Shown: one piece after another, positions 1-64,000 of the stretch
How positions within the stretch are numbered: position 1 is the stretch's first letter
How the letters are laid out: the number at the start of each line of letters is the position of its first letter
NCBI GenBank assembly: GCA_964344235.1
Contig: CAYFMJ010000001.1
Location: 288,001 to 352,000, forward strand
Source of the DNA: an uncultured Methanosarcinales archaeon
GTDB taxonomy: Archaea; Nanobdellota; Nanobdellia; Woesearchaeales; GW2011-AR9
Reading direction: 5' to 3'
Length of the DNA stretch: 64,000 bases
Notes under the pieces: model-generated
Databases searched by the model: none
What the model was told of the DNA's origin: nothing
Seen by the model: the letters and a program-made list of their open reading frames with translations, nothing else
Made by a program: the position numbers and the translations under genes

Positions 1-2
1 CA

Positions 3-1643
3 TTAGGAAATGATCGATGGCAATTAACGGTAGCGGAACAACACCAACCATATTTCGTTGATTGGGTAGCACAGTTTGGCCCGAACTGGTTCTCTGTGCC
101 GTTGTTCTTAACATTGTTTATTGTTGGGTCAGTTATTTTATTTCATGCAATGGTGCGGCGTAATAAGAATAGTTCTTTGTTAACGGGCGCGTATGTGTTA
201 TTTATCTTAGCATTTATCTTAAGTAGACACTCTGCAGGTAGCATATTTAATGGGGAAAGTACGATTTCAAAAGTTGTATACTTAGGAAGTTTAGCTGTGT
301 TTGCATTGCTGGCAGTGATATTTTACTTTAAGTCGTTCTATAAAAACCAAGAAGAGTACGAAAAGATTTTAGCATGGGAGAAGAAGTTTATTTTTGTATT
401 AGTGTGGTTCTTAATTATGGTAATTGCAGCTCGTGGAGCTGTTCGGTTGTTGTTTATTTTCGCCCCAATTACAGCATTAATGGCGGCGTATGCAGTTGTA
501 CGTTTAGGGGAGATGGCGTGGAATGTTAAGACGCAGGTGTGGAAGTATGTTGCGTTGACCGTTTTAGTGTTGGTTGTATTTAGTCCGTTTGCATTTCCTG
601 CACAGGGAATTGTTCCGCAATTTACTGAAACGACGTCATCACAAGCAAAGTTTTCCGGTCCATCGTATAACCAACAGTGGCAGGTAACTGGAAGTTGGGT
701 ACGAGAGAATGTTCCTGAAGATGCGGTGTTTGGTCATTGGTGGGATTATGGGTATTGGGTGCAGAATGGTTTTGGAAAAGCTACAGTATTAGATGGAGCG
801 AATAAAATTAAATATTGGAATTATTTGATGGGAAGACATGTTTTAACAGCACAAACACAGGAAGAAGCTCTTGAATTTTTGAAAGTACATGACACGACAC
901 ACTACTTGATTGTTTCTGACGAGATTGGGAAATATACAGCGTACTCAAGCATTGGTTCTGACGAGAATTTTGACCGGTTTAGTTGGATTAATGTCTTTGG
1001 GTTGAATCCACAGGGAACGCAGGAGACTCGTGATAAAACAATTCTCATGTACCAAGGGGGTTATGCTCTTGATGATGATTTTGTCTGGGAGGGAAAAGTA
1101 TATCCTCGCCAAGGTGCAGGAATTGGAGCAGTGTTCTTACCGATGCAGCAGGTTGAACAGGTTGTTAATGGTGAAGCCGTTCTTACGGGGACGTTTGAGC
1201 AGCCAATGATTGCATTGGTTCATGGGAATGAAAGAGTTGATTTACCTCTAGAATGTATTTATGTTAATGGGCAGATGATCTACTTTGAGCAGCCAGGATA
1301 TAACGGTTGTTTCAGACTCATGCCAACTTTAGCAGGTGATGGGAGTGTGGAGAATCCAATTGGCGCAGGTTTATTTGTTTCTGAGGAAGGTGTTAAAGCA
1401 CTGTGGACGAATTTGTATATTTTCGAAGGAAATAACCCTCGCTACGATACGTCAGCATTTGAGTTGATATATGGGGAAGATGGAGTTTATGCACCTTTGT
1501 CGTTGTATCAGAGTAGGATTGTTGGACCTCAGAAGATTTGGCAAATTAATTATCCTGCAGGGTTTACGGTTGATGAAGAGACAACTGCGAAGTATCTTGG
1601 TGGGAATGAATTATTGCCAGGTTATTTCTATGATGTTAATTAG
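3..1643 (+). CDS. aglB: Oligosaccharyltransferase AglB/STT3, C-terminal part (5' end lies outside the window)
   Basis: The frame is open from nt 3 (LGNDRWQLTVAEQHQPYF, containing the EL5 T/SxxE motif TVAE). TM helices follow, then HWWDYGYW (WWDYG motif) and TVLDGAN. The ORF-track start at 96 is an internal GTG. Confidence 0.9.
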   Translation, partial: LGNDRWQLTVAEQHQPYFVDWVAQFGPNWFSVPLFLTLFIVGSVILFHAMVRRNKNSSLLTGAYVLFILAFILSRHSAGSIFNGESTISKVVYLGSLAVFALLAVIFYFKSFYKNQEEYEKILAWEKKFIFVLVWFLIMVIAARGAVRLLFIFAPITALMAAYAVVRLGEMAWNVKTQVWKYVALTVLVLVVFSPFAFPAQGIVPQFTETTSSQAKFSGPSYNQQWQVTGSWVRENVPEDAVFGHWWDYGYWVQNGFGKATVLDGANKIKYWNYLMGRHVLTAQTQEEALEFLKVHDTTHYLIVSDEIGKYTAYSSIGSDENFDRFSWINVFGLNPQGTQETRDKTILMYQGGYALDDDFVWEGKVYPRQGAGIGAVFLPMQQVEQVVNGEAVLTGTFEQPMIALVHGNERVDLPLECIYVNGQMIYFEQPGYNGCFRLMPTLAGDGSVENPIGAGLFVSEEGVKALWTNLYIFEGNNPRYDTSAFELIYGEDGVYAPLSLYQSRIVGPQKIWQINYPAGFTVDEETTAKYLGGNELLPGYFYDVN

Positions 1644-1658
1644 AGTTTATTGAGAGAA

Positions 1659-2366
1659 TTATGTTGTTTTCTTCTTCCCTACCACAATTACGTTAAAACA
1701 CCAGTTGGGGAAGACTTGAAATGGTTTGAGAAGAAAGTATAGCCATCCGGTGTACTGGGGAAAGAGTTGTGTGAGTTGGAACAAAACAGGTATGGTTGCT
1801 GAGAGTCCGTGTTTCGCTTCGATTGTTTGATGCTTTTCCAGCATTCTATAATATTCCCAAATCGGCCTATCGCCGGGATGGTAGGAAACTTTGGCAGTGC
1901 GTAATAATCTCCCGAGAAACATGAATGAAAATCGTGATGACAAATGGGCAAGATTAGGAATACTCCAAATCATTTTTCCAGATGGTCTAAGGATACGTGT
2001 CAGTTCTTTGACAAGTGTTTCTTGTTGGTCTAATTGGAAATGTTCTATTACATCCAGGCATAGGATTATATCGAAGCTGTTATCTTCAAAGGAATTGTTG
2101 AGGATATCATCTTGCTTCACGTATTCTGAGCCATAAAATGCGTCAATACCAATTATGTCGTAGCCTTTGTCTTTGAAGTGTTGAACGAGTAACCCCTGAC
2201 CGCAACCAGCGTCAAGAATTTTTGTGTCTTTTGGCAGTGTGTTAAGAAATGATGTGATGTATTTCATCTTCGCGACGAATGTGTGGCGGTAAGACCATTT
2301 CTTGAACGTCCATTGTGGGTTGATTTTCTTGAGGTGTTCCCCCGAGTAAAGTTTTTCGTAGTTCAT
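1659..2366 (-). CDS. Class I SAM-dependent methyltransferase
   Basis: ILDAGCGQG motif I; FDIILCLDVIEH; LRPSGKMIWSIPN. Confidence 0.85.
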   Translation of the reverse strand: MNYEKLYSGEHLKKINPQWTFKKWSYRHTFVAKMKYITSFLNTLPKDTKILDAGCGQGLLVQHFKDKGYDIIGIDAFYGSEYVKQDDILNNSFEDNSFDIILCLDVIEHFQLDQQETLVKELTRILRPSGKMIWSIPNLAHLSSRFSFMFLGRLLRTAKVSYHPGDRPIWEYYRMLEKHQTIEAKHGLSATIPVLFQLTQLFPQYTGWLYFLLKPFQVFPNWCFNVIVVGKKKTT

Positions 2367-2385
2367 TGTGTTTGTAGAATAAAAT

Positions 2386-4098
2386 TCACTTCTCCTCGCT
2401 TAATACGTTAATTTGCGTGCCGGGAAGAACACCTTTGTTTTGTTTGTGGATGGAGTAGTTTTTTCGAAGAAAGTTGTATATGTGCTTTCCGAGACGCGTT
2501 CCCATAGCGATACCTCGTAATTTTATGTACCGATCGTTATCTCGGGCAATCCAGTAGATTAGGGTGCCCAGTTTCTTGCCAAACCGATATTGTAAAAATG
2601 ATTTGTTGAACACTGCACGGCCTTTCTTTAATGCTTTCACCCGCTCTTTGAAACGGAATTCTCGTGTTTCATAGACTGGCTGGCCGATTTTTGTGGTGGT
2701 GTCTTTCAGGTACTCCTCTGGTTGCCGTAAGAAGCGGGCGCGTCCAGTTTTTTCTTGTTCTCGAATCCATTTATACACATCTGTTCCAGGATAGGGGATC
2801 ATGTTTGAGAACATTGCATAGTCGCAGGTTTTGAGGATTTTCTTCGCAAATTTCACGGAATCGAGCGCTCGTTCATAGGTTTCTTCAGGATGGCCAACAA
2901 TAAAGTTAACAGCATGTTTCAAGCCAACTTTCTTTGTTAGGGCAGATGTTTCTTCAATTTTTTTGAGTGTGGTTGCTTTCTTAATTGTTTTAAGAATGTA
3001 GGGGTTACCTGTCTCTAACCCATAGGAAACGAAGACGCAACCCGCTTGTTTCATTAATGTAAGGAGTTCTTCATCAACCCTGTCTGCTCGAATGCCGTTT
3101 GCACAGTTCCAGTCAAACCTCATGCCGCTATCGATAATCATGCGGCAGACTTGTTTTGCTCGCTTAATGTCCATGGTAAAGACATCATCAACGAATTCAA
3201 AGAACCTGTATCCTTTATCGTACCAATGCTTGATCTCCGCTAAAATGTGGTCTGGTCCTCGTGGCCGGAAGGCTTGTCCCATACTTACTTTTACGTCGCA
3301 AAATGTACAACTATACGGACAACCCCGTGAAGTTTCGATCGGGAGCCGCTTATCTACGTAGTGAATATACTTTGGAAGTTCAAATTTCTCATACGCAGGG
3401 TAGGGAAGTTCGTCCAGTTGCCAGTTTAATTTTCTAATTTGGTTTTCAATAATTTGCCCTTTGCCATCTCTCCAAATTAGACTTTTAATTTTGCCTAGTG
3501 GCCAGCCTGCACAAAGTTGGAAGAGAGGGATTTCTCCATCTCTTGTGATGCCGAAGTCAGCATTGGTTTTTTCCAGTGCTTCTCCTTTAACTGTTGAGAT
3601 GTGGGCTCCACCAAGAATTAATGGGAGTTTGGTTCTTGTTTTAATTTCATTAATGACTTTATAGGTTCGCACGAAGTCGAAGCTAAACATTGTTACGCCA
3701 ATAAGATCGGCTTTGAACTCTTCAGCTTTCTTTACAATGTCATCGATGTTGTAGCCAAGTTGTTGATCGATGACTGCGGTTTCAAAACCTTCGCGATCAA
3801 GATAGGCCATTAACATTGCTATCCCTAAATGGGGATTGAGTGCTTTTCCATACGCGGCAGAAACGTTAGTAACAACGAAGAGAATCCTGTTAAAACGGCG
3901 TTTGTACTCCGGACGTTTAACATCTTCTTCGTTCTGTGGAACGTATTGTGATTTGATTTTTTCTTGCGCTGCTTTGATTTTCTCAAGAATTGCTTCTTTT
4001 TCAGAATCTGGTTTGTTTGAACTAGGGATTCCGGTGAGGTTTTCTGTAGAAGAATCTTGTGGTACAGTTGCTGTTTCTGGAGGAGTCATGAGAATCAC
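2386..4098 (-). CDS. Cobalamin-binding radical SAM protein (class B methyltransferase-like)
   Basis: B12-binding region PHLGIAMLMAYL...LGGAHIS; radical SAM motif SRGCPYSCTFC; FVDDVF; YGLETG. Confidence 0.88.
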   Translation of the reverse strand: MILMTPPETATVPQDSSTENLTGIPSSNKPDSEKEAILEKIKAAQEKIKSQYVPQNEEDVKRPEYKRRFNRILFVVTNVSAAYGKALNPHLGIAMLMAYLDREGFETAVIDQQLGYNIDDIVKKAEEFKADLIGVTMFSFDFVRTYKVINEIKTRTKLPLILGGAHISTVKGEALEKTNADFGITRDGEIPLFQLCAGWPLGKIKSLIWRDGKGQIIENQIRKLNWQLDELPYPAYEKFELPKYIHYVDKRLPIETSRGCPYSCTFCDVKVSMGQAFRPRGPDHILAEIKHWYDKGYRFFEFVDDVFTMDIKRAKQVCRMIIDSGMRFDWNCANGIRADRVDEELLTLMKQAGCVFVSYGLETGNPYILKTIKKATTLKKIEETSALTKKVGLKHAVNFIVGHPEETYERALDSVKFAKKILKTCDYAMFSNMIPYPGTDVYKWIREQEKTGRARFLRQPEEYLKDTTTKIGQPVYETREFRFKERVKALKKGRAVFNKSFLQYRFGKKLGTLIYWIARDNDRYIKLRGIAMGTRLGKHIYNFLRKNYSIHKQNKGVLPGTQINVLSEEK

Positions 4099-4192
4099 AC
4101 CTATTGATTACGAATTATGGTTTAACCCACCTATTTTGTTGTGTGGAAGCTCGGTGTTTAGACCGTTTAAATAGTTTACGGATGTTTTTTTA

Positions 4193-4489
4193 ATGAAATG
4201 TGTTTTTGTGTGCAGAATGGAGAAGAAATATCGGCTTGTATATCGGAAGAGTGAATGTATTGGAGCAGGAGCGTGTGAAGCAGCGTACCCCGAAGCGTGG
4301 TTTTTTGATAAAGAAACAAGTATTGCGACATTGAAGTCGGAGAAGACGATAAGAACCGATGAGCGAGAGGAGTTGGAGTTTGGCCAGGAAGAGTTTGATA
4401 AATTCTTAGAATCAGCACAAGTGTGTCCTGTAATGATTATTGAGGTGTTTGATCAGGAGACGGGGAAGCGGGTTTTTCCTGAGGAGTAA
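4193..4489 (+). CDS. Single-cluster ferredoxin, [3Fe-4S]-type motif
   Basis: CIGAGAC...AQVCPV (second Cys replaced by Ala); small acidic protein. The start may be ATG 4217. Confidence 0.8.
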   Translation: MKCVFVCRMEKKYRLVYRKSECIGAGACEAAYPEAWFFDKETSIATLKSEKTIRTDEREELEFGQEEFDKFLESAQVCPVMIIEVFDQETGKRVFPEE

Positions 4490-5741
4490 CTGGTGGGTTG
4501 TTGTTTTGTATTCGTAATTTCTTAATTCCATAAATGTTTAGTGCGATTTTTATGATAATAGTGATCGCTGTAGCGATTGGAGCTCCAATGATGCCCCATG
4601 CTGAAATGAGTAAGACGTTGAGTAATGTGTTGATAATCAGTGAGATTGCGAAGTCTGCTACGAGAATTTTCATGTACAGTGGAGAGTATTCGTTTTCTCC
4701 CACAAAAATAGAGTTGAAGTAGGAGTAAAGAACAAGAAGTGTTGAGGAAATAACTAGCGCAATTGGTAAGTATGTTGCGGAGTAGCCTGCACCATATAAA
4801 ATCGGAACGAGGATGTAGCTTCCTGCCAAAACGAGAAGTGCGAATGGGATAAGTAATTTGAAGATTCTTTTAAGAGATTGTTTTAACCTATAATGATGAA
4901 TTGCAGCCATCGGCACAACGACCATCGGAAAGACATAGCCCAGTAATCGGATGGTGTTAGTGATAGAACCGTATGCTGAATACAAACCAAGACTGGTGAA
5001 ATCAACGAGGTATTTAATCGTGATGGCGTCAGCAAAGCGAAGTGAGTAGAAGCTTACCTGCATTAGGAATAATGAGAGGGCGAGGATGAAGAATTTCTTG
5101 AAAGGTGTTGATTGTTGTAATTGTGGTTTGGGAAAATGTTTGAGAATTTGTGGAATGCTGGCAACGGTTGCAATGAGGAGTGCTATGGAAAAGCTGATGA
5201 GAACATAGGTGAATGGGAAAAGATACAATGCAAGTAAGACGATGAATAGTATGACAAATATCCTGTTGAGTAATGAGTACATGGAAGCACTGACAAATTT
5301 CTGCCAACCACGTAGTATGTTGTAGGAGATGTAATGGAGTGTGTAGAACACTATGTAGAGAGTAAATGCGAGGTTGAAATATGGAAGTTGTGGGTTAAGA
5401 TGGGTATATGTAGTGATGGTTATGGTGATCAGGATGAAGAAAATCGTAAATGGAGTTAAGAGGGTGAGTGCGTGTCTCAGTGAATTTCGTAATCGATGTG
5501 GGTTTTTGATAATAATTTGAGTGATTGCATCAGGAATACCAAAGGAGGTGAATAAAAACACGAGGCTCACAAGGCTGAAGAAGTATGTGAAAATTCCTAA
5601 TTCTTCTTGTCCGTAGAGGCGGGCAATAAGAATTTTTATGAAGATGATGGTTAAGGCAATAAACCCATAGATGAAGAATGTTTTGAATAAATGGGCGCGT
5701 GTTTCGCCACCAAGAGTGAGTTTTTTAATTTTTTGAATCAT
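4437..5741 (-). CDS. Wzx/MATE-type oligosaccharide flippase
   Basis: About 12 hydrophobic segments; ARLYGQEELGIF; LGLYSAYGSI; WGIIGAPIAT. Confidence 0.82.
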   Translation of the reverse strand: MIQKIKKLTLGGETRAHLFKTFFIYGFIALTIIFIKILIARLYGQEELGIFTYFFSLVSLVFLFTSFGIPDAITQIIIKNPHRLRNSLRHALTLLTPFTIFFILITITITTYTHLNPQLPYFNLAFTLYIVFYTLHYISYNILRGWQKFVSASMYSLLNRIFVILFIVLLALYLFPFTYVLISFSIALLIATVASIPQILKHFPKPQLQQSTPFKKFFILALSLFLMQVSFYSLRFADAITIKYLVDFTSLGLYSAYGSITNTIRLLGYVFPMVVVPMAAIHHYRLKQSLKRIFKLLIPFALLVLAGSYILVPILYGAGYSATYLPIALVISSTLLVLYSYFNSIFVGENEYSPLYMKILVADFAISLIINTLLNVLLISAWGIIGAPIATAITIIIKIALNIYGIKKLRIQNNNPPVTPQEKPASPSPDQTPQ

Positions 5742-5755
5742 CTGTTGTTATTCTG

Positions 5756-6241
5756 TTATTCTCTTTTTGTTTTTCTAGTTTTTGTTTTTGCAAGGAATGA
5801 ATGGATTTCTTCATGAATAGTGTGGGGTGTGGGCGAGTATGAGGCAAAGTTGTGTGTCTCGGCTTTCTGAATACACTCAGCGAGTTGTTGTGGTGTGTCA
5901 CAATATAGTAGGCCGTCTGTTTCTTGTGCAATGGCTTGCAGAAACTCTACTTGGTGGCGCGGATCAGTTCTGTTTCTGTTGGGGATACCAATTAATTTCT
6001 TTCCCATTTTGAGAATTTCAAAGATACAACCGGGTCCACCGTGACTGATGATTACGTCTGCTTGCTGTTCATACTTTGTTAATGGTGCTTCAAACGTAAA
6101 CCAGTTGCAATGTTGTGGTTTGTATTCTCCATGGCCGAGTTGGATAAGAACGTCGTCTTTGATAACTCCCGTGGATTTTAATCTATCAATCTCTTTGACG
6201 AGTTCTTCAAATTTTCCGTTTCCTACTGTGACGAAGAGCAT
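5756..6241 (-). CDS. Alg13/PssE-like GT28 C-terminal (nucleotide-sugar-binding) subunit
   Basis: MLFVTVGN, VIISHGGPGCI, PNRNRTDPRHQVEF. Probable start ATG 6241 (ORF track 6283). Confidence 0.85.
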   Translation of the reverse strand: MLFVTVGNGKFEELVKEIDRLKSTGVIKDDVLIQLGHGEYKPQHCNWFTFEAPLTKYEQQADVIISHGGPGCIFEILKMGKKLIGIPNRNRTDPRHQVEFLQAIAQETDGLLYCDTPQQLAECIQKAETHNFASYSPTPHTIHEEIHSFLAKTKTRKTKRE

Positions 6242-6263
6242 TGTGTTGAATGTCTGATGGGGA

Positions 6264-6767
6264 TTATGACAACCTCCCTGCATGTTTGGCTTTTGGATAG
6301 ACTTTTTTCATACTTTCCCATTGAACGAGGAAGAGATCAGATACAGGGTAGACGAGTTTTCCAGTTTGTGATTTATGGTGGACCCGCACCCATGACTCAA
6401 TAAAGATTGTTTTGATACCCATAACTTTAGCAATCCAGAATAATGGGATGGCAGCGGAAGGGCCGGCACTAATAAACACATCTGGTTTTGCTTTTCGTAA
6501 GATATTGAAGCCTTGAATAGTTGTGGGGAACATGTTGAGGACGACTCTAAAGAGGGATTTATCTTTCATTAACCGTGGATTTTTAATGGTGTGAACTTTC
6601 CCGGGATGGTGGATTTTCTTTGCAGATGTTTGGTCATCATGGCCTACGAGGTATTGAAATTGGTGAGTTGGATCGAGATTTTTTGTTAGTTCCAGTATTT
6701 GTGAAGTGTGGCCGCCCATCCCTAGGTGAATAAGGAGGTTTTTACTGCTGTTTAGCGTGGTACTCAT
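6264..6767 (-). CDS. Alg14/PssD-like glycosyltransferase subunit
   Basis: LGMGGHTSQI, KPDVFISAGP, IFIESWVRV, DLFLVQWE. Probable start ATG 6767 (ORF track 6788). Confidence 0.85.
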   Translation of the reverse strand: MSTTLNSSKNLLIHLGMGGHTSQILELTKNLDPTHQFQYLVGHDDQTSAKKIHHPGKVHTIKNPRLMKDKSLFRVVLNMFPTTIQGFNILRKAKPDVFISAGPSAAIPLFWIAKVMGIKTIFIESWVRVHHKSQTGKLVYPVSDLFLVQWESMKKVYPKAKHAGRLS

Positions 6768-6831
6768 AAAATGGTCTCGGTTCGACAAGATTTATAAAGA
6801 TTTGGAAAAAGATTTTGGAAATGGTGGTTCT

Positions 6832-8583
6832 ATGTTGAGGGCGGCAAGGAAAACTCCGTTGGAAGAAGGAGAGTGTAGGACGATTAGCGCTACTTCTGGG
6901 AACGTTACTGAGAATGGATCCTTAACAGAGACACAGACCGTTTTTGGAGCTACAAGTGAACTTGAGGATGTTACGAAAGAAACCCCTCCCCTGGAAACAC
7001 AAAGAATAAAAGAGCATAAATTTAATTTTCCTAAAGGAAAGACAATTGATTTTTTAAAGGATAAGTATCACCTTATTCTGGTAGCAGTTTTAGTTTTGGT
7101 TCTGCTCACACGCTTGAAATATATTGGTCAAGAAAGTCTATGGAATGATGCAGCTGTTCACTTGTGGTACGTTATAAAAGTTACTAAAGAACCACTGTTT
7201 ATACTTAGTCATGAATATCTGCTTGGAGATTATGCAATCCCACAAACAATTATGACTCTTTTTTACTTTGTTGTTAAAGATGCTCTCACTGCGGGGAAGA
7301 TTGTTGCAGTTTTATATTCTTTAGTGGGAGTTGTCTTAATTTACCTTTTAGGCTCAGAACTTAAAAGTAAATTCGTTGGGGTCATGGCGGCTATCCTTTT
7401 AGCTTTTAATCATATCTTTTGGTTTTACAGCGTAAGGCCTTTGGGAGATTCACCGCTAATGGTTAGTACTATTTTTATCTTCTATTGCATGGTTCGGTTA
7501 GAAAAAGAAAAAACAATGATCTGGGGTTTTCTCACGGGGACCGCCTTCGTTCTCGCACTTTTCCATAAGGTCCAATCCTCTATTTTTATCCTTGGTCTTG
7601 TTCTTTACTATATTCTTTTTAAGCGTAAAGAAATGATTAGAAACAAGCCAACGCTTGTTTCTTGGTTGATACCCGTAGGGACAATTGTGGTGGGGCACCT
7701 TGTCGCTCAGATCTTTTACGGCCGAGATTTGCTTGGAAGATTATTCGGCTTAATGATTTATTTAAGAGGAATGCCTTTTGGATTTGAGGCTGCTGGTATG
7801 CTGGAATGGGTCTTTTCTTGGTATTTAATCCCGTTTGTTTTCTTGGGGGCTTTGTTCGTTGTTTTTTATAAATATAAGAGATTTTATCCGCTACTTGTTT
7901 TAGGGCTTTATTACTGGTTTTACTTTGAGGTTAATGTTGATAATACGCAAGACAGATATGTTTTACCTCTCCTTCCTATAGCAATATTGTTAGCAGTATT
8001 CGCGATAGAAGAGATCGCATCATACCTCTCGATGGTCTTCCCGAAGAAAGTGAAATCTATCCTAAAGCATGTGATTGTTATTGCTGTTGTTTTGCTCTTA
8101 GCTTTGAATTATTATCAAGTTGGTGATCCTTTGATTTATAATAAATCGTTTAGTTACACTGGCCATGCAGAAGCAGGTCAGTGGATGAAAGAGAATATTC
8201 CTGAGGAGACCCCGATTTTTGCTGGTTCGTATCGTTTTGTTCGTTTGTTTACTGAGCGTGAGTTTGGTGGGCCGGCGGAAGAATCTTTTGGAGGATCAAT
8301 TTGGAACCTACGGGCAGAAAAAGTATATGCATCAAATCGGACTGCCTTTGAGGAGGATCTTTTGCGTCTTTCTCAAGAGAGCGATGTCTATTTGGAAATT
8401 GACCACATTGAATACACTCAACCAAGTTGGTATTATCCATTGACTGAAGATAGCGTTAGCTACTTCGCTTCTCTTGGTTTTAACTTAGTGCATGTTGTCA
8501 ATGGAAAAGTGCTGACGAACGAGGGGGTTATGGAAACACCGATGATTTTTATCTTTAAAAAAGATAAAGTAGAGTTAGAATGA
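6832..8583 (+). CDS. GT-C fold membrane glycosyltransferase (ArnT/PMT-like)
   Basis: Multi-TM protein; SLWNDAA loop; QDRYVLPLLP; C-terminal soluble domain. Probable start ATG 6832 (ORF track 6757). Confidence 0.75.
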   Translation: MLRAARKTPLEEGECRTISATSGNVTENGSLTETQTVFGATSELEDVTKETPPLETQRIKEHKFNFPKGKTIDFLKDKYHLILVAVLVLVLLTRLKYIGQESLWNDAAVHLWYVIKVTKEPLFILSHEYLLGDYAIPQTIMTLFYFVVKDALTAGKIVAVLYSLVGVVLIYLLGSELKSKFVGVMAAILLAFNHIFWFYSVRPLGDSPLMVSTIFIFYCMVRLEKEKTMIWGFLTGTAFVLALFHKVQSSIFILGLVLYYILFKRKEMIRNKPTLVSWLIPVGTIVVGHLVAQIFYGRDLLGRLFGLMIYLRGMPFGFEAAGMLEWVFSWYLIPFVFLGALFVVFYKYKRFYPLLVLGLYYWFYFEVNVDNTQDRYVLPLLPIAILLAVFAIEEIASYLSMVFPKKVKSILKHVIVIAVVLLLALNYYQVGDPLIYNKSFSYTGHAEAGQWMKENIPEETPIFAGSYRFVRLFTEREFGGPAEESFGGSIWNLRAEKVYASNRTAFEEDLLRLSQESDVYLEIDHIEYTQPSWYYPLTEDSVSYFASLGFNLVHVVNGKVLTNEGVMETPMIFIFKKDKVELE

Positions 8584-9515
8584 ATCCCAGAAAGTATGCG
8601 ACAATTCAAGTAGATTTAGATGGCTTATGGACAAATTTAGCGTATTATGGTTATGACCACCCTGTGGAAGATGACCCTGTATTTGCCAGTTCAGTACCTC
8701 GTTTTATTGAATTGTTCAAAGAATTTGATGTTAAAGCAACATTTTTCTTGATAGGCAGGGATGGAGAGGTGCCTTGGAAAGCAGAATTGGTAAAAAAATT
8801 GGTCGAGGCAGGGCATGAAGTTGCTAACCATACTTACAATCACCCTTTTGGTTTACGAAAGTTGCCTCAACAAGAGCAAGTTACAGAGATTGAACGAGGA
8901 GAAGAAGTAATCAAAAAGATTACTGGGAAAAAACCTCGTGGATTTAAAGCTCCAGGGTATGACATGGACGCAGGAGTTTTGCGGTTATTAGCAGAGAAGG
9001 GGTATAGGTACGATTCTTCAATGATTCCAACGTTTGTATACCCGATGATTATGAAGATGATGCAACTCATTTCGGGTGGGGCAAAACGGACGCACGGGCC
9101 AAAGTGGAGTTGGGCGTTTGCTCCGAATACTGTCTATCGGCCGTCAGGTCATAAAGAGTCAAGACGAGGAAAGATGCCCCTGGTAGAGTTGCCGTGCACA
9201 GTTGTCCCGGGGTTGCGGTTACCGTACCATGCAACGTTTGCATTGCGGTTAGGTATGCCTTACTTTTCACCAGCATATGGGCTTACAAAGATGACTCGCG
9301 GGACGTTGAATTATGAATTTCACGCTGTTGATTTAGCAGATGATATTACTGATGATAGATTGACACACGTCAAGGGAATACCTCTTAGTAAAAGGATTGA
9401 ACGTTGTCGAGCGATCGTCAAAAAGATGGTAACTCACTATGATGTTGTTGTGTCTGAGGATTTAGTGCAGGAGGTTCAGCAAGGAAATGGTTTGCTCTCT
9501 ACTCGCAAAAGATGA
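8580..9515 (+). CDS. Polysaccharide deacetylase (NodB/CE4 fold; ArnD-like position)
   Basis: IQVDLD, KATFF, HEVANHTYNH, GFKAPG, YDSS, EFH motifs. Confidence 0.85.
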   Translation: MNPRKYATIQVDLDGLWTNLAYYGYDHPVEDDPVFASSVPRFIELFKEFDVKATFFLIGRDGEVPWKAELVKKLVEAGHEVANHTYNHPFGLRKLPQQEQVTEIERGEEVIKKITGKKPRGFKAPGYDMDAGVLRLLAEKGYRYDSSMIPTFVYPMIMKMMQLISGGAKRTHGPKWSWAFAPNTVYRPSGHKESRRGKMPLVELPCTVVPGLRLPYHATFALRLGMPYFSPAYGLTKMTRGTLNYEFHAVDLADDITDDRLTHVKGIPLSKRIERCRAIVKKMVTHYDVVVSEDLVQEVQQGNGLLSTRKR

Positions 9516-10542
9516 TGAGGAACAGTACGACCGGTATGTTAGTAATGTTTCCAACGCTGGTTTTGAATATACTTTGCGTTGGCGCGATATTCTTCAACGT
9601 CATTTTGGTTTTCGCTCGCGATGTATCATCGCTAAGGACGAAGAAGGTAAGATTGTAGGGGTTCTGCCATTATTCCAAGCTCGAGGCATATTTGGTAAGA
9701 AGCTCGTTTCTTCTCCATACGCGATTTATACGGGCATGTTGGCAGATAATGGAGTGGCGAGAGAAGAGATGATGCATTTTGCAAAACAGTTGTCGATTCA
9801 GGAACGTGTAAAATTTTGTGAGGTTCGTGAACAGTTTCAAGATGATTCCTATATTAAAAGAGGGTTTAGGGAAAACAGTACTGTGTTCAATTTCTCGCTT
9901 GCCTTATCTTCTGATGTCGATGCCGTCTGGAAGAAATTGCCTAAAGGGAGCGTGCGTTGGGGGGTCAAGAAAGCCCAAAAGAGTGGCTTGCAGTGGCGTT
10001 GTGGTATTAGTGAGCGGGAGCTGCAAGGTTTTTATGCTTTGTTTCTTCAGACACGCAAACTGCGGGGTGTTCCGGGATATCCTTATGCCTATTTCAAAGA
10101 AATTCTCTCGACATTTGGGGAGAATGCGAGAATTTACGTTACTTCATACGAGAATAAACCTGTTGCTACAATCTTCTTGATATATCACAAGAATGAAGTG
10201 CGATATGCTTTTGCAGGAGCAGTTCACGATAAAACAATCATGCAATTGCAACCGTACCATCTTATAATGTGGGAAGCAATTAAAGATGCGTGTAACAGAG
10301 GGTATACAACGTTTAACTTTGGTGGTGCTACACTGCAAACAAATGATGGCGGGTTGTATAATTTTAAGAAGAGATGGGCAGATACGGTTGGGAAAGCGTA
10401 TTCGTATTATTTCCTTCATACAATGAAAGAAGTTCCCTCAAGCGACACTGCATTTTTTGCTTTGGCCACGAAACTATGGAGGAAGCTGCCTCTGTCGGTT
10501 GTTGATACGTTAAGTCCTTTTGTGATACGGCAATTTGTTTAA
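9487..10542 (+). CDS. FemAB-like GNAT acyl/aminoacyltransferase
   Basis: GVLPLF, VRWGVKKAQKSGL, FNFGG, GLYNFKKRW. Confidence 0.8.
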   Translation: MVCSLLAKDDEEQYDRYVSNVSNAGFEYTLRWRDILQRHFGFRSRCIIAKDEEGKIVGVLPLFQARGIFGKKLVSSPYAIYTGMLADNGVAREEMMHFAKQLSIQERVKFCEVREQFQDDSYIKRGFRENSTVFNFSLALSSDVDAVWKKLPKGSVRWGVKKAQKSGLQWRCGISERELQGFYALFLQTRKLRGVPGYPYAYFKEILSTFGENARIYVTSYENKPVATIFLIYHKNEVRYAFAGAVHDKTIMQLQPYHLIMWEAIKDACNRGYTTFNFGGATLQTNDGGLYNFKKRWADTVGKAYSYYFLHTMKEVPSSDTAFFALATKLWRKLPLSVVDTLSPFVIRQFV

Positions 10543-10571
10543 GAGGAATATTTGGCGGATGATAAAGTCTA

Positions 10572-11621
10572 ATGAAATATACAATAACAATGTTAAGTGA
10601 GGAGGATCACGAGCTGTATGCGCAGTTTGTTAGTAGCTGCCCTGATGCCCTTTATGAACATTCTTTAGCTGTGAAAGATTTGGTTCAAAGATATTTTAAG
10701 TTTGAACCGAGATATATTGTGGCGAAGAATTCAGTTGGACAAATTGTTGGGGCTTTGCCGTTGTTTAAAGCGAAGAGTTTTGTGGAAGGAACACGCCTCG
10801 TTTCTATCCCATTTTTTCCATATGGCGGCGTGATTGGGGAGAGTGATGAATGTAAACGTTTGCTGTTAGAGGAAGCCAAGAAGTTGTCAAGTACAAGTAA
10901 GTTCTTGGAAATGCGTCAACATGGTGAACTCTCGGCGGAAGTTGCTCGAGGTTTTGTAAGACAAGCCCCGATTATTAATTTTTATCTTGACTTGAAAGAG
11001 TCCGAGGAGGAGATGTTACAATCGTTACATAAAAGTGTGCGATATGATATTCGAAAAGCACAGAAAAATAATTTGCAATTTTCTATGGGGGATACAACCA
11101 AGTTGCTCAATGATTTTTATGATGTGTATCTGAACACGCGGAAGAGAAGAGGTGTACCGGCGTGGCCAATGGGGCTCTTTAAAGAGGCATTGAAAACATG
11201 TGATACAAAAGTTGCGGTGACATACCATGAAGGAAAACCAATTGCTGGTTGCTTTTTATTTTTTGATAAAAAGACAATTGAATATGCTTTTGCGGGGACT
11301 GACTATCGGCACTCTGCGCTTTGTCCATATTATCTCTTACTGTGGGAGATTATTTGTTATGGAATCAAGCAAGGTTACACTGTTTTAGAGTTGGGTGGAA
11401 CGACTAAAGTTATGAATGAGGGGAATATGTATTCTTTCAAGAAACGGTGGAGTACGAAAACTGAAGAGATCCCTTACTACTTTTATGCACGTGAGGAGAA
11501 AAATATTCCTGTGTTACAGAATTCATTTAAAGTGTATACTCTCTATGGTAAAGTTTGGAGTTTACTGCCGAAGTGGTTGATAAAAAAAATAAGTCCGCCA
11601 ATTATACGGCAATTTAGTTGA
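10572..11621 (+). CDS. FemAB-like GNAT acyl/aminoacyltransferase (tandem paralog)
   Basis: GALPLF, VRYDIRKAQKNNL, LELGG, MYSFKKRW. Confidence 0.8.
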   Translation: MKYTITMLSEEDHELYAQFVSSCPDALYEHSLAVKDLVQRYFKFEPRYIVAKNSVGQIVGALPLFKAKSFVEGTRLVSIPFFPYGGVIGESDECKRLLLEEAKKLSSTSKFLEMRQHGELSAEVARGFVRQAPIINFYLDLKESEEEMLQSLHKSVRYDIRKAQKNNLQFSMGDTTKLLNDFYDVYLNTRKRRGVPAWPMGLFKEALKTCDTKVAVTYHEGKPIAGCFLFFDKKTIEYAFAGTDYRHSALCPYYLLLWEIICYGIKQGYTVLELGGTTKVMNEGNMYSFKKRWSTKTEEIPYYFYAREEKNIPVLQNSFKVYTLYGKVWSLLPKWLIKKISPPIIRQFS

Positions 11622-11644
11622 TGATGTGGGGAGTGAAGGTATAA

Positions 11645-12649
11645 ATGGTTTCCGTCAAACAAAAATTACAACAAACGTTATGTTCGTATCTTGGTGTTCG
11701 TCATGCAGTGCTATTTAGTTCTTGCAGGAATGCGTTGCATACATTATTAGTTTCATTACAGTTGGGGGGGGGAGAGGTTATCGTGCAGGATTTTATTTGT
11801 GATAGCTTAAATCAAGCGATTGAGAACGCAGACGGCACAGTTGTCGGTGTTCCGGTGGACGAAAAAACGTTTAACCTTTCTGCAGAAACGGTTGAACAAT
11901 ATATTACGCCAAAAACGAAGGCAGTTCTCTTCGTTCATACGTACGGGAATCCAACGGGTATTGCTGAGGTTGCAACACTTTGTCAAGATAAGGGTATTGT
12001 TTTGGTTGAGGATATTGCCCATGCTTTGGGCGCTGTTTGTCAGGGGAAAAAAGCAGGGACGTTTGGACAATATGCAGTGTATAGTTTTACAAAACAATTA
12101 GTTAGTGGTGGTGGTGGAGCAGTACTTACGAATGAAGATACGACAGCACTAGTTAAAGAACGTGATCGACATTCAACGAGTGCGCCCATTCTGGGTTACG
12201 TGAAACGCGTGATGGCTTCTCTCTATGAGACAAGAGCGTTTTTTCTTTCAAAGATTCTGATTGATGTCGCTCGAAAGAAAGCGGATTTGAAAATGACGAA
12301 TGCTCTTGATAGACATTATAGTTGTTCTTCGATTGAAGCATGGATGATTCTGCGGCAATTGAATGGCTTGGAGAGGTTGGTGGAGAAGAGACAGCGAAAT
12401 TATCGTTATTGGTCAACACTTGTGAAGACACAAGCGGTTATGAATGGTTGTGAATCTAGTTGCAATTATTTAACAATTATTTTTTCCAGCCGTAAAAATC
12501 GAGATAAGGCTGTGGCTCAAAGTCGTTTTTTACTTCCCCCCTGGCCTGGTTCAAATGTTTCTGAAAAGATTGCTTTTGTGCCTAATAATCCTGCTTTTAC
12601 ACAGAAAAAGTTACGAATAATCGCTGGAGCGAGTACAAAAGATTTATAA
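11645..12649 (+). CDS. Divergent, shortened DegT/DnrJ/ArnB-family PLP aminotransferase
   Basis: VHTYGNP, EDIAHALG, YSFTKQLVSGGGG (candidate Schiff-base Lys). Confidence 0.7.
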   Translation: MVSVKQKLQQTLCSYLGVRHAVLFSSCRNALHTLLVSLQLGGGEVIVQDFICDSLNQAIENADGTVVGVPVDEKTFNLSAETVEQYITPKTKAVLFVHTYGNPTGIAEVATLCQDKGIVLVEDIAHALGAVCQGKKAGTFGQYAVYSFTKQLVSGGGGAVLTNEDTTALVKERDRHSTSAPILGYVKRVMASLYETRAFFLSKILIDVARKKADLKMTNALDRHYSCSSIEAWMILRQLNGLERLVEKRQRNYRYWSTLVKTQAVMNGCESSCNYLTIIFSSRKNRDKAVAQSRFLLPPWPGSNVSEKIAFVPNNPAFTQKKLRIIAGASTKDL

Positions 12650-12657
12650 GGAACTCT

Positions 12658-13029
12658 TTGCGGATGAGAATTGAGATGAAAGATAATACAAAAGCGGTGC
12701 TTCTGGCTTTAGTTGTAACAGTTATTGTCTCTGTGTCTCAGATTCTCTTGAAATTTGGTAGTGAACAGTTTGAATTTTCATTGAATCAAATTACAAATTA
12801 TCCTCTTATTGTTGGAGGGGTGTTGTATGTTTTAGGAGCTTTTGTGTTGATTAAGGCGTTTCGTCTCGGTGAACTTTCTGTTGTGTATCCTGTTATGGCA
12901 TCAAGTTATATTTTAGTGACACTGTTATCTGTGCGTTATCTTGGTGAGATTATTACAACACAGAAGTGGGTTGGATTAGCTTTAATTACAATCGGAGTTG
13001 TATTTATTGGTAGGGGGGGTTCACAATGA
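12658..13029 (+). CDS. SMR/EamA small membrane protein (ArnE/ArnF-like)
   Basis: Four TM helices; QILLKFG, ELSVVYPVMASSYI, LGEIITTQKWVG. Confidence 0.78.
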   Translation: MRMRIEMKDNTKAVLLALVVTVIVSVSQILLKFGSEQFEFSLNQITNYPLIVGGVLYVLGAFVLIKAFRLGELSVVYPVMASSYILVTLLSVRYLGEIITTQKWVGLALITIGVVFIGRGGSQ

Positions 13030-13358
13030 GTTTAGTTACCGGGCTGTTCTTTTTGCTGATTTCTTCAATAATTGGCGCGTTTAGTACGCTTCTTTTTAAG
13101 ACTGGGTCTCGGTTTAAAATTAGCATTCGAAATAATCACCTCATTGGGGCAGTTGTCCTTGCGGCTTTTTCGTTTGTGTTTTACATTCTTGCGTTACAAC
13201 AAGCGCCGTTGACGTTCATTTATCTGACTGCTTCTATTAGTTATATTTGGGCGATAATCCTGGCTAAAAGTATTTTGAAAGAAAAGATTAACAGAAATAA
13301 AATCATTGGAGTATCCCTTATTATCATCGGTATTGTTGTTCTTAATTTCCCATTCTAA
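13026..13358 (+). CDS. SMR/EamA small membrane protein, second subunit (ArnE/ArnF-like)
   Basis: Four TM helices; LKEKINRNKIIG; overlaps the preceding SMR gene by 4 nt. Confidence 0.75.
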   Translation: MSLVTGLFFLLISSIIGAFSTLLFKTGSRFKISIRNNHLIGAVVLAAFSFVFYILALQQAPLTFIYLTASISYIWAIILAKSILKEKINRNKIIGVSLIIIGIVVLNFPF

Positions 13359-13407
13359 TGGTGTCCTGTTAAGGAAAATTTATAAATCACGTCTCAGAGA
13401 GGCAGAT

Positions 13408-14136
13408 ATGAAATTATCGATTGTTGTTCCGTGCTATAATGAGGAGGAAGGTGTTGAAAACCTCTCACAGAAGCTTGAACCGATTCTCCAGGAATTGCAA
13501 AAGGAGTGGCAGTTAGAACTTATTTTTGTTGATGATGGAAGCAAAGATAGAACGTACGACTTATTGCAGCAGTATTTTGGTGAGAAAGAGTATGTCAAAA
13601 TTGTGAAGCATGAAGTCAATAAGAATATTGGTGCTGCGATGCGAACGGGGTTTTCACATTCAACGGGAGATGTTATTGTGACTATGGATAGTGATTGCAC
13701 GTACGATCCGCAAGAAATCTTTGCGATGCTGGGCCTTATGAAGGATGGTGCTTCAATTGTTACGGCTTCACCATATCACCCTCAAGGGGGTGTGAGGAAT
13801 GTTCCTCTTTACAGAATTTTTCTGAGTAAAGCTATCACTCAAATTTATAGAACACTTACTGGCTCGAAGATTTACACGTTTACTGCTCTCTTTCGAGCCC
13901 ATACTCGTGATGTTGTAGATACGGTTGCTTTCCAAGCTGATGATTTCCTCGCTACTGCAGAAATGTTAATCAAAGCGTCAATAGCAGGTCATAAAATTCA
14001 AGAGCATCCCAGTGTTCTCAATGTAAGAGAATATGGTGTTTCTAAAATGAGATTGTTACAAGTGATTGGGAATCATGCAAAGTTTGTGGGAAAAGTTGCA
14101 TCGCTGCGCTTCCGTGGTAGTTTTAGAAAAAAGTAG
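13408..14136 (+). CDS. GT2 polyprenyl-phosphate glycosyltransferase (DPM1/ArnC-like)
   Basis: SIVVPCYNEE, FVDDGSKD, VTMDSDCTY, REYGVSKM. Probable start ATG 13408 (ORF track 13306). Confidence 0.85.
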   Translation: MKLSIVVPCYNEEEGVENLSQKLEPILQELQKEWQLELIFVDDGSKDRTYDLLQQYFGEKEYVKIVKHEVNKNIGAAMRTGFSHSTGDVIVTMDSDCTYDPQEIFAMLGLMKDGASIVTASPYHPQGGVRNVPLYRIFLSKAITQIYRTLTGSKIYTFTALFRAHTRDVVDTVAFQADDFLATAEMLIKASIAGHKIQEHPSVLNVREYGVSKMRLLQVIGNHAKFVGKVASLRFRGSFRKK

Positions 14137-14149
14137 AAGGTTTGGAGTT

Positions 14150-15250
14150 ATGAAAATAATTACGATTCTAGGAACAAGGCCAGAAATCACGAAACTTTCT
14201 CCCGTCTTACCGCTGCTTGATGAAGCATTTGATCATAAAGTCATCCATACTGGCCAGCATTATGACTATAAAATGGATGAGATTTTTTTTGAGGAATTGC
14301 AATTGCGGAAACCAGATTATATGTTGCATGTGGGGAGTGGGAGTCATGCTGAAATGACTGCAAAGATGTTAATTGAGATTGAAAAAATTCTTGTTGCAGA
14401 GAAGCCAGATTGGGTGATTGTGTTTGCCGATCCTAACACTCCGCTTGCAGGGGCGTTAGCAGCAGTGAAGTTACACATTCCTGTGATTCACATGGAAGCA
14501 GGGTGTCGTTCTTTTAACAAAAAGATGCCGGAAGAGATTAATCGAATTGTGTGTGACCATTGTGCAGACTTGTTGCTAGCTCCAGATGAAGTGGCTAGGG
14601 GCAACTTGTTACGAGAGGGTTTGCCTGAAGAGAAGATTGAGGTTGTTGGCAGTACAGCACTTGAAGCGGCGTTGCGGAATGTGGTAATTGCGCGTGAGAA
14701 GTCGAAGATTTTGGAAGAGCTGGGGCTGGTTGATGGCAAATATGCCCTTCTAACAATTCATCGAGCAGAGAATACTGATAATGCAGAAGTGTTGTGTGGT
14801 TTAGTGGGTGCAATGAATAAAATTGCTGAAAAAATTCCGATTGTATTTCCAATGCATCCCCGTTTTGTCAAAGCGTTGCAGCGTGAAGGGTTGCAGTTAT
14901 CAGAGAAGATTCACGCGATTGAGGCAGTTGGTTATGTAGACATGTTGATGTTGTTGGATAATGCATTATTTGTGATGACTGGGTCTGGCGGGTTACAGGA
15001 AGAAGCAGCAGCGTTAGATACGCCTTGTCTTGTGATTCGGAATGAAACAGAGTGGACGTATTTAACTGATGCAGGGAAAAATTTGTTGGTTAGTAATGAT
15101 GGTGGTAAAATAGTGAATGTGGTCACTGACCTGCTTGACCACCCTGAAAAGCTTACTAATATGAAGAATGTTCAATTAACTTTAAATACGGATGTTTCCC
15201 GAAATGTAGTTGATGCAATCAAAAGAAATTGTTCAACGAAAGACGCTTAA
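14150..15250 (+). CDS. wecB: Non-hydrolysing UDP-N-acetylglucosamine 2-epimerase (WecB/WbpI family)
   Basis: ILGTRPEITK, HTGQHYD, HMEAGCRSF, MPEEINR, HRAEN, SGGLQEEA. Start ATG 14150. Confidence 0.92.
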   Translation: MKIITILGTRPEITKLSPVLPLLDEAFDHKVIHTGQHYDYKMDEIFFEELQLRKPDYMLHVGSGSHAEMTAKMLIEIEKILVAEKPDWVIVFADPNTPLAGALAAVKLHIPVIHMEAGCRSFNKKMPEEINRIVCDHCADLLLAPDEVARGNLLREGLPEEKIEVVGSTALEAALRNVVIAREKSKILEELGLVDGKYALLTIHRAENTDNAEVLCGLVGAMNKIAEKIPIVFPMHPRFVKALQREGLQLSEKIHAIEAVGYVDMLMLLDNALFVMTGSGGLQEEAAALDTPCLVIRNETEWTYLTDAGKNLLVSNDGGKIVNVVTDLLDHPEKLTNMKNVQLTLNTDVSRNVVDAIKRNCSTKDA

Positions 15251-16205
15251 AGGTAAGAACGTTTTAGTGACTGGTGGTGCTGGCTTTGTTGGTGGGCATT
15301 TAGTTGATAGGCTCATTGAGGAAGAACCAGCTTCTATTGTTGTTGCGTCTAATTTCTTTTTAGGAAGCATTTCAAATTTAGATGATGCGCTGAAACGGTT
15401 TCCCGTTAAAATTGTACGGTGTGATGTTGCTGATTTTGAAGAGATTAAAGACGCAATCGTTGATAATGATATTGAAGTTGTGTTTAATTTAGCAGTCATA
15501 CCTCTGCCAACCTCGCTTGTAAAACCGGAATGGACTATTCGAAAAAATATTGAGATGACAATTAATATTTGCCAGTTGTTGCGGGAAAAGAAGTTTAAGA
15601 CGTTAATTCAATACTCCTCTTCCGAAGCATTTGGTTCAGCACAATACGTGCCGATGGACGGGAAACATCCACTTGACCCTGAAACGCCGTATGCAGCTTC
15701 CAAAGCAGCAACAGATCATATTGCGTTATCCTATCATCACACGTTTGGCTGTGACGTTGCTGTGGTGAGGCCGTTTAACCAATATGGGCCGCGGCAGAAT
15801 GTTAAGAAGTATGCAGGAATAATTCCATTAATGGTTGGCAAGATGGTGCGAGGCGAGGATGTGACGATTTTTGGTGATGGGGAACAAACGAGAGATTTTA
15901 TGTACGTGGGAGATACAGCAGATTTAACCATTGAAGTTTACAAAAACCCTGCAAGTCGAGGAAGAGTTATTAATGCAGGTAGTGGCCGGGAAGTTTCAAT
16001 CAAAACTGTTTTAACAAAGATGGCAGATATTTTAGAGTATACAAAACCGTTTGTGCATCTCGATGCACGACCCGGTGATGTGAGGAGACACTGTTCTGAT
16101 ATTTCTGAAGTTAGGGAAGTGCTAGGATGGGAGCCGAAAACTTCGTTTGAGGAAGGGCTTCGTAAAACGGTTGAATGGTACCGTGATCATCCTGAGGTTT
16201 TTTGA
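15210..16205 (+). CDS. NAD-dependent nucleotide-sugar epimerase/dehydratase (extended SDR)
   Basis: VTGGAGFVGGH, SSSEAFG, YAASK, RPFNQYGP, GDGEQTRDF. Confidence 0.88.
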   Translation: MMQSKEIVQRKTLKGKNVLVTGGAGFVGGHLVDRLIEEEPASIVVASNFFLGSISNLDDALKRFPVKIVRCDVADFEEIKDAIVDNDIEVVFNLAVIPLPTSLVKPEWTIRKNIEMTINICQLLREKKFKTLIQYSSSEAFGSAQYVPMDGKHPLDPETPYAASKAATDHIALSYHHTFGCDVAVVRPFNQYGPRQNVKKYAGIIPLMVGKMVRGEDVTIFGDGEQTRDFMYVGDTADLTIEVYKNPASRGRVINAGSGREVSIKTVLTKMADILEYTKPFVHLDARPGDVRRHCSDISEVREVLGWEPKTSFEEGLRKTVEWYRDHPEVF

Positions 16206-16750
16206 TGATTCATTCGACAGCAGATGTTTCTCCAGAAGCAGTGTTGGGGAAGAATGTAAAAGTGTGGCACCAATCGCAGGTACGGGAGAAAGTGATTATC
16301 GGTGATAATTGTATTTTAGCAAAGAATGTGTATGTTGATAAAGATGTAGTTATTGGCAAGAATTGTAAAATTCAAAATAATAGCTCTCTGTACCATGGGG
16401 CGTTGTTAGGAGATGGCGTATTTATTGGCCCACATTGTGTTTTGACAAATGACAGATATCCTCGCGCTGTTACAGTTGATGGGGATTTGAAACAGGATAC
16501 TGATTGGGAAGAAGGAAAAGTTGTGATTAAAGGGGGGGCGTCCTTGGGTGCGGGGGTTATTGTGTTGCCGGGAGTTACAATTGGAAAGTATGCACTCGTG
16601 GGAGCAGGGAGTGTTGTTGCGAAAGACGTTCCTGATTTTGGGTTAGTGTATGGTAACAGAGCGGAGTTACGGGGATTTGTGTGTAAGTGTGGGAAGAAGC
16701 TAGCTGTTGGTAAGATTGGCGGGGAGATGTGTGAGGAATGTTTAGAATAG
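16202..16750 (+). CDS. wbpD: Hexapeptide-repeat N-acetyltransferase (WbpD-like)
   Basis: IHSTADV, KIQNN, FIGPHCVLTNDRYPRA, GAGSVVAKDVP. Confidence 0.82.
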   Translation: MMIHSTADVSPEAVLGKNVKVWHQSQVREKVIIGDNCILAKNVYVDKDVVIGKNCKIQNNSSLYHGALLGDGVFIGPHCVLTNDRYPRAVTVDGDLKQDTDWEEGKVVIKGGASLGAGVIVLPGVTIGKYALVGAGSVVAKDVPDFGLVYGNRAELRGFVCKCGKKLAVGKIGGEMCEECLE

Positions 16751-16755
16751 TTGTG

Positions 16756-17688
16756 TTATATTCTCTCTAATTCTGGGATCATTTCTGTTGGATCAACCCC
16801 ATAGCTTTCTGCCATGCAGATGAATGTTGGAGAAACGGTGGCAGGGAATCTTGTGTGGTTATCAAGTAGATGTGCTATGCCTGCTGCATCTGCTGTTACC
16901 GAAGCACCTTGGGAATATTTCCCCGAGTGTATCCCCTGGCGCATTTGTTCTGCAGTAACGTCAATTTCTGCATAAGTCGTACGCGTAATATCTAAGTCGT
17001 GAATTGAACGAATAATGGCAGTAACTCTAACATCTTGTACTCTCGCACTTAAACTTGCCACTCCTGGAAACTCTAGGGAAAGCATTCTTTTAACATGGTC
17101 TTCGAATGTAGAGCTATCGGCTGTCACTTCATCAACGAAGAGAGAAGGGTCGCCGCTGATTCGTCCACCACTTGGGAAAGACCAACTGTTTGTGTAGCAA
17201 TCAACGTTGTTGGTTCTCACTCCGTATAAGAACTGCCTATCACTTGTTCTGATAAGTGTGCTCACTGCAAAAGCGGTTGCTAGCTCATTGCCATTTGGAA
17301 CTATTGCTCGTAGCGCTCTATCCGAGACTTTTCGATATCTGTAAGGGCGATGTTGCGCAGTCCATGTATCATCAATCCCATTCACGGGAGTCGTTCCATG
17401 GTGTTGTCTGTAGTCTGTCTTTCCAAGCCGTATTGCTGTTGTGTCGCTTTCTGGTTGGATTCCATTGAAATATACTAATGGGCCATTGAACAACGTTTTC
17501 CTTGCAACTTCTGCTTCTGCCTTTTTCTCTTTCCACACTCGCTCTATCCTCTTTTTTACTGCTGGTGTTGGGGTAAAATCTTCTCCTCGTTCAAATACTA
17601 GGTTTTCACCTAAGGTAAGGTCACTTGCGTCAAGTTCGGTGATCCAAGAACGTGAGCGATCTCGGGAGTCAAGATGGTATAGGGGCAT
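16756..17688 (-). CDS. Hypothetical protein, possible degenerate Nudix fold
   Basis: 310 aa ORF; FNGPLV, LGKTDYRQH, YGVRTNNV, WSFPSGG resemble Nudix-like proteins, but there is no canonical Nudix box. Confidence 0.45.
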   Translation of the reverse strand: MPLYHLDSRDRSRSWITELDASDLTLGENLVFERGEDFTPTPAVKKRIERVWKEKKAEAEVARKTLFNGPLVYFNGIQPESDTTAIRLGKTDYRQHHGTTPVNGIDDTWTAQHRPYRYRKVSDRALRAIVPNGNELATAFAVSTLIRTSDRQFLYGVRTNNVDCYTNSWSFPSGGRISGDPSLFVDEVTADSSTFEDHVKRMLSLEFPGVASLSARVQDVRVTAIIRSIHDLDITRTTYAEIDVTAEQMRQGIHSGKYSQGASVTADAAGIAHLLDNHTRFPATVSPTFICMAESYGVDPTEMIPELERI

Positions 17689-17790
17689 TTTTGCTATTTT
17701 TTTGTAAATAGAATAAAAATCTTATGTATTAATTCCTCTTTCATTAAAAGTTGCATAAGTTATTTAAACTGATTTGTTCTCGGAGTTGCT

Positions 17791-18189
17791 ATGTCAACGT
17801 GGCGTGAGGATTTCGATGCGTGGAAGGCGTTTGCGGACGCTTATGGTTTACATTCTTTAGATGATCTCTCTGATAGATTTGGCATACCGATTCCAGAAAG
17901 TCCAAGTTTCTCTTTTGAAACCATTCCTGTGCCACTTTCTCCTGAAAATCAAGATACTCTCGCCGAAGAAGTTCAAAAGCTTTGGGATGTCGAATTTGCT
18001 CCTAATGGCTATGAGAATTCACCTCGTTATGGCGTTTTTGGCATTGATGATAACTTGTGGCTAATTACTGATGGGCTTAGATTTGAGGCATGGGCAACCG
18101 ACTATGCAACATCTCGCTTTGCAAATAGAGATGACAAAGAAGTACTTTGGGCTACATTGAATGAGAATCAAAGAAGTTATTTAGAATGA
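17791..18189 (+). CDS. Hypothetical acidic protein
   Basis: 132 aa ORF with a TATA-like TATTTAAA 23 nt upstream; no recognised motif. Confidence 0.5.
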   Translation: MSTWREDFDAWKAFADAYGLHSLDDLSDRFGIPIPESPSFSFETIPVPLSPENQDTLAEEVQKLWDVEFAPNGYENSPRYGVFGIDDNLWLITDGLRFEAWATDYATSRFANRDDKEVLWATLNENQRSYLE

Positions 18190-18195
18190 TTAAAG

Positions 18196-18657
18196 TTGCC
18201 AGGCATTATTGTAGTAACGAAAATCGCTGGTTCTGGGGGGCGAGATGATAAGTATTTACTCTCTTCACGAAAAGATGTTCGTGATGGTGTGGCTCGGAGG
18301 AGGGACCAATCTTTAGAATCACCACAAGGATTAATCCCATTGGGAGATTATGCAAACCCTGTCCACACACATGCTCTTAATTTATTGTGTGATGAAGCGG
18401 AGATTAGTGAAGGAATGGTTGAAGGGTTATACTTTAATGGCCTTGTTGAGTCACCTGCGTATGGTGATTTTGCTTTAGTGTTCACTGCAGAAGTTGACCC
18501 CGCAGCGCACGTTGTTGCTGCAACAGAGGAAGCGACTGATTTACATTATAATCGTCAATGGTTCTCGGCAGATGAAATCAATGAGATGCAACCAAATGTA
18601 ATTAATCCTGCAGTCTATAATGCGTTGAAAGTAGCGGGTGTTGTGCGGGAAGATTAA
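18196..18657 (+). CDS. Hypothetical protein, possible degenerate Nudix fold
   Basis: YLLSSRK, ALVFTAEV and QWFSADEI resemble Nudix strands; no GX5EX7REUXEE box. Confidence 0.42.
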   Translation: MPGIIVVTKIAGSGGRDDKYLLSSRKDVRDGVARRRDQSLESPQGLIPLGDYANPVHTHALNLLCDEAEISEGMVEGLYFNGLVESPAYGDFALVFTAEVDPAAHVVAATEEATDLHYNRQWFSADEINEMQPNVINPAVYNALKVAGVVRED

Positions 18658-18706
18658 AATTACTGTTCCCTAACTTTTATAAACGAATTTCTTGCTTTTT
18701 TAGGTA

Positions 18707-19774
18707 ATGATTCCAATGGCGAAGCCTCTCTTAGGTGAAGAGGAAAAGGCGGCAGTTTTGAGGGTATTAGAGTCTGGACAACTTGCGCAAGGTAGTGTTG
18801 TTAAAGAATTTGAAGAAGCGTTTGCAGCGTTTATTGGTGTGAAACATGCTATTGCTACAGGCAATGGTACAGCGGCACTACATACAGCATTAATGGCGCA
18901 TGATATCAGTCCGGGAGATGAGGTAATTACGACGCCGTTTACGTTTATTGCAACTGCCAATGCTATCAAAATGGTTGGTGCGACCCCTGTGTTTGTTGAT
19001 ATTGAAGAAGACTCATTTAATCTTAATCCGGAGCTTGTTGCTGGTGCGATTACGGAAAGAACTAAAGCGGTGCTTGCTGTTCATTTATTTGGAAAAGCTG
19101 CAAGAGTTGACCGTTTACGTGAAGTGTGTAGGGAGAATGGTTTGGTATTGCTAGAAGATGCGTGCCAGGCGCACGGGGCGACACATAATGGCGCGAACGT
19201 GGGTTCATTTGGTACAAGCTGTTTTTCATTTTATCCCACAAAAAATATGACTACTGGAGAAGGTGGCATGGTTACAACGAATAATGACGTTGTAGCAGAG
19301 AAAGCACGGTGGTTAATTGATCATGGGGCTGTAGAAAAGTATACTCATCCAATGTTTGGTTATAATTATCGTATGACGAATATTGCAGCAGCGATTGGCA
19401 TTGAACAGTTAAAGAAGTTGCATGAATTTAATGCAGCACGGCGTGGGAATGCGCTGCGGCTGAATGAAGGTCTTGCTGGAGTCCCTGGTCTTGTGTTACC
19501 AGTAGTTGAAGAGGGACATGTGTTCCACCAATATACTGTACGAGTTAACGATAGAGATGCTGTTGCAGAGTTGCTTAAAGAGAAAGGTGTTGGCTCGGCT
19601 GTGTATTATCCTATTCCAATTCATAAACAGGGTGCGTATGCAGTCTGGAACAATGTTTCGTTCCCGGCTGCGGAGAAAGCAGCAGCAGAGGTGTTATCTT
19701 TGCCCGTTCATCCAAGTGTGACCCGGGGGGAGATTGACAGAGTTATTTTAGCGATGCGTGAGGTATTGCGATGA
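18707..19774 (+). CDS. wbpE: DegT/DnrJ aminotransferase (WbpE-like)
   Basis: MIPMAKPLLG, NGTAALH, EDACQAHGA, SFYPTKNMTTGEGG, GYNYRM. Confidence 0.88.
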   Translation: MIPMAKPLLGEEEKAAVLRVLESGQLAQGSVVKEFEEAFAAFIGVKHAIATGNGTAALHTALMAHDISPGDEVITTPFTFIATANAIKMVGATPVFVDIEEDSFNLNPELVAGAITERTKAVLAVHLFGKAARVDRLREVCRENGLVLLEDACQAHGATHNGANVGSFGTSCFSFYPTKNMTTGEGGMVTTNNDVVAEKARWLIDHGAVEKYTHPMFGYNYRMTNIAAAIGIEQLKKLHEFNAARRGNALRLNEGLAGVPGLVLPVVEEGHVFHQYTVRVNDRDAVAELLKEKGVGSAVYYPIPIHKQGAYAVWNNVSFPAAEKAAAEVLSLPVHPSVTRGEIDRVILAMREVLR

Positions 19775-20751
19775 TTGAGAAGAAAAGAATAGCAGTAATT
19801 GGTCTAGGGAATATGGGGAAGCATCATGCTCGGAACTATACGCTTGTTCATGGTGTTGAGTTAGTAGCGGTTTGTGACCTTAATAGAACATTAGCTGATA
19901 CAACAGCAGCGAAGTTTGGCTGTAAAGCATATTACGATTATAGGCAGATGTTAGACCTGGAGACGATTGATGCAGTCAGTATTGTTGTGCCAACGTTATT
20001 TCATAAAGAAGTTGCATTGTACTGTTTAGAGAAAGGGATTGATATTTTAGTAGAGAAGCCGATAGCGGCTACTGTAGAGGATGCACAAGAAATTATTGCT
20101 AAAGCACAGGAGAATGGGCGGATTTTACAAGTGGGTCATGTGGAGCGATTTAATCCTGCCGTGCAGAAGCTGAAGCAGGTTATTGAAAGTGGCAAGTTGG
20201 GAGAAGTAACGTCGGTCATTGCTCGGCGGGTGGGGGCAGTTCCGGTACAAGTGAGGGATGCTAACGTTGTTATTGATTTAGCGGTTCATGATATTGATGT
20301 GATTAATTACATTTATGGGGGCTTTCCAGAGAATATTTTGGGGAATATGGGAAAAGCAATGGTTGAGCAGCGAGAGGATTATGCAGAAATCTTCTTAAAG
20401 TACGGAAATCGATCTGGCTATATTCAGGTGAATTGGATAACTCCTGTTAAGATTCGGAATCTCACCGTAACTGGGAGTCGAGGTTATGCAGAGCTGAACT
20501 ATATTACGCAGGAACTTATCGTGCATGAAAGTAATTATACTAAAGAAGTTGTTGATGAGTATGGCGATTATGTCGTAAAGTTTGGTGTGCCAGATAAAAC
20601 ACATATCGGTGTTGAAGTTGCAGAACCTCTCCTTTTAGAGTTAGACCACTTTGTTAGCTGTGTGCGGGATCGAAAAGAGCCTCTTGTTACAGGAGAGATG
20701 GGATTGCAGGCGCTACGGGTGGCTCTTGAGGTTATGAAGAATAATGGATAA
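19771..20751 (+). CDS. wbpB: Gfo/Idh/MocA oxidoreductase (WbpB-like UDP-GlcNAcA 3-dehydrogenase)
   Basis: IGLGNMGKHH, VEKPIA, VGHVERFNPA, DLAVHDID. Confidence 0.82.
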   Translation: MIEKKRIAVIGLGNMGKHHARNYTLVHGVELVAVCDLNRTLADTTAAKFGCKAYYDYRQMLDLETIDAVSIVVPTLFHKEVALYCLEKGIDILVEKPIAATVEDAQEIIAKAQENGRILQVGHVERFNPAVQKLKQVIESGKLGEVTSVIARRVGAVPVQVRDANVVIDLAVHDIDVINYIYGGFPENILGNMGKAMVEQREDYAEIFLKYGNRSGYIQVNWITPVKIRNLTVTGSRGYAELNYITQELIVHESNYTKEVVDEYGDYVVKFGVPDKTHIGVEVAEPLLLELDHFVSCVRDRKEPLVTGEMGLQALRVALEVMKNNG

Positions 20752-22414
20752 AAAAATTATTTTTCTTGTAATCCTGGGAATTCTTGTGTTCGGTTTTAGG
20801 GCTGTTAATCTAAACGAAGCCATTTATGACGATGAAGCTAACTTTGCGTATTCCTTAACAGTAATGGATGAATGGGGGTTTAATCATGATTTTCCATCTC
20901 CACAGTTGTTTAATGTTTTGTATAAACCGTTTATCGCTTTGTTTGGGTTGCAGACGTGGGTGTTTCGTTTGTTGCCTTGGCTTTTTGGTATATTAAATAC
21001 AGTTTTTGTATACTTTTTTGCCAGAAGAAATTGGGGCAAATCAGTTGCTTTTTGGTCGACACTTTTGATGTTAGTAAGTTTTTATCCAACCCTCGCATCC
21101 CTACAGTTTGATGTTGAAGGAAGTTTAGTAATGTCTGCTATTCTGTTATTATTCTTTTCGTATATCGAATCTGAAAGCGCTTATTGTGTGAGAAAAAAGC
21201 GATTTTGGCAAATTCTAGCAGGCGTGGGCCTGGGTATTGCTGTGATTTCAAAGTATAATTCTGTGTATATTGTTTTGCCTTTGTTCATATATGTTCTTAT
21301 GCGGAACAAGTGGCGCCTTAAAAATACGTTTAAGTGTCTCTTTTTGGTATATTTCTCAGGTTTTATTCTCTTTGTTGCTCAACTCCTTTTTGCTATTATG
21401 ATTGTGCCACAAGAGGCTGCGAATGCAATACCGTTTTTTTCTTGGTCAACTGGATTTGGTGCGGCATATCGTCCAGCTGGTGTCTCCTTTTTAGGGTTAC
21501 TTATGTTTTCACTGTGGGGCACGTCGCTTTTGCTCGGCTTCTATCTACTTTCATTTTGGCAACGAAGAAAGAAAACATTATTCTTTTTTTTGTGGGTTAC
21601 AGGAGCTCTCTTGTTTTACACATTGTTTTTAACGTATGGTTCAATGGATCGCTACTTTATGAACACAATTCCAGCAATGGCGATATTGGGTGGAATCTAT
21701 ATCTCGAGTCTCACCCTAAAACGAAAACACCTTTTCTTTGGAAGTGTCATCTGTTTCTTCTTTCTTATCATGCTCTTTTTGATAAACTCTTTTCCCATAC
21801 ACTATATTTCACGTTTTCCAAATCTCTATCTACAAGAACTTACGCTTTTTAACTTGAATTTTCTCTTTTCATACACCTCTGCGTCTGGGCCAACGTTTGG
21901 CGTTAATTTTGCAACAATTTTTCTTTCATTTGTGTTGGCGTTTTATTTTCTCGTGTTTTATTTATGGTATCGTCGAAAGAATAGGGCTCTTGCAAAATAT
22001 TGCTTCACAGTATTTCTTTTTGTGTCTATTGCTTTTAATCTCTTTCTCGTCTCGGAATATTTATTTCACCCTACCGGTGTTGCAGTAAGTGATGCCAAAA
22101 AAGAAATGATCTCATATGCACAACAGAATGAGCTGCCTTTTCCAATATATTCAAACGATGAGGGAATACAATGGTATTTTGATCATTACTATTGGCATAA
22201 TAAAGAGAACGTTGTGAGTTTCCCCGACAATGAAATTGGAGATGACCCTCGGTCAGCTATCGAAAGCATCAAAGAAAGAGCTGGGACAATTCTTTTGCTG
22301 CATTGGCCACCACTCCATGAAAAAAGCCCTGCGTGGGCGGTTGTTTCGTTGTGCACACAGAAAGAGGAATTTTTTTCAAAAGGACGATTGATTGGAGAGG
22401 TTTACACCTGTTAA
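20744..22414 (+). CDS. GT-C fold membrane glycosyltransferase (ArnT/PMT-like)
   Basis: IYDDEANF (DE loop motif), GIAVISKY, DRYF; many TM helices. Confidence 0.75.
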   Translation: MDKKIIFLVILGILVFGFRAVNLNEAIYDDEANFAYSLTVMDEWGFNHDFPSPQLFNVLYKPFIALFGLQTWVFRLLPWLFGILNTVFVYFFARRNWGKSVAFWSTLLMLVSFYPTLASLQFDVEGSLVMSAILLLFFSYIESESAYCVRKKRFWQILAGVGLGIAVISKYNSVYIVLPLFIYVLMRNKWRLKNTFKCLFLVYFSGFILFVAQLLFAIMIVPQEAANAIPFFSWSTGFGAAYRPAGVSFLGLLMFSLWGTSLLLGFYLLSFWQRRKKTLFFFLWVTGALLFYTLFLTYGSMDRYFMNTIPAMAILGGIYISSLTLKRKHLFFGSVICFFFLIMLFLINSFPIHYISRFPNLYLQELTLFNLNFLFSYTSASGPTFGVNFATIFLSFVLAFYFLVFYLWYRRKNRALAKYCFTVFLFVSIAFNLFLVSEYLFHPTGVAVSDAKKEMISYAQQNELPFPIYSNDEGIQWYFDHYYWHNKENVVSFPDNEIGDDPRSAIESIKERAGTILLLHWPPLHEKSPAWAVVSLCTQKEEFFSKGRLIGEVYTC

Positions 22415-22462
22415 GGATTTTAATATTAAATTGGCGACTCAGAACTGGGAAACCAAATTCAT

Positions 22463-23380
22463 TTAAAATTTATTTTTTAAGAATTTTAGGTCAACTTCTT
22501 CACGCCAGAATAAATTTCTTGCTTTGGCAAATGTGTTAAGGTTCTGCAGGTATAGACTCTGTTTTTGTGGGTCTTTAAACTCGTTCTCTAAGTTTGCTAT
22601 TTCTTCTAGTTCAACTTTAATTGTATCTTTATAGTCTTGATTTGTAAGGTGTTTTAGCATTGACTTATATTGTTGCTTTTTTAGATTAATCCCATATGAA
22701 ATATATTTTGCATTAAAGCTTGTTTTCATTCCAGCAATATTACTATCATATTGGCGATAATAAGTATAGCTATTTTTGAGGAGTTTTGCTTTATGACCCT
22801 GTGCTAAGAGAGAGGAAAAAATCCACCAATCAGTTACTACTAAGTTTGAAGTTATTGGAAATATTTTTTCAAGAAGATTAGCCCTTATTGCAGTGTTATT
22901 TAGGCCACAAAGGTTTTTTTTAATGTTATCCACAAATGAAATCGTATCTGACTTAAGTTTTTCTTGATACCAAGGTCCACTTTTTTGTTTTCCATTTTCA
23001 TATGTTGGAATGAGATCAGTAAATACAATTTCATCTGTTTGGAGAGCTTCTCTTGTTTTAGCTACTCGGTCTTTGTCAAAATAATCATCAGTATCGGTGA
23101 AAATAATCACTTTAACATTTTCCTTTTTAACTTTCTCTTGGAGTGAAGGGATAATGTATTGCCAAAGAGTGGGACCTTTCGCTCCCGGGTTTGGAACTGG
23201 AAGAATTTGAACTTTTATTTTAGAGTTTATTCGTGCAGTGACCTCTTCTGTGTTAGGATAATTATTGTCAAAAAGCCAAAGTTCGAAGTTAGTATCGGTT
23301 TGGTCATTAATGGCTTTTCTGTATTGGGGCCAAAATGGGCGCATTATGGGATACAGAACGCCAACAACTATTAATTTCAT
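22463..23380 (-). CDS. GT2-like glycosyltransferase
   Basis: QTDTNFELWLFDN, IIFTDTDDYF (DxD), YYRQYDSN. Confidence 0.68.
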   Translation of the reverse strand: MKLIVVGVLYPIMRPFWPQYRKAINDQTDTNFELWLFDNNYPNTEEVTARINSKIKVQILPVPNPGAKGPTLWQYIIPSLQEKVKKENVKVIIFTDTDDYFDKDRVAKTREALQTDEIVFTDLIPTYENGKQKSGPWYQEKLKSDTISFVDNIKKNLCGLNNTAIRANLLEKIFPITSNLVVTDWWIFSSLLAQGHKAKLLKNSYTYYRQYDSNIAGMKTSFNAKYISYGINLKKQQYKSMLKHLTNQDYKDTIKVELEEIANLENEFKDPQKQSLYLQNLNTFAKARNLFWREEVDLKFLKNKF

Positions 23381-24072
23381 TTTCTCTTTCTCTCGTCTTT
23401 AAAATTGACTGGCTTTTGATAACGAAATAATCTAGCATTGGGCATTACCATTACAGAGTTATCTTCAACGTCGGTTTGAATAATTGCTCCCGCTCCCGTT
23501 AGAACATTGTTCCCAATCTTTCTTTTTTCGATAATGCGAGTGCCCATACCAAAGAAGTTATAGTTACCAATAGTAACATTTCCACCAATGATTACACTCG
23601 TACAGAAATTACAGAAACTTCCAATATACGTGTCGTGTCCAATGACACAATAGCGGTTGAAGTAGTTAAAATCTCCAATTTCAATATCTGTTGTAAGGTT
23701 CGTTCCAACATTTATAATATTTCCCTCTCCGAACTTTACTCCTTCGGCGTCATACAAAACTGAGGGATGAATTAAGTTTGGAAATGTAATGGAACACTGA
23801 TTATACTGTTTAATCTTTTGTACAATTGTGGCCGTGGTTCGAGGTGTTCCGTTGGCGACGGCGATACAAATCTCGCTTTTACCCCGGAGGGCAGCATCGA
23901 GTGATGGAAATACTGGTAAGCCGTACACTTTTCTTCCTTTAAATTTCTTAGAGTTGTCAACAAATCCTAAGAGGTTGTAACCACCAATCTGTTTAATAAG
24001 CCAGGCAATGTGACGCCCTTGGCCTCCTGCACAGTAAACGATAATATCTAATGGGGGAACGGTCTCGACCAT
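23377..24072 (-). CDS. NeuD/PglD-family hexapeptide sugar acyltransferase
   Basis: CAGGQGR, LLGFVD, NLIHPS, IGHDTYIG, hexapeptide repeats. Confidence 0.85.
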   Translation of the reverse strand: MVETVPPLDIIVYCAGGQGRHIAWLIKQIGGYNLLGFVDNSKKFKGRKVYGLPVFPSLDAALRGKSEICIAVANGTPRTTATIVQKIKQYNQCSITFPNLIHPSVLYDAEGVKFGEGNIINVGTNLTTDIEIGDFNYFNRYCVIGHDTYIGSFCNFCTSVIIGGNVTIGNYNFFGMGTRIIEKRKIGNNVLTGAGAIIQTDVEDNSVMVMPNARLFRYQKPVNFKDERKRK

Positions 24073-24166
24073 GTGCTAGTTGAGGATATTCTCTTTTTAA
24101 TTCTTATGAAAAATATGTTGTTTATTTCTACACAACCTTCTATGGAGTTGCTATCTTCTTAGAAAA

Positions 24167-24445
24167 TTAGACTTTTTTTGTAAGAATAAAGAGGTTATCT
24201 TTGATAGGCCTGAAGCCTTTTTGCTTTAAGAAAATGATAATTGATTTAATTGAAGTTAGTCTCGAGACTTCTGCTGGCGGAATGTTTTCTTGTAAGATCT
24301 TTTCAAGGCTGGTAATAATATCAAAGTGAGCAATGGAGTCCCATTGAGTATGAGTATCGCATGACGTCTCTATGGTGATCTGGCTAGAAGTAAGGTGTAA
24401 CACTTTCTGAAATAACTGTTTTAAATTAATCGAGCTTATTACCAT
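24167..24445 (-). CDS. Acyl carrier protein
   Basis: QWDSIAH (phosphopantetheine Ser motif); about 92 aa from ATG 24445, preceded by GGTGA; overlaps the end of the adenylation enzyme. Confidence 0.8.
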   Translation of the reverse strand: MVISSINLKQLFQKVLHLTSSQITIETSCDTHTQWDSIAHFDIITSLEKILQENIPPAEVSRLTSIKSIIIFLKQKGFRPIKDNLFILTKKV

Positions 24446-25958
24446 TGTATTCACCTGCAAGAAACAGTTCACGTACTTTGTTTCGTAAAATCTTCCCCCC
24501 TCCCCCGAGAGGGAAATCATCGATGCTATATATCTCCTCTGGACATTTGTAACTGGCTAAACTATTATGACAAAATTGAACTACACTTTGAGGCTGCCCC
24601 TGCTTGCTCGATTCTTTAATTTTAACAAGCCCGATTATTTTTTGATTTCTTATCGGATCTGGGATGGCAATGGTCACTGCATTCTCAACTGTGGGGTATG
24701 CATAAAGACATTCATCGACCTCTCTAAGGGAAACGTTTTTTCCCCCGACAATTGCAATGTCCTTCTTTCTTCCTTTTAAAAAAAGGAATTCTTCCTCATC
24801 TACATAACCTAAATCTCCCGTGTCAAACCAGCTATCTTTGATGACTCTGTTAGTGTTTTCTATATCATCAAGGTACCCTGGCATTAAGCCTTCACAGCGC
24901 ACCCAAATTTCACCTTCTTGTTTGGGTTGTGTAATGACATTTCCTTGCGTGTCTCGTATTTGATATTCCGTCATAACCGGTTTGCCGACAGACCCTTTCT
25001 TACGCTTCTTTCGCCCATTAACAAACAGCTGACCAGCGGTCTCACTCATCCCGAGAGAGTCAATCATTGGAAGGTAATAAATTGCTTCAAACTTTTCTTG
25101 TACTGAAGCAGGCAGAGGCGCAGAAGATGTACGAACGAAATCCATGGAGGATATATCAAACTCTTCTTTTTGTATTTCTGAGGCGACAATGATAGAATAA
25201 TGTGTTGGGGTAGCGTTCATCCATGTAGTTTTATATTGGTCCATTAAGTTGAACGTAGTAAAAGGAGTGAACATGCCTTGTTGGTAAACTGCACTACCAC
25301 CTGTTCTTATAACAGACCAGATTGTAAAGATTTGTCCATTTGTACCAGAAAAAGGAGTTAGTGCGAGCAAACGATCTTTTGGTTTTAGTTCTAAAGAAAT
25401 TTCCAAAGATTTTGCTCCCCAAAGAACATTTTTATGGGTTGATATGATCCCCTTCGGGCTTCCAGTACTTCCAGAAGTATAAAGACAAATGGCGGGGTCA
25501 TCTTCCTCTATAACTCGATCGCTCTTTGATGTAATACCAGATGAAATGGCTTTATCAATGGGGGCGATAAGCACCTGTGTCATTGAGTTCTTAACTTTTT
25601 GGGCGAATGAAATATGTTTGGGGTGAACAAGCAAGCAGTCTGCTCGGTATTTTTTGATTAGTTCTTCTTTTTCATCGTCAAGTAATTTTTCATCAGCCCA
25701 TAGAACTAATGAACCGTGTGTGATCGCTCCAAAGTAAGCTAAGTAACCAGCTTTAGAGCGCGGTGATAGAATTAAAAGACGACTCTTTTTTGGAATATTG
25801 TTTCTGTCTAAATAGTTTGCTATAACATTAGATTTCTCAAAGAGCTCTCTATAACTAATTTCTTCGTTATCTTCTGGAAAAATCGCACAAATTTTATTTT
25901 GATACTTTTGGGCTTGTATCTTCACTAATGCAGGGAGTGAGCGAATTGACATAATCAT
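24426..25958 (-). CDS. AMP-forming acyl-CoA/acyl-ACP synthetase (class I adenylate-forming enzyme)
   Basis: YTSGSTGSPKG, LGMSET, WFDTGDLG, GRKKD, GGKILR. Confidence 0.9.
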   Translation of the reverse strand: MIMSIRSLPALVKIQAQKYQNKICAIFPEDNEEISYRELFEKSNVIANYLDRNNIPKKSRLLILSPRSKAGYLAYFGAITHGSLVLWADEKLLDDEKEELIKKYRADCLLVHPKHISFAQKVKNSMTQVLIAPIDKAISSGITSKSDRVIEEDDPAICLYTSGSTGSPKGIISTHKNVLWGAKSLEISLELKPKDRLLALTPFSGTNGQIFTIWSVIRTGGSAVYQQGMFTPFTTFNLMDQYKTTWMNATPTHYSIIVASEIQKEEFDISSMDFVRTSSAPLPASVQEKFEAIYYLPMIDSLGMSETAGQLFVNGRKKRKKGSVGKPVMTEYQIRDTQGNVITQPKQEGEIWVRCEGLMPGYLDDIENTNRVIKDSWFDTGDLGYVDEEEFLFLKGRKKDIAIVGGKNVSLREVDECLYAYPTVENAVTIAIPDPIRNQKIIGLVKIKESSKQGQPQSVVQFCHNSLASYKCPEEIYSIDDFPLGGGGKILRNKVRELFLAGEYNGNKLD

Positions 25959-26040
25959 TTGAAAAGTTTAGTTTTTTTAAATCTTTAGAAACTCTTTTTG
26001 TGAAGACGAGTCTTTATTGGGCACCTTGTTTTAAGATCTT

Positions 26041-26424
26041 TTACTTTCTTACGTACTTCTTGGAAACTATTGCAAATGCAAGCGCATATTCTGGAGTATG
26101 TGATAAAGAGACCTTTACCTGAAAACGATTTTGTATTTCGGGATAATGGATGAATACATTTGGTGAGCCATCTTCTTTTTTTTTTACTTCAATACATTTG
26201 AGGTCACCTTTAAAATCAATCTTTAGAACAAGGCCCATCAAAGCTTTAAAAACTGCTTCTTTGGTTGCAAAACGGGCTGCTAGATGTTGAGCTGGGTCTG
26301 TTTTTGAAAAGCAATAATCAAGCTCAGCCTGCCAGAATATTTTTGTGAGAAAGTTTTTATTTGATAATTTCTCTTTAAATCTGGAGATTGCACAAATATC
26401 TGTTCCAATAGCGAGGACTTCCAT
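26041..26424 (-). CDS. acpS: Holo-ACP synthase (AcpS-type phosphopantetheinyl transferase)
   Basis: IGTDI, LAARFATKEAVFKAL, DGSP, VSLSHT. Confidence 0.92.
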   Translation of the reverse strand: MEVLAIGTDICAISRFKEKLSNKNFLTKIFWQAELDYCFSKTDPAQHLAARFATKEAVFKALMGLVLKIDFKGDLKCIEVKKKEDGSPNVFIHYPEIQNRFQVKVSLSHTPEYALAFAIVSKKYVRK

Positions 26425-26448
26425 ATTTCATGTTTTTTTAAGACAAAT

Positions 26449-26475
26449 TTATGTAACTTATGTAACTTATATAAA
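26449..26475. repeat. 9-bp direct repeat TTATGTAAC x2 plus a degenerate third copy (TTATATAAA)
   Basis: Read directly at 26449-26457, 26458-26466 and 26467-26475, in the divergent acpS/hydrolase intergenic region. Confidence 0.6.
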
Positions 26476-26650
26476 TTCTATTTTACTAAAATTATATGTT
26501 GTTTTTATTGTTGACCTAGAATGTTTCACAACGCTTAAATATAAATGTGTTGGGTAATCTCAAGACACGTATTGTATTATTATAGTGGGTTGTTAAGGGA
26601 AGTTTTTGCTGTGTTTGTGTGGATAGTAATAAAGCTTGTAGCAATAAAAA

Positions 26651-27433
26651 ATGGAACAAGAAATCTATTTTCCAACATCAACATCCGATTTGTTATTTGG
26701 AAAGCTTCAATGTCCAGAAGTTGGTGATTTTGGGCCAAAAAGGCGAAAGCTTGTTATTCTATCTCACGGTTATGGTTCGCATTTAGATGCTCGGACAACG
26801 CAAATTGGTGTCGTTGGTGCTCTCTATAAGCGGGGAATTGATACTTTTAGATTTTCGTTCTGGGGAAGCAGCCATTCTGCAGGCAATTTTGAGAAGAATA
26901 CCCTTACGCAATATATCTCTGACCTTGAGGCTGCAGTGCGTTATGCGCGAGAAGTTCTGGGATATCACCACATAAGTTTGTATGGCTTTAGTTGTGGAGG
27001 TACTATTTCGCTCCATGTTGCAGCCAAAGATCCTACTATCGAAAAGGTTGCAGTTGTCGCTCCAGTTCTTGATTATCCTGCACAAAGAAGACGTAGACTT
27101 GGTGATCTTGTAATGAAGCACTGGGAGGAGAGTGGAAAGTTAGAGTTTCCCAATTATGGTGAGGAAAAACATGTTCATTATTACTTCATAGAAGATGCTT
27201 ACCAGCATATTCTCTTAGATGAAGAAGCGACGGTTAATAGGTTGTTAGAAATCTCCCAACCAGTATTACTTCTCCATGGGACGGCGGATTCAGAAGTCCC
27301 CTTTTCGCAAAGTCTTCGTGCTCACGAATCCTTGCCTTCTTCGGAAGTTAGATTATTTGAGGACGATGATCATTGGCTTAGAGCGAATCGTCAGGAGGTT
27401 GATGGGTACATTGCAGAATGGTTGTCTCAGTGA
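26651..27433 (+). CDS. Alpha/beta hydrolase (esterase/thioesterase-like)
   Basis: SHGYGS oxyanion motif, GFSCGG nucleophile elbow, HGTADSEVP, DDDH. Confidence 0.85.
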   Translation: MEQEIYFPTSTSDLLFGKLQCPEVGDFGPKRRKLVILSHGYGSHLDARTTQIGVVGALYKRGIDTFRFSFWGSSHSAGNFEKNTLTQYISDLEAAVRYAREVLGYHHISLYGFSCGGTISLHVAAKDPTIEKVAVVAPVLDYPAQRRRRLGDLVMKHWEESGKLEFPNYGEEKHVHYYFIEDAYQHILLDEEATVNRLLEISQPVLLLHGTADSEVPFSQSLRAHESLPSSEVRLFEDDDHWLRANRQEVDGYIAEWLSQ

Positions 27434-27436
27434 ACC

Positions 27437-27997
27437 TTATCCTTGTTTCTTAATCTTTCTAATATCTATATAATCTATCCCTAAATTCTTAGCAGCATTC
27501 TCATCAGATGTTGAATTTCCGATAAAAAGAATTTTTGGGATTGCAGTGTCGAAATATCTTCTAATTATCAAAAACCCTTCTGAGTTTGGTTTTGTAAAAT
27601 TAACTTGGTCTTTACCAACAATTAATCCAATTCTTTTTCCAATGGCGAATTTTTGCAAGACTTCTCTGATAACTGAAGACTGATTTGATGACCAGACCAC
27701 CTGTGGCCCAAGGAATTCTTTCATGATACTCTTGCACTTCTCATTTTCTTTAAAACCATTAACTCCTTGCGATTCGAACTGGTAGGCGATTTCATTAAAC
27801 TCTTTCTTCCCTACTTCTCCTAATCTTTCATACACAGTGCTTGCACCACCCGAGTAACTCGTGAAATCAATATCCATGTTGTGTTTCTCTAAGAAATGGT
27901 TATGTAATGCCGACCGAAGAGCGGCCCAATCAACATCTAATTTTCCGATTGTGCCATCAAAGTCCAAGATCAGCAAGTCATATCGTTGGAAATCCAT
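27437..27997 (-). CDS. HAD-superfamily phosphatase
   Basis: LDFDGTI, WSSN, KPNSEG, FIGNSTSD. Confidence 0.82.
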   Translation of the reverse strand: MDFQRYDLLILDFDGTIGKLDVDWAALRSALHNHFLEKHNMDIDFTSYSGGASTVYERLGEVGKKEFNEIAYQFESQGVNGFKENEKCKSIMKEFLGPQVVWSSNQSSVIREVLQKFAIGKRIGLIVGKDQVNFTKPNSEGFLIIRRYFDTAIPKILFIGNSTSDENAAKNLGIDYIDIRKIKKQG

Positions 27998-29009
27998 TTT
28001 CTTGGTATGTTTTTATTGCGTTCTTTAAATGTGTTATCTTTCGTTGCAATCCAGGAAGCAATTCATCAATAAAATCACTATTGAGCGAATAGTTTAATAA
28101 ATCTTCCACCCATATACGGATTGCGACAATGGGGATACATTCTTTTTCTTGTGCTGTTAAAGGTAATTCTTGGTTGTATGTTTCAATGTAGTGGGTTGCT
28201 CTTTCTTGATTAAATGGTATGATGTTGCCTTCTGCGTTCCTCGTTGAGAAACACCACATCGCGTAAACTACATCTCTGATATGAGGAATATACATCATCT
28301 CGTCTGGGTCAAGCAGTGCACTTACCTCGCCTTTTTGATAAATAACGTTTCCTGGCCAGATGTCTTTATGCGCAACGATTTTTGGTAAAGCAGGGTATTG
28401 TTTTTTATCAACCAATGCTATTTGTTGCTCAACAAGCGGGAGCACTTCTTGTACTCGCTGACGAAACATGCTTGCTGTAGCGCTTTTTGCTTTCTTGCGT
28501 ACTTCTTGTAACGTTACCTGTAACCGTTCCCGGCGGAGGAAAATGCTTCTTGTCTCTTTTATGTGCATAACATTGGTGGGTGCCATCGTAGTGAGTGTGC
28601 GGTTTAGTGTTGCATGGAACTTTGCCATGCTTTGGACTTCAGGTATTATGCTTTGAAATGAACTGCCTTCAATAAAAGGGTAGAGAACGTAATAGTTCTC
28701 ATTATACTTGACATAGATAGTATTTTCATTTGTTGTTAGATAGCTGACGAGTGGAATATTCTCGTTCATTACATGCTGCATGAAATGTTGCAAGCCTTTA
28801 AAGTAGTGTTCTGGAGTGCATAATGCAAAATATTCTTTAGGGATTTCTTTCAGCACGAATTTTGTTGTTCCCTCTGTTAAAAGATGAAGCGAACTTTTTG
28901 CATTAAATTTTATGTGAGTTGATGAACTAAGATTTTTTAGGTTTTTAGAATATGATCTGTTGATGTTTTGTAGCAAATTTTGGGATATCATTGTTTTTGA
29001 TTTATACAA
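27978..29009 (-). CDS. APH/type II homoserine kinase-like phosphotransferase
   Basis: FVLKE, AHKDIWPGNV (Brenner-like motif), LLDPD. Confidence 0.78.
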   Translation of the reverse strand: MYKSKTMISQNLLQNINRSYSKNLKNLSSSTHIKFNAKSSLHLLTEGTTKFVLKEIPKEYFALCTPEHYFKGLQHFMQHVMNENIPLVSYLTTNENTIYVKYNENYYVLYPFIEGSSFQSIIPEVQSMAKFHATLNRTLTTMAPTNVMHIKETRSIFLRRERLQVTLQEVRKKAKSATASMFRQRVQEVLPLVEQQIALVDKKQYPALPKIVAHKDIWPGNVIYQKGEVSALLDPDEMMYIPHIRDVVYAMWCFSTRNAEGNIIPFNQERATHYIETYNQELPLTAQEKECIPIVAIRIWVEDLLNYSLNSDFIDELLPGLQRKITHLKNAIKTYQENGFPTI

Positions 29010-29063
29010 TAATTACACTTTTAAATAATTCTTTCCCTGTTTCTTGACTTTCTTTTCATAATC

Positions 29064-29071
29064 TATTTAAA
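29064..29071 (+). promoter_or_regulatory. Archaeal TATA-like box upstream of neuB
   Basis: TATTTAAA ending 23 nt before ATG 29095. Confidence 0.5.
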
Positions 29072-29094
29072 CCGTTCTTTCTCGTTTTTGCAGA

Positions 29095-30141
29095 ATGGAC
29101 TCAGAGATATATCAGCGGTTGACAAATGAGACGAAACCTTTTGTTCTGGCGGAAATTGGTTCAAATCACATGGCCAGTATGGAGACTGCTAAAGAGCTTA
29201 TTGATGCAGCGGTTGAAGCTGGCTGTGATGGTGTTAAGTTTCAATCACTTGGTTGGAATGATTGGAATTCGAAAACGGTTTTTCAAAAAAGACGTAACTA
29301 TACTGCTCCTGGCTTGCTAGTGGTTGGGCTAGAGGCCACTAATAAGTTACTTGAACTCTCAAAAGAGCAACATCACGAATTAAAAAGGTATTGTGATGAG
29401 AAAGGCATTCTTTTTTCTTCAACTCCCGCAACTAACGCCCAAATAGATATGCTTGTTGATGAGCTGAAAGTTCCATTCTTAAAAATTGCTTCAATGGATT
29501 TAACAAACCACGATTTCCTACGCTATGCTGCATCGAAGGGCGTTCCGATTGTTCTTTCAACGGGGATGGCACTACTTCATGAAATTGCCGAGGCTGTTGA
29601 AGTAATTAAGGGAACCGGTAATGATCAATTGATTCTTCTACATTGTGTGGCAACATATCCTACCCCTCACGATTGGGTTGATCTCCAAAACATCTCCATG
29701 TTAAAAGATACTTTTGGTTTTCCAATTGGCTTTTCAGATCACACTTTGACAGCGGATATCCCAATTGCATCAGTGGCGTTGGGTGCTTGTTTTATTGAGA
29801 AACATTTTATGTTAGAAGGGCAGGAGTGTCGTGAAAAGAAAGTATCCATTACTCCCTCACAAATGAAGCGATTGGTAGAAGGGGCACATAATGTTGGTAT
29901 GGCAATGGGAACGTATCATAGACGCTTAACTGAGCAGGAAGTAATACGAAGAGGATGGATGCGTCGAGGGATTTTGGTTCGAAAAGATTTACCTGCAGGA
30001 CATATTCTTACGAGGGAAGATTTAGTCTTTAAGAGACCAAGTGGTAAGATCCCCGCCAAGGATTGGAAGTATGTTGTTGGGAGAAAGCTTAAGGAGGCAA
30101 GGGAAGCAGATGATGTTCTTGGTTTAGAGGATTTTGAGTGA
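29095..30141 (+). CDS. neuB: Nonulosonic acid (N-acylneuraminate-type) synthase with SAF domain
   Basis: AEIGSNH, VKFQ, KIASMD, LSTGM, LHCVATYP, GFSDHT, IEKHF, FKRP. Confidence 0.92.
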   Translation: MDSEIYQRLTNETKPFVLAEIGSNHMASMETAKELIDAAVEAGCDGVKFQSLGWNDWNSKTVFQKRRNYTAPGLLVVGLEATNKLLELSKEQHHELKRYCDEKGILFSSTPATNAQIDMLVDELKVPFLKIASMDLTNHDFLRYAASKGVPIVLSTGMALLHEIAEAVEVIKGTGNDQLILLHCVATYPTPHDWVDLQNISMLKDTFGFPIGFSDHTLTADIPIASVALGACFIEKHFMLEGQECREKKVSITPSQMKRLVEGAHNVGMAMGTYHRRLTEQEVIRRGWMRRGILVRKDLPAGHILTREDLVFKRPSGKIPAKDWKYVVGRKLKEAREADDVLGLEDFE

Positions 30142-30279
30142 GAAAGGTAAGAATTATCCTTAAGACATTGCCCAACAATCTCTATGTTCTGTGACAAGTC
30201 TCTAAAAAATCCCGAGTGATGTTACGTTGTTCTATAGTTCCACAACGCTTATTAGTTTTCCTTTATCAGGTGGCAGATT

Positions 30280-31386
30280 ATGAATATACTTGTTACTGGA
30301 ACGCACAGAGAAGCGACAAACACCCTCACTCCTGTTGTAAAAGAATTGGTGCGAAGGGGTCATGATGTGACGGTTTATGCAACAGGGAATGAGCGGGAAG
30401 CGGCAGGATTTAATGGACTTGAATATGAACAGCAGATCCCTACTTCTGATCAATACATAGTGTTAGTTCAAGGTTATGATCTTGTTGTCGCAGGCGTGTC
30501 AGGGCCACAAACTCCAGATGGATATGTCATTCGCGCCGCAAGGGATAGAGGAATACCTGTTGTTGGTGTTGTTGGGCAGAATCGAGTGTTTAATGTTCGT
30601 TTTGGTACTGTTGATGATTTACCTGATCATATTACTGTTCCAGGGGAAGATTCATACGATTTAGTGAGGGAAGCTGTCGGTGAATGTCTGGCAACGGAAA
30701 TAATCCGAAGAGCGGTTCCGGTTGGCTTTCCAGCGTTTGATCATTACGCAGCAACGCGTGAGCGTTTTACTTCTAAACGGCGAGAAGCATTTGTTGCTGA
30801 ACTTGAATTGGAAGGGCCGTTTGTTTTTTACCCCTCTGCAAATTTAGACCCAAACACCGACTACATGCGGAGATCGACACGAGATCCTGTTGACAAACGG
30901 CAACGGTTTGAGTATGCTCTACGGCTTACTGAAGAAACATTTAGAGTGGCGTCAGACTTAGGTTTGCATATGGTTGTAAAGCCTCATCCTGGTGAGCAGA
31001 CAAGACCCAGACACACTTTAGGGCTTGCGGAACGATTTGGCGTTACATATTTGAGCTACGATCGGTGTGGGACCCAGGATTTACTCCTTGCATCTGCTGT
31101 AGTAGTTGCAGGAGAGAGCGGCTGTTTAAATGAAGGGTGCCTCTTTGATAGAAATACAGGGGCGTTGTTTCCTGGATTGGATGAGGATGTTGTACCCCAA
31201 TTCTCTGCGACGAAAACGGGAGCGATTCCTTACACTTTCGAATGGGAGGGTATTGGAAGGATCCTTACTGAGCTTACTTCCTCAGATGAAGATGTACAAC
31301 GGAGACTTGCTGATCAAAGAAAAAGGTTTTCTGTTGATGGAAAAGGCGCACAGCGTGTTGCAGATTTAGTTGAGAGAGTGCTCTGA
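30280..31386 (+). CDS. GT-B-fold protein of unknown function (epimerase/transferase-like)
   Basis: MNILVTG...ELVRRGHDVTVY, VGFPAFD, VKPHPGE, DGKGAQRVADL (similar to the DGxAxxRI tail of UDP-GlcNAc 2-epimerase-like folds). Confidence 0.55.
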   Translation: MNILVTGTHREATNTLTPVVKELVRRGHDVTVYATGNEREAAGFNGLEYEQQIPTSDQYIVLVQGYDLVVAGVSGPQTPDGYVIRAARDRGIPVVGVVGQNRVFNVRFGTVDDLPDHITVPGEDSYDLVREAVGECLATEIIRRAVPVGFPAFDHYAATRERFTSKRREAFVAELELEGPFVFYPSANLDPNTDYMRRSTRDPVDKRQRFEYALRLTEETFRVASDLGLHMVVKPHPGEQTRPRHTLGLAERFGVTYLSYDRCGTQDLLLASAVVVAGESGCLNEGCLFDRNTGALFPGLDEDVVPQFSATKTGAIPYTFEWEGIGRILTELTSSDEDVQRRLADQRKRFSVDGKGAQRVADLVERVL

Positions 31387-31414
31387 GCAAGTTGAGTATT
31401 CCTTGGGGTGTTCT

Positions 31415-32488
31415 TTAGGGGCGAGTTGGTATTACTGGTTGCCCTGTTTTTGATCTGAAAATATCTGTATGCCCAACATAGTCTATCTTTCCTGTCTTTA
31501 TCATTTGGAAAGCAAGATCTTTGAATCTAGCACTCCACTCTCTACGAAATCCTTCTGCTCCATAGTAGTTCGCAGCAGAGCCTACGGTGTGAGCTACACG
31601 TAAAAGAAGTTCTAATTGCTGTGTTAGCGGACCTTCATGGTTGTACGTTCCTCCCTCACTTTGATGGCCCCTTCGTAACGCTTCTTGTCCAGCAATCAAT
31701 GTTTCATTGTCAAAATAGCTAGTGAACAGTGAATGGACGAGGTACATTTCTTGTTCCACCGGTCCTGCTTGACTCCATTCAACATCGGGAAAACTGGGAT
31801 TACCTGCACTGTCAACGAGAATATTTCTTGGATGTAAATCAGCTATTGTGAACACGGGGGTGATATGGCTTTCAACTTCTACTATACTCGCAAGGCTTCT
31901 CTCGAGAAAACGATTTACTTCTTCTACTTCCCTTTCAGTGTATGCTGGGGATTGTGTCAATCTGGCTAATCGATAAACAATAAATTGTTTTGCTCTTGCT
32001 GTGAACTGTGGGGGGCCTTGCACACCTTCGGGATTGATGTCACCAAATTTTTCGTATGTTTTGCGGTGGGCTTTTGCTAATTCCATCCCTAGTCTTTCTA
32101 AAGAGGCAAGAAAAACGCCTAATGAATAATCGTGTTCTCTCAAATATTGATCCCATGTCTTTCCAGTGAGTTTTTCTGCAACAAGGAATCGTTCATCGTC
32201 AACTTTGAAAGGACCTCTCATTTTTGGAGTACGAATCCCTAATTCATTCCTGAGAAAGTTACACAGATAGCCTTCTCTCTCTAGGGAAATTACTCCCCCG
32301 TAATGTGAATCTCTTTTCACCCTGTGCTTGTCTAATTTTGTAGCTCTTTCAAATCGTACGACAACTTCTTCACCGGAATCTAACGTTACCTCAAAGTTAT
32401 CATGAGATCGACCTTCAGAAATTGCGGTAATGGTGTCAACAGAATGTCCTGCTTGTTCAAGTAGTCTCTGAGCACGTTGTTGGTCCAT
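31415..32488 (-). CDS. APH-family phosphotransferase
   Basis: EGRSHDNF, VVVRF, IADLHPRNILVD, FPDVE. Confidence 0.72.
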   Translation of the reverse strand: MDQQRAQRLLEQAGHSVDTITAISEGRSHDNFEVTLDSGEEVVVRFERATKLDKHRVKRDSHYGGVISLEREGYLCNFLRNELGIRTPKMRGPFKVDDERFLVAEKLTGKTWDQYLREHDYSLGVFLASLERLGMELAKAHRKTYEKFGDINPEGVQGPPQFTARAKQFIVYRLARLTQSPAYTEREVEEVNRFLERSLASIVEVESHITPVFTIADLHPRNILVDSAGNPSFPDVEWSQAGPVEQEMYLVHSLFTSYFDNETLIAGQEALRRGHQSEGGTYNHEGPLTQQLELLLRVAHTVGSAANYYGAEGFRREWSARFKDLAFQMIKTGKIDYVGHTDIFRSKTGQPVIPTRP

Positions 32489-33180
32489 TATCCTCTTTTC
32501 CGCATTAAGAATTCTGTTATGTCAAAGTCGTGTTGTGTATCAATGTCGGTTGAATGCTCAACCGGCATAATATAAGGGTACGTTTTATCCGGGTACTCTC
32601 CACTTTCATCAAAAAGAACAGATGGTTTGAACACAAACATATTCCCATTGTGAAGGTACACTTTGTCGTTGTCTTGTCGGTTCCCGAAGACTCCCTTTCT
32701 GTTGCTCCTAGGTCTTATAGTTCCATCGTCTTGAATTATCTTAATTCTGTTAGGGTGGACATCAGTTTCACACACTCCTATGACAGCATTTGCATTGTTT
32801 TTGAGAAAAATCTCAATGGCATTGTCAATATCCTGGGCTGTCCGCAAGGGTGAAGTTGGCTGTAAAATAACAACAATGTCTGGGTTGTACCCTGTCTCTT
32901 TCTGTAATCGGTCAATTGTGTAACGGTAGGCATCTGTTGCATCTGCATCATCTGTTGCTAATTCAGCTGGCCGCATAAATGGAATTTCGATGTCATAATG
33001 AGAACAAACTTGAGAGATCTCATTACTGTCAGTTGATAAAACCAGTTTGTTGATAAACTTTGATTTATTCGCTGCTTCAATAGAATAGGCAACCAGCGGT
33101 TTGCCATTTAGGGGCTTAATGTTCTTTCCAGGAAGGCCTTTTGATCCTCCGCGAGCTGGAATAATTGCTAAAATATTCAT
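32488..33180 (-). CDS. neuA: Acylneuraminate cytidylyltransferase (CMP-nonulosonate synthetase)
   Basis: IIPARGGSKGLPGKN, LSTDS, LQPTSPLR, DIDTQHDF. Confidence 0.92.
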   Translation of the reverse strand: MNILAIIPARGGSKGLPGKNIKPLNGKPLVAYSIEAANKSKFINKLVLSTDSNEISQVCSHYDIEIPFMRPAELATDDADATDAYRYTIDRLQKETGYNPDIVVILQPTSPLRTAQDIDNAIEIFLKNNANAVIGVCETDVHPNRIKIIQDDGTIRPRSNRKGVFGNRQDNDKVYLHNGNMFVFKPSVLFDESGEYPDKTYPYIMPVEHSTDIDTQHDFDITEFLMRKRG

Positions 33181-33277
33181 TCTGTTATCACTATTTATGT
33201 TTATTATAAAGCTTTTGGAAGATTAATTCTTTCTATATTACAACTCCATAATTCTTATAAATTAATCCTTAACCACA

Positions 33278-35458
33278 ATGATTAAAAAGATGGATAAACC
33301 AGCAATCATAGGTGGAAGAAAAGAGTTTGAAGAGTTTTTACCGATAGTAAGACCTTCTTTACCAACACTCTCTCAGATAAGCGTTCAAGTAGAAGAAGTT
33401 CTGGCGAGCGGCATGGTGACGAATTTTTCGAAGTATACTCAACAGCTGGAACGTGAGTGTGGAAATTATCTAAACGTTAATTTTAGTCTTTCTCAACCAA
33501 ACGCCACCACTGGATTACTGTTACTCTGTAAAGTGTTAGGTCTTACGGGAGAAGTTATTGTACCAAGTTTTACTTTCTCAGCGACTGTTCATGCACTGAT
33601 TTGGAATGGCCTTACACCAGTTTTTGTTGATATTGACCCTGAAACGTTTAACATTGATCCAAAACTCGTGGAAGAAAAGATAACAGACAAGACCTCTGCC
33701 ATTTTAGGAGTACACATTTTTGGTAATCCCTGTGACGTTAAGGAATTAGAAGAAATAGCGAGGAAACATGATTTAAAATTACTCTTCGATGCTGCTCATG
33801 CCTTTGGTTCGGAGTATCAAGGAAAGAAAATCGGAGGCTGTGGTGATGCAGAAGTTTTTAGTATGAGCGGAACTAAATTATTAGTGACTGGAGAGGGAGG
33901 TTTAATTACCACTACAGATAAAGATTTGTCTGACAAGCTTAGGTTAGCAAGGAACTATGGGGATCCGGGAAATTATAATTGTGTTTTTGTTGGTTTTAAT
34001 GGAAAAATGTCTGAGTTTTCAGCGATTATTGGCTTGCAGTCTCTGAAAGATATTTCTGGTCAAGTTAGGAATAGAAATATTATTAGAAATATTTTCGAAC
34101 AAGAGTTACGAAGTGTTCCGGGAATTAGTTTTCAGAAGATAAGAGAAGGAAATATCACATCAGTGAAAGACTTTTCAATTATAGTTGATAAGAATGAATT
34201 TGGCATCAGTAGAGATCAATTGGCTAAGTGTTTAGCAGCGGAGAACATTCATTCCAAAAAATATTTTTATCCTCCAATTCATTTTATGGATGCTTATAGA
34301 GAGTTTCATGAACAGTATTATGGGAAACTACCACACACGGAAAAAGTCTCCTGGAACATTCTTTGTTTGCCGATCCATAGTACTATGTCGGAAGAGCAGG
34401 TAAAGAAGATATGCAATGCAATTAGGAGAATTCAGCATTTTCATCAAGAAATTGTTCAGGAAGCGGAAGATATTAGTTCAGTGTTGATAACAGGGGGCGC
34501 AGGGTATGTGGGAGTTGTCTTAGCAAGGCAGTTGTTAGAGCAAGGGTATAAAGTTAAAATTCTGGACCAGCTTATTTTTGGTAAAGAGCCTTTACAAGAG
34601 ATTGAAGGACATCCAAACTTTAGCTTGGAAGTTGGTGTGGTTGAGGATAAATATGTGGTAGAAAAGAGTTTAGAGGGGATTGATGCAGTTATTCATTTGT
34701 CTGGTTTATCCAATGATCCTTCTTGTGAGTTAAACTCTGATTTGACGAAGAAATCAAATATAGATGCAACGAAAGTTCTTTTACAGTTTGCAAAAGCAAA
34801 AGGCGTAAAGAGATTTATCAATGCTTCTTCATGTAGTGTGTATGGTTTTACAAATGGTGTTTTGGTGGATGAACAAAGTCCGCCAAACCCTCTGACTGCT
34901 TATGCAAAATCGAAAGTAAAAAGTGAGGAGTTAGTTCTCGCTGAGTCAGAGGAAGATTTTGTGACAGTTTGTTTACGAAAATCAACGATTTATGGCCCTT
35001 CACCAAGAATGAGGTTTGATCTTGTTATTAACACAATGACGGGAATGGGAATGAGTGAGGGCAAGATTGTTATCAATGGTGGTGAACAATGGCGCCCTTT
35101 CTTGCATGTTGAAGATGCAGCGAGTGCGTATCTGTTTATGTTACAAGCACCTAAAGAACAAATCAATGGGCAAGTGTTCAACGTAGGGAGTAACTACCAA
35201 AACATTAAAATTATAGATTTGGCGCATAGAATTGCTGCTGTTCTTCCTGGCGTAAAGGTTGAGCAGAGTCACTCTCCCGATAAAAGGAGTTATTTAGTTA
35301 GTTTTGATAAAATCAGTGCACTTGGCTGGAAAGCTACATTTGATATCGAAGATGGAGTTCATGGTGTGAAAAAACTATTTGATGAAGGAAAAGTGAAGAA
35401 TTTTCGCGATTTAAATTATTTTAACATAAAGAGAATGATTTCCTATTTGAATGTTTAG
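33278..35458 (+). CDS. Fusion protein: DegT-family aminotransferase plus NAD-dependent epimerase/dehydratase
   Basis: N-terminal DAAHAFG, MSGTKLLVTGEGG, GFNGKMSE; C-terminal ITGGAGYVG, ASSCSVYG, YAKSK; one 726 aa ORF. Confidence 0.88.
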   Translation: MIKKMDKPAIIGGRKEFEEFLPIVRPSLPTLSQISVQVEEVLASGMVTNFSKYTQQLERECGNYLNVNFSLSQPNATTGLLLLCKVLGLTGEVIVPSFTFSATVHALIWNGLTPVFVDIDPETFNIDPKLVEEKITDKTSAILGVHIFGNPCDVKELEEIARKHDLKLLFDAAHAFGSEYQGKKIGGCGDAEVFSMSGTKLLVTGEGGLITTTDKDLSDKLRLARNYGDPGNYNCVFVGFNGKMSEFSAIIGLQSLKDISGQVRNRNIIRNIFEQELRSVPGISFQKIREGNITSVKDFSIIVDKNEFGISRDQLAKCLAAENIHSKKYFYPPIHFMDAYREFHEQYYGKLPHTEKVSWNILCLPIHSTMSEEQVKKICNAIRRIQHFHQEIVQEAEDISSVLITGGAGYVGVVLARQLLEQGYKVKILDQLIFGKEPLQEIEGHPNFSLEVGVVEDKYVVEKSLEGIDAVIHLSGLSNDPSCELNSDLTKKSNIDATKVLLQFAKAKGVKRFINASSCSVYGFTNGVLVDEQSPPNPLTAYAKSKVKSEELVLAESEEDFVTVCLRKSTIYGPSPRMRFDLVINTMTGMGMSEGKIVINGGEQWRPFLHVEDAASAYLFMLQAPKEQINGQVFNVGSNYQNIKIIDLAHRIAAVLPGVKVEQSHSPDKRSYLVSFDKISALGWKATFDIEDGVHGVKKLFDEGKVKNFRDLNYFNIKRMISYLNV

Positions 35459-36090
35459 AATTTCTTTGCAACCACTAAGATGTCTGATGCTGCTAGTTTA
35501 AAAATGTTCCATTCAGGAAGTAATAGCCCTAATGAAACAATTTCAGGACTCCGTTTTTCAAAATGAGTAACATTGAATGAAGCTCTCTTCAGCAAATTGC
35601 AAATCTCTTGCGTACCAAAGCCAAGACAATGTTCTGGTCTTTCTGCTTTCACGTACTTCTTTTCATTAATAATCGAAGCAAAATTTTTGACAATATTTTC
35701 AGAATTGGGTACAATGATGATTGCCCCTCCATCTTCTTTAAGCACTCGGCCTATCTCCTGCAAGGCTAGCATGGGGGTATCAAGGTGCTCTAAGACCATT
35801 GAAAAAATAACTTTGTTGAAAAAGCCGTCCGGGAATGGTAGCTTTTCTCTCGTAATATCAACAACAATGGTTTGTGGTGTAAATTTATTGATGTCAATTG
35901 GGTAGTACTGCTTAGGATCGTTTAGTGTAAGATATTGTAACTGTAGATTGGTGCAAGCACCGATATCAAGAACGTTGTCAGTTGGTTTAATAAAAGTAGC
36001 GATATATTGCCTTCTTCTCACTGCCGATTTTCTTTGTTTTTTCTGTACATTAGCGTGTTGATATGAGTGAAACCTATTGTGTTTTTTCAT
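35455..36090 (-). CDS. Class I SAM-dependent methyltransferase
   Basis: VLDIGAC, LPFPDGFF, VLEHL, IIIVPN. Confidence 0.8.
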   Translation of the reverse strand: MKKHNRFHSYQHANVQKKQRKSAVRRRQYIATFIKPTDNVLDIGACTNLQLQYLTLNDPKQYYPIDINKFTPQTIVVDITREKLPFPDGFFNKVIFSMVLEHLDTPMLALQEIGRVLKEDGGAIIIVPNSENIVKNFASIINEKKYVKAERPEHCLGFGTQEICNLLKRASFNVTHFEKRSPEIVSLGLLLPEWNIFKLAASDILVVAKKF

Positions 36091-36223
36091 TTATTCTTGT
36101 GTAAGCTCGTCCTTTTTTTAAGTTTGTGGAAGTTAGCTGGAAAGAATAGAATCTTTAATTAAATGAAAAGTTACACATAAACTTAATATAGTGGGCGTAA
36201 CTACAGAGAAAGAGTAAAAGGAA

Positions 36224-37150
36224 ATGACAAAAACAATGAGAGACCAACTTCGTGCTGATGGTGAATTGGCGTTGGCAGGCCTTGTTCATCCAGAGATTAT
36301 TCGTGGTGACCCTGCGTCTTGTACAGCAGAATTTAGCAAATTAATTGTTAATCTTTGCCTCCGTGTGGAAGATGATGATTATGTACGACGTATTACAGAA
36401 GACGATGTTGATCGAGTGATGCTTCATGCAGATTCCCAGATTGGAAGACCAGAAGCCCACCGTTCTCACATTATCACAACAGGGTATTTGTTCCAAAGTC
36501 TCACAGCAGCTCTTCTTGATACACATCCAGACTTAGATTTACCCCATCCGGATATTGCGCGTGCTATGGGTTGGCTACACGATCTTAATATGATGTTTAG
36601 TAGTTATCAACGAGGAGGTCAATTGTCGAAGGAATTAGATTTGTTTTTCTTAGGTGCTATGAATGGCTGGACACGGATAGCAGATCATATGGCGATGCAT
36701 AGTGCTTATTTTGAGATTGGACAGCTTCTTACTGGGGAGTATCAATTTCCAGAAAAAAATGAAGCGTATGAAGGTATGCGGGAAGTTCTAAGGGGAGGGG
36801 GCCCATTATCACTTACTGCTATCACAGAGCGGTTTAGAGGATATCATCGAGGTACTGATAACATGCCGCTACTCGCCTTAACAGTGGTTGATTATATGGA
36901 ACGTGGTTTAAGAACCTTTGATCCTACGAAGATAGAAGCGGACTTTGCTGCACGATCGGAGGATGTTCTTTGGCGCTACCATGGGAAACATGTAGAAGCA
37001 GAAATGGCGCCACCGCCTCTTGGCGTTGCGTTAATGTCGGGGGGATTAACGAGAATAAAAGGGTACAAAGACATAGTTAGAAAACTTCTTTCTGATGATA
37101 TTGAAGCAATTGATAGGTTACGAGAAACAACTCATCTGTTTAAGAAATGA
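36224..37150 (+). CDS. Hypothetical HD-domain-like protein
   Basis: HRSH...GWLHDL...VVDY; own TATA-like box near 36182-36190. Confidence 0.55.
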   Translation: MTKTMRDQLRADGELALAGLVHPEIIRGDPASCTAEFSKLIVNLCLRVEDDDYVRRITEDDVDRVMLHADSQIGRPEAHRSHIITTGYLFQSLTAALLDTHPDLDLPHPDIARAMGWLHDLNMMFSSYQRGGQLSKELDLFFLGAMNGWTRIADHMAMHSAYFEIGQLLTGEYQFPEKNEAYEGMREVLRGGGPLSLTAITERFRGYHRGTDNMPLLALTVVDYMERGLRTFDPTKIEADFAARSEDVLWRYHGKHVEAEMAPPPLGVALMSGGLTRIKGYKDIVRKLLSDDIEAIDRLRETTHLFKK

Positions 37151-37255
37151 TCTTCTGTTCAATAGAATTCCTGAATTTTTGTTACTTTTAAACAATAATC
37201 CATAAACTTAATAAAGAAATTTGGTGCTTTTGATTGAGTCAAGGTGGAATGATAT

Positions 37256-38557
37256 ATGAAAAAAGTATATGTCGCAATGAGTGCAGACTTCTTACACGAA
37301 GGTCATATGAACATCCTAGACGAAGCTCGGAAATTAGGAGAAGTAACAATAGGATTATTGACAGATGAGGCTGTAGCTACATATAAAAGAATGCCCCTTT
37401 TGAGTTATGAACAACGGAAGAGAATTTTTCGAAATATTGTTGGCGTTTGTGATGTTATACCACAGCATACTTTAGATTATGAAGAAAATATTCGTCAGTT
37501 GAAGCCAGACTTTGTTGTTCATAGTGATGATTGGAAAACGGGAATACAGAAGCCGATCCGGGAAAAGGTAGTTGCCACTTTACAAGAATGGGGAGGAATA
37601 CTGATTGAACCAAGATATACTGAAGGGATTTCCTCTTCGAAAATGGTTGGTCAAATTCGGGAGAGGGGCACTACTCCTGATGTACGAAGAAATATGCTGC
37701 GTCGATTGTTAGCAGCAAAACCATTAGTAAGAGTTCTAGAAGCTCATAATGGTCTCACTGGGTTGATTGTTGAAAAAACAAAAATACAGAATCACTTAGG
37801 ACATATTAAAGATTTTGACGGAATGTGGTTAAGCAGTTTGACGCATTCTACCTCTAAGGGAAAACCAGATATTCAATACGTTGATATTACATCCACTGGT
37901 CAGACCATTAGTGAAATTTTTGAAGTTTCTACCAAACCACTAATTGTTGATGCGGATAATGGTGGGCTTATCGAACATTTTCGTTTTACTGTGAGAACGC
38001 TGGAAAGGCTTGGTGTATCTGCAGTTATTATTGAAGATAAAGTGGGAGCAAAACGGAACTCGTTATTTGGAACTGATGTTAAGCAGACACAAGATAGTAT
38101 TAAAGGCTTTTCAGAAAAGATTTCGGAGGGTAAGAAATCTCTAGTTTCTGATGATTTTATGATTATTGCTAGGATTGAAAGTTTCATTTTGAAGAAGGGT
38201 CTGGAGGACGCTCTAACCCGGGCAAGAGCGTACATAGAAGCAGGAGCAGATGCTATTATGATTCATAGTAAAGAGAATTCACCGTCGGAGATTCTTTCTT
38301 TCTGTGAAGAGTATAAAAGGTTTAGCACGAGAGTTCCATTGGTTGCTGTCCCATCTTCGTATAGTGAGATTACTGAGGAGCAATTAATAGAAGCAGGGGT
38401 GAATGTTGTGATCTATGCAAATCACTTACTAAGAAGTGCGTATCCAGCAATGGTTAGGGCGGCGGAGTCTATATTACAACATGGGCGCTGTCATGAAGCG
38501 AGCAAGAACTGTATGGAAATTAAAGAAATTCTCAAATTGATACCTAATGGAGAGTAG
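37256..38557 (+). CDS. pepM: Cytidylyltransferase-phosphoenolpyruvate mutase fusion (AepX/Fom1 architecture)
   Basis: N-terminal MSADFLHEGH, HSDDW, YTEGISS; C-terminal EAHNGLTG, MWLSSL, VDADNGG, IIEDKVGAKRNSL (PepM EDKxxxKxNS signature), ARIES, YANHLLRS. Confidence 0.93.
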   Translation: MKKVYVAMSADFLHEGHMNILDEARKLGEVTIGLLTDEAVATYKRMPLLSYEQRKRIFRNIVGVCDVIPQHTLDYEENIRQLKPDFVVHSDDWKTGIQKPIREKVVATLQEWGGILIEPRYTEGISSSKMVGQIRERGTTPDVRRNMLRRLLAAKPLVRVLEAHNGLTGLIVEKTKIQNHLGHIKDFDGMWLSSLTHSTSKGKPDIQYVDITSTGQTISEIFEVSTKPLIVDADNGGLIEHFRFTVRTLERLGVSAVIIEDKVGAKRNSLFGTDVKQTQDSIKGFSEKISEGKKSLVSDDFMIIARIESFILKKGLEDALTRARAYIEAGADAIMIHSKENSPSEILSFCEEYKRFSTRVPLVAVPSSYSEITEEQLIEAGVNVVIYANHLLRSAYPAMVRAAESILQHGRCHEASKNCMEIKEILKLIPNGE

Positions 38558-38585
38558 AGTACCAATATAGTGGACTAATTTAGAG

Positions 38586-38604
38586 TTCAAAGGTGGCCTT
38601 TGAA
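38586..38604 (+). terminator. Possible hairpin between pepM and the Fe-ADH gene
   Basis: TTCAAAGG-TGG-CCTTTGAA, a perfect 8-bp inverted repeat; function unproven. Confidence 0.3.
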
Positions 38605-38624
38605 ACAATCACTTTTACATATGA

Positions 38625-38632
38625 TTTATAAA
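38625..38632 (+). promoter_or_regulatory. Archaeal TATA-like box upstream of the Fe-ADH gene
   Basis: TTTATAAA ending 22 nt before ATG 38655. Confidence 0.45.
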
Positions 38633-38654
38633 GAGGAATACGTGTCGAACCATT

Positions 38655-39794
38655 ATGCAACAAGAATATTTTGGTATGGGAAGTATTACGTTTTTGAAGG
38701 AAATATTAGAGCGAGAAAACCCGAGTAAAATATTTTTAGTGCGGGGGAAACAGGCGTATGTTTCTTCAGGTGTGCAAAAAAAATTGGAACCCTTTCTTTT
38801 TGATTATGAGGTGGTTCACTTCTCAGATTTCTCTGTGAACCCAAGAATTGAAGATGTGGAGAAAGGAATAGAACTTTATAAAAAAGAAAAGTGCGATTTT
38901 GTCATTGCTGTTGGCGGAGGAAGTGTTATTGATATGGCGAAGTCAATAAACGTACTTTCTGTGCAACCAGAGGAACCTCCAAAATATATCCTTAAGGAGT
39001 TGCCAATAGAGATGAAAGGAAACCCATTAATTGCTATTCCTACAACATCAGGGACTGGAACTGAAGCAACTCAGTTTGCTGTTGTATATATTGGCAAAAA
39101 GAAATATTCACTCGCCCATAAAGAAATCCTTCTACCAAGTTATGTGATTCTGGATCCATCATTAACCTCTTCTCTGCCGGCTAAGGTGACAGCTTCAACA
39201 GCCATGGATGCATTGGCTCAAGCTATTGAAGCACACTGGTCAGTTCATTCTACCAGAGAATCAAAGATATTTTCGCGAGGCGCTATTTCACTTATTTTAG
39301 ATAATGTTCACGCTGCTGTTAATAGTCCAACAGAAGAAGCGAGAATAGCGATGATGAAAGGTTCAAATTTAGCGGGAAAAGCCATAAATATCGCCAAAAC
39401 AACAGCATGCCATGCTGTTTCTTACCCAATCACCTCTTACTTTAATATTCCACATGGCCATGCAGTTGCGTTGACTTTGGGCGAGATGTTTGTATTCAAT
39501 GCACAAATAGTAGAAGACCAATGCTCTGACAAAAGGGGAGTGGGTTATGTTAAAGATACAATGTATGAACTGATTCAACTTTTCAAAGTGGAAACTGCTC
39601 AAGAAGTTCGTATTAGAATAGAACAATTAATGGATTCTATACAACTGGAACGGAATTTGTCAAAGTTACATATTACAACAGAAGATCACTTTAATCTCAT
39701 CATTCAAAATGGATTTAATCCGGAAAGGGTTAAAAATAATCCTCGGCTCTTAACAGAACAGAATTTAAGAAGCATGTTAACACGCATAAAGTAA
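38655..39794 (+). CDS. Iron-containing alcohol dehydrogenase, phosphonoacetaldehyde reductase/HEP dehydrogenase-like
   Basis: GGGSVIDMAK, PTTSGTGTEAT, DALAQAIEAHWS, TTACHAVSYPIT, PHGHAVA; adjacent to pepM. Confidence 0.85.
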   Translation: MQQEYFGMGSITFLKEILERENPSKIFLVRGKQAYVSSGVQKKLEPFLFDYEVVHFSDFSVNPRIEDVEKGIELYKKEKCDFVIAVGGGSVIDMAKSINVLSVQPEEPPKYILKELPIEMKGNPLIAIPTTSGTGTEATQFAVVYIGKKKYSLAHKEILLPSYVILDPSLTSSLPAKVTASTAMDALAQAIEAHWSVHSTRESKIFSRGAISLILDNVHAAVNSPTEEARIAMMKGSNLAGKAINIAKTTACHAVSYPITSYFNIPHGHAVALTLGEMFVFNAQIVEDQCSDKRGVGYVKDTMYELIQLFKVETAQEVRIRIEQLMDSIQLERNLSKLHITTEDHFNLIIQNGFNPERVKNNPRLLTEQNLRSMLTRIK

Positions 39795-39855
39795 TATCGA
39801 GTTGTCCATAAGATTATTCCATAAGTCTTAAGAAGGAGATTTTGACCATGCGAGT

Positions 39856-41343
39856 ATGGTTAATTATGGTTCAAAGCTTCTAAAAGGGGCCGGTATTATT
39901 TTCTTTATGAGTTTACTGAGTGCTGGTTTGGGGTATGGAATACGAATTATTCTTGCTAAGAATTTAAGTACTGCAGATTTTGGCCTTTTTTTTGCTGTTT
40001 ATAACATAGTGTTGATGCTTGGTTGGATGAAAGGGTTTAGTTTTACGTCTGTTGTTCAAAAGTTTATACCTGGGTTTAAAGCTAAAGGAGATTATACGAA
40101 AATAAAATCAATGTTTATATTTGTCCTTATCTTTACTTCATTAACGAGCTTACTGCTTGTCATCTTAATTTACTTATTCCCGGAACACCTTATTAACAGC
40201 TACTTTAAGAGTAATGTAGCAAAGTCATTGCTTTGGATAATTACTCTTTTTTATATTATTGATGACTTCTCAAAGCTTGTTGCGGGATACTTCCTTTCTG
40301 TACATTTGCCGTTTCTTTACTCCCTGCGGGATTTATTAGTCCGATTATCCCTTTTTCTGCTTTTGTTTGTTGTTACTATTAATACTTTTTCTGTGGCCTG
40401 GCTCTATGTTGTAGCAGCAGCACTCGCACTTGTTGTTAATCTGTTACTTTTTATACGATATTTTCCTTTTCAGTATAAAACTTCAATCACAAAAGATCTA
40501 GTGCGGAAATTATTTAGCTTTAGCACTCCTCTTATTATACGGGATTTTTTTGGCGTCTTTTTGAGTAGGGTGGACAACCTTTTTCTTGTCTATTTCAGGC
40601 CTTTGACAGAAGTTGCTATCTATAACACTATTTTGCCAACGGCAGAGCTCTTATTGTTTATTTCTCGACCTTTTGCAAAGGTCTTGTTTCCCCTGTCCTC
40701 AGAATTGTGGTTTATGCAAGATAAAAGAAGGCTGAGGAGTCTTCTAGGTATAACCCACAAATATTTGCTGTTACTTTTAATTCCACTCGCACTCTTTGTT
40801 GGTTATCTATCAACTTTTATTTTAAGTCAATTTTTTGGCTCAGTGTATGTAGAAGGATCTTTTGGATTAAGGATATTAATTGTTGGAATCCTATTTTCTA
40901 GCTTGAATCTTGTGGGTTATGCTGTTCTAAAAGGCATCGGAAAGACCAAAGAAGTGGCAGTAATTCATATATTTATAAATAGTCTTAATGTTATTCTTAA
41001 TATAATCTTAATACCCTTATTTGGATCATTGAATCAAGGTTATTTTGGGGCTATAATTGCAACAACATGCAGTTTCTTTGTTGCCTTTTTACTTTTGACA
41101 TACTTCTTACATAAATTTTTGCACTATAGACTTTCTCTAGCTATCCTTTTATTTATCGTTACAAGTGGTTTTGCTTCTTTGCTTATTATGCATGTCATTG
41201 TAACACCGATTTCATCTTTGTATGTGCAATTAGCTGTTTTTATTGTTGGTTTCTCCCTGCTGTATCTCGTATTTATCTTTGTGTTGAAAATCACTTCAAA
41301 GCAAGAGATTGTTACTTTATTGAAGATGTTGAGGTCATCTTAG
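39856..41343 (+). CDS. Wzx-type oligosaccharide flippase
   Basis: AKNLSTADFGLF, RVDNLFL, VAIYN; 12-14 TM helices. Confidence 0.85.
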   Translation: MVNYGSKLLKGAGIIFFMSLLSAGLGYGIRIILAKNLSTADFGLFFAVYNIVLMLGWMKGFSFTSVVQKFIPGFKAKGDYTKIKSMFIFVLIFTSLTSLLLVILIYLFPEHLINSYFKSNVAKSLLWIITLFYIIDDFSKLVAGYFLSVHLPFLYSLRDLLVRLSLFLLLFVVTINTFSVAWLYVVAAALALVVNLLLFIRYFPFQYKTSITKDLVRKLFSFSTPLIIRDFFGVFLSRVDNLFLVYFRPLTEVAIYNTILPTAELLLFISRPFAKVLFPLSSELWFMQDKRRLRSLLGITHKYLLLLLIPLALFVGYLSTFILSQFFGSVYVEGSFGLRILIVGILFSSLNLVGYAVLKGIGKTKEVAVIHIFINSLNVILNIILIPLFGSLNQGYFGAIIATTCSFFVAFLLLTYFLHKFLHYRLSLAILLFIVTSGFASLLIMHVIVTPISSLYVQLAVFIVGFSLLYLVFIFVLKITSKQEIVTLLKMLRSS

Positions 41344-41383
41344 TTTCTTAATATTTATAAATAGCTGACATTTTTTTTGGAGG

Positions 41384-42799
41384 ATGAAAAAGAACACATT
41401 AAATGGTCGAAAGTTTGTTTTTTTCTCTGGGTCGTCGGGGCGTGACAAGATGATGATAAAAATAGCGAAACAGCTTGCTTCACGAAATGGTGTGAAAACT
41501 CACTTCCTGACGTTTACACCTGGCCAAACAGTTGATTATTTTGTTTCAGAGGGAATTAAGAGCGATTGTGTTACATCTGTTCTTCACCTCCCTAATCCTG
41601 CTGTGAAGCCAGACATGGCTTTCTTGAAGTCTAAGGAGATAGAATATGGGGTTCAGTTCTTTGACATCTGGCAAATTGCTGCGGCTAGAAGCAAAAAACG
41701 CCATAACATAAAGTCCACTAAGGTGCTGGCCCAAATGGAATTCTTTGTTCGAGAGCTTGAACACTTTATTAAAAAGGTTAAGCCCGATTATCTTGTTGTT
41801 TCTGGGGTTTCATCGTATGTTACCCTCCTTGCATACAAAATTTTTATGAAGAAGGGACTTCCTGTATTAGAGATAACAAACCCACGTATTCCTAATCGGT
41901 TTGCAATTGATGATAAACTGAAATCCGAGTGGCCCTTGCTTGTGAAGAAATACGAAGAAATAAAAAACACCTCTTTGAAGCCGCGGCAGAGGAAAGAAGC
42001 GCTGGACTTCATGCAGTCTTTCTATGTGAAACCTTTAAAGTCAGATAACCAGACTACAGAGAACCAGGACTTCTCACAAAGATTTGCGAGATACTTTAGA
42101 CACATAAAAACATTGTATTATAGACGCCGCCTTCCAGCATTAAGGGTTTTTTGGACTCCTATTAAAGATTTTTTCTTAAAGAATTCTTCACGGTTTGAAC
42201 TTCCAGTAGATGGAGAAAAATTTGTCTTTCACCCTTTACAAATCCAACCAGAGGTTTCTACTCTCCTTAAGGGCAAGTGGTATGTTAATCAAGTAGCCTT
42301 GATTGAAAATATCGCCAAAAGCCTTCCTTGCGATTACAAGCTTTATGTTAAAGAACATGTTAAAAATTATTCCCAGCGCCCCCCAAACTTTCATCGTGAT
42401 ATTAAGCGATTCCCTAATGTTCGTTTGATTGCCCCTTCCGCTGACACTATTTGGTTAGCCAAAAAATGTTCGCTGGTTACGACGATTACTGGAACGATTG
42501 GTTGGGAAGCAATCTTGTTACGCAAGCCGGTTTTAACGTTTGGACAGGTCTTTTATAACCAGTTTGAAGAAGTCGTGTCTGTTGTGGATATTAAACAGCT
42601 TCCCAACATTATAAAAAGCAAACTTGATACTGTTGTTGATCTTGAGAAAACACTGCAATTTGTTAGTGCAGTACAACAGTCAACGTTTCCGGGAATAAGA
42701 GCTCTTCCAACTGACTGTCGAGATCGCTCATTAAAAGATGAGAATATCTTAGCGCTCACTCAAGGGTTAGAACAATATATTTATGCAATGAACCTTTGA
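41384..42799 (+). CDS. KpsS/capsule-synthesis-family protein (ulosonic acid transferase-like)
   Basis: FHPLQIQPEVST, YVKEH, TITGTIGWEA, PVLTFG. Confidence 0.7.
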   Translation: MKKNTLNGRKFVFFSGSSGRDKMMIKIAKQLASRNGVKTHFLTFTPGQTVDYFVSEGIKSDCVTSVLHLPNPAVKPDMAFLKSKEIEYGVQFFDIWQIAAARSKKRHNIKSTKVLAQMEFFVRELEHFIKKVKPDYLVVSGVSSYVTLLAYKIFMKKGLPVLEITNPRIPNRFAIDDKLKSEWPLLVKKYEEIKNTSLKPRQRKEALDFMQSFYVKPLKSDNQTTENQDFSQRFARYFRHIKTLYYRRRLPALRVFWTPIKDFFLKNSSRFELPVDGEKFVFHPLQIQPEVSTLLKGKWYVNQVALIENIAKSLPCDYKLYVKEHVKNYSQRPPNFHRDIKRFPNVRLIAPSADTIWLAKKCSLVTTITGTIGWEAILLRKPVLTFGQVFYNQFEEVVSVVDIKQLPNIIKSKLDTVVDLEKTLQFVSAVQQSTFPGIRALPTDCRDRSLKDENILALTQGLEQYIYAMNL

Positions 42800-42837
42800 T
42801 AGTGATTTGTATCGCTCTGTAGTTCTGTTGGTGATTT

Positions 42838-44544
42838 CTAGTCTTTGCCAAGTGTTTGGCGTAAATAACTTTTTGTTTCAATCAACAGCTTCTTTGGGTC
42901 TTTTAAGTAATGGGTCTTTTTAGCGTAGATTAAAGAGAGACCTTTGAGAAACCAGCCAGGAGGTTTTTTTATGAACGTTAGATTATAGTCTAAATAGGTA
43001 GTTGTTGTTGATGTAAGCTTACTTGCGATCTTCATGAGATCTCTCCTCCCTGCACCAAAAGGGTTATCTAAGGGAATCATTGTGAGATCATACGGTTTAT
43101 TGCAAAGTTGAGAACAGTTTTTCATGAAATCATCAAAATGGATGGTGGTGAAGTGGATGTCCACTTGGTCCGTAGATCGGCCAACATCTTGATGTTCAAA
43201 CGCCCATTTTTTGGAGAAGGAACTCTCTCGAACGTTAACGTTATAGTGCGTTATCTTTCCTTTTGGCTCAAACCCCCCGTATGTGGTTTTATAGTTGTTC
43301 ATTATCTTCTTATTAATCACCACATCTAACTCATAGTGTGAAAAAGTAGCATCGAGTGCTTTGATTACCATGGAAATAAAAGTGCTATTCGCAGAGCCTA
43401 ATAACAATATTCGCTTAATATTTTGAATTTTCTTTATTGAGAAATGCTTCGCAATTTCTCGCTGAAACTTATTTGTTAGGTATGTTGTGTGGTATGTAAC
43501 GAGGTCCTTTTCCTGCTGCTGCAATTCTTTTCGGAAAAAATCCAGTTCTACGGCATGCTCTGGCGAGGCAATGAGGTTGGTTTGCTCGTCGGGATCACGA
43601 GAAAGATCATAGAATTCTTCACTCTGCTCGTCAAATCGAAAAATATATTTATACTTCTCTGTCTGCAAGGCTGTAGCCCGTTCTTTCTGGAAAATATATC
43701 GTATGTCGCTGCGGAATAGTTTTTTTGTATAAGGAGCATCATGTTCAATAAGTGGCAGTAAACTCATCCCTCGAAATCCAAATTCACTGTGAGGAATATT
43801 TACAATATCTAGAATAGTTGGTGTTATGTCAAGGGGACTCACTAGGGTTTTTATTCTCTTTCTCGGACAAGAAGGATATTTCAAAAAAAGGTGTTGTAAA
43901 ATATTTGAATTGGTAAGAATAAGGTCATGGCGCTTCATGATTTTTTTTCGCTCATTGTCATTCCAACCATGGTCTGGGCAGAATAAAAAAAGACAATCAT
44001 CATACAACCCTTCTTTCTTTAACCTCTCAATCAGAAGTCGTACGTATTTTGCAGTATTCTCTTGGTTGTTGTAGTTTAGAAGGAGAAAGAACGGTTCTTG
44101 TAGCTTTCTTTCTAACAGGTGATCCAACAGTTTGTTGATGTCCTGGCTTTTCCAATTATCATCATTTCTGATTCCATCGGGCAGCTCCTTTTGGTCTAGT
44201 GAAAGAACCGCTTGTTTTAATCTCTTCCGAACTTCAGCGGAGTGTGTTGTTGCATATACTGTGTAACCATTTTTTTTAAGAATTCTACTAATGGAAGGAA
44301 AGTAATCATGGTCAAAGCTAAAATCCGCGTTAGTTCTACTGAGATGGATACCAGGCTGGCTAGTCATTAACGAGCTTTGTGACATCAAAGTGCTTGCAGT
44401 TGTGTCTACGACGTTTTCAAAGTACACTCCCTCTGAAGAGATTTCATCAATAATTTTATATTTCCCAAAACGATCCTTTCCAGGATAGTTGCGTATTGCT
44501 TCTCCAAGAATCCAGATTACATTTAGCTTTTTTTTAGAAGACAT
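42838..44544 (-). CDS. Alkaline-phosphatase-superfamily (sulfatase-like) protein with an extra C-terminal domain
   Basis: WILGEAIR, TASTLMSQSSLMTS, PDHG, DITPTILD, YDLSRDPDE. Confidence 0.72.
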   Translation of the reverse strand: MSSKKKLNVIWILGEAIRNYPGKDRFGKYKIIDEISSEGVYFENVVDTTASTLMSQSSLMTSQPGIHLSRTNADFSFDHDYFPSISRILKKNGYTVYATTHSAEVRKRLKQAVLSLDQKELPDGIRNDDNWKSQDINKLLDHLLERKLQEPFFLLLNYNNQENTAKYVRLLIERLKKEGLYDDCLFLFCPDHGWNDNERKKIMKRHDLILTNSNILQHLFLKYPSCPRKRIKTLVSPLDITPTILDIVNIPHSEFGFRGMSLLPLIEHDAPYTKKLFRSDIRYIFQKERATALQTEKYKYIFRFDEQSEEFYDLSRDPDEQTNLIASPEHAVELDFFRKELQQQEKDLVTYHTTYLTNKFQREIAKHFSIKKIQNIKRILLLGSANSTFISMVIKALDATFSHYELDVVINKKIMNNYKTTYGGFEPKGKITHYNVNVRESSFSKKWAFEHQDVGRSTDQVDIHFTTIHFDDFMKNCSQLCNKPYDLTMIPLDNPFGAGRRDLMKIASKLTSTTTTYLDYNLTFIKKPPGWFLKGLSLIYAKKTHYLKDPKKLLIETKSYLRQTLGKD

Positions 44545-44612
44545 GTTTACCTTATCTTTTCATTTTTCTGTTTTGCTTGCGTTTATAAGTTTTATTAAGT
44601 TACATACCAGTG

Positions 44613-46094
44613 TTACTGTTGCTTTTTCAGCGACTCACTTGTACTATACTCTTTTCCTCCATCTTCTTTCACACCATACTTTTTCAGAAGGTAATTATAG
44701 AGGAAATAAATAGTGGCGTCTTGGTCCTCGATCGGAAAGCTTGAAATGACCATTCCCTGTAATCGATGATTACCACATCGTTCTGCATGCCTCTGTGTTG
44801 GGGTGAAGATTTCCTTTGTTTTTAGTAGTGAAGAAGGCCAAAAGCGAAAATCGGTGTCATAGAATAGTAAGTCCGGTGCTTGGTCTAAGTGTTTACCTCT
44901 GTATACTTCCTCTTTTTTCTTTACTTCATGTTTGAAGCACCATCCCTGTTCGCGCTGTAACACTTCATATACTTTGTTCCTTACTCTCTCAAAATCTTCC
45001 TTAGCAACACTTCCTGCTTTGAAATCACTTGTATTGATATAAACGCCATTTTCCATTGCAAAAGCAACAGTATTCTCCCAGTCAATGAGTTTTTTGTTAA
45101 CAGCATCGTTCCATTGCAACGCACCCACTTCGGAGGGAATCAGTCTTGATACATTAGTGCCTTTCAGCAACGCATATGCTAACTTTTTGATTTTGAATTT
45201 CATGAGTAAGGTATCAATTTTGTTGGAATCTAACTTTAGTGTGCTTAAGACAGAAGAGATAAACGTGCTATTTTTTTTCAACTTGAGAAAGTCATTTCTC
45301 ACTAACCATTCGTTAAGGTGGAATTTCCCATGCAACGCACCACCGCCGTGGTCGCTTAAGATGATGATTTCGCCATCATGGCCTGTGACGAGTTTTCCAA
45401 CTTCATGATCGACGAGTTCATAATAGTCATAAAATGCTTTTTCATATTCTTCATTCTCTTCATAGATTGGGCTATCGTGGTAGACATACCTGGCCATAAG
45501 GTGTTGTACGGCGTCAGTGCCGTTTTCAACAACAACAACAACGTCTGGTTTTAGTTCTTTGAGTAACTTTTTCACAACTTTAAAACGAACTTCTGTTGCG
45601 CTTCTGATTTGCTGTATTAACTCATTCATGCTATTCCAGTTGTAGGTAAGTTGGTACTTAGGTAATTCCTCTTTAATCATCTCACGAATCTCTTTTGGGT
45701 AGATGAAGGAATCACTGTCCATGGAAGGTGTGTATACACCCGTTAGAATAAAGCCGTTAAAAGGGCGCGCAGGATATGTTCCTGGAACGTTTATAATTCC
45801 GCAACGGGCATCTACTTTCTCCCAAAAAGGAACAAAATTGTAATGTTTAACAGGGACTTTCGCGTAATCTTTTACTGTATGACAACCAAATAAACCAATC
45901 TCTCCTGGATTACTGCCGCTGACAATGCAAGACCACGCAGGAACAGAATTCGGTGGAATGACGCTTTTTACTTCTTTCAAAGAACCTGCTTTTATTATTT
46001 TTTCAATGTTAGGAATTTTCTTTTTTTTAATAAGTGCTTCAATTAAATTTTTACTTACTCCATCTAATCCAATGACAATTGTCTGTTTATTCAT
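44613..46094 (-). CDS. Nucleotide pyrophosphatase/phosphodiesterase-family protein
   Basis: IGLDG, SVIPPNSVPAW, DAVQH, LSDHG, APDL, GNH. Confidence 0.8.
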   Translation of the reverse strand: MNKQTIVIGLDGVSKNLIEALIKKKKIPNIEKIIKAGSLKEVKSVIPPNSVPAWSCIVSGSNPGEIGLFGCHTVKDYAKVPVKHYNFVPFWEKVDARCGIINVPGTYPARPFNGFILTGVYTPSMDSDSFIYPKEIREMIKEELPKYQLTYNWNSMNELIQQIRSATEVRFKVVKKLLKELKPDVVVVVENGTDAVQHLMARYVYHDSPIYEENEEYEKAFYDYYELVDHEVGKLVTGHDGEIIILSDHGGGALHGKFHLNEWLVRNDFLKLKKNSTFISSVLSTLKLDSNKIDTLLMKFKIKKLAYALLKGTNVSRLIPSEVGALQWNDAVNKKLIDWENTVAFAMENGVYINTSDFKAGSVAKEDFERVRNKVYEVLQREQGWCFKHEVKKKEEVYRGKHLDQAPDLLFYDTDFRFWPSSLLKTKEIFTPTQRHAERCGNHRLQGMVISSFPIEDQDATIYFLYNYLLKKYGVKEDGGKEYSTSESLKKQQ

Positions 46095-46207
46095 CTCTGC
46101 CGGGCTTTGAATTTTGTTTATAAAGATTATGAATAAAGAATGAAAAAAAGAAAGATTTATATACGAAATGTCTCAGAAATAATAAATTAGTAAAACGAGA
46201 GGTATCA

Positions 46208-47917
46208 ATGGTTGAAAGTCAAAATGAGGAAATGTTAGGGACAGTGAAAACTTCTGGTTCGACGCCGAGCGGTGATAGTAGCCCTACAGTTCCTACAGTA
46301 AATGTTGCAGTGAACGCCCCTACAATTGATGGTGGCGTTCAAACACCCATTGCTCCTGCGGCGTCAAACGGAACTTCATTTGCAAATAATAGTGCTTCTG
46401 CAACAACTGAGAATGAAAAATTTAGAGTGCTCTTAATCCACGCAAATTCTTCTATGGATACCTTAATTCCACCCAACTTGGCAACTCTATCTGCTTATTT
46501 GAAACAAGCGGGGAATGAAGTGAAACTATTTGATACAACGTTTTACAATACCCGTGGATTTACCGGTGATGATTCTCGAGTTAGAACCCTGCAGGTCAAA
46601 GAAACTAAGTTTGCTGATTTAGGAATTCACTTTGAGACGACGGATATGGTGGAAGATTTCATAAAAATAGTTGAGGAATACCAACCTAATCTTGTTGGAT
46701 TATCTGCCGTTGAGTTGACATTCCAAATGGGGATGAATTTGATCAACGCTATGAAAGAGATCAGACCAGATATCCCGGTTATTGTAGGAGGCTCACATGC
46801 TATTACATCGCCTGAGGCAGTTGCTGCGGAGAAAAATGTTGATCTTATTTCAATCGGAGAAGCTGAAAAATCCTTTGTAGAGTTATGCACTAAATTACAG
46901 AACGGCGAAGATTATACTCAAATTCTGAACATGTGGGTTAAAAAGGATGGCCAAATTTACAAAAATAAGTTGGGAAATCTGATTGCAATGGATGATCTTC
47001 CTCGCCAAGATTGGGAAATTTTTGATAAACGAAGAATCTACAAACCAATGTCGGGGACTATTGGCAGAACTGGTTGTTTTGAGCTTACGCGCGGCTGTGT
47101 TTTCTCTTGCACTTTTTGTATCAATGAATTCTTAAATAAGACGCACAAACATCGAAGTTATCGAGAGAAAAGTATCCCTAAATTTATCGAGGAAGTGCAA
47201 TATTTCAAAGAGAAATATGGGATTGAATATGTTTATATTCTCGCAGAGATGTTTCTTCCAACTTCTAAAGAGAGAGTACGAGAGTTTTCCCGCCTGTGGA
47301 AAGAGAAGGTTGGTCTTCCATTTTGGTGTCAGGTAAGGGTTGAGGGCGTTGATGAGGAAAATGCTAGACTGCTTGAAGAAGCGGGTTGTGTATCAATCTC
47401 GGCTGGTATTGAGAGCGGTAATGAAGAATTTAGAAGAAATGTTATTCATAGAATGATGAGTAATGAAAAAATAATTGAAGCGTTTAGAATTCTCAAGAGC
47501 ACAAAAATGCAAATTTCGGGCAATAGCATCATTGGGTTCCCTGGAGAAACTCGCGAACAAATATTTGATACTATTGAGCTTAATAGAAAATTAGATTTGG
47601 ATAATATTATGATTCATGTCTTTAATCCTTATCGAGGTACAACTTTGTATGATGTTAGCGTTGAAAGAGGGTACATTACTCCCAACCACATGGCGGGTGA
47701 TTACAGGGCAGATTTTACATTAAACATGCCACACATTACAAAGGAAGAAATCCTTGGACTACAAAGAACTTTTAACATGTACGTCAAATTTCCAAGAGAA
47801 ATGTGGCCCGAAATAAAAATTGCGGAAAGGATGGATGAAGAAGGGAACAAGAAATTTGCAGAACTGAGTAAAAAGTTTAAAGAAGAATTCTTTGCAAAAC
47901 CATTAATGATGCATTAA
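46208..47917 (+). CDS. Cobalamin-binding radical SAM protein (class B methyltransferase-like)
   Basis: PPNLATLSAYL, VGGSHA, TRGCVFSCTFC, GIESG, IIGFPGET. Confidence 0.88.
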   Translation: MVESQNEEMLGTVKTSGSTPSGDSSPTVPTVNVAVNAPTIDGGVQTPIAPAASNGTSFANNSASATTENEKFRVLLIHANSSMDTLIPPNLATLSAYLKQAGNEVKLFDTTFYNTRGFTGDDSRVRTLQVKETKFADLGIHFETTDMVEDFIKIVEEYQPNLVGLSAVELTFQMGMNLINAMKEIRPDIPVIVGGSHAITSPEAVAAEKNVDLISIGEAEKSFVELCTKLQNGEDYTQILNMWVKKDGQIYKNKLGNLIAMDDLPRQDWEIFDKRRIYKPMSGTIGRTGCFELTRGCVFSCTFCINEFLNKTHKHRSYREKSIPKFIEEVQYFKEKYGIEYVYILAEMFLPTSKERVREFSRLWKEKVGLPFWCQVRVEGVDEENARLLEEAGCVSISAGIESGNEEFRRNVIHRMMSNEKIIEAFRILKSTKMQISGNSIIGFPGETREQIFDTIELNRKLDLDNIMIHVFNPYRGTTLYDVSVERGYITPNHMAGDYRADFTLNMPHITKEEILGLQRTFNMYVKFPREMWPEIKIAERMDEEGNKKFAELSKKFKEEFFAKPLMMH

Positions 47918-48567
47918 TAGGCTGGGCTGAAATCAAGTTCGTCATCCTGGATATAGGCAATCTTTTTTTGCAGTGCAATATATGCTTTCTGCAGCTCCCG
48001 ACCTAGATAGGCGGCGTGGTCATATCGAGAAAGAAGGTTTTCTTTAATGGCAGTTTGGTAAATCTCAAGTGGTTTCGTGCCAATGATTTTCACACTGACT
48101 TTGTTGACTGTAGGACAAAACCCCACATGAATCTCCTTCTTCTGATGATCTACTTTGATTAAAAAATAGCCTTTTTGATCCATCATAAATTCTTTGCGAT
48201 CATCATATTGAGCGTGGATTACTCTTAATGCGGTGGTATCAACCTCTGTTTTCACAACTTTTGTATTATCCTCTTTGTTGATTACCTGGATGGCATTTAC
48301 GGGACAAGCCTCAGCAGCGGCAATAAGCTTTTGGGCCTCTTGGGGTGTACAGACAAGACTTCTAACACTATTCTGGTTTTCCTGATGACCTTTGACAAGT
48401 TCTGCCGTGTTTTCTTTTATGAAAAAATTATTTGGGTCAATCCGTTGACAAACCCCGTTAGCAACACATTTTTTCTGATCTAATAGTACTTGAAAGGATT
48501 TAGCTTTTTCTTCTGAGGTTTGATGTTTATTCTGTTCTGTTGATTGTTGTTCTGTCATGTAAAACAC
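47914..48567 (-). CDS. Ferredoxin-DUF4346 fusion protein
   Basis: N-terminal CVANGVC...EACPVNAI; C-terminal DQKGYFLIKVD...DHAAYLGRELQKA...YIQD, which I recognise as the DUF4346 motif. Confidence 0.8.
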   Translation of the reverse strand: MFYMTEQQSTEQNKHQTSEEKAKSFQVLLDQKKCVANGVCQRIDPNNFFIKENTAELVKGHQENQNSVRSLVCTPQEAQKLIAAAEACPVNAIQVINKEDNTKVVKTEVDTTALRVIHAQYDDRKEFMMDQKGYFLIKVDHQKKEIHVGFCPTVNKVSVKIIGTKPLEIYQTAIKENLLSRYDHAAYLGRELQKAYIALQKKIAYIQDDELDFSPAY

Positions 48568-48695
48568 GGAAGCTACTTTCTTTATAAATATTCTGAATAT
48601 CTTGGTTGGAGGCGTGTTCCGACAGTGGCCTTAATATCTTCCTTCACTAATCGAAGCCCTACAATAGATCATGAGAACTTAGTTACGCCGGGTCA

Positions 48696-48731
48696 TGTAG
48701 TACTCTGTACTACAGTGGCACTACAATGGCA
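48696..48731. repeat. Hairpin plus 11-bp tandem repeat in a long intergenic region
   Basis: TGTAGTAC-TCT-GTACTACA (48696-48714) overlaps CTACAGTGGCA/CTACAATGGCA (48710-48731). Confidence 0.5.
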
Positions 48732-48911
48732 CATAACAGAAATGGGATATTTTTGGAATGTTCCGATAACCATTGATTTTTGTTAGAGATGATTATTTAG
48801 CACTCAGCCAGGTGTTCCACAATATTTATAAGACCAATTATTTTTTTGAGCGTAAAATGAGCTTGGTGCTCTTTTGGTTGGAGAAAGCTATGTGTTGGTG
48901 GTTAATGTATT

Positions 48912-49676
48912 ATGAAAGCTCTTATCTTAAATTCAGGAGTGGGCAATAGAATTGCTGATGTGGTTAGTGGTAAGCCTAAGTGTTTGATTGAAATTGGCCC
49001 CGGAACAACGATCCTGAGTCAGCAGATCCAGCATCTTCTTGATGCAAACATTAATGAATGTATCGTGACTACAGGTCCTTTTGTTGAAGATATCAAGAAT
49101 CATATCCGACAGAAATTCCCTCAGATGAATGTCCAATATGTACATAACCCCCTTTACAGAACGACTAATTATATTTATTCGTTGTACTTAGCTCGAAAGT
49201 TTATTGATGACGATATTCTATTGCTCCACGGGGATTTAGTATTCGAACCAGAGGTTCTTACACGATTACTTCAGGATTCTGCTCCTAATGCCATCCCTGT
49301 TGACACATCTGTGCCGCCGCCGGAGAAAGATTTCAAAGGCCGAATTGAGCAAGGGTGCATCAAAGAGGTAGGAGTTAATACATCTGGGTCGGATTGCTAT
49401 TTTGTTGCACCTCTCTATAAGTTTTCTCAACAATCTTTCCTTGATTGGCTGGTACAGATCGAGCAATTCATTTTTGAGGGCGAGCATACCGTTCATGCCG
49501 AGAATGCGCTGAACCAAATTATGGATGCACTCCAGGTTAAGGCTGTGCCTATTAATGGAATATTTTGTTCTGAGATTGATACAAAAGAAGATATGGATTC
49601 TGTGTGCACGTATTGGCGGAGGAGGAGCAAGAGAAACGATTATTCTCTTTTGGGTGAGAGCTTAACAAGCACCTAA
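48912..49676 (+). CDS. LicC/PntC-like nucleotidyltransferase (phosphocholine/phosphonate cytidylyltransferase family)
   Basis: ILNSGVGNR, PKCLI, TTNYIYSL, HGDLVF, EIDTKED. Confidence 0.82.
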   Translation: MKALILNSGVGNRIADVVSGKPKCLIEIGPGTTILSQQIQHLLDANINECIVTTGPFVEDIKNHIRQKFPQMNVQYVHNPLYRTTNYIYSLYLARKFIDDDILLLHGDLVFEPEVLTRLLQDSAPNAIPVDTSVPPPEKDFKGRIEQGCIKEVGVNTSGSDCYFVAPLYKFSQQSFLDWLVQIEQFIFEGEHTVHAENALNQIMDALQVKAVPINGIFCSEIDTKEDMDSVCTYWRRRSKRNDYSLLGESLTST

Positions 49677-50776
49677 TTTAGCTGATATTGTTTAACGATT
49701 TCTTTACCGAGGTTATGTTGAATAAATCCTATGGCATGAGAATTACCTTCTTCTGCGACTCTTTGTTGTAACTTTTTGTTGGATAATAGTAATAAGATCT
49801 TAGTAGATAGGTCTCTGTGACTCCTATTCTTAAAAATAATGCAGTGTCCCCCTGCGGCTTCTCTGAGAGCCCCCCCGCTAGAAACGACTAAAGGAAGTCT
49901 CGAGAGTTGTCCCTCAACAACAACGTTTCCAAACCCTTCGTCTTTGGAAGGAACAACCATGATTTCTGAGGAGGCTAGAAGGTCCCATTTATCTTGTCCG
50001 GTCTTCCGGCCATGGAATGTGACAGTGTTTTTCAAGTTTAGCGTTTTTGTTATGCTCTGCATTTTTTGTAGGTAATCCTTTGAGCCAGAACCAATAATGT
50101 GGAGAGAGACGTTAGGATAATCTTTTTTTACTAAGTAAATTGCGTTAAGTAATATATCGACGCCTTTCTGAGAACTGATGCGACCGAGAAAAACGATTGA
50201 ATCTTTTATTTTCTCGCGCTTCGTTTTATGAATTGGGGTAAAATTGTTGTAGAGTGTAACTTTCTTTCTCTTAAGGATTATTGAGAACGAAGCTTTGTTT
50301 TTGAGATAATCTGAAATGAAAAATACTTTGTTGAAGAATGGTAAAAACGGTTGCATAAATATCAGGTAGAAAGTGCCCAGGATTTTTGCAACAGGTGGCC
50401 CTTCCAGGAATGTATTGTGGAACGTTACGTATGTTGGTATTTTTCTGTGCTTCCCAATAAGTAATGTTAGTTCTGGGAGCAATGAAGAGTAATGGTGGCT
50501 ATGAAAAACGTCTGCGTCAATGAGACGCAATTCTTTGATAAAACCACGTAAGATGCGGGATGTATTATTTATTCCCCATAGTGTTGGCAATTCGATGACT
50601 TTAATACCCCGCCAATGATATTCAACACGATTTTTCTGTTCTCCTCCGCAGATGAGGGTTACTTCGTGCCCTAGCTCTGCTTGTGCTACCAAACCCCAGC
50701 GGTTGGCGAAACATTCTACCTCTGGTTTGTCTCGCTGAATATACATGTTGTTAATATACGTGTGGACGATTTTCAT
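49673..50776 (-). CDS. GT4 glycosyltransferase
   Basis: FLGRISSQKG, PSKDEGFGNVVVEG. Confidence 0.88.
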   Translation of the reverse strand: MKIVHTYINNMYIQRDKPEVECFANRWGLVAQAELGHEVTLICGGEQKNRVEYHWRGIKVIELPTLWGINNTSRILRGFIKELRLIDADVFHSHHYSSLLPELTLLIGKHRKIPTYVTFHNTFLEGPPVAKILGTFYLIFMQPFLPFFNKVFFISDYLKNKASFSIILKRKKVTLYNNFTPIHKTKREKIKDSIVFLGRISSQKGVDILLNAIYLVKKDYPNVSLHIIGSGSKDYLQKMQSITKTLNLKNTVTFHGRKTGQDKWDLLASSEIMVVPSKDEGFGNVVVEGQLSRLPLVVSSGGALREAAGGHCIIFKNRSHRDLSTKILLLLSNKKLQQRVAEEGNSHAIGFIQHNLGKEIVKQYQLN

Positions 50777-51831
50777 TTTGCTGTTATTGTATGAATGAGT
50801 TCTGCTACTTTTGCCCCTAATACTTTTGAGTGGAACTGTTGATTGTAGGTTTTCCGAGCCTGCCGTTCAATTGTTTTGAGGAGGGGTTTATTTTCTTTTA
50901 GCAACTCTATTTTCTCTGCAAGTTCCTTCCCGTCGGAAAAATTACAGAAGATAATATCTTTCTTATCAGTAAGAAATTCTTTACAGGCTTTTGCTTCGCC
51001 AGTGATAACTGCTTTCGCCATTGCTAAACCCTCTATGACTTTGAACGCGACAACTCTCTGCATTTTAGCAACGGCACCGTCGAATTGACCTAATAAAACA
51101 TCTGCATTCTTTATTTTTTGAGGGATCATTTGGTAAGTACAGGGACCTTCAAACACTACGTTGTTTAAATCGTTCTGTTCTTTTAGCTGCTGAGCTGGTT
51201 TCAATAATGGCCCGGTTCCGACAAACCGGAATTCAATATCTTTCTTTTCTTTGAGAATTTTTGCAGCGTCTAGAATGTATTGTATACCATGCCCAGCAAT
51301 GAATGAACCATGGAATAGCACTCTGAATTTTTCTTTTTCTTTTTGACCTCTCTGGTCTCTCTCTTGCGGGAAAAAGAGGGTATCGTCAGCCCCCAAAGGA
51401 ACGCACGTAAACTTATTCGTAGGAATATTGAATGTTTCTGAAAAGTACTTTCCATGTTCTTCCGTATCAATGATTGTCCTACTTGAGAATTTGCAGGGGA
51501 TTTTGTCAGTGAACCATAACAATTTTGCTCGTAATGATTTCTTTGGCACACATTTTTTCGATTCTACGAGAGCTTCATAATTGGAGATAAAGCAGTCGTG
51601 AATGATGGGTTTAAAACAGAAAAGCCTTGCGAGAAACCAGACAATAATACCTTTTGTGATAAGAGCGTCGTAATCGTTTTTAAGAATGCGCCAACAGAGT
51701 TTAATATATTTTAATGAACTTGAAGGGGTGTAAAGGATGACGTTTACGCTGTTAGCTTTCAACCCTTCGTATAGGGATTGCCCACGACCGTAATTAGAAA
51801 AGTCATGGTCGGCAACTATTAGGACTTTCAT
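50773..51831 (-). CDS. GT4 glycosyltransferase
   Basis: FHGSFIAGHG, FKVIEGLAMAKAVIT. Confidence 0.85.
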   Translation of the reverse strand: MKVLIVADHDFSNYGRGQSLYEGLKANSVNVILYTPSSSLKYIKLCWRILKNDYDALITKGIIVWFLARLFCFKPIIHDCFISNYEALVESKKCVPKKSLRAKLLWFTDKIPCKFSSRTIIDTEEHGKYFSETFNIPTNKFTCVPLGADDTLFFPQERDQRGQKEKEKFRVLFHGSFIAGHGIQYILDAAKILKEKKDIEFRFVGTGPLLKPAQQLKEQNDLNNVVFEGPCTYQMIPQKIKNADVLLGQFDGAVAKMQRVVAFKVIEGLAMAKAVITGEAKACKEFLTDKKDIIFCNFSDGKELAEKIELLKENKPLLKTIERQARKTYNQQFHSKVLGAKVAELIHTITAK

Positions 51832-51864
51832 TTGTTTGTGCTAACCCCGCTTATTGCAGAGAAA

Positions 51865-52857
51865 TTAAGTCTCATGATTTGGACGGAACTTATTCGCTTG
51901 AAGCATTTCTTTGTAGTCGTCAATAATCTCTTGTACAATTTCTCTAAAACTGTACTCTGGTTGCCAATTGACATGTGACTGAATCTTTGAAATGTCTGGA
52001 ATTTTGTTCCAAGCTTCTTCGTAGTCTTTCCCATAAATTTCTTTCGGGTCAACTTGGACGATTTCAGATGATGATCCTGTCATTTCTTTTACGATTTGGG
52101 CAACTTCAAGAATTGAATGTTCATTGTCGGGGTTACCAATGTTATACACTTCTCCTGAAACATCAGAGTTCATGACTGCAACAAAACCATTCACAATGTC
52201 TTTTACATGAGTAAATGTTCGGCGTTGTTGCCCACCGCTGAAGACTGTGATTGGTTTGTTTGTTAATGCTGCGTACACAAAGCGAGGTAATACAAAACCA
52301 GCTTTTGCACTTTGCCCAACGCCAACGATATTGAATGGCCTAATAACAGTATAATTTAAATCGTTAGCTTTTGCAAAATTGTGTAAACAAATTTCTGTTA
52401 ATAGCTTACTAACGCCATATTCTAACCGAGTTGTTATCTTAGAAGGAACGACACTGTGAAGGTCTTCTCGTTGTGCTGTATTCCCTGGATCTTTTCCATA
52501 AACTTCAGAAGTGGAAATGAAAATAACTTTACAGCCAGTTCTGGAAGCGTGCTTAGCGATTTTAAGAGTTTCATTTAAGATGATTGAACCCATCTTACCT
52601 GCATATTTTAGGACCCCTGCCGGGCCAACGGGACTTGCTAAGTGGTAAATTTCATCATATTTCTTTGAGAGGGGAAATTCTTCAACAGAACAAATATGAA
52701 TTTCATTAATTTTGGGTGATTTAAGGTCTTCTGGTGTTAAGGAGTTGTTAGAAAGGTTGTCAACGATTTCAATACTGCAATCTTCATGTTGTATTAGGTG
52801 CTCAATCAAATGAGAACCAATAAACCCTAAGCCTCCTGTGATAAGAATTTTTTTCAT
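51865..52857 (-). CDS. NAD-dependent epimerase, UDP-glucuronate decarboxylase (UXS/ArnA-DH)-like
   Basis: TGGLGFIG, IYHLASP, STSEVYG, YGVSK, RPFNIVG, RTFTHVKD. Probable start 52857. Confidence 0.8.
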   Translation of the reverse strand: MKKILITGGLGFIGSHLIEHLIQHEDCSIEIVDNLSNNSLTPEDLKSPKINEIHICSVEEFPLSKKYDEIYHLASPVGPAGVLKYAGKMGSIILNETLKIAKHASRTGCKVIFISTSEVYGKDPGNTAQREDLHSVVPSKITTRLEYGVSKLLTEICLHNFAKANDLNYTVIRPFNIVGVGQSAKAGFVLPRFVYAALTNKPITVFSGGQQRRTFTHVKDIVNGFVAVMNSDVSGEVYNIGNPDNEHSILEVAQIVKEMTGSSSEIVQVDPKEIYGKDYEEAWNKIPDISKIQSHVNWQPEYSFREIVQEIIDDYKEMLQANKFRPNHET

Positions 52858-52974
52858 AGCAAACACCGAATAGTAGCTGCTTTTTGAATTTGGCTCATAT
52901 ATAAAGGTTGCTAAGGAGTGTTCACAATTATTTGGGTTGAGCTTCTAATTGCATAAAGCTGTCAAGAGATCTCA

Positions 52975-53649
52975 TTAAACTTCTTCACTAGAGAGATCTT
53001 TCACACACAAGATTTGCGAAGCTGCGTGGGGTTTATGTTTTGTGAACTTTTGTGTGATATCTGAAATAAGTAACCAAAAGTATTGTGGTTTGAAGCGGAT
53101 ATTTGCTCTTTCTCCACGGAGAGATTTTAGACCGTGGATGCCAGTAACTTGGAAACCTAAATTCTTCATTTCTTCTACTTCCCACCCTGATTTATGTTCT
53201 TGCCAAGGGTTTCCTTCACAGGCTTCCTGTGGCATGAAACCATTGGGTGTAAAGATGATTACTTTTTTCCGTGCTATTTTCTCCATCATTTTTATGAGTT
53301 GTAAGCCTTCTTCTTTCTCAAAGTGTTCGATGACGTCAGATGCCAAAACGCAGTCAAATGAGTTTTCAGGAAAGTGTTCGCCGATATCCATGATGTTAAT
53401 TTTCACGTATTTGTCGTGGATGTTATTGGCTTTACTTTTATCAATACTAGGTTGGAAGAGGTCGACCCCAACACACTCTAGATTATTTGAGAAGTTTCTA
53501 ATAGGGGAGTTTGAACCACAACCAACATCAAGTAAACTCTTACTTTTCCCCACACTAGCTTCTAGCTCTTTCCGGTAGTCTGGGAACACCTTTACGTATA
53601 CTTTGTCGTACACCCATTTTGCGATTTTGTATGGTTTCACGGATATCAA
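52975..53649 (-). CDS. Class I SAM-dependent methyltransferase
   Basis: LLDVGCG, FDCVLASDVIEH, TPNG, EHKSGW. Confidence 0.85.
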   Translation of the reverse strand: MISVKPYKIAKWVYDKVYVKVFPDYRKELEASVGKSKSLLDVGCGSNSPIRNFSNNLECVGVDLFQPSIDKSKANNIHDKYVKINIMDIGEHFPENSFDCVLASDVIEHFEKEEGLQLIKMMEKIARKKVIIFTPNGFMPQEACEGNPWQEHKSGWEVEEMKNLGFQVTGIHGLKSLRGERANIRFKPQYFWLLISDITQKFTKHKPHAASQILCVKDLSSEEV

Positions 53650-53695
53650 AATAAAGGGTTATCTATTTAAGCTTTTGGCAATACTGGTTGTGATA

Positions 53696-54862
53696 TTATG
53701 CCGTATCAATTGTGTTTTGGTATAAGTTTTTGTATAATGCAGCAACCCTATCCCAAGTAAATTGTTTGATCTTTTCTTTACCATTCCATTGTTGGGTAGA
53801 GTGGAGAATGGTTTTTGTTGCGTTGTAATAGCCCTCGGTGTCGTACATCTCTACTAAGATGCCCTCTTTACCCTTTTCTATTAAATCGGGTGTGCAGCCT
53901 TCGTTCGTTGCTACAACTGGGATGCCGGTAGCCATTGCTTCCATGACAACACCGGGAAGGCCTTCCCCTTCTGAAGGAAGAATGAGGAGAGTAGCAAGCT
54001 GCATGAAATCAGCGAAGTCAGTTCTGCCACCAGTGAGGATTATTTTGTCTCTAAATTGTTCTGGGACAAGTTGTTTGAATGTATTCTGTCCATGAGCATC
54101 TCCTACAAGAAGGACTTTGATTTTTTCTTTTTCTTCAAGTAAGCGTTGTCCTACGTCAATCACTGTTTTAATGCCTTTTCTTTCAGTGAGCATGCCAACG
54201 TAGAGAATAATTTTTTCATTTGTTATATTAAATTCTTGCTTGAGTTTTTGTAGTGTTTCTTCAGAAGCGTTTCCTAATCTTGACGCGTGGATGCCCGTTG
54301 GTAGGACATGAAGTTTTTTTCCAGAGAAACCAACTTGCTTGCCGAAGGGAACCATGGCATGTCCATATGTCGTGAGCTTGTGCGGAATTTTGAAGAGGAA
54401 GCGAGCGATAAGTTGTGAGTAAAGTTTAAACCCTGGAACAAGCCACCATGGTTCTTTCGGTTTGTAGGAATAGCCCACGAACCCGTCGGTAGTGAGAATG
54501 GTTTTGTTCTTTCTTGCTTTGTTGAACGATGCATGTAGTAAAGCTCTGACGCTTAATGGGTAGTAATATTCCCAAATGTGGATGATGTCGTTTTCCTGAT
54601 AGATTTTTTTGATAGCTTTGTTGAGTTGTTGGAATTTGGGGAACGAATAACGAAGAGAAGGGATGTACGTTGAGTCAATTGGTATCGTTTTAATGTTGGG
54701 GTTGTTCTCAATGAGTTTGTTGGCACGCCAGTTCTTTGTGTGTTCCCCATGACTTTTGGGATAGAGGATTGTGATGCTGTGGCCCTGTTTTGAGAGAAGT
54801 GTGGCTAGCTCAGCGATAGGCCTGCGCATATTGTCGGTTGGGTTAATGTAGCAAATATTCAT
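53696..54862 (-). CDS. GT4 glycosyltransferase
   Basis: YVGMLTERKG, PSEGEGLPGVVMEAMA. Probable start 54862. Confidence 0.9.
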   Translation of the reverse strand: MNICYINPTDNMRRPIAELATLLSKQGHSITILYPKSHGEHTKNWRANKLIENNPNIKTIPIDSTYIPSLRYSFPKFQQLNKAIKKIYQENDIIHIWEYYYPLSVRALLHASFNKARKNKTILTTDGFVGYSYKPKEPWWLVPGFKLYSQLIARFLFKIPHKLTTYGHAMVPFGKQVGFSGKKLHVLPTGIHASRLGNASEETLQKLKQEFNITNEKIILYVGMLTERKGIKTVIDVGQRLLEEKEKIKVLLVGDAHGQNTFKQLVPEQFRDKIILTGGRTDFADFMQLATLLILPSEGEGLPGVVMEAMATGIPVVATNEGCTPDLIEKGKEGILVEMYDTEGYYNATKTILHSTQQWNGKEKIKQFTWDRVAALYKNLYQNTIDTA

Positions 54863-54884
54863 TGATACACCTCTTTTTAACAAC

Positions 54885-54896
54885 TTATTTAAATAA
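54885..54896. promoter_or_regulatory. Palindromic TATA-like element between divergent genes
   Basis: TTATTTAAATAA, a perfect 12-bp palindrome, about 20-25 nt from both probable starts (54862 and 54915). Confidence 0.5.
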
Positions 54897-54899
54897 ACT

Positions 54900-55946
54900 G
54901 TGGAACGAGTTAATATGTTATTGAGTCAGCAAAGAATTGCGGCGAGAATTAGTGATTTGTTTACATTTTCTTCTACTGAATCAGTGCTTAATGGGTATGT
55001 AGCTCATAAAAATAGGTATTGGGTTGGCTCGGCACGGGAAGGATTGCGGCAAGTATTGTTAGGGATTCGCGGGAAGCGGGTAGGCATACCAGCGTATACG
55101 TGCCATGTTGTTCTTGATGCGGTTAGGAGAGCTGGTTGTGAGCCGGTGTTTTATGATTCTGGTGTTATTGTTTCTGTTGAGGATATTGCTACGGTTATTA
55201 AAGACGTTGATGTGCTTGTGGTGTGTTATAATTTTGGATTTGTTTCAGATGTTGATAAGATTGTAGAGTTATGTCGGGAGCATGATGTGGTAGTGGTAGA
55301 AGATTGTGCGCAAGCATTCGGTGTACATGTTGGGGGTTTTGGAGAGTATGCAGTGTATTCGTTTGGGTTAAGTAAGAATATTGGTTTCTGTGGGGGAATG
55401 GTTGCGAGTAAGGGGGGGATGGGTGAGATACATTTACCAAAGTATCCTTTGGGAAAGTTGTTATCCGTTATTGGGAAGGTTGCTGCGGCGCCGTTGTTAT
55501 TTAACAAATACGTGTATCCACTGATAAGAAGATTTTTGCAGAGAGAGTTGCATAAAGGTCAGGAATCGTTGTCGTATGCGTGTTCTCCATATGCGAAGAA
55601 CGTCGTGTTGAAGCAGATGGGGCGGTATAAAGAAGTTATGGCGTTGCGGCGGAGTAACTTTGAGCATTGTGTAAAAGAATTGCAGGGTGTTGTTGATTTC
55701 GTTTCTGCTCCCAGTTCTGGGTTATATTTTGTGTTGTTGGTTGATAATAGTGTGGAGTTGAAGAGGAAGTTGCTCGCTCGAGGAGTTGAGGTTGGTGAGA
55801 TGTATACATTCCAATGTTTTGATACAAATAAGAAGAAAGCAGCTGCTGCAGAAAAGCAAGTATTAACGTTTGCATTATATCGGCCACTTGTGGAAGTTCA
55901 GGCGATAATTGGCGCGATTAAAGGAGTTTGTGCTGATGGAAATTAG
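54900..55946 (+). CDS. Divergent DegT/DnrJ/ArnB-family PLP aminotransferase
   Basis: GSAREGL, PAYTCHVV, EDCAQAFG, YSFGLSKN. The start may be ATG 54915. Confidence 0.7.
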   Translation: MERVNMLLSQQRIAARISDLFTFSSTESVLNGYVAHKNRYWVGSAREGLRQVLLGIRGKRVGIPAYTCHVVLDAVRRAGCEPVFYDSGVIVSVEDIATVIKDVDVLVVCYNFGFVSDVDKIVELCREHDVVVVEDCAQAFGVHVGGFGEYAVYSFGLSKNIGFCGGMVASKGGMGEIHLPKYPLGKLLSVIGKVAAAPLLFNKYVYPLIRRFLQRELHKGQESLSYACSPYAKNVVLKQMGRYKEVMALRRSNFEHCVKELQGVVDFVSAPSSGLYFVLLVDNSVELKRKLLARGVEVGEMYTFQCFDTNKKKAAAAEKQVLTFALYRPLVEVQAIIGAIKGVCADGN

Positions 55947-56961
55947 AGAGATTAGTGTTGAGACGGAAGAGTATCGTGATTTTTTGAAAAGGTATGATCA
56001 TTGGTTATTTCACACATTTCATTTTAAGAAGTTTATTGAAACCGCGTTTGGTTGTGTGTATCGGTTTATTGCAGCAGTTGAGGGGGATGCTGTGAAAACA
56101 GTGTTGCCGATTGTTGAAGTAAAGAGTAGATTGTTTGGGAATAAAGTTATTTCAACAGCGTATATTGAGTATGGTGGTTTTGCAGGAGATGAAGATTTTG
56201 TTAAAGACATTTTGAAATATTTGCAGATGAACTATAAAAAAAATAATCAGTACCTGGAGATAAGAGGGAGTGCGGCATTTGATGAAATTTTGTCAAAGAA
56301 GTTGCAGAAAGCGGATTTGTATAAGCGATTTGTGTTGAAGTTAGGTGGGGTTGAAGATGTATGGAACGGTATTCAGAAGTCTAAGAGGAAAGCGATTAAG
56401 AAATCGTTGAAGGGTGTTGAAGTTAAAGAGTTGTCGGCTTCTGATGTCGGTGATTTTTACCAGTTGTATCTACGAAATATGCGAAGGTTTGGTAGTCCGC
56501 CGTATTCTAAGAACTATTTTGAAACTTTTTTTGAAGGTATTGTGGAACATAACTTGGGAAGAATATATGGGGCGTATTGCAATGGAACACTCGCTGCAGC
56601 GTTACTTGGGTTTCATTATGGTGATCGAGTACATATTTTAATTGCAGTGTCTGATCCAACATATCAGGAACATAGGCCAAATGACGCAGTGCATTGGAAG
56701 TTTATTGAATGGGCGTGTGAGAGTGGTTACACGTGGTTTGATTTTGGGAGAGTTAGAGAAGAGTCAGGACAGTTTGAATACAAACGGAAATGGGGGGGAG
56801 AATTGTTAGAGTTACCATCATACTTTGCGTTGTGGAATACGAAAAAGATTCCAATTGTTGATCCAAAGAAACATGGAATGTTAACTGAGGCGTGGAAGAA
56901 AATGCCTTTGTGGTTGACTCGGTTGATTGGTATGAAATTGAGGAAAGGACTGGGTATTTAG
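55936..56961 (+). CDS. FemAB-like GNAT acyl/aminoacyltransferase
   Basis: VLPIVEV, KRKAIKK, FDFGR, FEYKRKWG. Probable start ATG 55936. Confidence 0.8.
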   Translation: MEIREISVETEEYRDFLKRYDHWLFHTFHFKKFIETAFGCVYRFIAAVEGDAVKTVLPIVEVKSRLFGNKVISTAYIEYGGFAGDEDFVKDILKYLQMNYKKNNQYLEIRGSAAFDEILSKKLQKADLYKRFVLKLGGVEDVWNGIQKSKRKAIKKSLKGVEVKELSASDVGDFYQLYLRNMRRFGSPPYSKNYFETFFEGIVEHNLGRIYGAYCNGTLAAALLGFHYGDRVHILIAVSDPTYQEHRPNDAVHWKFIEWACESGYTWFDFGRVREESGQFEYKRKWGGELLELPSYFALWNTKKIPIVDPKKHGMLTEAWKKMPLWLTRLIGMKLRKGLGI

Positions 56962-56964
56962 TTT

Positions 56965-57702
56965 CTAATCCTTACTTCTTTTAATCCACTCTTCACAGCT
57001 AACCCATTGACAGTTAGAGCGTTTGATATAATTCTCAAAGATGCTCCATGCTTTGGTTCCGGTGTTTCTGTGAAGTGCTTTGCTAATAAGTGTGTTTGCT
57101 GCTGAGAGTTCTGTTTTTTCTAAGAATTCCCAAGGGTGGAGGTAGAACATATAGGGTTTAGGGAATAATTTGGAAACGGGATGAAATAATTTGAGGTAGG
57201 ATAAACCAGAATTTATTGTTGGGGGGATGAATGTCGTCATTGGAAATTGATATACGTTATTTTTCACAAATGGTTGCTTTGGAAGATTTTTATTTCTATA
57301 CCGTTTGGGGAAATAACGCGCAAGAGAGGCATCATACTGATAACCGTGTTGTGCTAAGAGTTCATGATGATTCTTGGTTGTAATAAATCTTGGAGCACGG
57401 AAGCCTTTACACTCAATGCCATGTTGAGCGAATGCTTCTTTGGATGTTTTGATTTCAGATAATGCATTCTCCTCGGTTAACGAGGCATGAGTATGGGAAT
57501 GTGATGCGATTTCATGTTTCTTAGCAATTTCTTTGATTTCTTTTGAGTATCTTTCCAATAAACTTGATACCACAAAGAACGTTGCTTTAATGTTATATTT
57601 ATCAAAGAGTTGGAGAAGTTTTGGCACGATGGTTGTCATGCTTTTACATTCATTACTGCCTAAATCTGGTTCCAAATCCACTGTCATGATGCGTGTTCTC
57701 AT
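56965..57702 (-). CDS. Polysaccharide deacetylase (CE4 fold)
   Basis: TVDLE, KATFFV, HEIASHSHTH, GFRAPR, YDAS, FYLHPWE. Confidence 0.88.
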   Translation of the reverse strand: MRTRIMTVDLEPDLGSNECKSMTTIVPKLLQLFDKYNIKATFFVVSSLLERYSKEIKEIAKKHEIASHSHTHASLTEENALSEIKTSKEAFAQHGIECKGFRAPRFITTKNHHELLAQHGYQYDASLARYFPKRYRNKNLPKQPFVKNNVYQFPMTTFIPPTINSGLSYLKLFHPVSKLFPKPYMFYLHPWEFLEKTELSAANTLISKALHRNTGTKAWSIFENYIKRSNCQWVSCEEWIKRSKD

Positions 57703-59570
57703 AGTAGCTCGTTAAGTTTGATATTTTTCTGTGGTAGATCTTCAGCGTCAATGAACATCCTATGCCATAGTTCAAAATTGATAAATGTGAATAGCTGTTT
57801 GCCGTATAAAAGTTTTGAGGAATTGTAATTCTGCCAGATTTTTTGAATGTGGTGATAATTGAAATAGCCACGTTTCTTTACGGATGAAAGGGTAAAGAGC
57901 TGTTCAGTGAGGTCTTTCAATTCTTCTTTATACCATCTATCAAGTGGCATGAGGAATGGATGTTTTTTGTTATTGTTTTTTGGAAGAAGTTTACTCATCG
58001 CTTGTTTTAGGATGATTTTATCTTTCTTGAACTTTGGATCGAGCGTTGTTGCGTGTTCAACTATATTGTGGTCCAAAAATGGCACACGACCTTCAATAGA
58101 GTGAGACATAGTCATTCTATCATTAATGTGAAGCACATAATTTGGTAACCATGTTTTGGAGTCGTAATAGAGCATACGGTTAATAATGGGTTTGCGACTT
58201 TTTTGCCAATGTTGTTGTAGTTGTTTGTTTTCAAGTTTTTGAAGATGTAACTGCTTCTGGTCATTATTACTGAGAATGGAAGTAAATTGTTGATATTGTT
58301 GAAGTTCTGTTTGTTTTTTTGCAAATAAATCAATGAATTTCTCTTTGCCTTTTTCTCCAATTGAGGAGGGATAGTTGAAGAGTTTGTCTAAGACCGGGAT
58401 GGGAATTGCTTTTGCAAGTGGTTGGGGAATAAATTTGAGTTTCTGTGCTTGCAACATTTTTTGGTATTGTACGTAACCGCCATAGATTTCATCAGCTCCC
58501 TCCCCGGAGAGAACAACTTTGACTTTTTTGGATGCTAATTCTGAGAGTTTGAATTGTGGAATCACAACAGGATCACCATGGGGCATGTCTAAGTGCCAGA
58601 GGATTGTTGGCAGAAGTTCTGAGATGTTGTTGTTGTTGTTGATTTCATGATGGTCTGTGTTGAAGTGGTCTGCGATAACTCTTGCTTTATGCAGTTCATC
58701 AGCTTCGCTGTTCTCAAATCCTACCGAGAACGTTTTGACGGGTTCTTGTTTAATCTGAGAAGCAAGTGCAGTAATGGCAGAGGAATCTAAACCGCCAGAG
58801 AGGTATACACCAACGGGAACATCTGCTACAAGACGTTTCTTGACAGATTCGTGTAGTAAGTCATGGACTTCCTTGGTGGCGTTATTGTTTTGTTTGATGT
58901 TTGGGAGAGGAATGTTCCAGAACTGACTGATTGTTAATCGGTTTTCTTTAAGAATCATATAATGGCCTGGGAGCAGCTTCTTGATGTTTTGGAATAATGT
59001 TTCTTCCCCTGGAATGTAACGGATATTGAGGTAATTGAATGTAGCATTCTTGTTAACCTCTCGTTTAACTTCCGAGTGTTGTAGAATAGCTTTAATTTCT
59101 GATGCGAAAAGAAATTGTTTTGTTTTAGGGTTCCAGTAATAGTATAGTGGTTTAATGCCTAACCGGTCACGAGCAAGAAACAGTGTTTTGTTTTTGGAAT
59201 CCCAGATGGCGAATGCGAATTGACCATTTAACTTTGAAACGATATCTTTTCCCCATTTACTATAACCATGTAAGATAACTTCTGTATCTGTTTTTGAATT
59301 AAATTTGTAACCCTCTTTTTCGAGGATTTTTCTGAGTTCTTTGAAGTTGTAGATCTCTCCATTAAATGTAATGTGTACTGTGTTTTCATCACTGCTCATT
59401 GGTTGTGTGCCTGCTTCAGAAAGGTCGATAATGGACAATCTTCTGTGGCCAAGACTAATGTTTTCGTCAATAAAATGTCCAGAAGCGTCAGGACCACGGT
59501 GTATTAGGGAAGAGGTCATACGCTTCGCTAGTTCAGAATCGTCCCAATTAAAGCCAATAATTCCACACAT
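57699..59570 (-). CDS. asnB: Asparagine synthetase B-like glutamine amidotransferase (probably glycan amidation)
   Basis: MCGI (Ntn Cys), HRGPD, GHRRLSIID, NGEIYN, SGGLDSS, SGEGADE, RVPFLD. Confidence 0.9.
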   Translation of the reverse strand: MCGIIGFNWDDSELAKRMTSSLIHRGPDASGHFIDENISLGHRRLSIIDLSEAGTQPMSSDENTVHITFNGEIYNFKELRKILEKEGYKFNSKTDTEVILHGYSKWGKDIVSKLNGQFAFAIWDSKNKTLFLARDRLGIKPLYYYWNPKTKQFLFASEIKAILQHSEVKREVNKNATFNYLNIRYIPGEETLFQNIKKLLPGHYMILKENRLTISQFWNIPLPNIKQNNNATKEVHDLLHESVKKRLVADVPVGVYLSGGLDSSAITALASQIKQEPVKTFSVGFENSEADELHKARVIADHFNTDHHEINNNNNISELLPTILWHLDMPHGDPVVIPQFKLSELASKKVKVVLSGEGADEIYGGYVQYQKMLQAQKLKFIPQPLAKAIPIPVLDKLFNYPSSIGEKGKEKFIDLFAKKQTELQQYQQFTSILSNNDQKQLHLQKLENKQLQQHWQKSRKPIINRMLYYDSKTWLPNYVLHINDRMTMSHSIEGRVPFLDHNIVEHATTLDPKFKKDKIILKQAMSKLLPKNNNKKHPFLMPLDRWYKEELKDLTEQLFTLSSVKKRGYFNYHHIQKIWQNYNSSKLLYGKQLFTFINFELWHRMFIDAEDLPQKNIKLNELL

Positions 59571-59572
59571 TT

Positions 59573-60520
59573 TTATTGCTTAAGTTCTCGCTTTTTCATT
59601 CGATAGAGGATATTCTCTTGCAGTTTTCTATTTCTGTCAAGCATATCTGCAATAAGTCCTAAGATGATGAAAAGAACTCCAATGATGATTAAGAAAACGT
59701 TTGCATAGACGACAATCAAGAAAGGGTCAACCCGCCCAATGATTGTCCAGCGAATGAATAGAATTAAGCTGCTTAGAAAACCTAAGCTCACCATCATTGC
59801 TCCTGGTAGGCCGAAGAATTTGAATGGTTCGTAGTCACGCATGCTTCGAATAATGATGAGTGTGACATTCAACCCGTAGGAAAAAACGTTTTTAACAACT
59901 CGCGATTTGCCTTTACGTTCTCCAATGACTTTACATGGAATCTCTACGATCCGAAAGCCTTTCTTTACTAAATCAATAAACACTTCCTGTGTGTAGGTGA
60001 ATTTGCTAAATAAAACAAGGTTAAGAGCAGCTTCCTGCGAATACGCACGAAAACCACATTGAGTGTCATAATATTTCTTTTTAAGAAACTTGTTGAGAAT
60101 ATTTGCAAATAAACGGTTGCCAAAGATTTTGATTTTAGGCATGTCTGGGATGAGCTTTTTATCTTTGAACCTGGAACAGGTAACCATGTCTGCTTTGTTT
60201 TGAATGATTGGTTGGAGAATTCTTGGGATGTCTTTAGCATCAAATTGTCCATCGGCATCAATATTAACTATGATGTCAGCACCCATTTTGAGGGCTTCAT
60301 TGATGCCGTCTTGAAACGTTATGCCTAAACCGTGATTTGTTTTGTGAGAAAGTATTCTATCTGCTCCCGCTCCTTGAGATACTTTAACGGTGTTGTCACG
60401 GGACCCGTCATTGACGACAAGTACTTCTACCTCATCTGCACAATCACGGGGAATGGATTGAATAACGTGGCCTATTGTTTTCTCTTCATTGTACGCAGGT
60501 ATCATCACAATGACTTTCAT
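59573..60520 (-). CDS. GT2 polyprenyl-phosphate glycosyltransferase with C-terminal TM helices
   Basis: IPAYNEE, VNDGSRD, NIDADGQ, DTQCGFRAY. Confidence 0.88.
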   Translation of the reverse strand: MKVIVMIPAYNEEKTIGHVIQSIPRDCADEVEVLVVNDGSRDNTVKVSQGAGADRILSHKTNHGLGITFQDGINEALKMGADIIVNIDADGQFDAKDIPRILQPIIQNKADMVTCSRFKDKKLIPDMPKIKIFGNRLFANILNKFLKKKYYDTQCGFRAYSQEAALNLVLFSKFTYTQEVFIDLVKKGFRIVEIPCKVIGERKGKSRVVKNVFSYGLNVTLIIIRSMRDYEPFKFFGLPGAMMVSLGFLSSLILFIRWTIIGRVDPFLIVVYANVFLIIIGVLFIILGLIADMLDRNRKLQENILYRMKKRELKQ

Positions 60521-60521
60521 G

Positions 60522-61520
60522 TTAGATTAGTATGGCTGCTGCAACACATACAAGCTGGAAGGCATGTAATGTGTAGACTACTTTCCTCTCTGTTGTTTTA
60601 ATGTTAAGTTTGTTGAGAATTCTTACTGTGAGGTTTTCTAACCCATAGTTTTTATTATGTCTTGGAACGAGTGTGTTGTCTTCTTTAACAATGGCAAAAC
60701 TTTCTTTCTGGAATTTCCCTCTGAGTTTGAGGAAGAATTCAATGATGTAAGGAATGAATAGGATCAGAAATGCTTTTTCCATGTTTGCAAGGATTGCAAT
60801 AATAGCAATGAGAGCACCAACACTGTACGTAAAGGTGTCTCCTGGAAAGATTTTTGCAGGATATTTGTTGAATATGAGGAATCCCAACAGAGCAAAGACC
60901 ATAATTAATGCGATCACTGAGAGCCAAGCTAGGTTGTGGATGTAACTTAGATAGCTGAGAGTGGCCAGGATAATAATTCCCTGACCAGCTTCTAGACCGT
61001 TATATCCTGCAAGCATATTAAACCCATTTGTTCCTACTGCGATGATTGTAGGGATTATAATGAGGGGGTAGAGAAGGCCAAGACTAACCTGTCCTATGAA
61101 AGGTATCGTCATAATGTTAGAACCTGCATTAATCGCCATAATAGGAGCTGCAACAAGTAGTGTTAGTAGTGGTTTTTGCCATTGTCGTAATCCAATTTTC
61201 CACCCTAGAATATCATCAATAATACCAACCATACCTGCGATGAGAATAGCTGCTAGTAAAGCGAGGATTTCCGTGATGTTGGTGTTGGCTTGCAGGAAGA
61301 AAACACGCATAGCAATATAGCCCATCACACCAATGATGAACGTGAGAAGAACGGTGATCCCTCCCATTTCAGCAACTTCTTTCGGCTGTAGCTTGTGGAT
61401 GTCTTTCCCTACCAAGTTAGCTCGTTTCGCCATCTTGATCCATGATGGGATGAATAACCAAGTGAGGATAAAAACAGCTACAAACAAGGGGATGAACTGG
61501 TTTACTATGACTGAATACAT
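60522..61520 (-). CDS. aglH: UDP-GlcNAc:polyprenyl-phosphate GlcNAc-1-phosphotransferase (AglH/Alg7, GT4-MraY family)
   Basis: VAEMGG, GIIDD, NGFNMLAGYNGLE, KIFPGDTF, IEFFLKLR. Confidence 0.85.
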   Translation of the reverse strand: MYSVIVNQFIPLFVAVFILTWLFIPSWIKMAKRANLVGKDIHKLQPKEVAEMGGITVLLTFIIGVMGYIAMRVFFLQANTNITEILALLAAILIAGMVGIIDDILGWKIGLRQWQKPLLTLLVAAPIMAINAGSNIMTIPFIGQVSLGLLYPLIIIPTIIAVGTNGFNMLAGYNGLEAGQGIIILATLSYLSYIHNLAWLSVIALIMVFALLGFLIFNKYPAKIFPGDTFTYSVGALIAIIAILANMEKAFLILFIPYIIEFFLKLRGKFQKESFAIVKEDNTLVPRHNKNYGLENLTVRILNKLNIKTTERKVVYTLHAFQLVCVAAAILI

Positions 61521-61613
61521 TCTTTTTCTCCCTGAAAGTTGTTTTAAATAGTTTTTGGATTTGGGGTCGTTTTTAAGGAAGATTTTAAAAGGGAATTGGG
61601 TTCACTACGCTTT

Positions 61614-62078
61614 ATGACTGTTTGTGAAATGTGTGGTCGTTCTGGTGCTTTATCAAACTCATTAGTTGAGGGCGTTGAGTTGAAAGTGTGTGGAAATTGT
61701 GCAAAGTATGGTAAAGCTGCTGCTCTGAGAACAGTTCCCCGGAATGGATATAAGCGATCTTTTCAACGGAAAGAGGAACCAGCGTTTCGAATTGTCCGGG
61801 GATGTGCAAATGTTTTGCGCTCTGCGCGGGAGAAACAAGGACTAAGCCAGAAAGAGTTTGCGTCTTCTATAGGGGAGCGGGAAAGTGTTGTTGCGAAATG
61901 GGAATCTGGTAGCATGAAACCCCGTGTAGGCGTTGCAAGGAGATTAGAAAAGAGGTTTGGGGTTGTGTTAGTTGAGAGTGATGAGAATAAGAACGTTAAT
62001 GTTTCTGCAGATTCTGCGAAGAAAAAGAGCGATGTGTTTACGTTAGGGGATTTTATTAAAGTGAGAAAGAGGAAGTAG
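61614..62078 (+). CDS. mbf1: Archaeal multiprotein bridging factor 1 (Zn ribbon plus HTH)
   Basis: MTVCEMCG...VCGNCAKYG, then AREKQGLSQKEFA...WESG. Start ATG 61614. Confidence 0.9.
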   Translation: MTVCEMCGRSGALSNSLVEGVELKVCGNCAKYGKAAALRTVPRNGYKRSFQRKEEPAFRIVRGCANVLRSAREKQGLSQKEFASSIGERESVVAKWESGSMKPRVGVARRLEKRFGVVLVESDENKNVNVSADSAKKKSDVFTLGDFIKVRKRK

Positions 62079-62083
62079 AGTTC

Positions 62084-62533
62084 TTAGATTAACAGTACAA
62101 TCCAATATGTGAGGAAGGCAAGTGCTATGCCACCGAGTAAATCAGTCCAATCGTGTTTTTTAAGATAAATTCTGGAGTACGTTGTAACAAGAGCAGTGAT
62201 TGTGAAGAGGACTGTTAACAGTGTGTTGTTGAAGAATTGGATAAAGAGGATTGCCATGAATACAATACGGGTGGTGTGCCAGCTTGGGAACGAAGAAGCA
62301 TCGAGTTTTTGGATGTATGTGACATGCTCATGTTTCTGTGGACGGTCTTTGAAATAGAATGTTCTGATGATGATAACAACGAGAAGGCTGAAGAAAAACC
62401 CAATTAGTAAATCAATGGCAACTGTGGTTTGATTGAAGAGGTAGAAAAGAGCGGTGATGAGAAAATAAAACGGTGCACCACCAAATGTTGTGATGTCTCG
62501 AAACATTTCATACGTTGTGTTTGTTTTTACCAT
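62084..62533 (-). CDS. PAP2-family polyprenyl-phosphate phosphatase
   Basis: FKDRP, SFPSWH, SRIYLKKHDWTD. Confidence 0.85.
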   Translation of the reverse strand: MVKTNTTYEMFRDITTFGGAPFYFLITALFYLFNQTTVAIDLLIGFFFSLLVVIIIRTFYFKDRPQKHEHVTYIQKLDASSFPSWHTTRIVFMAILFIQFFNNTLLTVLFTITALVTTYSRIYLKKHDWTDLLGGIALAFLTYWIVLLI

Positions 62534-62534
62534 G

Positions 62535-63389
62535 TTACATATAGATTAGTGTTGCTGTTGTGATAATCCAGAGAAGCGTACCAATAAGTATTGGTTTGTC
62601 TTTAATAATTGTTTCGGGTTTGTACACTATTTCAAAACCCTCTTTTAGGAGAGCGTAGGTACGGAATATTGTAAAGAGTGCGAAGGGAAGAGTGTAAAGC
62701 AAATTGTTGAATGGGCTGAGGAATGAGTATAATGTGTATGACAGGATGAGCAGAGTAATGGAAACAGTCATTAGTGTGTTTGTTAATTCGCTTGTGTATT
62801 CTTTGAGAACTTCTTTTGTATGTGTTGCTTTCTCTTTTAGCTTCGTAACGTCAGTATGTCTCTTGCTTACGGACAGGAATAATGAGAGGAAGAACGGTAC
62901 GAGAACTAGCCAGGGGGATATGACAACATCAATAGCAAATGCACCGGCAATCGCTCGAATCACAAAGAGCGTGGCAATGGTTATAACATCAGCAAGGAAG
63001 ATTTTTTTGAGAAAAAATGTGTATAACTGGGTTAGCAAAAAGAGTGTGAATGCTGCGTAGAGGAAGTATGGAGTAATGGTCCAGGCAATAAACAAGCCAA
63101 TTGCTAGTAAGAATGTTAAGAGGATAATGGCACTTCCTGTTTTGATTGTTCCAGCAGCAAGTGGTCGATATTTCTTAATTGGATGTAAGCGATCTTTTGC
63201 AACGTCACGTAGGTCGTTGATAATATATCCGGCGCTTGAGATGAATGATAATGAAATGAACGCAAGAAGAGTTGTGACAAGAAACTCGGTGTTAAGAATA
63301 TTTGCTGAGAAAAAAATAGCGAGAAAGACAACGAGGTTTTTGTACCATTGTTGTACACGGATGAGTTTAATGTAATTTTGAAATGTCAT
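62535..63389 (-). CDS. UbiA-family protein, decaprenyl-phosphate phosphoribosyltransferase-like
   Basis: LIRVQQWYKN, YIINDLRDVAKDRLHPIKKYRPLAAG, ADVITIA, RAIAGA, SKR. Confidence 0.8.
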   Translation of the reverse strand: MTFQNYIKLIRVQQWYKNLVVFLAIFFSANILNTEFLVTTLLAFISLSFISSAGYIINDLRDVAKDRLHPIKKYRPLAAGTIKTGSAIILLTFLLAIGLFIAWTITPYFLYAAFTLFLLTQLYTFFLKKIFLADVITIATLFVIRAIAGAFAIDVVISPWLVLVPFFLSLFLSVSKRHTDVTKLKEKATHTKEVLKEYTSELTNTLMTVSITLLILSYTLYSFLSPFNNLLYTLPFALFTIFRTYALLKEGFEIVYKPETIIKDKPILIGTLLWIITTATLIYM

Positions 63390-64000
63390 TGCGTTGGTTT
63401 ATCTGTTGGTAGGTAAATTGTATAGATACAGGGGGGCTCATCTTTTTTAAATGTATGTTGTGTCTGAAACACTTGTGTGTTCTCTTCAGCAATTGTGTTG
63501 AGGAGCGCGGCCTTCCGTGTGTGGCAATCTGCATCTTCAGGGGCACAATGAAAGTCACAGCTGTTCACAACGGCAATGCCATAGTTATTCTTTTCTCGTT
63601 CATAGATTGCTTCACCATAATCCATCCCTGATAGAAGGATTGGCTTGTTATCAAAATACGAAATGACGAAAGGATGCGAGGAAAGGATTGGTCCAGTGAT
63701 GTTATTGTCTGTAATGATTTGTTGGACTTCTTTGTGTAATGTAGGGGGATTGTTGAAGTCAATATTCCCTGGTACGAAGCTTAGGGTAAGAATTATGCAC
63801 ACTGCCACGAGGCCAGACGGGTGGATGAATGGTTTCTTTTGTTTTTTGAAGTAATGATGGAGTTTAATGACACTATATCCAATAAACATTGCGACAAATG
63901 GAAGTGCCCCAATCATGTAGCGCAGTTCTTTTCGTGGGACTGTGATAAAGTAGAGAATAATGATAATTGTCATTAGCACAGGTAGGATTTTATGTTGGTC
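63386..64000 (-). CDS. C-terminal part of a GT-C-type membrane protein (5' end lies outside the window)
   Basis: PRKELRYMIGALPF (xxRY motif after a TM helix), then a soluble C-terminal domain. The ORF-track start at 63979 is probably internal. Confidence 0.6.
   Translation of the reverse strand, partial: DQHKILPVLMTIIIILYFITVPRKELRYMIGALPFVAMFIGYSVIKLHHYFKKQKKPFIHPSGLVAVCIILTLSFVPGNIDFNNPPTLHKEVQQIITDNNITGPILSSHPFVISYFDNKPILLSGMDYGEAIYEREKNNYGIAVVNSCDFHCAPEDADCHTRKAALLNTIAEENTQVFQTQHTFKKDEPPCIYTIYLPTDKPTQ

What the first reader, a model, noticed from the sequence alone, without database searches (positions are those of the whole stretch)
6832..14136. Arn-like lipid-carrier operon with FemAB-like transferases in place of the formyltransferase
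Seen, all on the + strand: GT-C (ArnT-like), CE4 deacetylase (ArnD-like), two FemAB-like GNATs, DegT aminotransferase (ArnB-like), SMR pair (ArnE/F-like) and GT2 (ArnC-like). Established: the bacterial arnBCADTEF pathway makes an amino sugar, N-formylates it, loads it on undecaprenyl-P, deformylates it, flips it with an SMR pair and transfers it to lipid A. Archaea have no lipid A, and no ArnA formyltransferase is present here. Inference: an undescribed analogue that N-(amino)acylates an amino sugar via FemAB enzymes, loads it on dolichol-P, optionally deacylates it, flips it and transfers it to an S-layer glycan or lipid.
Basis: partly seen in the sequence, partly recalled or inferred. Interest (0 to 1): 0.82.

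Follow-up and report, generated by a model that had tools for sequence, protein, structure and literature searches.

The report
FemAB cassette in archaeal sugar-carrier operon
A tiny uncultivated (DPANN/Woesearchaeota-type) archaeon carries a conserved operon that appears to build a sugar on a membrane lipid carrier, strip off its acetyl group, attach amino acids from charged tRNA, flip it outward and paste it onto the cell surface; this sugar chemistry has not been described, and related genes sit uncharacterised in many bacterial slime (exopolysaccharide) loci.

Summary
Observation confirmed. All genes are present as described, tightly packed on the + strand (6832-14136), and the operon continues to 16750.

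The set recurs. Among 17 distinct Woesearchaeota/Nanoarchaeota-type loci, CE4-FemAB adjacency holds in 17/17. A GT-C lies beside CE4 in 15 of 16 assessable loci. The DPMS/ArnC-like GT2 is present in 15/17. The full gene order is kept in 11.

Interpretation partly supported. The system logic fits a lipid-carrier route: cytoplasmic tailoring, flippase, then GT-C. However, no gene reaches an Arn equivalog score.

The FemABs do not stand in for a formyltransferase. A relative (L044) has GT-C, flippase, GT2 and WecB with nothing between. In the window, CE4-Fem1-Fem2-shortDegT-SMR pair sits exactly in that slot, so it is an inserted tailoring cassette.

Three unrelated flippase candidates (SMR pair, MprF-TM-like PF03706, GtrA) occupy the same position in different genomes. 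The short DegT always travels with the SMR pair and is fused to it in three protein clusters.

The FemABs keep the catalytic Phe-Lys of FemX. Their nearest named relatives, with the CE4, are the uncharacterised WecB-deacetylase-FemAB trio of bacterial exosortase EPS loci.

Most likely product: a Dol-P-linked, de-N-acetylated, N-aminoacylated hexosamine. The chemistry is inferred, not shown.

Verdict: new variant of a known kind; interest about 0.7.

The parts
6791..6798 (.). TTTATAAA box in the 64-nt divergent intergenic region between the Alg14-like gene and the GT-C gene; candidate shared archaeal promoter element
   Evidence: Sequence read; GGTGG at 6823-6827 precedes ATG 6832. Promoter function is inferred.
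6832..8583 (+). GT-C glycosyltransferase (GTC1), PMT_2 family, polytopic membrane protein with a C-terminal soluble domain
   Evidence: Pfam PMT_2 40.7 bits; at least 8 TM by hydropathy; invariant E101/S102/W104/D106 after TM1 in 16 homologues; AF2 pLDDT 74, and all top Foldseek hits are GT-C enzymes: STT3, ALG12, ArnT, DPY19, PglB, AglB. No PDB sequence hit at E<=1.
8580..9515 (+). CE4 (NodB-type) de-N-acetylase, predicted cytoplasmic
   Evidence: Polysacc_deac_1 88 bits, DUF2334 26.7 bits; best NCBIfam TIGR03006 XrtA-system deacetylase 72 bits, ArnD only 26 bits; top PDB hit H. pylori PgdA 3qbu, with the D-x-D and H-x4-H motifs aligned; no TM or signal peptide.
9487..10542 (+). FemAB-like double-GNAT transferase Fem1 (always adjacent to the CE4)
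   Evidence: FemAB 73.8 and Acetyltransf_6 59 bits; TIGR03019 PEP-CTERM FemAB 192 bits, cut-off 260; aligns to FemX(Wv) with F293-K294 on F304-K305; K294 invariant and F293 at least 90% conserved in 28 sequences; CE4-Fem1 adjacency 17/17 loci.
10572..11621 (+). FemAB-like transferase Fem2, paralogue of Fem1 (37% identity)
   Evidence: Pfam and NCBIfam as for Fem1; Fem2 clade 100/100, sister to the Fem1 clade; present in 13/17 loci.
11645..12649 (+). Short DegT-family PLP enzyme (sDegT), about 35 residues shorter at the N-terminus with a diverged C-terminal domain
   Evidence: DegT 161 bits over profile 27-259; SF..K Schiff-base Lys aligned; K150, D123 and E122 invariant; AF2 pLDDT 88.8 and Foldseek TM about 0.75 to sugar aminotransferases; tight DPANN-only orthologue clade; always occurs with the SMR pair, and fused to SMRa in P0063, P0067 (= L029:3384-4796) and P0091.
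12658..13029 (+). Small 4-TM EamA/SMR-like membrane protein SMRa (flippase candidate, subunit 1)
   Evidence: EamA 32.7 bits; ArnE 29.7 and ArnF 25.8 bits, below cut-offs; 4 TM.
13026..13358 (+). Small 4-TM EamA/SMR-like membrane protein SMRb (flippase candidate, subunit 2)
   Evidence: EamA 37.3 bits; best NCBIfam ArnE 43.9 bits, cut-off 92; 4 TM; 32% identical to SMRa.
13408..14136 (+). Soluble GT2 of the polyprenyl-phosphate sugar synthase group (DPMS/ArnC/GtrB-like catalytic domain, no TM helices)
   Evidence: Glycos_transf_2 105.7 bits; top PDB sequence hits Pyrococcus DPMS 5mlz (6e-27), ArnC (1e-21), GtrB (3e-16); orthologues of 237-258 aa in 15/17 loci. The ATG at 13408 is chosen from orthologue lengths.
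14150..15250 (+). Non-hydrolysing UDP-GlcNAc 2-epimerase (WecB/WbpI-like)
   Evidence: TIGR00236 334 bits, over cut-off 210; follows the GT2 in 15 loci; also precedes CE4-FemAB in bacterial exosortase loci.
15213..16205 (+). SDR 4,6-dehydratase-like enzyme (variable member of the operon)
   Evidence: Epimerase and GDP_Man_Dehyd; LegB-like 216 bits and RmlB 208 bits, below cut-offs; orthologue present only in L034 and L035.
16205..16750 (+). Left-handed beta-helix N-acetyltransferase (WbpD-like)
   Evidence: Hexapep 97 bits; conserved after WecB in most loci.
18707..20751 (+). Full-length DegT aminotransferase plus Gfo/Idh/MocA oxidoreductase (WbpE/WbpB-like pair), the probable supply route for a 2,3-diamino sugar
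   Evidence: Pfam 428 bits and 108 bits; syntenic downstream in L014, L020, L022, L023, L029, L034. The pathway assignment is from established knowledge of Wbp enzymes.
20744..22414 (+). Second PMT_2 GT-C (GTC2), syntenic partner downstream
   Evidence: PMT_2 56 bits; orthologue follows the cluster in L013, L014, L015, L030, L034, L035.
4437..6767 (-). Divergent neighbour operon: Alg14-like, Alg13-like, Wzx-type flippase (a Dol-PP-oligosaccharide route and a possible source of the acceptor glycan)
   Evidence: Pfam Alg14 101 bits, Glyco_tran_28_C 59 bits, Polysacc_synt 52 bits; adjacent in the window and in 8 of the other 16 Fem-bearing loci.
54900..57702 (.). Second, smaller copy of the theme: short DegT (54900-55946 +), FemAB-like Fem3 (55909-56961 +), CE4b (56965-57702 -)
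   Evidence: Pfam; Fem3 is 26% identical to Fem1; followed by AsnB, a TM-bearing ArnC-like GT2 and AglH.

Best explanation
The operon is a three-component dolichyl-phosphate sugar glycosylation system carrying an inserted tailoring cassette.

The core has three parts: a soluble DPMS/ArnC-type GT2, a small membrane flippase, and a GT-C transferase acting on the outer face.

Proposed route:
(1) WecB, with the neighbouring Wbp-like enzymes, supplies a UDP-N-acetyl-hexosamine of ManNAc type.
(2) The GT2 loads it onto Dol-P at the cytoplasmic face.
(3) The cytoplasmic CE4 removes an N-acetyl group and exposes a free amine.
(4) Fem1, and where present Fem2, transfer one or two amino acids from aminoacyl-tRNA onto that amine. 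This uses FemX/MprF-type chemistry.
(5) The short DegT, which is tethered to or fused with the flippase in relatives, makes a further PLP-dependent change, probably adding an amine.
(6) The SMR pair flips the product.
(7) The GT-C transfers the aminoacylated amino sugar to a surface acceptor, probably an N-glycan or the S-layer.

Shown: gene identities, topology, conservation of catalytic residues, co-inheritance and the cassette-insertion pattern.

Inferred: every substrate, the order of steps 2-5, use of tRNA, and the acceptor.
For: Unit and cassette: across 17 distinct archaeal loci, CE4-Fem1 are adjacent in 17/17. A GT-C lies beside CE4 in 15/16 assessable loci. The GT2 orthologue is present in 15/17, and the full order is kept in 11. 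In L044 (G072) the order is GTC1, PF03706 flippase-like, GT2 (56% identity), WecB (72%), with no CE4, Fem or sDegT. The window has CE4-Fem1-Fem2-sDegT-SMRa-SMRb in exactly that slot.

Three-component logic: the GT2's best solved relatives are all polyprenyl-P sugar synthases, and the GT-C fold is confirmed. Three non-homologous flippase candidates occupy the same slot: the SMR pair, PF03706 and GtrA_DPMS_TM.

Topology: CE4, Fem1, Fem2, sDegT and GT2 have no TM or signal peptide, as expected for steps that need tRNA and UDP-sugars.

FemAB chemistry: F293-K294 align with FemX F304-K305, and K294 is invariant. Lys305 is the catalytic residue in FemX, and the equivalent Phe328/Lys329 of DhpH-C were validated by mutagenesis (PMC12945691). 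One family member is fused to a SerRS tRNA-binding arm.

Deacetylation on a lipid: GpgSDF and HexSDF show a GT, then a deacetylase acting on lipid-linked HexNAc, then a PF03706-type flippase (PMC12713373 and PMC10128005).

sDegT at the membrane: it co-occurs only with the SMR pair, its orthologues are found only in genomes that also have Fem1 and Fem2 (5/5), and it is fused to SMRa in three protein clusters.
Against: There is no biochemical evidence for any step.

Bacterial exosortase loci carry WecB-CE4-FemAB without a GT-C or an ArnC-like GT2. The shared substrate of CE4 and FemAB could therefore be a UDP-sugar or a PP-linked repeat unit rather than a Dol-P-sugar.

Two loci (L013, L015) have GT-C-CE4-Fem1-Fem2-GT-C with no GT2, WecB or small flippase within 10 kb.

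The PF03706 protein also occurs without FemAB (L044), so it says nothing about an aminoacylated cargo.

The GT2 lacks the TM or interface helices of ArnC and GtrB.

The short DegT has no conserved partner that would make a keto substrate for it, so its role is unexplained.

Topology rests on a simple hydropathy scan only.
Confidence: 0.55

Rival explanations
1. Two independent pathways share one island. CE4 and the FemABs tailor a sugar at the UDP level, or on the Dol-PP-linked N-glycan built by AglH/Alg13-14 and exported by Wzx and AglB. The GT2, SMR pair and GT-C are a separate AglD/AglS-like Dol-P-hexose branch.
For: Alg14-Alg13-Wzx lie divergently next to the cluster in the window and 8 of the other 16 Fem-bearing loci, with AglB nearby. 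Bacterial exosortase loci have WecB-CE4-FemAB with Wzx/Wzy-type machinery and no GT-C. FemX(Wv), the closest solved relative, acts on a UDP-linked substrate. L013 and L015 lack the GT2 and a small flippase.
Against: A GT-C is beside CE4 in 15/16 assessable loci, including those without Alg13/14 nearby (L014, L020, L022, L023, L028, L034). The cassette sits between the GT-C and the GT2 of a pre-existing unit. sDegT is fused to the small flippase.
Confidence: 0.2
2. N-acyl exchange without tRNA. The FemAB-like proteins are GNAT-type N-acyltransferases that use acyl-CoA or an acyl carrier protein, so the acetyl removed by CE4 is replaced by another acyl group rather than by an amino acid.
For: The Acetyltransf_6 (GNAT) match is as strong as the FemAB match. 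The same island holds an adenylating enzyme and a phosphopantetheinyl transferase. No tRNA dependence has been shown for the PEP-CTERM FemAB family; the literature searches found nothing.
Against: The double-GNAT architecture and the invariant Phe-Lys of aa-tRNA-dependent transferases are kept. One family member carries a SerRS tRNA-binding arm.
Confidence: 0.12
3. The literal Arn analogue proposed by the first reader. The short DegT makes a UDP-amino sugar. The FemABs N-acylate it as a transient protecting or driving group, as ArnA formylates. The GT2 loads it on Dol-P. CE4 then removes the acyl group before flipping.
For: Gene-for-gene parallel with arnB/C/D/T/E/F. sDegT and the SMR pair are co-inherited, as ArnB and ArnE/F are linked through a cationic product.
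Against: CE4 and Fem1 are the invariant adjacent pair, and they occur without sDegT in 6 of 17 loci. Two tRNA-dependent enzymes would be a costly transient protecting group. CE4 is much nearer to N-acetyl de-acetylases than to ArnD (72 against 26 bits). No conserved keto-sugar-forming partner for sDegT is present.
Confidence: 0.08
4. The end product is a free membrane glycolipid, an aminoacyl-hexosaminyl lipid in the manner of HexSDF, GpgSDF or MprF, that alters surface charge rather than serving as a donor for glycan decoration.
For: The GT + cytoplasmic deacetylase + PF03706 flippase arrangement in set-B loci mirrors GpgSDF and HexSDF. FemAB plus a flippase mirrors the two halves of MprF.
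Against: A GT-C, which uses lipid-linked donors, is almost always adjacent. The GT2 groups with polyprenyl-P sugar synthases and not with the GT4/MGDG-type synthases GpgS and HexS.
Confidence: 0.07
5. The genes belong to a peptidoglycan-like or pseudomurein-like wall pathway, with the FemABs building peptide cross-bridges.
For: Public annotations call the homologues 'peptidoglycan bridge formation glycyltransferase FemA/FemB'. MraY-like AglH, MurG-like Alg13/14 and a MOP flippase are in the window.
Against: No Mur ligase and no PBP transpeptidase are found in this 96%-complete genome, and the controls ring.
Confidence: 0.02

Closest known systems
Bacterial arnBCADTEF (Und-P-L-Ara4N modification of lipid A)
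   Same: The system logic is the same: cytoplasmic tailoring of an amino sugar, a DPMS/ArnC-type GT2, a CE4-superfamily de-N-acylase, a pair of 4-TM SMR-like proteins, and a GT-C transferase on the outer face. The PLP aminotransferase and the SMR pair are co-inherited.
   Different: No protein reaches an Arn equivalog cut-off. There is no ArnA. There is no lipid A in archaea. The GT2 lacks TM helices. The GT-C is not specifically ArnT-like. The system adds one or two FemAB-type transferases and probably starts from a HexNAc.
WecB - PEP-CTERM deacetylase (TIGR03006) - FemAB-related protein (TIGR03019) trio of bacterial XrtA/exosortase EPS loci
   Same: These are the best-scoring named families for both the CE4 and the FemABs. 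The adjacency 2-epimerase, deacetylase, FemAB is the same in L016 and in Rubrivivax, Thauera and Rhodoferax.
   Different: Scores are below the equivalog cut-offs (72/276 and 192/260). The archaeal CE4 lacks DUF3473. This genome has no exosortase. The archaeal version is coupled to GT-C, GT2 and a small flippase instead of Wzx/Wzy/Wza machinery. The bacterial module's function is itself unknown.
GpgSDF (P. aeruginosa) and HexSDF (C. difficile) synthase-deacetylase-flippase operons
   Same: A cytoplasmic GT makes a lipid-linked HexNAc, a deacetylase converts it to HexN, and an MprF-TM/UPF0104 (PF03706) flippase is encoded alongside (PMC12713373, PMC10128005). Set-B loci carry exactly GT2 + CE4 + PF03706, and the window's CE4 also hits DUF2334, the GpgD family.
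   Different: Those systems decorate membrane glycerolipids, use GT4/MGDG-type synthases, and have no FemAB and no GT-C.
FemABX / MprF aminoacyl-tRNA-dependent transferases
   Same: Double-GNAT architecture and conserved Phe-Lys catalytic pair. As with MprF, the transferase is paired with a lipid flippase. As with DhpH, it is paired with a PLP enzyme.
   Different: No peptidoglycan precursor pathway exists in this genome. The acceptor would be a sugar amine, a substrate class not described for this family in the literature I could search.
Three-component polyprenyl-P-sugar glycosylation systems (GtrA/GtrB/Gtr*, CsbB/GtcA/YfhO, Haloferax AglD/AglS, mycobacterial PpgS/Rv3779, Bordetella Lgm, Francisella Flm/NaxD)
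   Same: A GT2 synthase, a small flippase candidate and a GT-C are adjacent. The Lgm, Flm and PpgS systems also de-N-acetylate a polyprenyl-P-HexNAc before transfer (this comparison is from my own knowledge, not checked here).
   Different: None of them includes tRNA-dependent aminoacyl transferases or a membrane-tethered DegT enzyme.

Membership tests
Arn pathway (arnBCADTEF) | ArnA formyltransferase/decarboxylase present | tested here: not met
   No Formyl_trans hit on any ORF scanned in the window. The only genomic copy is on contig C3. The SDR scores 54.6 bits against the ArnA model, cut-off 777.
Arn pathway (arnBCADTEF) | ArnB, ArnC, ArnD, ArnE/F orthology (NCBIfam equivalog cut-offs) | tested here: not met
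   ArnB 92/631, ArnC 91.4/529, ArnD 26.2/382, ArnE 43.9/92, ArnF 28.4/99.
Arn pathway (arnBCADTEF) | ArnT-type GT-C | tested here: inconclusive
   PMT_2 is met. There is no NCBIfam or PDB sequence hit. In Foldseek, ArnT ranks 6th with TM 0.43-0.46, behind STT3 and ALG12.
Arn pathway (arnBCADTEF) | Acceptor is lipid A | not testable with these tools
   Archaea lack lipid A (established knowledge). The acceptor here is unknown.
Three-component polyprenyl-P-sugar glycosylation system | GT2 of the DPMS/ArnC/GtrB group | tested here: met
   The seven best PDB sequence hits are PfDPMS, ArnC (3 sequences) and GtrB (3 sequences). The catalytic domain only is present, with no TM.
Three-component polyprenyl-P-sugar glycosylation system | Adjacent small membrane flippase candidate | tested here: met
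   Two 4-TM EamA/SMR proteins. The slot is filled by PF03706 or GtrA_DPMS_TM in relatives. Flippase activity itself is not testable.
Three-component polyprenyl-P-sugar glycosylation system | Adjacent GT-C with an acidic motif in the first outer loop | tested here: met
   PMT_2, GT-C fold, invariant E101 and D106 after TM1. GT-C/GT2 adjacency also holds in the Fem-less relatives L044, L045, L046 and L048.
FemABX aminoacyl-tRNA-dependent transferases | Double-GNAT FemAB architecture over the Pfam cut-off | tested here: met
   FemAB 73.8 and 60.8 bits (cut-off 24); Acetyltransf_6 59 and 60 bits.
FemABX aminoacyl-tRNA-dependent transferases | Catalytic Lys (FemX K305) with preceding Phe | tested here: met
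   F293-K294 are aligned. K294 is invariant and F293 at least 90% conserved across Fem1, Fem2, Fem3 and bacterial relatives. The role of the residue is taken from PMC12945691.
FemABX aminoacyl-tRNA-dependent transferases | Uses aminoacyl-tRNA as donor | not testable with these tools
   Only indirect hints: conserved residues, and one relative fused to Seryl_tRNA_N.
FemABX aminoacyl-tRNA-dependent transferases | Acts on peptidoglycan precursors | tested here: not met
   No Mur_ligase_M and no Transpeptidase in the 96%-complete genome, and the controls ring.
XrtA/PEP-CTERM EPS deacetylase + FemAB module (TIGR03006/TIGR03019) | Equivalog score cut-offs | tested here: not met
   CE4 71.9/276.2; Fem1 192.2/260.35; Fem2 165.3/260.35. 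These are nevertheless the best-scoring named families.
XrtA/PEP-CTERM EPS deacetylase + FemAB module (TIGR03006/TIGR03019) | Deacetylase-FemAB adjacency with a UDP-GlcNAc 2-epimerase | tested here: met
   CE4-Fem1 are adjacent in 17/17 loci and WecB is in the same operon in 15. The bacterial order WecB-CE4-FemAB is seen in L016 and in PMC3684757.
XrtA/PEP-CTERM EPS deacetylase + FemAB module (TIGR03006/TIGR03019) | Exosortase in the genome | tested here: not met
   No PF09721 match in G000.
DegT/DnrJ/EryC1 sugar aminotransferases | Fold-type I PLP fold with Schiff-base Lys and cofactor Asp | tested here: met
   K150 and D123 invariant. AF2 plus Foldseek gives TM about 0.75 to perosamine synthase, WbpE and ArnB. 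The N-terminal ~35 residues are missing and the C-terminal domain is sequence-diverged.

The most novel reading that the evidence does not exclude
FemAB-family enzymes aminoacylate a sugar amine on a polyprenyl-phosphate carrier using aminoacyl-tRNA. That would be a new substrate class for tRNA-dependent transferases. It would give DPANN archaea surface glycans bearing amino-acid or dipeptide-decorated hexosamines. By homology it would also assign a function to the WecB-deacetylase-FemAB trio of bacterial exosortase EPS loci, which has no assigned function in the literature I could search. The membrane-tethered short DegT would be the first DegT-family enzyme to act on a lipid-linked substrate at a flippase.
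Probability: 0.4. Interest if true: 0.85.

Novelty: new variant of a known kind. Interest (0 to 1): 0.7.

Why it matters
If the model holds, it adds a third arena for ribosome-independent use of aminoacyl-tRNA, beside peptidoglycan bridges and lipid aminoacylation: the decoration of lipid-linked sugars.

It would explain how N-aminoacyl amino sugars can be made.

It gives a testable function for a widespread bacterial gene pair. The wider FemAB-like family has 231 representative clusters at E<=1e-30 and 3,419 at E<=1e-10, and no function was found for the pair in the literature searched.

For DPANN archaea, which live attached to hosts and have minimal genomes, a patchily distributed island that changes surface charge or adds peptide handles is a plausible determinant of host contact.

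The comparative series forms a natural add-on experiment that makes the hypothesis directly testable: the basal GT-C/flippase/GT2 unit, then with CE4 and one FemAB, then with a second FemAB, the short DegT and the SMR pair.

Tried and rejected
1. A blastp of set-B loci with GTC1/GTC2, and a whole-genome search with GTC1, first suggested that four loci lacked any GT-C. That search had no positive control. Repeating it with PF13231 and a control genome found a different ~490-aa PMT_2 GT-C directly beside CE4 in all four, so 'no GT-C' was rejected.

2. I first took the PF03706 (MprF-TM-like) swap as evidence for an aminoacylated lipid cargo. I withdrew that reading when L044 showed the same protein without any FemAB.

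3. The peptidoglycan-like wall reading was rejected: no Mur ligases or PBPs.

4. The search for related loci with the wide FemAB alignment A1 failed because there was no conserved stretch. The narrower A2 worked.

5. P0045, a 'WWE3 bacterium' hit, sits at a contig edge, does not translate to the query, and has pilus genes as neighbours. I treated it as uninformative.

6. The Atlas search for the short DegT returned only generic DegT clusters.

7. Literature searches for FemAB with PEP-CTERM, DPANN, exopolysaccharide or Acetyltransf_6 found no functional study. The LgmC search found only a passing mention.

8. The idea that the FemABs and the short DegT build an aminoacyl-aminophosphonate, as in dehydrophos, was considered. 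Phosphonate genes split the cluster in L011 and lie 25 kb away in the window. It was not pursued because the link is seen in only those two loci.

Full report
WHAT IS THERE.
The window lies in a 1.19-Mb, 96%-complete DPANN genome. Its closest protein relatives are labelled Woesearchaeota, Nanoarchaeota or Nanoarchaeia.

- a PMT_2 GT-C (6832-8583);
- a CE4 deacetylase (8580-9515);
- two FemAB/Acetyltransf_6 proteins (9487-10542 and 10572-11621);
- a DegT-family protein (11645-12649);
- two 4-TM EamA/SMR-like proteins (12658-13029 and 13026-13358);
- a GT2 (13408-14136).

The genes overlap or are 8-49 nt apart. The operon continues with a bona fide WecB (334 bits, over its cut-off), an SDR and an LbH acetyltransferase, ending at 16750. 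A TTTATAAA box and a GGTGG motif precede the ATG at 6832.

The whole 64-kb window is a glycan island. It holds AglB, Alg13/14, two Wzx flippases, AglH, nonulosonic-acid genes, phosphonate genes and a carrier-protein cassette.

IS IT A UNIT?
I gathered genomic context in several ways:
- around homologues of Fem1;
- from a 401-genome sample of the phylum;
- from a scan of 185,579 species genomes.

I then scored every locus for each window protein. There are seventeen distinct archaeal loci, with L014 and L032 being the same DNA.

Counts across the 17 loci:
- CE4-Fem1 adjacency: 17/17.
- A PMT_2 GT-C beside CE4, or one gene away: 15 of 16 assessable loci.
- GT2 orthologue: 15/17.
- Fem2: 13/17.
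- Short DegT together with the SMR pair: 11/17.

In four loci the GT-C is a different ~490-aa subfamily. My first blastp missed it, and a Pfam-based genome search with a positive control recovered it.

The full order, GT-C-CE4-Fem1-Fem2-sDegT-SMRa-SMRb-GT2-WecB-LbH, is kept in 11 loci at 40-60% identity. One of these has phosphonate genes inserted between Fem1 and Fem2.

The cluster is rare and patchy. Fem1 orthologues occur in 11 of 401 sampled genomes, 6 of them among the 41 sampled from the window's own family. Only 13 species genomes in the large collection have one.

THE KEY COMPARISON.
Searching the same 401 genomes with the GT-C found four same-family genomes with strong GTC1 orthologues but no Fem1.

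In one of them (L044) the order is GTC1, a PF03706 LPG_synthase_TM protein, GT2 (56% identity), WecB (72%). The window has CE4-Fem1-Fem2-sDegT-SMRa-SMRb exactly between GTC1 and GT2.

In other Fem-less relatives the GT-C again sits next to a GT2. In L045 a GtrA_DPMS_TM protein is also present.

So there is a basal GT-C/flippase/GT2(/WecB) unit, and the FemAB genes belong to a tailoring cassette added to it. Three unrelated families of small membrane proteins fill the same slot: the SMR pair, PF03706 and GtrA. Each has been implicated elsewhere in moving lipid-linked sugars or lipids. This is what one expects of a synthase, flippase, GT-C system.

The short DegT is the mirror case. Its orthologues form a tight DPANN-only clade and occur only in genomes that also have Fem1 and Fem2 (5/5). 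They always sit next to the SMR pair. In three protein clusters they are fused to SMRa through a low-complexity linker, and L029:3384-4796 is one continuous 470-aa ORF of this kind.

WHAT THE PARTS ARE.
GT2: the best solved relatives are Pyrococcus DPMS, ArnC and GtrB, all polyprenyl-phosphate sugar synthases. It has only the catalytic domain.

GT-C: there is no sequence hit in the PDB. The AF2 model (pLDDT 74) matches only GT-C enzymes, at TM 0.4-0.47, and ArnT is not closer than STT3 or ALG12. Sixteen homologues share an invariant E..D motif after TM1.

CE4: it scores best against the XrtA-system deacetylase model (72 bits) and H. pylori PgdA. It scores only 26 bits against ArnD.

Fem1 and Fem2: both score best against the PEP-CTERM FemAB model (192 and 165 bits; cut-off 260). 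They align with FemX(Wv) so that F293-K294 fall on F304-K305. K294 is invariant in 28 sequences that include Fem3 and bacterial relatives. A 2026 review identifies Lys305 as the catalytic residue of FemX, and Phe328/Lys329 as mutationally validated equivalents in DhpH-C (PMC12945691). Fem1 and Fem2 are sister clades, so the duplication arose within this lineage, and the bacterial types lie outside.

Short DegT: it keeps the Schiff-base Lys and the cofactor Asp. It folds as a complete sugar aminotransferase with TM about 0.75, and perosamine synthase and WbpE rank above ArnB. It lacks about 35 N-terminal residues.

Topology: CE4, Fem1, Fem2, sDegT and GT2 have no TM segment or signal peptide by hydropathy.

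HOW IT MOST LIKELY WORKS.
Putting these together, my preferred model is as follows (about 0.55 overall):
- A UDP-HexNAc of ManNAc type is supplied by WecB and the neighbouring WbpB/E/D-like enzymes.
- The GT2 loads it onto dolichyl phosphate.
- CE4 de-N-acetylates it.
- Fem1, and then Fem2 where present, aminoacylate it from aa-tRNA.
- The flippase-tethered short DegT modifies it further.
- The SMR pair flips it.
- The GT-C transfers it to a surface acceptor.

Two UDP-sugar 6-dehydrogenases lie 7-10 kb left of the window, so a uronic acid form is possible.

Deacetylation of a lipid-linked HexNAc by a cytoplasmic deacetylase, with a PF03706-type flippase encoded alongside, has experimental precedent in GpgSDF and HexSDF. 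The set-B loci carry GT2 + CE4 + PF03706 plus one FemAB and a GT-C.

Every substrate, the order of the cytoplasmic steps, tRNA use and the acceptor are inferences.

The main uncertainty is the stage at which CE4 and FemAB act. Bacterial exosortase loci have WecB-CE4-FemAB without any GT-C or ArnC-like GT2. The shared substrate could therefore be a UDP-sugar or a PP-linked unit.

The role of the short DegT remains unexplained.

COMPARISON WITH THE KNOWN.
The cluster works like Arn at the level of architecture. It is not a member: all equivalog tests fail, there is no ArnA, and there is no lipid A.

It also does not support the reading 'FemAB in place of the formyltransferase', for two reasons:
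- CE4+Fem1 is the invariant pair, and it occurs without the DegT in six loci.
- The pair's closest named kin is the exosortase-EPS trio, for which I found no functional study.

A peptidoglycan-like reading is disfavoured: there are no Mur ligases and no PBPs.

The wider FemAB-like family is large, with 8,431 representative clusters at E<=1e-3 and 231 at E<=1e-30. One member is fused to the tRNA-binding arm of SerRS.

VERDICT.
This is a new variant of a known kind: a three-component lipid-carrier glycosylation system with a tRNA-dependent aminoacylation cassette.

An earlier first-stage note in this scan flagged the same stretch of this same genome (e1-1113955).

Interest is about 0.7. The chemistry is unproven and the archaeal clade is narrow and uncultivated. 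On the other hand, the comparative evidence is unusually clean, the hypothesis is directly testable, and it would also assign a function to a widespread bacterial gene pair.

Noticed in passing
window 54900-61520: A second module with the same theme: short DegT (54900-55946), FemAB-like Fem3 (55909-56961), CE4 (56965-57702, -), AsnB-type amidotransferase (57699-59570, -), a TM-bearing ArnC-like GT2 (59573-60520, -) and AglH/GT4-family (60522-61520, -). The AsnB + deacetylase + FemAB combination again echoes bacterial exosortase EPS loci.
   Followed up: partly
L029:3384-4796; proteins P0063, P0067, P0091: Natural fusions of the short DegT to the first SMR/EamA subunit (470-514 aa, with 4 C-terminal TM helices after an N/S-rich linker). 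This is a PLP enzyme tethered to a putative lipid-sugar flippase.
   Followed up: yes
L022:13222-14211, L023:5886-6863, L028:11826-12812, L044:5165-6175: Stand-alone PF03706 (MprF flippase-domain) proteins replace the SMR pair next to the GT-C in some relatives. In L045 (5617-6075) a GtrA_DPMS_TM protein takes the slot. This is non-orthologous displacement of the flippase candidate.
   Followed up: yes
window 37256-39794; L011:11908-18847: Phosphonate genes: a PEP mutase fused to a cytidylyltransferase, and an Fe-ADH. In L011 the same genes plus a TPP decarboxylase and a radical SAM enzyme are inserted between Fem1 and Fem2-sDegT. A possible link between phosphonate decoration and the FemAB enzymes was not resolved.
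   Followed up: no
window 23377-26424: PglD-like acyltransferase, AMP-binding adenylating enzyme and a 4'-phosphopantetheinyl transferase: a carrier-protein-type acylation kit, unusual for archaea.
   Followed up: no
window 18707-22414: Full-length DegT + Gfo/Idh/MocA oxidoreductase (WbpE/WbpB-like) followed by a second PMT_2 GT-C. With WecB and the LbH acetyltransferase this reproduces the Wbp 2,3-diacetamido-sugar logic. It is syntenic in six other loci.
   Followed up: partly
window 2386-4098 and 46208-48567: Two B12-binding radical SAM enzymes in the island. The second lies next to a PterinBD-DUF4346/ferredoxin protein (47914-48567). The first, with a methyltransferase, is conserved beside Wzx-Alg13-Alg14 in most related loci.
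   Followed up: no
window 29095-35458: NeuB-type synthase, cytidylyltransferase, APH-like kinases and a DegT-SDR fusion (726 aa): a nonulosonic-acid (legionaminic/pseudaminic-type) pathway.
   Followed up: no
G000:C1:278423-281357 (7-10 kb left of the window): Two UDP-sugar 6-dehydrogenase genes just outside the window. They could turn the amino sugars of this island into uronic acids.
   Followed up: no
L012:14041-14691: A DDE transposase is inserted between the SMR pair and the GT2 in one otherwise complete cluster.
   Followed up: no
L021:1676-3823 and 12397-16504: In G393 the WecB is part of a 715-aa fusion protein, and the GT-C is tandemly duplicated.
   Followed up: no
protein P0254: A distant member of the FemAB-like family carries an N-terminal Seryl_tRNA_N domain (30 bits, cut-off 28), the tRNA-binding coiled coil of SerRS.
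   Followed up: partly
loci L033, L035, L036, L040: Several public MAG records that carry this cluster are titled 'uncultured Methanosarcinales archaeon'. Their genes are closest to Woesearchaeota/Nanoarchaeota and the genomes are about 1-1.7 Mb, so the labels are probably wrong.
   Followed up: no

Follow-up and report, generated by a model that had tools for sequence, protein, structure and literature searches.

A probable carrier-protein-based acyl-donor cassette for nonulosonate glycans in a DPANN archaeon

Five adjacent genes lie within the window, the whole stretch of 64,000 nucleotides analysed here, and we consider it reasonably probable that they form a self-sufficient, carrier-protein-based acyl-donor supply that feeds a nonulosonic-acid (sialic-acid-like) glycan pathway. 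Judging from sequence, the kit most likely serves to decorate a surface sugar related to sialic acid with an unusual acyl moiety. The host is a DPANN archaeon with a genome of 1.19 Mb; that it is archaeal is supported by the observation that archaeal models were the best of their clan for both SSU and LSU rRNA.

The cassette and its host

The five genes are co-oriented on the minus strand with overlapping or closely spaced junctions, as the first-pass annotation had described. The GT2 and NeuD-like genes overlap by 4 nt, and the GT2 gene is translationally coupled to the NeuD-like gene. A gap of 94 nt separates the NeuD-like gene from the ACP gene, the 3' end of the ANL gene runs over the ACP start by 20 nt, and 82 nt lie between the ANL and AcpS genes.

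AcpS (26041..26424, minus strand, 127 aa) is a group I 4'-phosphopantetheinyl transferase that matches PF01648 with 58 bits and TIGR00516 with 61.8 bits (cutoff 59.8). Its motifs GTD, FATKEAxxKA and SLSH are legible, and the RFATKEA that had been read from the sequence before is found at residues 51-57. The stand-alone ACP of the WDS[LI]xH type (24167..24445, minus strand) starts at the ATG at 24445 rather than at the end of the listed open reading frame (24167-24520); the resulting 92 aa agree in length with the called protein and with the homologues. Its WDSIAH motif, also noted before, occupies residues 35-40. An alignment of 67 homologues shows no exception at Trp35 and Ser37 and hardly any at Asp36, and phosphopantetheine is predicted to be attached to Ser37. 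As the single sequence scored only 17 bits in Pfam, below the threshold of 20.8 bits, we identify this protein by its family profile, its predicted fold and the invariant Trp-Asp-Ser. Among solved structures the profile finds ACPs (2lml, 3.9e-16; E. coli ACP, ~1e-13). The AF2 model (pLDDT 85) is a four-helix bundle in which Ser37 opens helix II, and its top fold matches are ACPs without exception. Counting against an ACP-dependent reading, the protein is basic overall, with a pI of 9.25 compared with a family median of 4.65.

The ANL-superfamily adenylating ligase (24426..25958, minus strand, 510 aa) matches PF00501 (1.1e-60) and AMP-binding_C, and its core motifs YTSGSTGSPKG, GMSET, DTGD, KGRKKD and PLGGGGK are complete. 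Among solved structures it is closest to oxalate- and malonate-CoA ligases and to FadD13. We propose that this enzyme would load the ACP. Since it resembles acyl-CoA synthetases and not an NRPS A domain, the group carried by the ACP is more likely to be acyl than aminoacyl; being acyl-CoA-synthetase-like, the ligase could also release acyl-CoA, which counts against the loading of the ACP.

The proposed acyl-ACP-dependent transferase is a left-handed beta-helix sugar acyltransferase of the NeuD/PglD/VioB type (23377..24072, minus strand, 231 aa; PglD_N and Hexapep). It scored 154.7 bits with TIGR03570, ~6 bits under the cutoff of 160.8, and its best solved relatives are VioB (7txp, 2.6e-23) and PerB (4ea7). 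In the alignment with PerB, His146 and Asp147 fall on the His-Asp pair of that enzyme, and all of 30 homologues have His146. The sequence has no sign of an ACP docking site, which counts against an acyl-ACP donor. The last gene encodes a GT2-family glycosyltransferase of the GT-A fold (22463..23380, minus strand, 305 aa), with 25.3 bits for PF00535 (cutoff 23.3), invariant columns DxDD (D96, D98, D99), DW and YRQ, and an AF2 model (pLDDT 91) whose top folds are the GT-A enzymes TarS, TarP, RmlT and SpsA.

What the host can offer these proteins was taken from its genome, which is 96%-complete. A search of it with PF00109, PF08541 and PF00668 returned no ketosynthase, KASIII or condensation domain, so that the absence noted earlier for the cassette holds genome-wide; the host is without fatty-acid machinery. 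LuxC and LuxE were absent from searches of the whole genome, and no PPCS gene for CoA synthesis was found in it. AcpS, the ANL enzyme, the PglD-type transferase and NeuB each occur once, and the 92-aa ACP is the one candidate carrier protein. Because each part occurs once in the genome, these proteins can only work with one another. That the module brings an AcpS is explained by the lack of any further phosphopantetheinyl transferase or carrier protein in the host.

Neighbouring nonulosonate genes and related loci

A gene for an alpha/beta hydrolase (26651..27433, plus strand; Hydrolase_4, Abhydrolase_1) diverges from acpS and is possibly an accessory gene. Next to it, the genes for a HAD phosphatase (27437-27997; HAD_2) and an APH-type kinase (27978-29009; APH) overlap on the minus strand. 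This pair belongs to the adjacent nonulosonate route: APH and HAD are one fused protein in the related loci L039 and L029, and in L120 an APH gene is followed by a HAD-GNAT fusion beside NeuB. The NeuB-family nonulosonate synthase (29095..30141, plus strand; PF03102, 4.6e-71) falls under the equivalog cutoffs of NeuB and PseI alike. It is followed by a CMP-nonulosonate cytidylyltransferase (32488..33180, minus strand; CTP_transf_3), the closest equivalog of which is PseF (157.7 bits), and by a fusion of a DegT-type 4-aminotransferase to an SDR dehydratase/epimerase (33278..35458, plus strand; DegT_DnrJ_EryC1 1.5e-101, Epimerase 7e-44). As the fusion has DesI-, PseC- and LegC-like matches together with LegB-like ones, it would likely supply a 4-amino-4,6-dideoxy sugar acceptor.

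Similar sets of genes surround the closest NeuD-like homologues. Three of these lie on marine archaeal contigs long enough to read their context, and all three loci hold ANL and AcpS genes, with NeuB and/or the CMP-transferase alongside. P0005 (64% identity) has AcpS, NeuD, GT2, APH-HAD, NeuB, hydrolase, CMP-transferase and ANL; its records end within the ANL gene, ahead of the expected ACP position. P0007 (61%) has CMP-transferase, ANL, ACP and NeuD, then AcpS and NeuB, and P0008 (57%) has AcpS, then CMP-transferase, ANL, ACP and NeuD, so that the ACP gene adjoins the NeuD-like gene in both. The order ANL-ACP-NeuD-like, with AcpS within a few kb, thus recurs near the closest homologues despite the shuffling of other genes. 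The NeuD-like protein of the window and these homologues form one clade (SH-aLRT 100). In L031, L035 and L037, as in the window, the end of the ANL gene reaches 17-20 nt into the ACP gene, and the order NeuD-like, GT2, NeuB is kept in archaeal and bacterial loci. Counting against the proposed role of the cassette, the ANL gene of the closest locus, L039, lies 5.5 kb away from the NeuD-like gene.

Two woesearchaeotal loci are more distant relatives. L086 has NeuD, AcpS, ACP, ANL, Fe-ADH, LuxE and LuxC. In L099, a single open reading frame of 347 aa joins PglD_N, Hexapep and ACPS domains, and is followed by ACP, ANL, LuxE and LuxC, with NeuC-like and NeuB genes upstream. As the source is a co-assembled MAG, this NeuD-like::AcpS fusion could be an assembly or frameshift artefact. 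In a Nanoarchaeia relative, a BKACE enzyme replaces ANL and ACP and adjoins the same NeuD-like/GT2/NeuB block. Enzymes of the BKACE family make acyl-CoA.

A survey covered 78 named loci around NeuD-like relatives; in 14 of them a gene for an ACP of this family is no more than 7 kb away. This linkage is clustered on the NeuD-like tree (0 of 500 shuffles were as low), and among the ACP-linked loci AcpS is present only in the three archaeal ones.

Proposed route and competing explanations

Five steps are proposed from family chemistry and gene context. AcpS would transfer the phosphopantetheine arm from CoA to Ser37 of the ACP; as no PPCS gene was found, the CoA would probably be scavenged. The ANL ligase would adenylate a small carboxylic acid and then thioesterify it onto holo-ACP. 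With His146 as general base, the NeuD/PglD-type enzyme would move the acyl group from the ACP to an amino group of an amino sugar that is linked to a nucleotide. The likeliest acceptor would be the 4-amino group of a 4-amino-4,6-dideoxy-hexosamine from the nearby DegT-SDR fusion, and following Leg/Pse pathway logic the acylated nitrogen would become N7 of the nonulosonate. NeuB would then finish and the CMP-transferase activate the sugar, and the coupled GT2 may take part in the assembly of the same glycan. The first-pass annotation had suggested such a transfer of an ACP-tethered acyl or aminoacyl group to an amino sugar, probably the nonulosonate precursor, by the NeuD-like enzyme. Gene order, single copies, the NeuD-like::AcpS fusion and the prediction that a bacterial PglD homologue draws its acyl group on a locus-specific ACP (PMC6519341) lend it support.

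To our knowledge, every characterised NeuD, PglD, PerB and VioB enzyme is acyl-CoA-dependent, and VioB and PerB are the best PDB relatives of the NeuD-like protein here. It could therefore be an ordinary acetyl-CoA-dependent N-acetyltransferase of the LegH/PglD type, with AcpS, ANL and ACP forming a separate trio whose acyl group some other enzyme would pass to a different target, be it a lipid, a protein or a second site on the glycan. The neighbouring alpha/beta hydrolase is one candidate for that enzyme; in L039, the closest related locus, a close homologue (7e-96) is flanked by NeuB and the CMP-transferase. None of 12 AcpS loci of GTDB relatives has a NeuD-like gene within 12-16 kb around AcpS, and AcpS in these relatives therefore serves several different modules; its partners there are E2-type, Antibiotic_NAT, GNAT and PlsC acyltransferases and FkbH. 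We nevertheless regard a separate trio as unlikely. The window has no other acyltransferase tied to the trio across genomes, ANL-ACP-NeuD is contiguous in 3 of the 4 clade loci with visible context (window included), and the fusion in L099 joins the NeuD-like protein to AcpS itself. Moreover, the BKACE swap suggests that what varies is the source of the donor, which the NeuD-like enzyme uses.

It is also conceivable, though improbable, that the NeuD-like enzyme is ACP-dependent yet O-acylates the finished nonulosonate or another hydroxyl instead of the hexosamine nitrogen. NeuD of E. coli (K1) and of GBS are O-acetyltransferases of sialic acid, and the name of TIGR03570 spans such enzymes as well as the PglB/VioB N-acetyltransferases. 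The presence of an APH kinase, a HAD phosphatase and 2H-phosphoesterase::NeuB fusions in this pathway variant is a hint that its intermediate is phosphorylated and 9-hydroxylated and not a 9-deoxy sugar. However, the solved structures nearest to the NeuD-like protein belong to N-acetyltransferases whose substrates are 4-amino-4,6-dideoxy sugars, and in the fusion protein of the island a dehydratase-type SDR is joined to a DesI/PseC/LegC-like 4-aminotransferase, for which homologous loci carry separate DegT-type and SDR genes. Near the nonulosonate genes there is no second N-acyltransferase for the 4-amine. There is very little chance that the cassette came from bacteria by recent transfer and is a remnant without function in the archaeon. 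ACP and AcpS have a patchy distribution, in 32 of 401 genomes of the phylum, the window ACP is unusually basic, and horizontal transfer has been given as the origin of archaeal ACPs (PMC3533463), but all reading frames and catalytic motifs are intact and the GC content is similar to that of the surrounding island. That cassettes with the same partners persist in several archaeal contigs at 55-64% protein identity argues for selection.

Comparison with known systems

The genes rfbK-O (wbeK-O) of Vibrio cholerae, in the 1995 work of Stroeher, Morona et al., reportedly encode an ACP, the AMP-ligase WbeL, an Fe-ADH, a LuxC/LuxE-like protein and a hexapeptide acyltransferase. In V. cholerae O1, tetronate N-acylates perosamine, and wbeL is required for normal O1 antigen (PMC3441752). 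The window shares with the tetronate system a glycan locus in which a small ACP of its own is combined with an AMP-forming ligase and an acyltransferase with hexapeptide repeats, with proposed N-acylation of a 4-amino-4,6-dideoxy sugar (perosamine in Vibrio). The extended Vibrio-like set with LuxE and LuxC is found beside the NeuD-like gene and AcpS in L086 and L099; L086, which also has the Fe-ADH, thereby has the V. cholerae O1 tetronate set. As the window cassette has no Fe-ADH and its host no LuxC or LuxE, the acid would probably undergo no reduction on the carrier and be transferred in the form in which it was loaded. The window further differs from V. cholerae in having its own AcpS and in its context, an archaeal nonulosonate pathway in place of a bacterial perosamine O-antigen.

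In Flavobacterium psychrophilum, the PglD homologue WfpG is predicted to transfer 3,5-dihydroxyhexanoyl from the ACP WfpD to UDP-Qui2NAc4N (PMC6519341). The wfpC-G genes thus share with the window a PglD-family transferase with a private ACP and a predicted non-acetyl acyl group on a 4-amine, and a Bacteroidota locus (L083) has a wfp-like architecture of Bac_transf, PglD-like, ACP and KASIII, later a second ACP and an SDR. Ketosynthases and a ketoreductase build the acyl chain in F. psychrophilum, whereas in the window a single ligase would load a ready-made acid; the acceptor pathway of the window, unlike that of F. psychrophilum, leads to a nonulosonate. Bacterial loci with NeuD/PglD-like and ACP genes are without an AcpS of their own.

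Pseudaminic-acid islands of Aeromonas contain ACP, AMP-ligase, LuxE, LuxC and GT2 genes (PMC7874193). In the group II polar-flagellin glycosylation islands these are orf1 (ACP), orf2 (reductase), orf3 (AMP-ligase), luxE, luxC and the GT2 Fgi-1. An ACP and an AMP-dependent synthetase thus lie among nonulosonate (pse) genes as in the window, ahead of a conserved glycosyltransferase, and the likeness to Fgi-1 is at the level of the GT-A/GT2 class. LuxE, LuxC, the reductase and the GNAT-type PseH of that set have no counterpart in the window cassette, and no NeuD-like enzyme or AcpS is described for the islands (PMC7874193).

The best solved relative of the window ACP is GmACP3 (2lml, 27% identity), a holo-ACP of Geobacter metallireducens with which it has the motif W-D-S-L-x-H around the attachment serine in common; the window protein differs in being basic overall and archaeal, with its own AcpS. 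GmACP3 is said to be tied to LPS biosynthesis via its gene context. The DltA/DltC system of D-alanylation modifies a polymer at the cell surface by way of a small carrier protein that a stand-alone ANL ligase loads. The window shares this logic of ligase and dedicated carrier, but its ligase resembles acyl-CoA synthetases, its cassette has no MBOAT or DltD partner, and a soluble beta-helix enzyme is proposed to acylate a sugar nucleotide in the cytoplasm.

The bacterial parallels, namely the V. cholerae tetronate system, WfpG/WfpD and the Aeromonas islands, are already published as predictions. The cassette of the window would be an archaeal version of a module known until now from predictions in bacteria, and what is distinctive in it is its minimal form, its own AcpS and its archaeal host.

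Composition of the cassette

The five minus-strand genes at 22463-26424 form a carrier-protein cassette that we regard as real. Open reading frames and family matches agree with the five genes read by the first-pass annotation, and the motifs it had picked out lie at residues 35-40 of the ACP (WDSIAH) and 51-57 of AcpS (RFATKEA). AcpS (26041-26424, minus strand) is a single ACPS domain of 127 residues that scores above both curated cutoffs (PF01648, 58 bits against 25; TIGR00516, 61.8 against 59.8). Its sequence contains GTD (residues 7-9), FATKEAVFKA (52-61) and, close to the C terminus, SLSH, and we take the corresponding G-x-D, (F)A-x-K-E-A-x-x-K and S-x-S-H motifs to be the Mg2+/CoA-binding residues, after the structure of B. 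subtilis AcpS. The ANL adenylating enzyme (24426-25958, minus strand) matches PF00501 (1.1e-60) and carries the C-terminal domain. Although the ACP was listed as an open reading frame at 24167-24520, its real start is the ATG at 24445, which gives a protein of 92 residues (24167-24445, minus strand) that matches one in the public collection and whose homologues align from the same point. The first 20 nt of the ACP gene overlap the end of the ligase gene. The ANL/ACP overlap is conserved in four loci, and on the contigs of the three closest ACP homologues (~1 kb or shorter) the ACP start overlaps the upstream gene. The genes of the NeuD/PglD/VioB-type hexapeptide acyltransferase (23377-24072, minus strand) and the GT2 (22463-23380, minus strand) overlap by 4 nt. 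Scanning for sigma-70 promoters and terminators returned 15 sites against 13.3 by chance, with a sigma-70 model that is unsuited to an archaeon.

Taken alone, the ACP falls under the Pfam gathering threshold (PF00550, 17 bits against 20.8), and a word-index homology search returned only the query itself. Its relatives came from an exhaustive HMMER scan, which recovered 106 proteins, mostly of 70-90 residues. Across an alignment of 67 homologues (consensus WDSLxH), Trp35 and Ser37 never vary and Asp36 hardly does, and the profile built from them matches solved ACPs, including Geobacter holo-ACP (2lml, 3.9e-16) and E. coli ACP (~1e-13). In the AF2 model (pLDDT 85), four helices (residues 8-16, 37-51, 57-60 and 66-75) form a bundle, and the top Foldseek matches of this model are all ACPs (TM 0.65-0.8). 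Ser37, in the WDSI motif, opens helix II of this model and is the predicted site of phosphopantetheine and acyl-thioester attachment. The whole protein has a basic pI of 9.25 (6.8 for core residues 1-78), against a family median of 4.65, and its C-terminal tail of ~14 residues is modelled at low confidence.

The ligase is intact in that all core ANL motifs are kept, namely the A3 P-loop (YTSGSTGSPKG), A5 (GMSET), A7 (DTGD), the A8 hinge (KGRKKD) and the A10 lysine (PLGGGGK). Among solved structures, it is closest to oxalate- and malonate-CoA ligases and FadD13. We gave up deriving the identity of the acid from this sequence, and read the likeness to oxalate- and malonate-CoA ligases as no more than a weak pointer to an acid that is small and may be dicarboxylic. 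A search for related loci with the ANL protein alone gave only two irrelevant bacterial loci. From the gene context, we propose that the thiol acceptor of the ligase would be the carrier protein and not CoA.

The NeuD-like acyltransferase combines a Rossmann-like PglD_N domain (PF17836, 32.3 bits) with a left-handed beta-helix (PF00132, 37.6 bits), aligns to VioB and PerB over its whole length, and narrowly misses the TIGR03570 cutoff (154.7 against 160.8 bits). Its His146-Asp147 pair lines up with the H-D of PerB; His146 does not vary among 30 homologues and is presumably the equivalent of the catalytic His141 of PerB and His125 of PglD. The family match of the GT2 is weak (PF00535, 25.3 bits against 23.3). 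Its AF2 model (pLDDT 91) has TarS, TarP, RmlT and SpsA, of the GT-A fold, as top Foldseek matches, the D96-x-D98-D99 motif is invariant, and the position of the gene by those of the NeuD-like enzyme and NeuB is kept even in bacteria. That this protein may be a nucleotidyltransferase or a PseG-like hydrolase was considered and set aside because it has the fold and DxD motif of an ordinary GT2, which makes a hydrolase role less likely.

The host genome and the glycan island

The window's own genome is 1.19 Mb in size and 96% complete. In its rRNA operon, the archaeal SSU and LSU models are the best of their clans, and named archaeal relatives found in our searches are labelled archaeon, Nanoarchaeia or Woesearchaeota. 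AcpS, the PP-binding candidate, the ANL enzyme, the PglD_N transferase and NeuB are each present in one copy genome-wide, so that each cassette part is left without an alternative candidate partner in the genome. The first-pass annotation had seen no ketosynthase or condensation domain in the cassette, and this holds for the whole 96%-complete genome, where ketosynthase (PF00109), KASIII (PF08541) and condensation (PF00668) models found no match while controls responded. On this ground, a role in fatty-acid, polyketide or non-ribosomal peptide synthesis was rejected. LuxC and LuxE (PF05893, PF04443) are likewise without a match anywhere in the genome. Since there is no LuxC/E, ketosynthase or reductase, the acid is probably transferred in the form in which it is loaded. 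PPCS/DFP (PF04127) was not found in the 96%-complete genome and is present in 14 of 14 control genomes, which suggests that CoA, the donor for AcpS, is probably scavenged from a host organism.

The 64-kb window is given over wholly to glycan biosynthesis. Next to the cassette are genes for a divergent alpha/beta hydrolase, an overlapping HAD phosphatase/APH kinase pair, NeuB, a second APH and a PseF-like CMP-transferase, as well as a DesI/PseC/LegC-like aminotransferase fused to a LegB-like SDR; a WbpB/E/D/I-like set for 2,3-diacetamido sugars lies upstream. Together these genes plausibly supply a nucleotide-linked 4-amino-4,6-dideoxy-hexosamine that is turned into a CMP-nonulosonate, and the NeuD-like enzyme is the only N-acylation candidate in this scheme.

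The APH-type kinase and HAD phosphatase genes beside NeuB (27437-29009, minus strand) overlap by 20 nt. In the closest related locus (L029/L039, 8646-10301), a single fused protein combines the two, and NeuB is fused to a 2H-phosphoesterase (2_5_RNA_ligase2) domain in other relatives; further loci of this kind are L120 (2747-5033), L032 (8686-10266) and L119 (2517-4130). The set suggests a nonulosonate route via a phosphorylated intermediate, which to our knowledge would be unlike any recognised prokaryotic legionaminic- or pseudaminic-type pathway. Elsewhere in the island, a PEP mutase that has a cytidylyltransferase-like domain at its N terminus lies ahead of an Fe-alcohol dehydrogenase (37256-39794, plus strand), and the pair looks like a phosphonate decoration module. 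Three plus-strand genes of FemAB/Acetyltransf_6 type (9487-10542, 10572-11621 and 55909-56961) possibly add amino acids to the glycan in an aminoacyl-tRNA-dependent manner, and two B12-binding radical SAM enzymes (2386-4098, minus strand; 46208-47917, plus strand) are candidates for C-methylation or other unusual tailoring of sugar or phosphonate. Three ORFs of 308-368 residues have no Pfam or NCBIfam match (30280-31386, plus; 16756-17688, minus; 36224-37150, plus), the first of them lying between NeuB and the second APH gene.

Conserved linkage of transferase and carrier

The linkage of the NeuD-like gene to a carrier module is conserved. Its closest homologues are 55-64% identical, form one clade (SH-aLRT 100) and have a carrier module nearby in every case where the contig is long enough; the ACPs of these loci were confirmed with an ACP-family HMM. 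The locus of P0005 (64%; L029/L039, 'archaeon SI039_bin19') encodes AcpS, the NeuD-like enzyme, a GT2-like protein, the APH-HAD fusion, NeuB, the hydrolase, a CMP-transferase and an ANL enzyme, within which the record stops. That of P0007 (61%) has a CMP-transferase, an ANL enzyme, an ACP of 81 residues and the NeuD-like enzyme, then AcpS and NeuB, and that of P0008 (57%; L037) has AcpS, a CMP-transferase, an ANL enzyme, an ACP and the NeuD-like enzyme. A Nanoarchaeia locus in the sister group of the clade shares the NeuD-like/GT2-like/NeuB/CMP-transferase block. There, a BKACE gene (PF05853; L032/L040, 5999-6847) takes the place of ANL, ACP and AcpS and may provide an unusual acyl donor by an alternative route based on CoA. 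Because the block is otherwise the same, the supply of the acyl donor appears to be variable and the transferase block constant.

Among 78 loci of NeuD-like relatives from named genomes, NeuB was found within 7 kb in 22 and an ACP of the window's family in 14, while ANL was found in 6 and AcpS in 3, all archaeal. Two of these three AcpS loci, L086 and L099, belong to more distant Woesearchaeota (~30% identity). L086 encodes the NeuD-like enzyme, AcpS, ACP, ANL, Fe-ADH, LuxE and LuxC. In L099, from a Candidatus Woesearchaeota MAG, a single ORF of 347 residues (6986-8029, plus strand) contains PglD_N, Hexapep and ACPS domains; downstream of it are ACP, ANL, LuxE and LuxC, and upstream are NeuC-like and NeuB genes. 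If real, this acyltransferase-AcpS fusion would be the strongest single argument, of the Rosetta-stone kind, that transferase and carrier cooperate; the MAG was co-assembled, and the fusion could be an assembly artefact. In a Bacteroidota clade of PglD-like genes, an ACP is next door in 8 of 8 members; the order in L083 is Bac_transf, PglD-like, ACP, KASIII, a glyoxalase-type gene, a 527-residue protein with a weak HAD match, a second ACP and SDR.

How could these parts work together? The sequences show which parts there are, that these are intact, that each is unique in the genome and that their linkage is kept; from this we infer every chemical step of the following mechanism. AcpS would arm Ser37 of the ACP, and the ligase would load a small acid onto it. 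The NeuD-like enzyme, with His146 as base, would then use the loaded carrier to acylate the 4-amino group of the nonulosonate precursor. NeuB and the CMP-transferase would complete the sugar, and the GT2 would work on the same glycan. The first-pass annotation had already suggested that the NeuD-like enzyme transfers an ACP-bound acyl or aminoacyl group to an amino sugar, probably the nonulosonate precursor, and the conserved linkage and the L099 fusion lend support to this suggestion.

Two known systems were compared with the cassette. The V. cholerae-type tetronate cassette has an ACP, a ligase and an acyltransferase alongside a LuxC-like reductase, a LuxE-like acyl-protein synthetase and an Fe-ADH. 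All three of the latter are found in L086, and LuxE and LuxC in L099, whereas the window's genome lacks LuxC and LuxE, and the sole Fe-ADH of the window (38655-39794) is beside the PEP mutase gene. Because LuxC and LuxE are missing, the reading of the window set as such a cassette was rejected. Dlt-type D-alanylation, in contrast, has the partners MBOAT (DltB) and DltD, and none was found among the annotated genes of the window. As to the acyl donor, we know of no characterised member of the NeuD/PglD/VioB family that uses anything other than acyl-CoA, and of no demonstration of acyl-ACP-dependent sugar N-acylation in the NeuD/PglD family. That acyl-ACP would be the donor here is proposed on the basis of gene linkage and the L099 fusion of NeuD and AcpS. 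A broader reading joins these points: clade members of the NeuD/PglD type would be true acyl-ACP-dependent sugar N-acyltransferases, and DPANN archaea unable to make CoA would have adopted private AcpS and ACP kits that, for the acylation of glycans, reuse one scavenged, protein-fixed pantetheine arm instead of a free acyl-CoA pool. We hold this joint reading to be tentative and, as a whole, rather unlikely.

Carrier-protein modules and surface glycans

AcpS occurs in 13 of 61 related genomes. Among 401 high-quality genomes from the phylum, 32 encode it (28 of 397 without the unpublished G271, G272, G345 and G381), and nearly all of these 32 are in the window's own order. Its partners vary by genome. 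In G009 (L016, 8293-14818), they are a 2-hydroxyacid-dehydrogenase-PCP-ANL fusion, a double ACP, MaoC, an E2-type acyltransferase, an aminotransferase and an SDR, and in G029 (L018, 7724-11599) an ACP, an ANL enzyme, a Zn-ADH and an Antibiotic_NAT-type acyltransferase. FkbH-ACP sets accompany AcpS in G051 (L021, 7241-10238) and G004 (L022, 4728-9962), and an ANL-PCP-PlsC fusion in G055 (L024, 8337-10784). This variation argues that AcpS here marks a family of interchangeable carrier-protein modules, of which the ligase-ACP-NeuD set of the window is one version.

The wbeK-O tetronate genes of V. cholerae O1 were reportedly assigned to gene families in papers of 1995. That perosamine is N-acylated with tetronate in this organism is known from chemistry and wbeL genetics (PMC3441752). 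In F. psychrophilum, the ACP WfpD is the predicted source of the 3,5-dihydroxyhexanoyl group used by the PglD homologue WfpG (PMC6519341), and Aeromonas pse islands encode an ACP, an AMP-ligase, LuxE, LuxC and a conserved GT2 (PMC7874193). The concept of ACP-fed sugar acylation is thus already published for bacteria, as a prediction. Archaea are usually described as being without ACP-dependent chemistry, and the few archaeal species that have ACP and its processing enzymes acquired them by horizontal transfer (PMC3533463); a survey of DPANN mentions FabG/I/Z-like genes (PMC10936187). In the literature searched, we came across no account of archaea that acylate glycans by way of an ACP.

The window cassette is new in being minimal: it runs from ligase to carrier to transferase, and tailoring enzymes are absent. 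It includes an AcpS of its own, in an archaeon that is without other carrier-protein chemistry and probably CoA-auxotrophic. The only plausible use of this private carrier system in a symbiont-type archaeon with a genome of 1.19 Mb is the decoration of a sialic-acid-like surface sugar. Since the cassette proteins are small and easy to express, the use of acyl-ACP by PglD/NeuD enzymes, a prediction in the genetics of bacterial O-antigens and flagellin glycans since 1995, is directly testable, and the four-protein set of AcpS, ACP, ligase and transferase could serve for such a test.

We would emphasise that, in this DPANN order, AcpS marks glycan acyl-donor modules of several kinds, based on a ligase, on FkbH, on tetronate-type genes or on ligase-carrier-acyltransferase fusions. 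Our results suggest a greater chemical variety in the surface glycans of these host-dependent cells than in the known archaeal N-glycans. If the acyl-ACP reading is true, carrier-protein chemistry in these archaea would be confined to the diversification of surface glycans.

Follow-up and report, generated by a model that had tools for sequence, protein, structure and literature searches.

A gene module in an uncultured DPANN-type archaeon (GCA_964344235.1, contig CAYFMJ010000001.1, 288,001-352,000) likely encodes a pathway, of the known Fom1/Fom2/FomC type, for decorating the cell surface with phosphonates. The window, by which we mean the whole 64,000-nt stretch of forward strand analysed, is, judged by its gene content, an AglB-dependent N-glycosylation island, and an Rfam scan of it found no RNA families. 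Pfam and NCBIfam scans recovered all four genes to which a sequence-only reading had drawn attention, each where that reading had placed it: a fusion of cytidylyltransferase and PEP mutase domains (CT-PepM), followed 3' by an Fe-ADH, a flippase and a KpsS/KpsC-like gene (Table 1). The functional module is wider than positions 37256-39794 and extends from approximately 36224 to 49676; the earlier account of it omitted an unlinked phosphonopyruvate decarboxylase (Ppd), a linked B12 radical-SAM gene and an HD-like gene. Neighbourhood counts given below are based on 83 related CT-PepM loci and a distance of 10 kb, and the phylogenetic profile on an order-level sample of 8 pepM-positive and 143 pepM-negative genomes.

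Table 1. Features of the N-glycosylation island and the predicted phosphonate module, in window coordinates
Feature	Position	Strand	Evidence and assignment
AglB/STT3 oligosaccharyltransferase, C-terminal part	3..1643	+	PF02516 71 bits; frame begins upstream of window
Alg13-like and Alg14-like glycosyltransferase pair	5756-6283 and 6264-6788	-	PF04101 59.5 bits; PF08660 101 bits
Member of a rare, unnamed protein family with a probable HD fold (308 aa)	36224..37150	+	Directly upstream of CT-PepM
CT-PepM fusion	37256-38557	+	433 aa; cytidylyltransferase and PEP mutase domains
N-terminal cytidylyltransferase domain	37256..37663	+	PF01467; HxGH; 5x3d match; Fom1-CyTase-like
PEP mutase domain (PEP <-> phosphonopyruvate)	37697..38548	+	TIGR02320; EDK-x5-NS motif at nt 38033-38062
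Fe-ADH	38655..39794	+	379 aa; PF00465 139 bits; PF25137 ADH_Fe_C 111 bits; predicted phosphonoacetaldehyde reductase
Wzx/MATE-like polysaccharide flippase	39856..41343	+	PF01943 Polysacc_synt 78 bits; MatE 35 bits
KpsS/KpsC-like GT-B-type transferase	41384..42799	+	PF05159 Capsule_synth 41.1 bits (cut-off 20)
Sulfatase-fold alkaline-phosphatase-superfamily protein	42838..44544	-	PF00884, PF16347; candidate phosphonyl transferase or esterase
NPP/phosphodiesterase-type alkaline-phosphatase-superfamily protein	44613..46094	-	PF01663 95.5 bits; candidate only
B12-binding radical-SAM enzyme, class-B type	46208..47917	+	PF02310 59 bits; PF04055 77.5 bits; predicted phosphonate-intermediate methylase
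LicC/PntC-type (MobA-like) nucleotidyltransferase	48912..49676	+	PF12804, PF00483; second activating enzyme recurring in module
AglH/Alg7/WecA-type initiating sugar-1-phosphate transferase	60522..61520	-	PF00953 120 bits

The PEP mutase domain, which would carry out the first step from PEP to phosphonopyruvate, is, by its profile scores and motif, a true PEP mutase. CT-PepM passes the equivalog model for this enzyme (TIGR02320, EC 5.4.2.9; 391.1 bits, cut-off 319.55), matches PF13714 over aa 148-407 with 185 bits, and has the intact EDKxxxKxNS signature that had been read from the DNA (E260-D261-K262-V-G-A-K266-R-N268-S269). Models for the sister activities all fall below their cut-offs (TIGR02321 phosphonopyruvate hydrolase, 138.4 versus 374.4 bits; methylisocitrate lyase PrpB, 104.6 versus 354.4 bits), and the identity that would have undone this assignment, a phosphonopyruvate hydrolase or another isocitrate-lyase-family enzyme, is ruled out because curated scores and EDK motif favour PepM. 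An alignment of 18 homologues shows no variation at D205, D232, D234, E260, K266, N268, S269, R306 or H337; D205, D232, D234, R306 and H337 align to Mytilus PepM (1m1b), in which we take the Mg-binding and catalytic residues to be D58, D85, D87, E114, K120, N122, S123, R159 and H190.

The fused cytidylyltransferase domain matches PF01467 CTP_transf_like over aa 11-130 (51.2 bits against a gathering score of 21), with an HxGH motif (H14-E-G16-H17) that is invariant in its homologue alignment. Its top match in the PDB is 5x3d (174.5 bits, E 2.9e-50, aa 4-136; entry title PEP phosphomutase), presumably the Fom1 CyTase domain. That domain of Fom1 produces CMP-HEP, the CMP derivative of 2-hydroxyethylphosphonate (HEP) (PMC6697681). 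The JGI names of CT-PepM homologues 67-72% identical fit HEP as the substrate, and together with the Fe-ADH partner they are the basis for the predicted reaction, 2-HEP + CTP to CMP-2-HEP.

The equilibrium of PEP mutase is unfavourable, and a downstream enzyme such as Ppd draws the reaction forward. Profile scans detected no Ppd among the ORFs of the window; a genome search located one on another contig (G000:C3:25880-26953(-); TIGR03297 482.7 bits against 312.5) that shares 63-66% identity with the Ppds encoded in the clusters of the closest relatives (L019, L020) and would convert phosphonopyruvate to phosphonoacetaldehyde. Because of this gene on contig C3, the pathway to CMP-2-hydroxyethylphosphonate is complete by gene content, and coupling without Ppd (by reduction to phosphonolactate, transamination or aldol reaction) is superfluous. 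The next step, from phosphonoacetaldehyde to HEP, would be catalysed by the Fe-ADH, predicted to be a phosphonoacetaldehyde reductase of the PhpC/FomC type, in keeping with its earlier description as HEP-dehydrogenase-like. It shares 53% identity with the ADH in the L006 cluster, and NCBI gives the name phosphonoacetaldehyde reductase to relatives with 55-58% identity; it lies outside the phosphonate Fe-ADH equivalog TIGR03405 (PsrA), scoring 168 bits against 423.7. Of the 83 related loci, 78 have a Ppd and 57 an Fe-ADH homologue no more than 10 kb from CT-PepM, and 49 show the order PepM-Ppd-ADH; natural fusions of CT to ADH and of ADH to CDP-OH_P_transf also occur. The steps up to CMP-HEP, the last of them by the fused cytidylyltransferase domain, thus rest on homology and conserved gene context.

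Two further genes of the module recur beside these enzymes. Homologues of the LicC/PntC-type nucleotidyltransferase (31-49% identity) are found in 10/83 CT-PepM loci, mostly directly after Fe-ADH, and the one in genome G077 adjoins CT-PepM directly. The 308-aa protein has no match in Pfam, the HD family included, or in NCBIfam, and belongs to a family of 36 representative clusters among 1.84 billion proteins, with members next to PepM or Ppd in L004, L014 and L019 and with invariant residues H82, H119-D120, H159 and D223. Its AF2 model (pLDDT 97) has no PDB match in Foldseek at E <= 0.001; the top 50 rows returned for the model by VIA-align are nearly all HD-superfamily phosphohydrolases (Z 8.4-4.4), and the pointer to the HD fold came solely from this wide search. 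The H..HD motif of the family profile aligns weakly with SAMHD1 (E 0.05).

The B12 radical-SAM enzyme (CxxxCxxC at C297/C301/C304; best PDB matches AprD4 and TokK) probably methylates the two-carbon phosphonate to a C3 (hydroxypropyl-type) phosphonate, with either CMP-HEP (the substrate of Fom3) or phosphonoacetaldehyde as its substrate; a fusion to Ppd may hint at the latter. Methylation is suggested because members of the family are fused or adjacent to Ppd in relatives. The natural Ppd::rSAM fusions (P0211, P0213), whose N-terminal half is 50% identical to the Ppd of this genome, are the strongest evidence and suggest that the family belongs to cell-surface phosphonate pathways. Orthologues adjoin pepM or Ppd in L093 (start 42 bp 3' of pepM), L052, L100 (between Ppd and Fe-ADH), L101 (between Ppd and AEPT) and G077, where an 80%-identical orthologue abuts Fe-ADH-Ppd-CT-PepM, and L099 provides further linked context. 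Strong orthologues are present in 3/8 pepM-positive versus 1/143 pepM-negative genomes of the order. Fom3 is a precedent for methylation of CMP-HEP (PMC8158854), and the likeness drawn to it is one of domains and gene linkage. The curated phosphonate radical-SAM models are not reached (TIGR04479, PhpK family, 100.8 versus 600 bits; NF038361, 88 versus 575). A ferredoxin/PterinBD-DUF4346 gene (47914-48567) was set aside as a partner of the enzyme, being convergent with it and having no homologue near pepM in any of the 83 loci.

The main alternative is that plain CMP-HEP is the end product, so that the glycan bears unmodified 2-hydroxyethylphosphonate and the radical-SAM enzyme serves another reaction of the island, such as C-methylation of a sugar. 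B12 radical-SAM enzymes are common in the island, since a second, unrelated one is encoded at 2386-4098; moreover, the gene in question is 6.4 kb from Fe-ADH in its own transcription unit, and a true orthologue occurs in just 3/83 CT-PepM loci. The Ppd fusions, the insertions between Ppd and Fe-ADH or AEPT, the arrangement in G077 and the skew of the phylogenetic profile towards pepM-positive genomes nevertheless make this alternative unlikely. Going further than methylation at this one locus, it is a tentative proposal, which we hold with less than even confidence, that in DPANN archaea and various uncultured bacteria this family, so far uncharacterised and sometimes fused to phosphonopyruvate decarboxylase, C-methylates a two-carbon phosphonate, that glycans bear the resulting C3 phosphonate, that the HD-fold enzyme acts on the CMP-phosphonate, and that fosfomycin-type chemistry has been reused for the envelope. 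To our knowledge, a C3 hydroxypropyl-type phosphonate head group has not been described on any glycoconjugate. C3 phosphonates in marine dissolved organic matter release propylene when degraded by C-P lyase; a search of the accessible literature on hydroxypropylphosphonate or propylene in dissolved organic matter found nothing usable.

In the favoured surface decoration pathway, the activated phosphonate would next form an ester with a lipid-linked glycan while this still faces the cytoplasm. There is no recognised enzyme for this transfer, because no LicD was found in the genome and CDP-alcohol transferases are absent from the 64-kb window. The candidates are the two alkaline-phosphatase-superfamily proteins. 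The sulfatase-fold protein lacks the C/S-x-P-x-R formylglycine motif (S-T-L-M-S occupies that position), and weak homologues are encoded just upstream of CT-PepM in L006, L099 and L100. Full-length homologues of the NPP-like protein with 26% identity are encoded 3' of Fe-ADH in L099 and L100 (E 6e-42 and 7e-45); its role as a phosphonate-specific transferase is weakened because its homologues in the order-level sample are all in pepM-negative genomes. The KpsS-like protein has a doubtful tie to the phosphonate module: homologues occur in 0/83 CT-PepM loci, its PF05159 match is partial (profile positions 76-267 of 310), and KpsC structures match it weakly, over approximately 77 residues (E 1.4e-4). 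The adjacent flippase, with homologues (27-31% identity) near CT-PepM in L006, L026 and L028, would then flip the decorated glycan, giving surface glycoconjugates, possibly via the sole AglB.

The same activated intermediate could instead supply a phosphonolipid head group through a genomic CDP-alcohol phosphotransferase. The Fe-ADH::CDP-OH_P_transf fusions (P0338), the CDP-OH_P_transf genes that L004 and L101 carry in their pepM clusters, and the five such genes of this genome are in keeping with this route, but none of the five is in the window, the nearest two having a chaperonin gene and a phosphoesterase gene as neighbours, and the module is flanked by the flippase, glycosyltransferases and sugar-nucleotide genes; we consider it improbable. 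It is very improbable that the product is a free small molecule, either a fosfomycin-like precursor (free 2-hydroxypropylphosphonate, with the HD-fold hydrolase in a FomD-like role) or a compound for storage or signalling: the genome has counterparts of Fom1, Fom2 and FomC and a class-B radical-SAM enzyme, CT-PepM is abutted by a protein resembling HD-fold hydrolases, and L004 combines an HD-fold gene and CT-PepM with a PhnD-type ABC transporter, but Pfam scans of the window ORFs found no cupin or epoxidase-type domain, the module sits in a glycan island by a flippase, and most CT/NTP-transferase-linked Ppm clusters have been assigned to cell-surface tailoring (PMC6697681).

That the surroundings constitute an archaeal N-glycosylation locus, as the sequence-only reading had it, was borne out: the AglB is the sole PF02516 match in the genome, with WWDYG at residue 646 of the open frame, and the window also holds the AglH-like and Alg13/14-like genes, two Polysacc_synt flippases and many glycosyltransferases. 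Methylation, transfer, the acceptor and the link to AglB belong to the conjectural part of the pathway, and we infer that the phosphonate may be attached to an AglB-linked glycan. The proposed survey for pepM near aglB elsewhere gave no support, as 0/86 other loci had aglB, aglH or alg13/14 within 10 kb; its power is low because AglB is here itself 35.6 kb from pepM. A literature search for AglB together with phosphonates turned up synthetic substrate analogues only.

Among known systems, the early fosfomycin pathway of Streptomyces (Fom1 CyTase-PepM, Fom2 Ppd, FomC Fe-ADH and Fom3 B12 radical-SAM methylase; PMC8158854, PMC6697681) resembles this one in its bifunctional CT-PepM architecture, with the CT domain nearest 5x3d, in the Ppd and Fe-ADH steps to CMP-2-HEP, and in a cobalamin-type radical-SAM enzyme genetically linked to the route. 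It differs in that here Ppd is unlinked, FomD (DUF402) and the Fom4 epoxidase are not seen, the setting is a glycan island with a flippase rather than an antibiotic cluster, and the radical-SAM enzyme passes no curated phosphonate model, so that orthology to Fom3 is not demonstrable. In the literature on bacterial phosphonyl-tailoring (Pnt) and HEP-type clusters (Rice et al. 2019, PMC6697681; Li & Horsman 2022, PMC8942020), PF01467 fusions account for 23.6% of Ppm proteins, and the HEP-exopolysaccharide of Stackebrandtia nassauensis is cited as a HEP-type phosphonoglycan case. Bacterial Pnt/HEP-type phosphonoglycan clusters (PMC6697681, PMC8942020) share the nucleotidyltransferase-Ppm fusion and the glycan-synthesis neighbourhood, whereas here the island is centred on AglB and belongs to a DPANN archaeon, the locus is without LicD or CDP-alcohol transferase, and it contains B12 radical-SAM and probable HD-fold families not discussed in those inventories. 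The methylphosphonate cluster of Nitrosopumilus maritimus (PMC9381506, PMC8942020) likewise reaches HEP by PepM, Ppd and ADH in an archaeon, with genes for a nucleotidyltransferase, a glycosyltransferase and an arylsulfatase-like protein nearby and a product thought to be esterified to exopolysaccharide; here, in contrast, PepM is fused to CyTase, no MpnS-type enzyme came up in the family scans, and the candidate for tailoring is a radical-SAM enzyme compatible with anaerobic life instead of an oxygenase that depends on O2.

Claims of novelty had been set too high. The CT-PepM cassette is present in at least 593 species-level genomes, many of them archaeal, including Woesearchaeota/Nanoarchaeota, Methanosarcinales, Thermoplasmatales, Methanosphaera and Lokiarchaeum, and Nitrosopumilus is thus not the sole archaeal case in sequence data. 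An association of phosphonate genes with archaeal N-glycan genes has already been noted in a Methanoperedens Borg, in which a PepM-cytidylyltransferase fusion lies among N-glycan production genes (10.1101/2024.11.05.622173). That cluster differs in domain order and cytidylyltransferase type, is of the AEP type with an AEP transaminase fusion, and is carried by an extrachromosomal element rather than a DPANN chromosome. The cassette being common and already catalogued, the locus adds little to the basic picture; less ordinary are the B12 radical-SAM family (46208-47917) and the rare, probably HD-fold family (36224-37150).

Phosphonates account for much of the dissolved organic phosphorus in the sea and fuel aerobic methane production, yet very few producers and products have chemical confirmation. 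Among HEP-type cluster families, isolated products exist for no more than two (Li & Horsman, PMC8942020). The locus indicates that ultrasmall DPANN archaea invest in predicted C-P surface chemistry inside an N-glycosylation island, by a predicted pathway that runs with an unlinked Ppd, and it raises the enzymological question of how a CMP-phosphonate is transferred to a glycan without LicD or a CDP-alcohol transferase. If the radical-SAM enzyme methylates the phosphonate, natural surface phosphonates would range beyond AEP, HEP and methylphosphonate, and its family would be a convenient marker gene; if the wider C3-phosphonate proposal is true, such decorations could be one natural origin of the C3 phosphonates that release propylene.

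Domain and profile searches confirm that the four genes named in the sequence-only reading, namely a cytidylyltransferase-PEP mutase fusion (CT-PepM), an Fe-ADH, a flippase and a KpsS-like gene, are real and lie where that reading had placed them. CT-PepM exceeds the curated NCBIfam equivalog cut-off for PEP mutase (TIGR02320; 391.1 bits versus 319.55), whereas it scores 138 bits against the phosphonopyruvate hydrolase model (cut-off 374) and likewise far lower as a methylisocitrate lyase; the possibility that it is instead a hydrolase or isocitrate-lyase-family enzyme is thus disfavoured by these scores. The signature motif reads E260-D-K-V-G-A-K-R-N-S269, and an alignment with 18 homologues shows no variation at the residues that correspond to Mg or catalytic residues in the Mytilus structure 1m1b. 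For the N-terminal domain, the top match among solved structures (174.5 bits over aa 4-136) is 5x3d, a 160-residue entry titled PEP phosphomutase, which we take to be the CyTase domain of Fom1. The product of the Fom1 CyTase is CMP-2-hydroxyethylphosphonate (CMP-HEP; Rice et al., PMC6697681).

Among the ORFs of the 64-kb window there is no ThDP enzyme. The genome (1.19 Mb in 37 contigs, 96% complete) encodes a single phosphonopyruvate decarboxylase (Ppd) on another contig (C3:25880-26953; 483 bits versus a cut-off of 312.5), beside unrelated small ORFs (DUF1428, DUF1801). Because its identity to the Ppds encoded within the clusters of the two nearest relatives (loci L019 and L020) is 63-66%, it is by sequence the cognate enzyme, relocated, so that the predicted route from PEP through phosphonopyruvate, phosphonoacetaldehyde and HEP to CMP-HEP is fully encoded.

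Features of the window, by position
Feature	Position	Remarks
SAM methyltransferase	1659-2366(-)	
Second B12-binding radical-SAM enzyme	2386-4098(-)	
Alg13/Alg14-like pair	5756-6788	
Three FemAB/GNAT proteins	9487-10542, 10572-11621, 55909-56961 (+)	Acetyltransf_6
Two APH-type kinases	27978-29009, 31415-32488	
NeuB	29095-30141	just upstream of phosphonate module
CTP_transf_3	32488-33180	just upstream of phosphonate module
DegT aminotransferase fused to epimerase/dehydratase	33278-35458	just upstream of phosphonate module
Putative HD-fold protein	36224-37150	
CT-PepM	37256-38557(+)	433 aa; PF01467 cytidylyltransferase aa 11-130, PF13714 PEP mutase aa 148-407
Fe-ADH	38655-39794	next ORF after CT-PepM
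Polysacc_synt/MatE flippase	39856-41343	
KpsS/KpsC-like protein	41384-42799	PF05159
B12-binding radical-SAM enzyme	46208-47917(+)	N-terminal extension 46208-46417(+)
4Fe-4S ferredoxin fused to PterinBD-DUF4346	47914-48567(-)	
Asparagine-synthase-like protein	57699-59570(-)	glutamine-dependent
AglH/Alg7-type initiating transferase	60522-61520	

A search with CT-PepM returns at least 8000 matches; among those listed, several are named PEP phosphomutase / 2-HEP cytidylyltransferase by JGI, and those at 65-73% identity come from Patescibacteria, Woesearchaeota/Nanoarchaeota, Marinimicrobia and Spirochaetes. The species-representative genomes scanned contain at least 593 CT-PepM loci, with archaeal carriers in Woesearchaeota, Nanoarchaeota, Methanosarcinales, Thermoplasmatales, Methanosphaera and the cultured Lokiarchaeum ossiferum. 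In the 83 of these loci whose neighbourhoods were surveyed, Ppd lies within 10 kb of CT-PepM in 78 and an Fe-ADH homologue in 57, with the gene order PepM-Ppd-ADH in 49; relatives of the Fe-ADH at 55-58% identity are named phosphonoacetaldehyde reductase by NCBI. PF01467 fusions have been reported to constitute 23.6% of non-redundant Ppm proteins (Rice et al., PMC6697681), and HEP-type neighbourhoods 8.5% of the total, with 12 archaeal neighbourhoods tabulated (Li & Horsman, PMC8942020). The cassette is therefore of a known and widespread kind, many examples being archaeal, and its novelty had been overstated. PepM is unevenly distributed in the order to which the window belongs: it was found in 8 of the 151 genomes sampled, but not in the single other genome of the same family. 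A quick tree groups this CT-PepM with three DPANN sequences (99% SH-aLRT) and disperses the remaining archaeal copies among bacterial ones, a topology that suggests repeated inter-domain transfer.

The surroundings are those of N-glycosylation, as had been described: the only STT3/AglB of the genome (PF02516, 71 bits; WWDYG motif present) spans the window's left edge, and the island includes the Alg13/Alg14-like pair, the AglH/Alg7-type transferase, two flippases, two PMT_2 GT-C proteins, NeuB with a CMP-sugar synthetase, and many glycosyltransferases and sugar-modifying enzymes. Since AglB is 35.6 kb from pepM, it is only co-location that would tie the phosphonate to the N-glycan. Of the proposed phosphonylated AglB-linked glycan, the predicted chemistry as far as CMP-HEP and the glycan-island context hold, attachment through AglB is a possibility, and the claim of novelty does not stand. 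The NeuB, CTP_transf_3 and DegT genes form a set for nonulosonic-acid (legionaminic/pseudaminic-type) synthesis and CMP-activation, accompanied by the two kinase-like proteins, and homologues of NeuB and of the CMP-sugar synthetase are also found in the vicinity of CT-PepM at seven or eight other loci. Bacterial FemAB-type proteins add amino acids from aminoacyl-tRNA to cell-wall precursors; by analogy, the three FemAB/GNAT proteins of the island suggest amino-acid-decorated sugars. The asparagine-synthase-like protein, which may amidate a sugar acid, adjoins a GT2 gene and the AglH-like gene, an arrangement with a homologous counterpart in locus L006.

The pepM-linked radical-SAM enzyme combines a B12-binding domain with a radical-SAM core and a CxxxCxxC motif, and several independent observations tie its family to phosphonate synthesis. 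Two protein clusters (P0211 and P0213, 53% identity) are natural Ppd::radical-SAM fusions, with a Ppd half 50% identical to the Ppd of this genome, in the order CT-PepM, unknown gene, fusion, Fe-ADH, NPP-like gene. The radical-SAM gene lies between Ppd and Fe-ADH in L100, between Ppd and an AEP transaminase in L101, and starts 42 bp past pepM in L093; in genome G077 a 12.4-kb contig carries an 80%-identical orthologue adjoining Fe-ADH-Ppd-CT-PepM-NTP-transferase. In the order-level sample, 3 of 8 pepM-positive genomes have a strong orthologue, versus 1 of 143 pepM-negative genomes, and that single genome is only 86% complete. A precedent for the proposed methylation of a phosphonate by such an enzyme is Fom3, which acts on C2 of CMP-HEP (PMC8158854); in the NCBIfam scan the protein passed no curated phosphonate radical-SAM model, and its top PDB matches are AprD4 and TokK. 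The family is found in ADH-type as well as AEP-transaminase-type clusters and can be fused to Ppd, so its substrate may be phosphonoacetaldehyde and not a CMP conjugate. A B12 radical-SAM partner is not discussed in the inventories of Rice et al. (PMC6697681) and Li & Horsman (PMC8942020), the sole radical-SAM mention, in one of the two, being of genes flanking ppm-ppd in Campylobacter.

The radical-SAM ORF begins with roughly 70 residues of Ser-, Thr-, Pro- and Ala-rich sequence that homologues of about 500 aa all lack, and the first 82 residues include no internal Met; either this extension is a disordered leader or translation really begins at a non-ATG codon. The ferredoxin fusion gene, convergent with the radical-SAM gene and overlapping its stop codon by 4 nt, has no counterpart near pepM in the 83 other loci. 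Directly downstream of AglB are the SAM methyltransferase and the second B12 radical-SAM enzyme (which shares only about 23-28% identity with relatives of the pepM-linked enzyme), and the clusters of L100, L101 and G077 each possess two or three different B12 radical-SAM enzymes. A conserved 260-aa ORF without Pfam match between CT-PepM and Ppd of the clusters that include the radical-SAM gene (L099 7222-8004, L100 6065-6847) and a 76-aa ORF ahead of CT-PepM (L100 4416-4646) have no counterpart in the window.

The ORF preceding CT-PepM has no Pfam or NCBIfam match, and its family is rare, with 36 representative clusters in a set of 1.84 billion proteins; within the order-level sample, this genome alone has it. 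In L004 the neighbour of the family member is CT-PepM, and in L014 and L019 it is Ppd; the short contig of the L015 member carries no phosphonate genes. The invariant residues (H82, H119-D120, H159, D223), a model of pLDDT 97 and a VIA-align list in which nearly every row is an HD-superfamily hydrolase (Z 8.4-4.4) suggest a divergent HD phosphohydrolase; Foldseek gave no significant match to the model, and a profile search nothing significant, the SAMHD1 H..HD motif aligning at E 0.05. FomD-like hydrolysis of a CMP-phosphonate is a possibility, held with low confidence. In the closest CT-PepM relative (72% identity), at L004 11464-14052, a PhnD-type phosphonate ABC transporter comes after the putative HD-fold gene and CT-PepM, and neither Ppd nor ADH is encoded within 10 kb; an Fe-ADH homologue (P0376) is listed for a contig with the same length, 780,040 bp.

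For transfer of the CMP-phosphonate, LicD has no match anywhere in the genome, the five CDP-alcohol phosphotransferases are all encoded outside the window, and none of the 83 related loci contains a homologue of the KpsS-like gene. Two alkaline-phosphatase-superfamily genes between the KpsS-like and radical-SAM genes encode candidates only: a sulfatase-like protein with S-T-L-M-S at the position of the C/S-x-P-x-R formylglycine motif and with weak homologues immediately ahead of CT-PepM in L006, L099 and L100, and an NPP-like protein faintly resembling phosphonoacetate hydrolase, with full-length 26% homologues following Fe-ADH in L099 and L100 and homologues in the order-level sample all in pepM-negative genomes. 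Two natural fusions of the phosphonoacetaldehyde-reductase family, of Fe-ADH to a CDP-alcohol phosphotransferase (P0338) and of a cytidylyltransferase to Fe-ADH (P0385), can guide prediction of the transfer step in other organisms. Within a known cassette, the particulars of this locus are the absence of a recognised transferase, an unlinked Ppd, a rare, putatively HD-fold family and a pathway-linked family of B12 radical-SAM enzymes.
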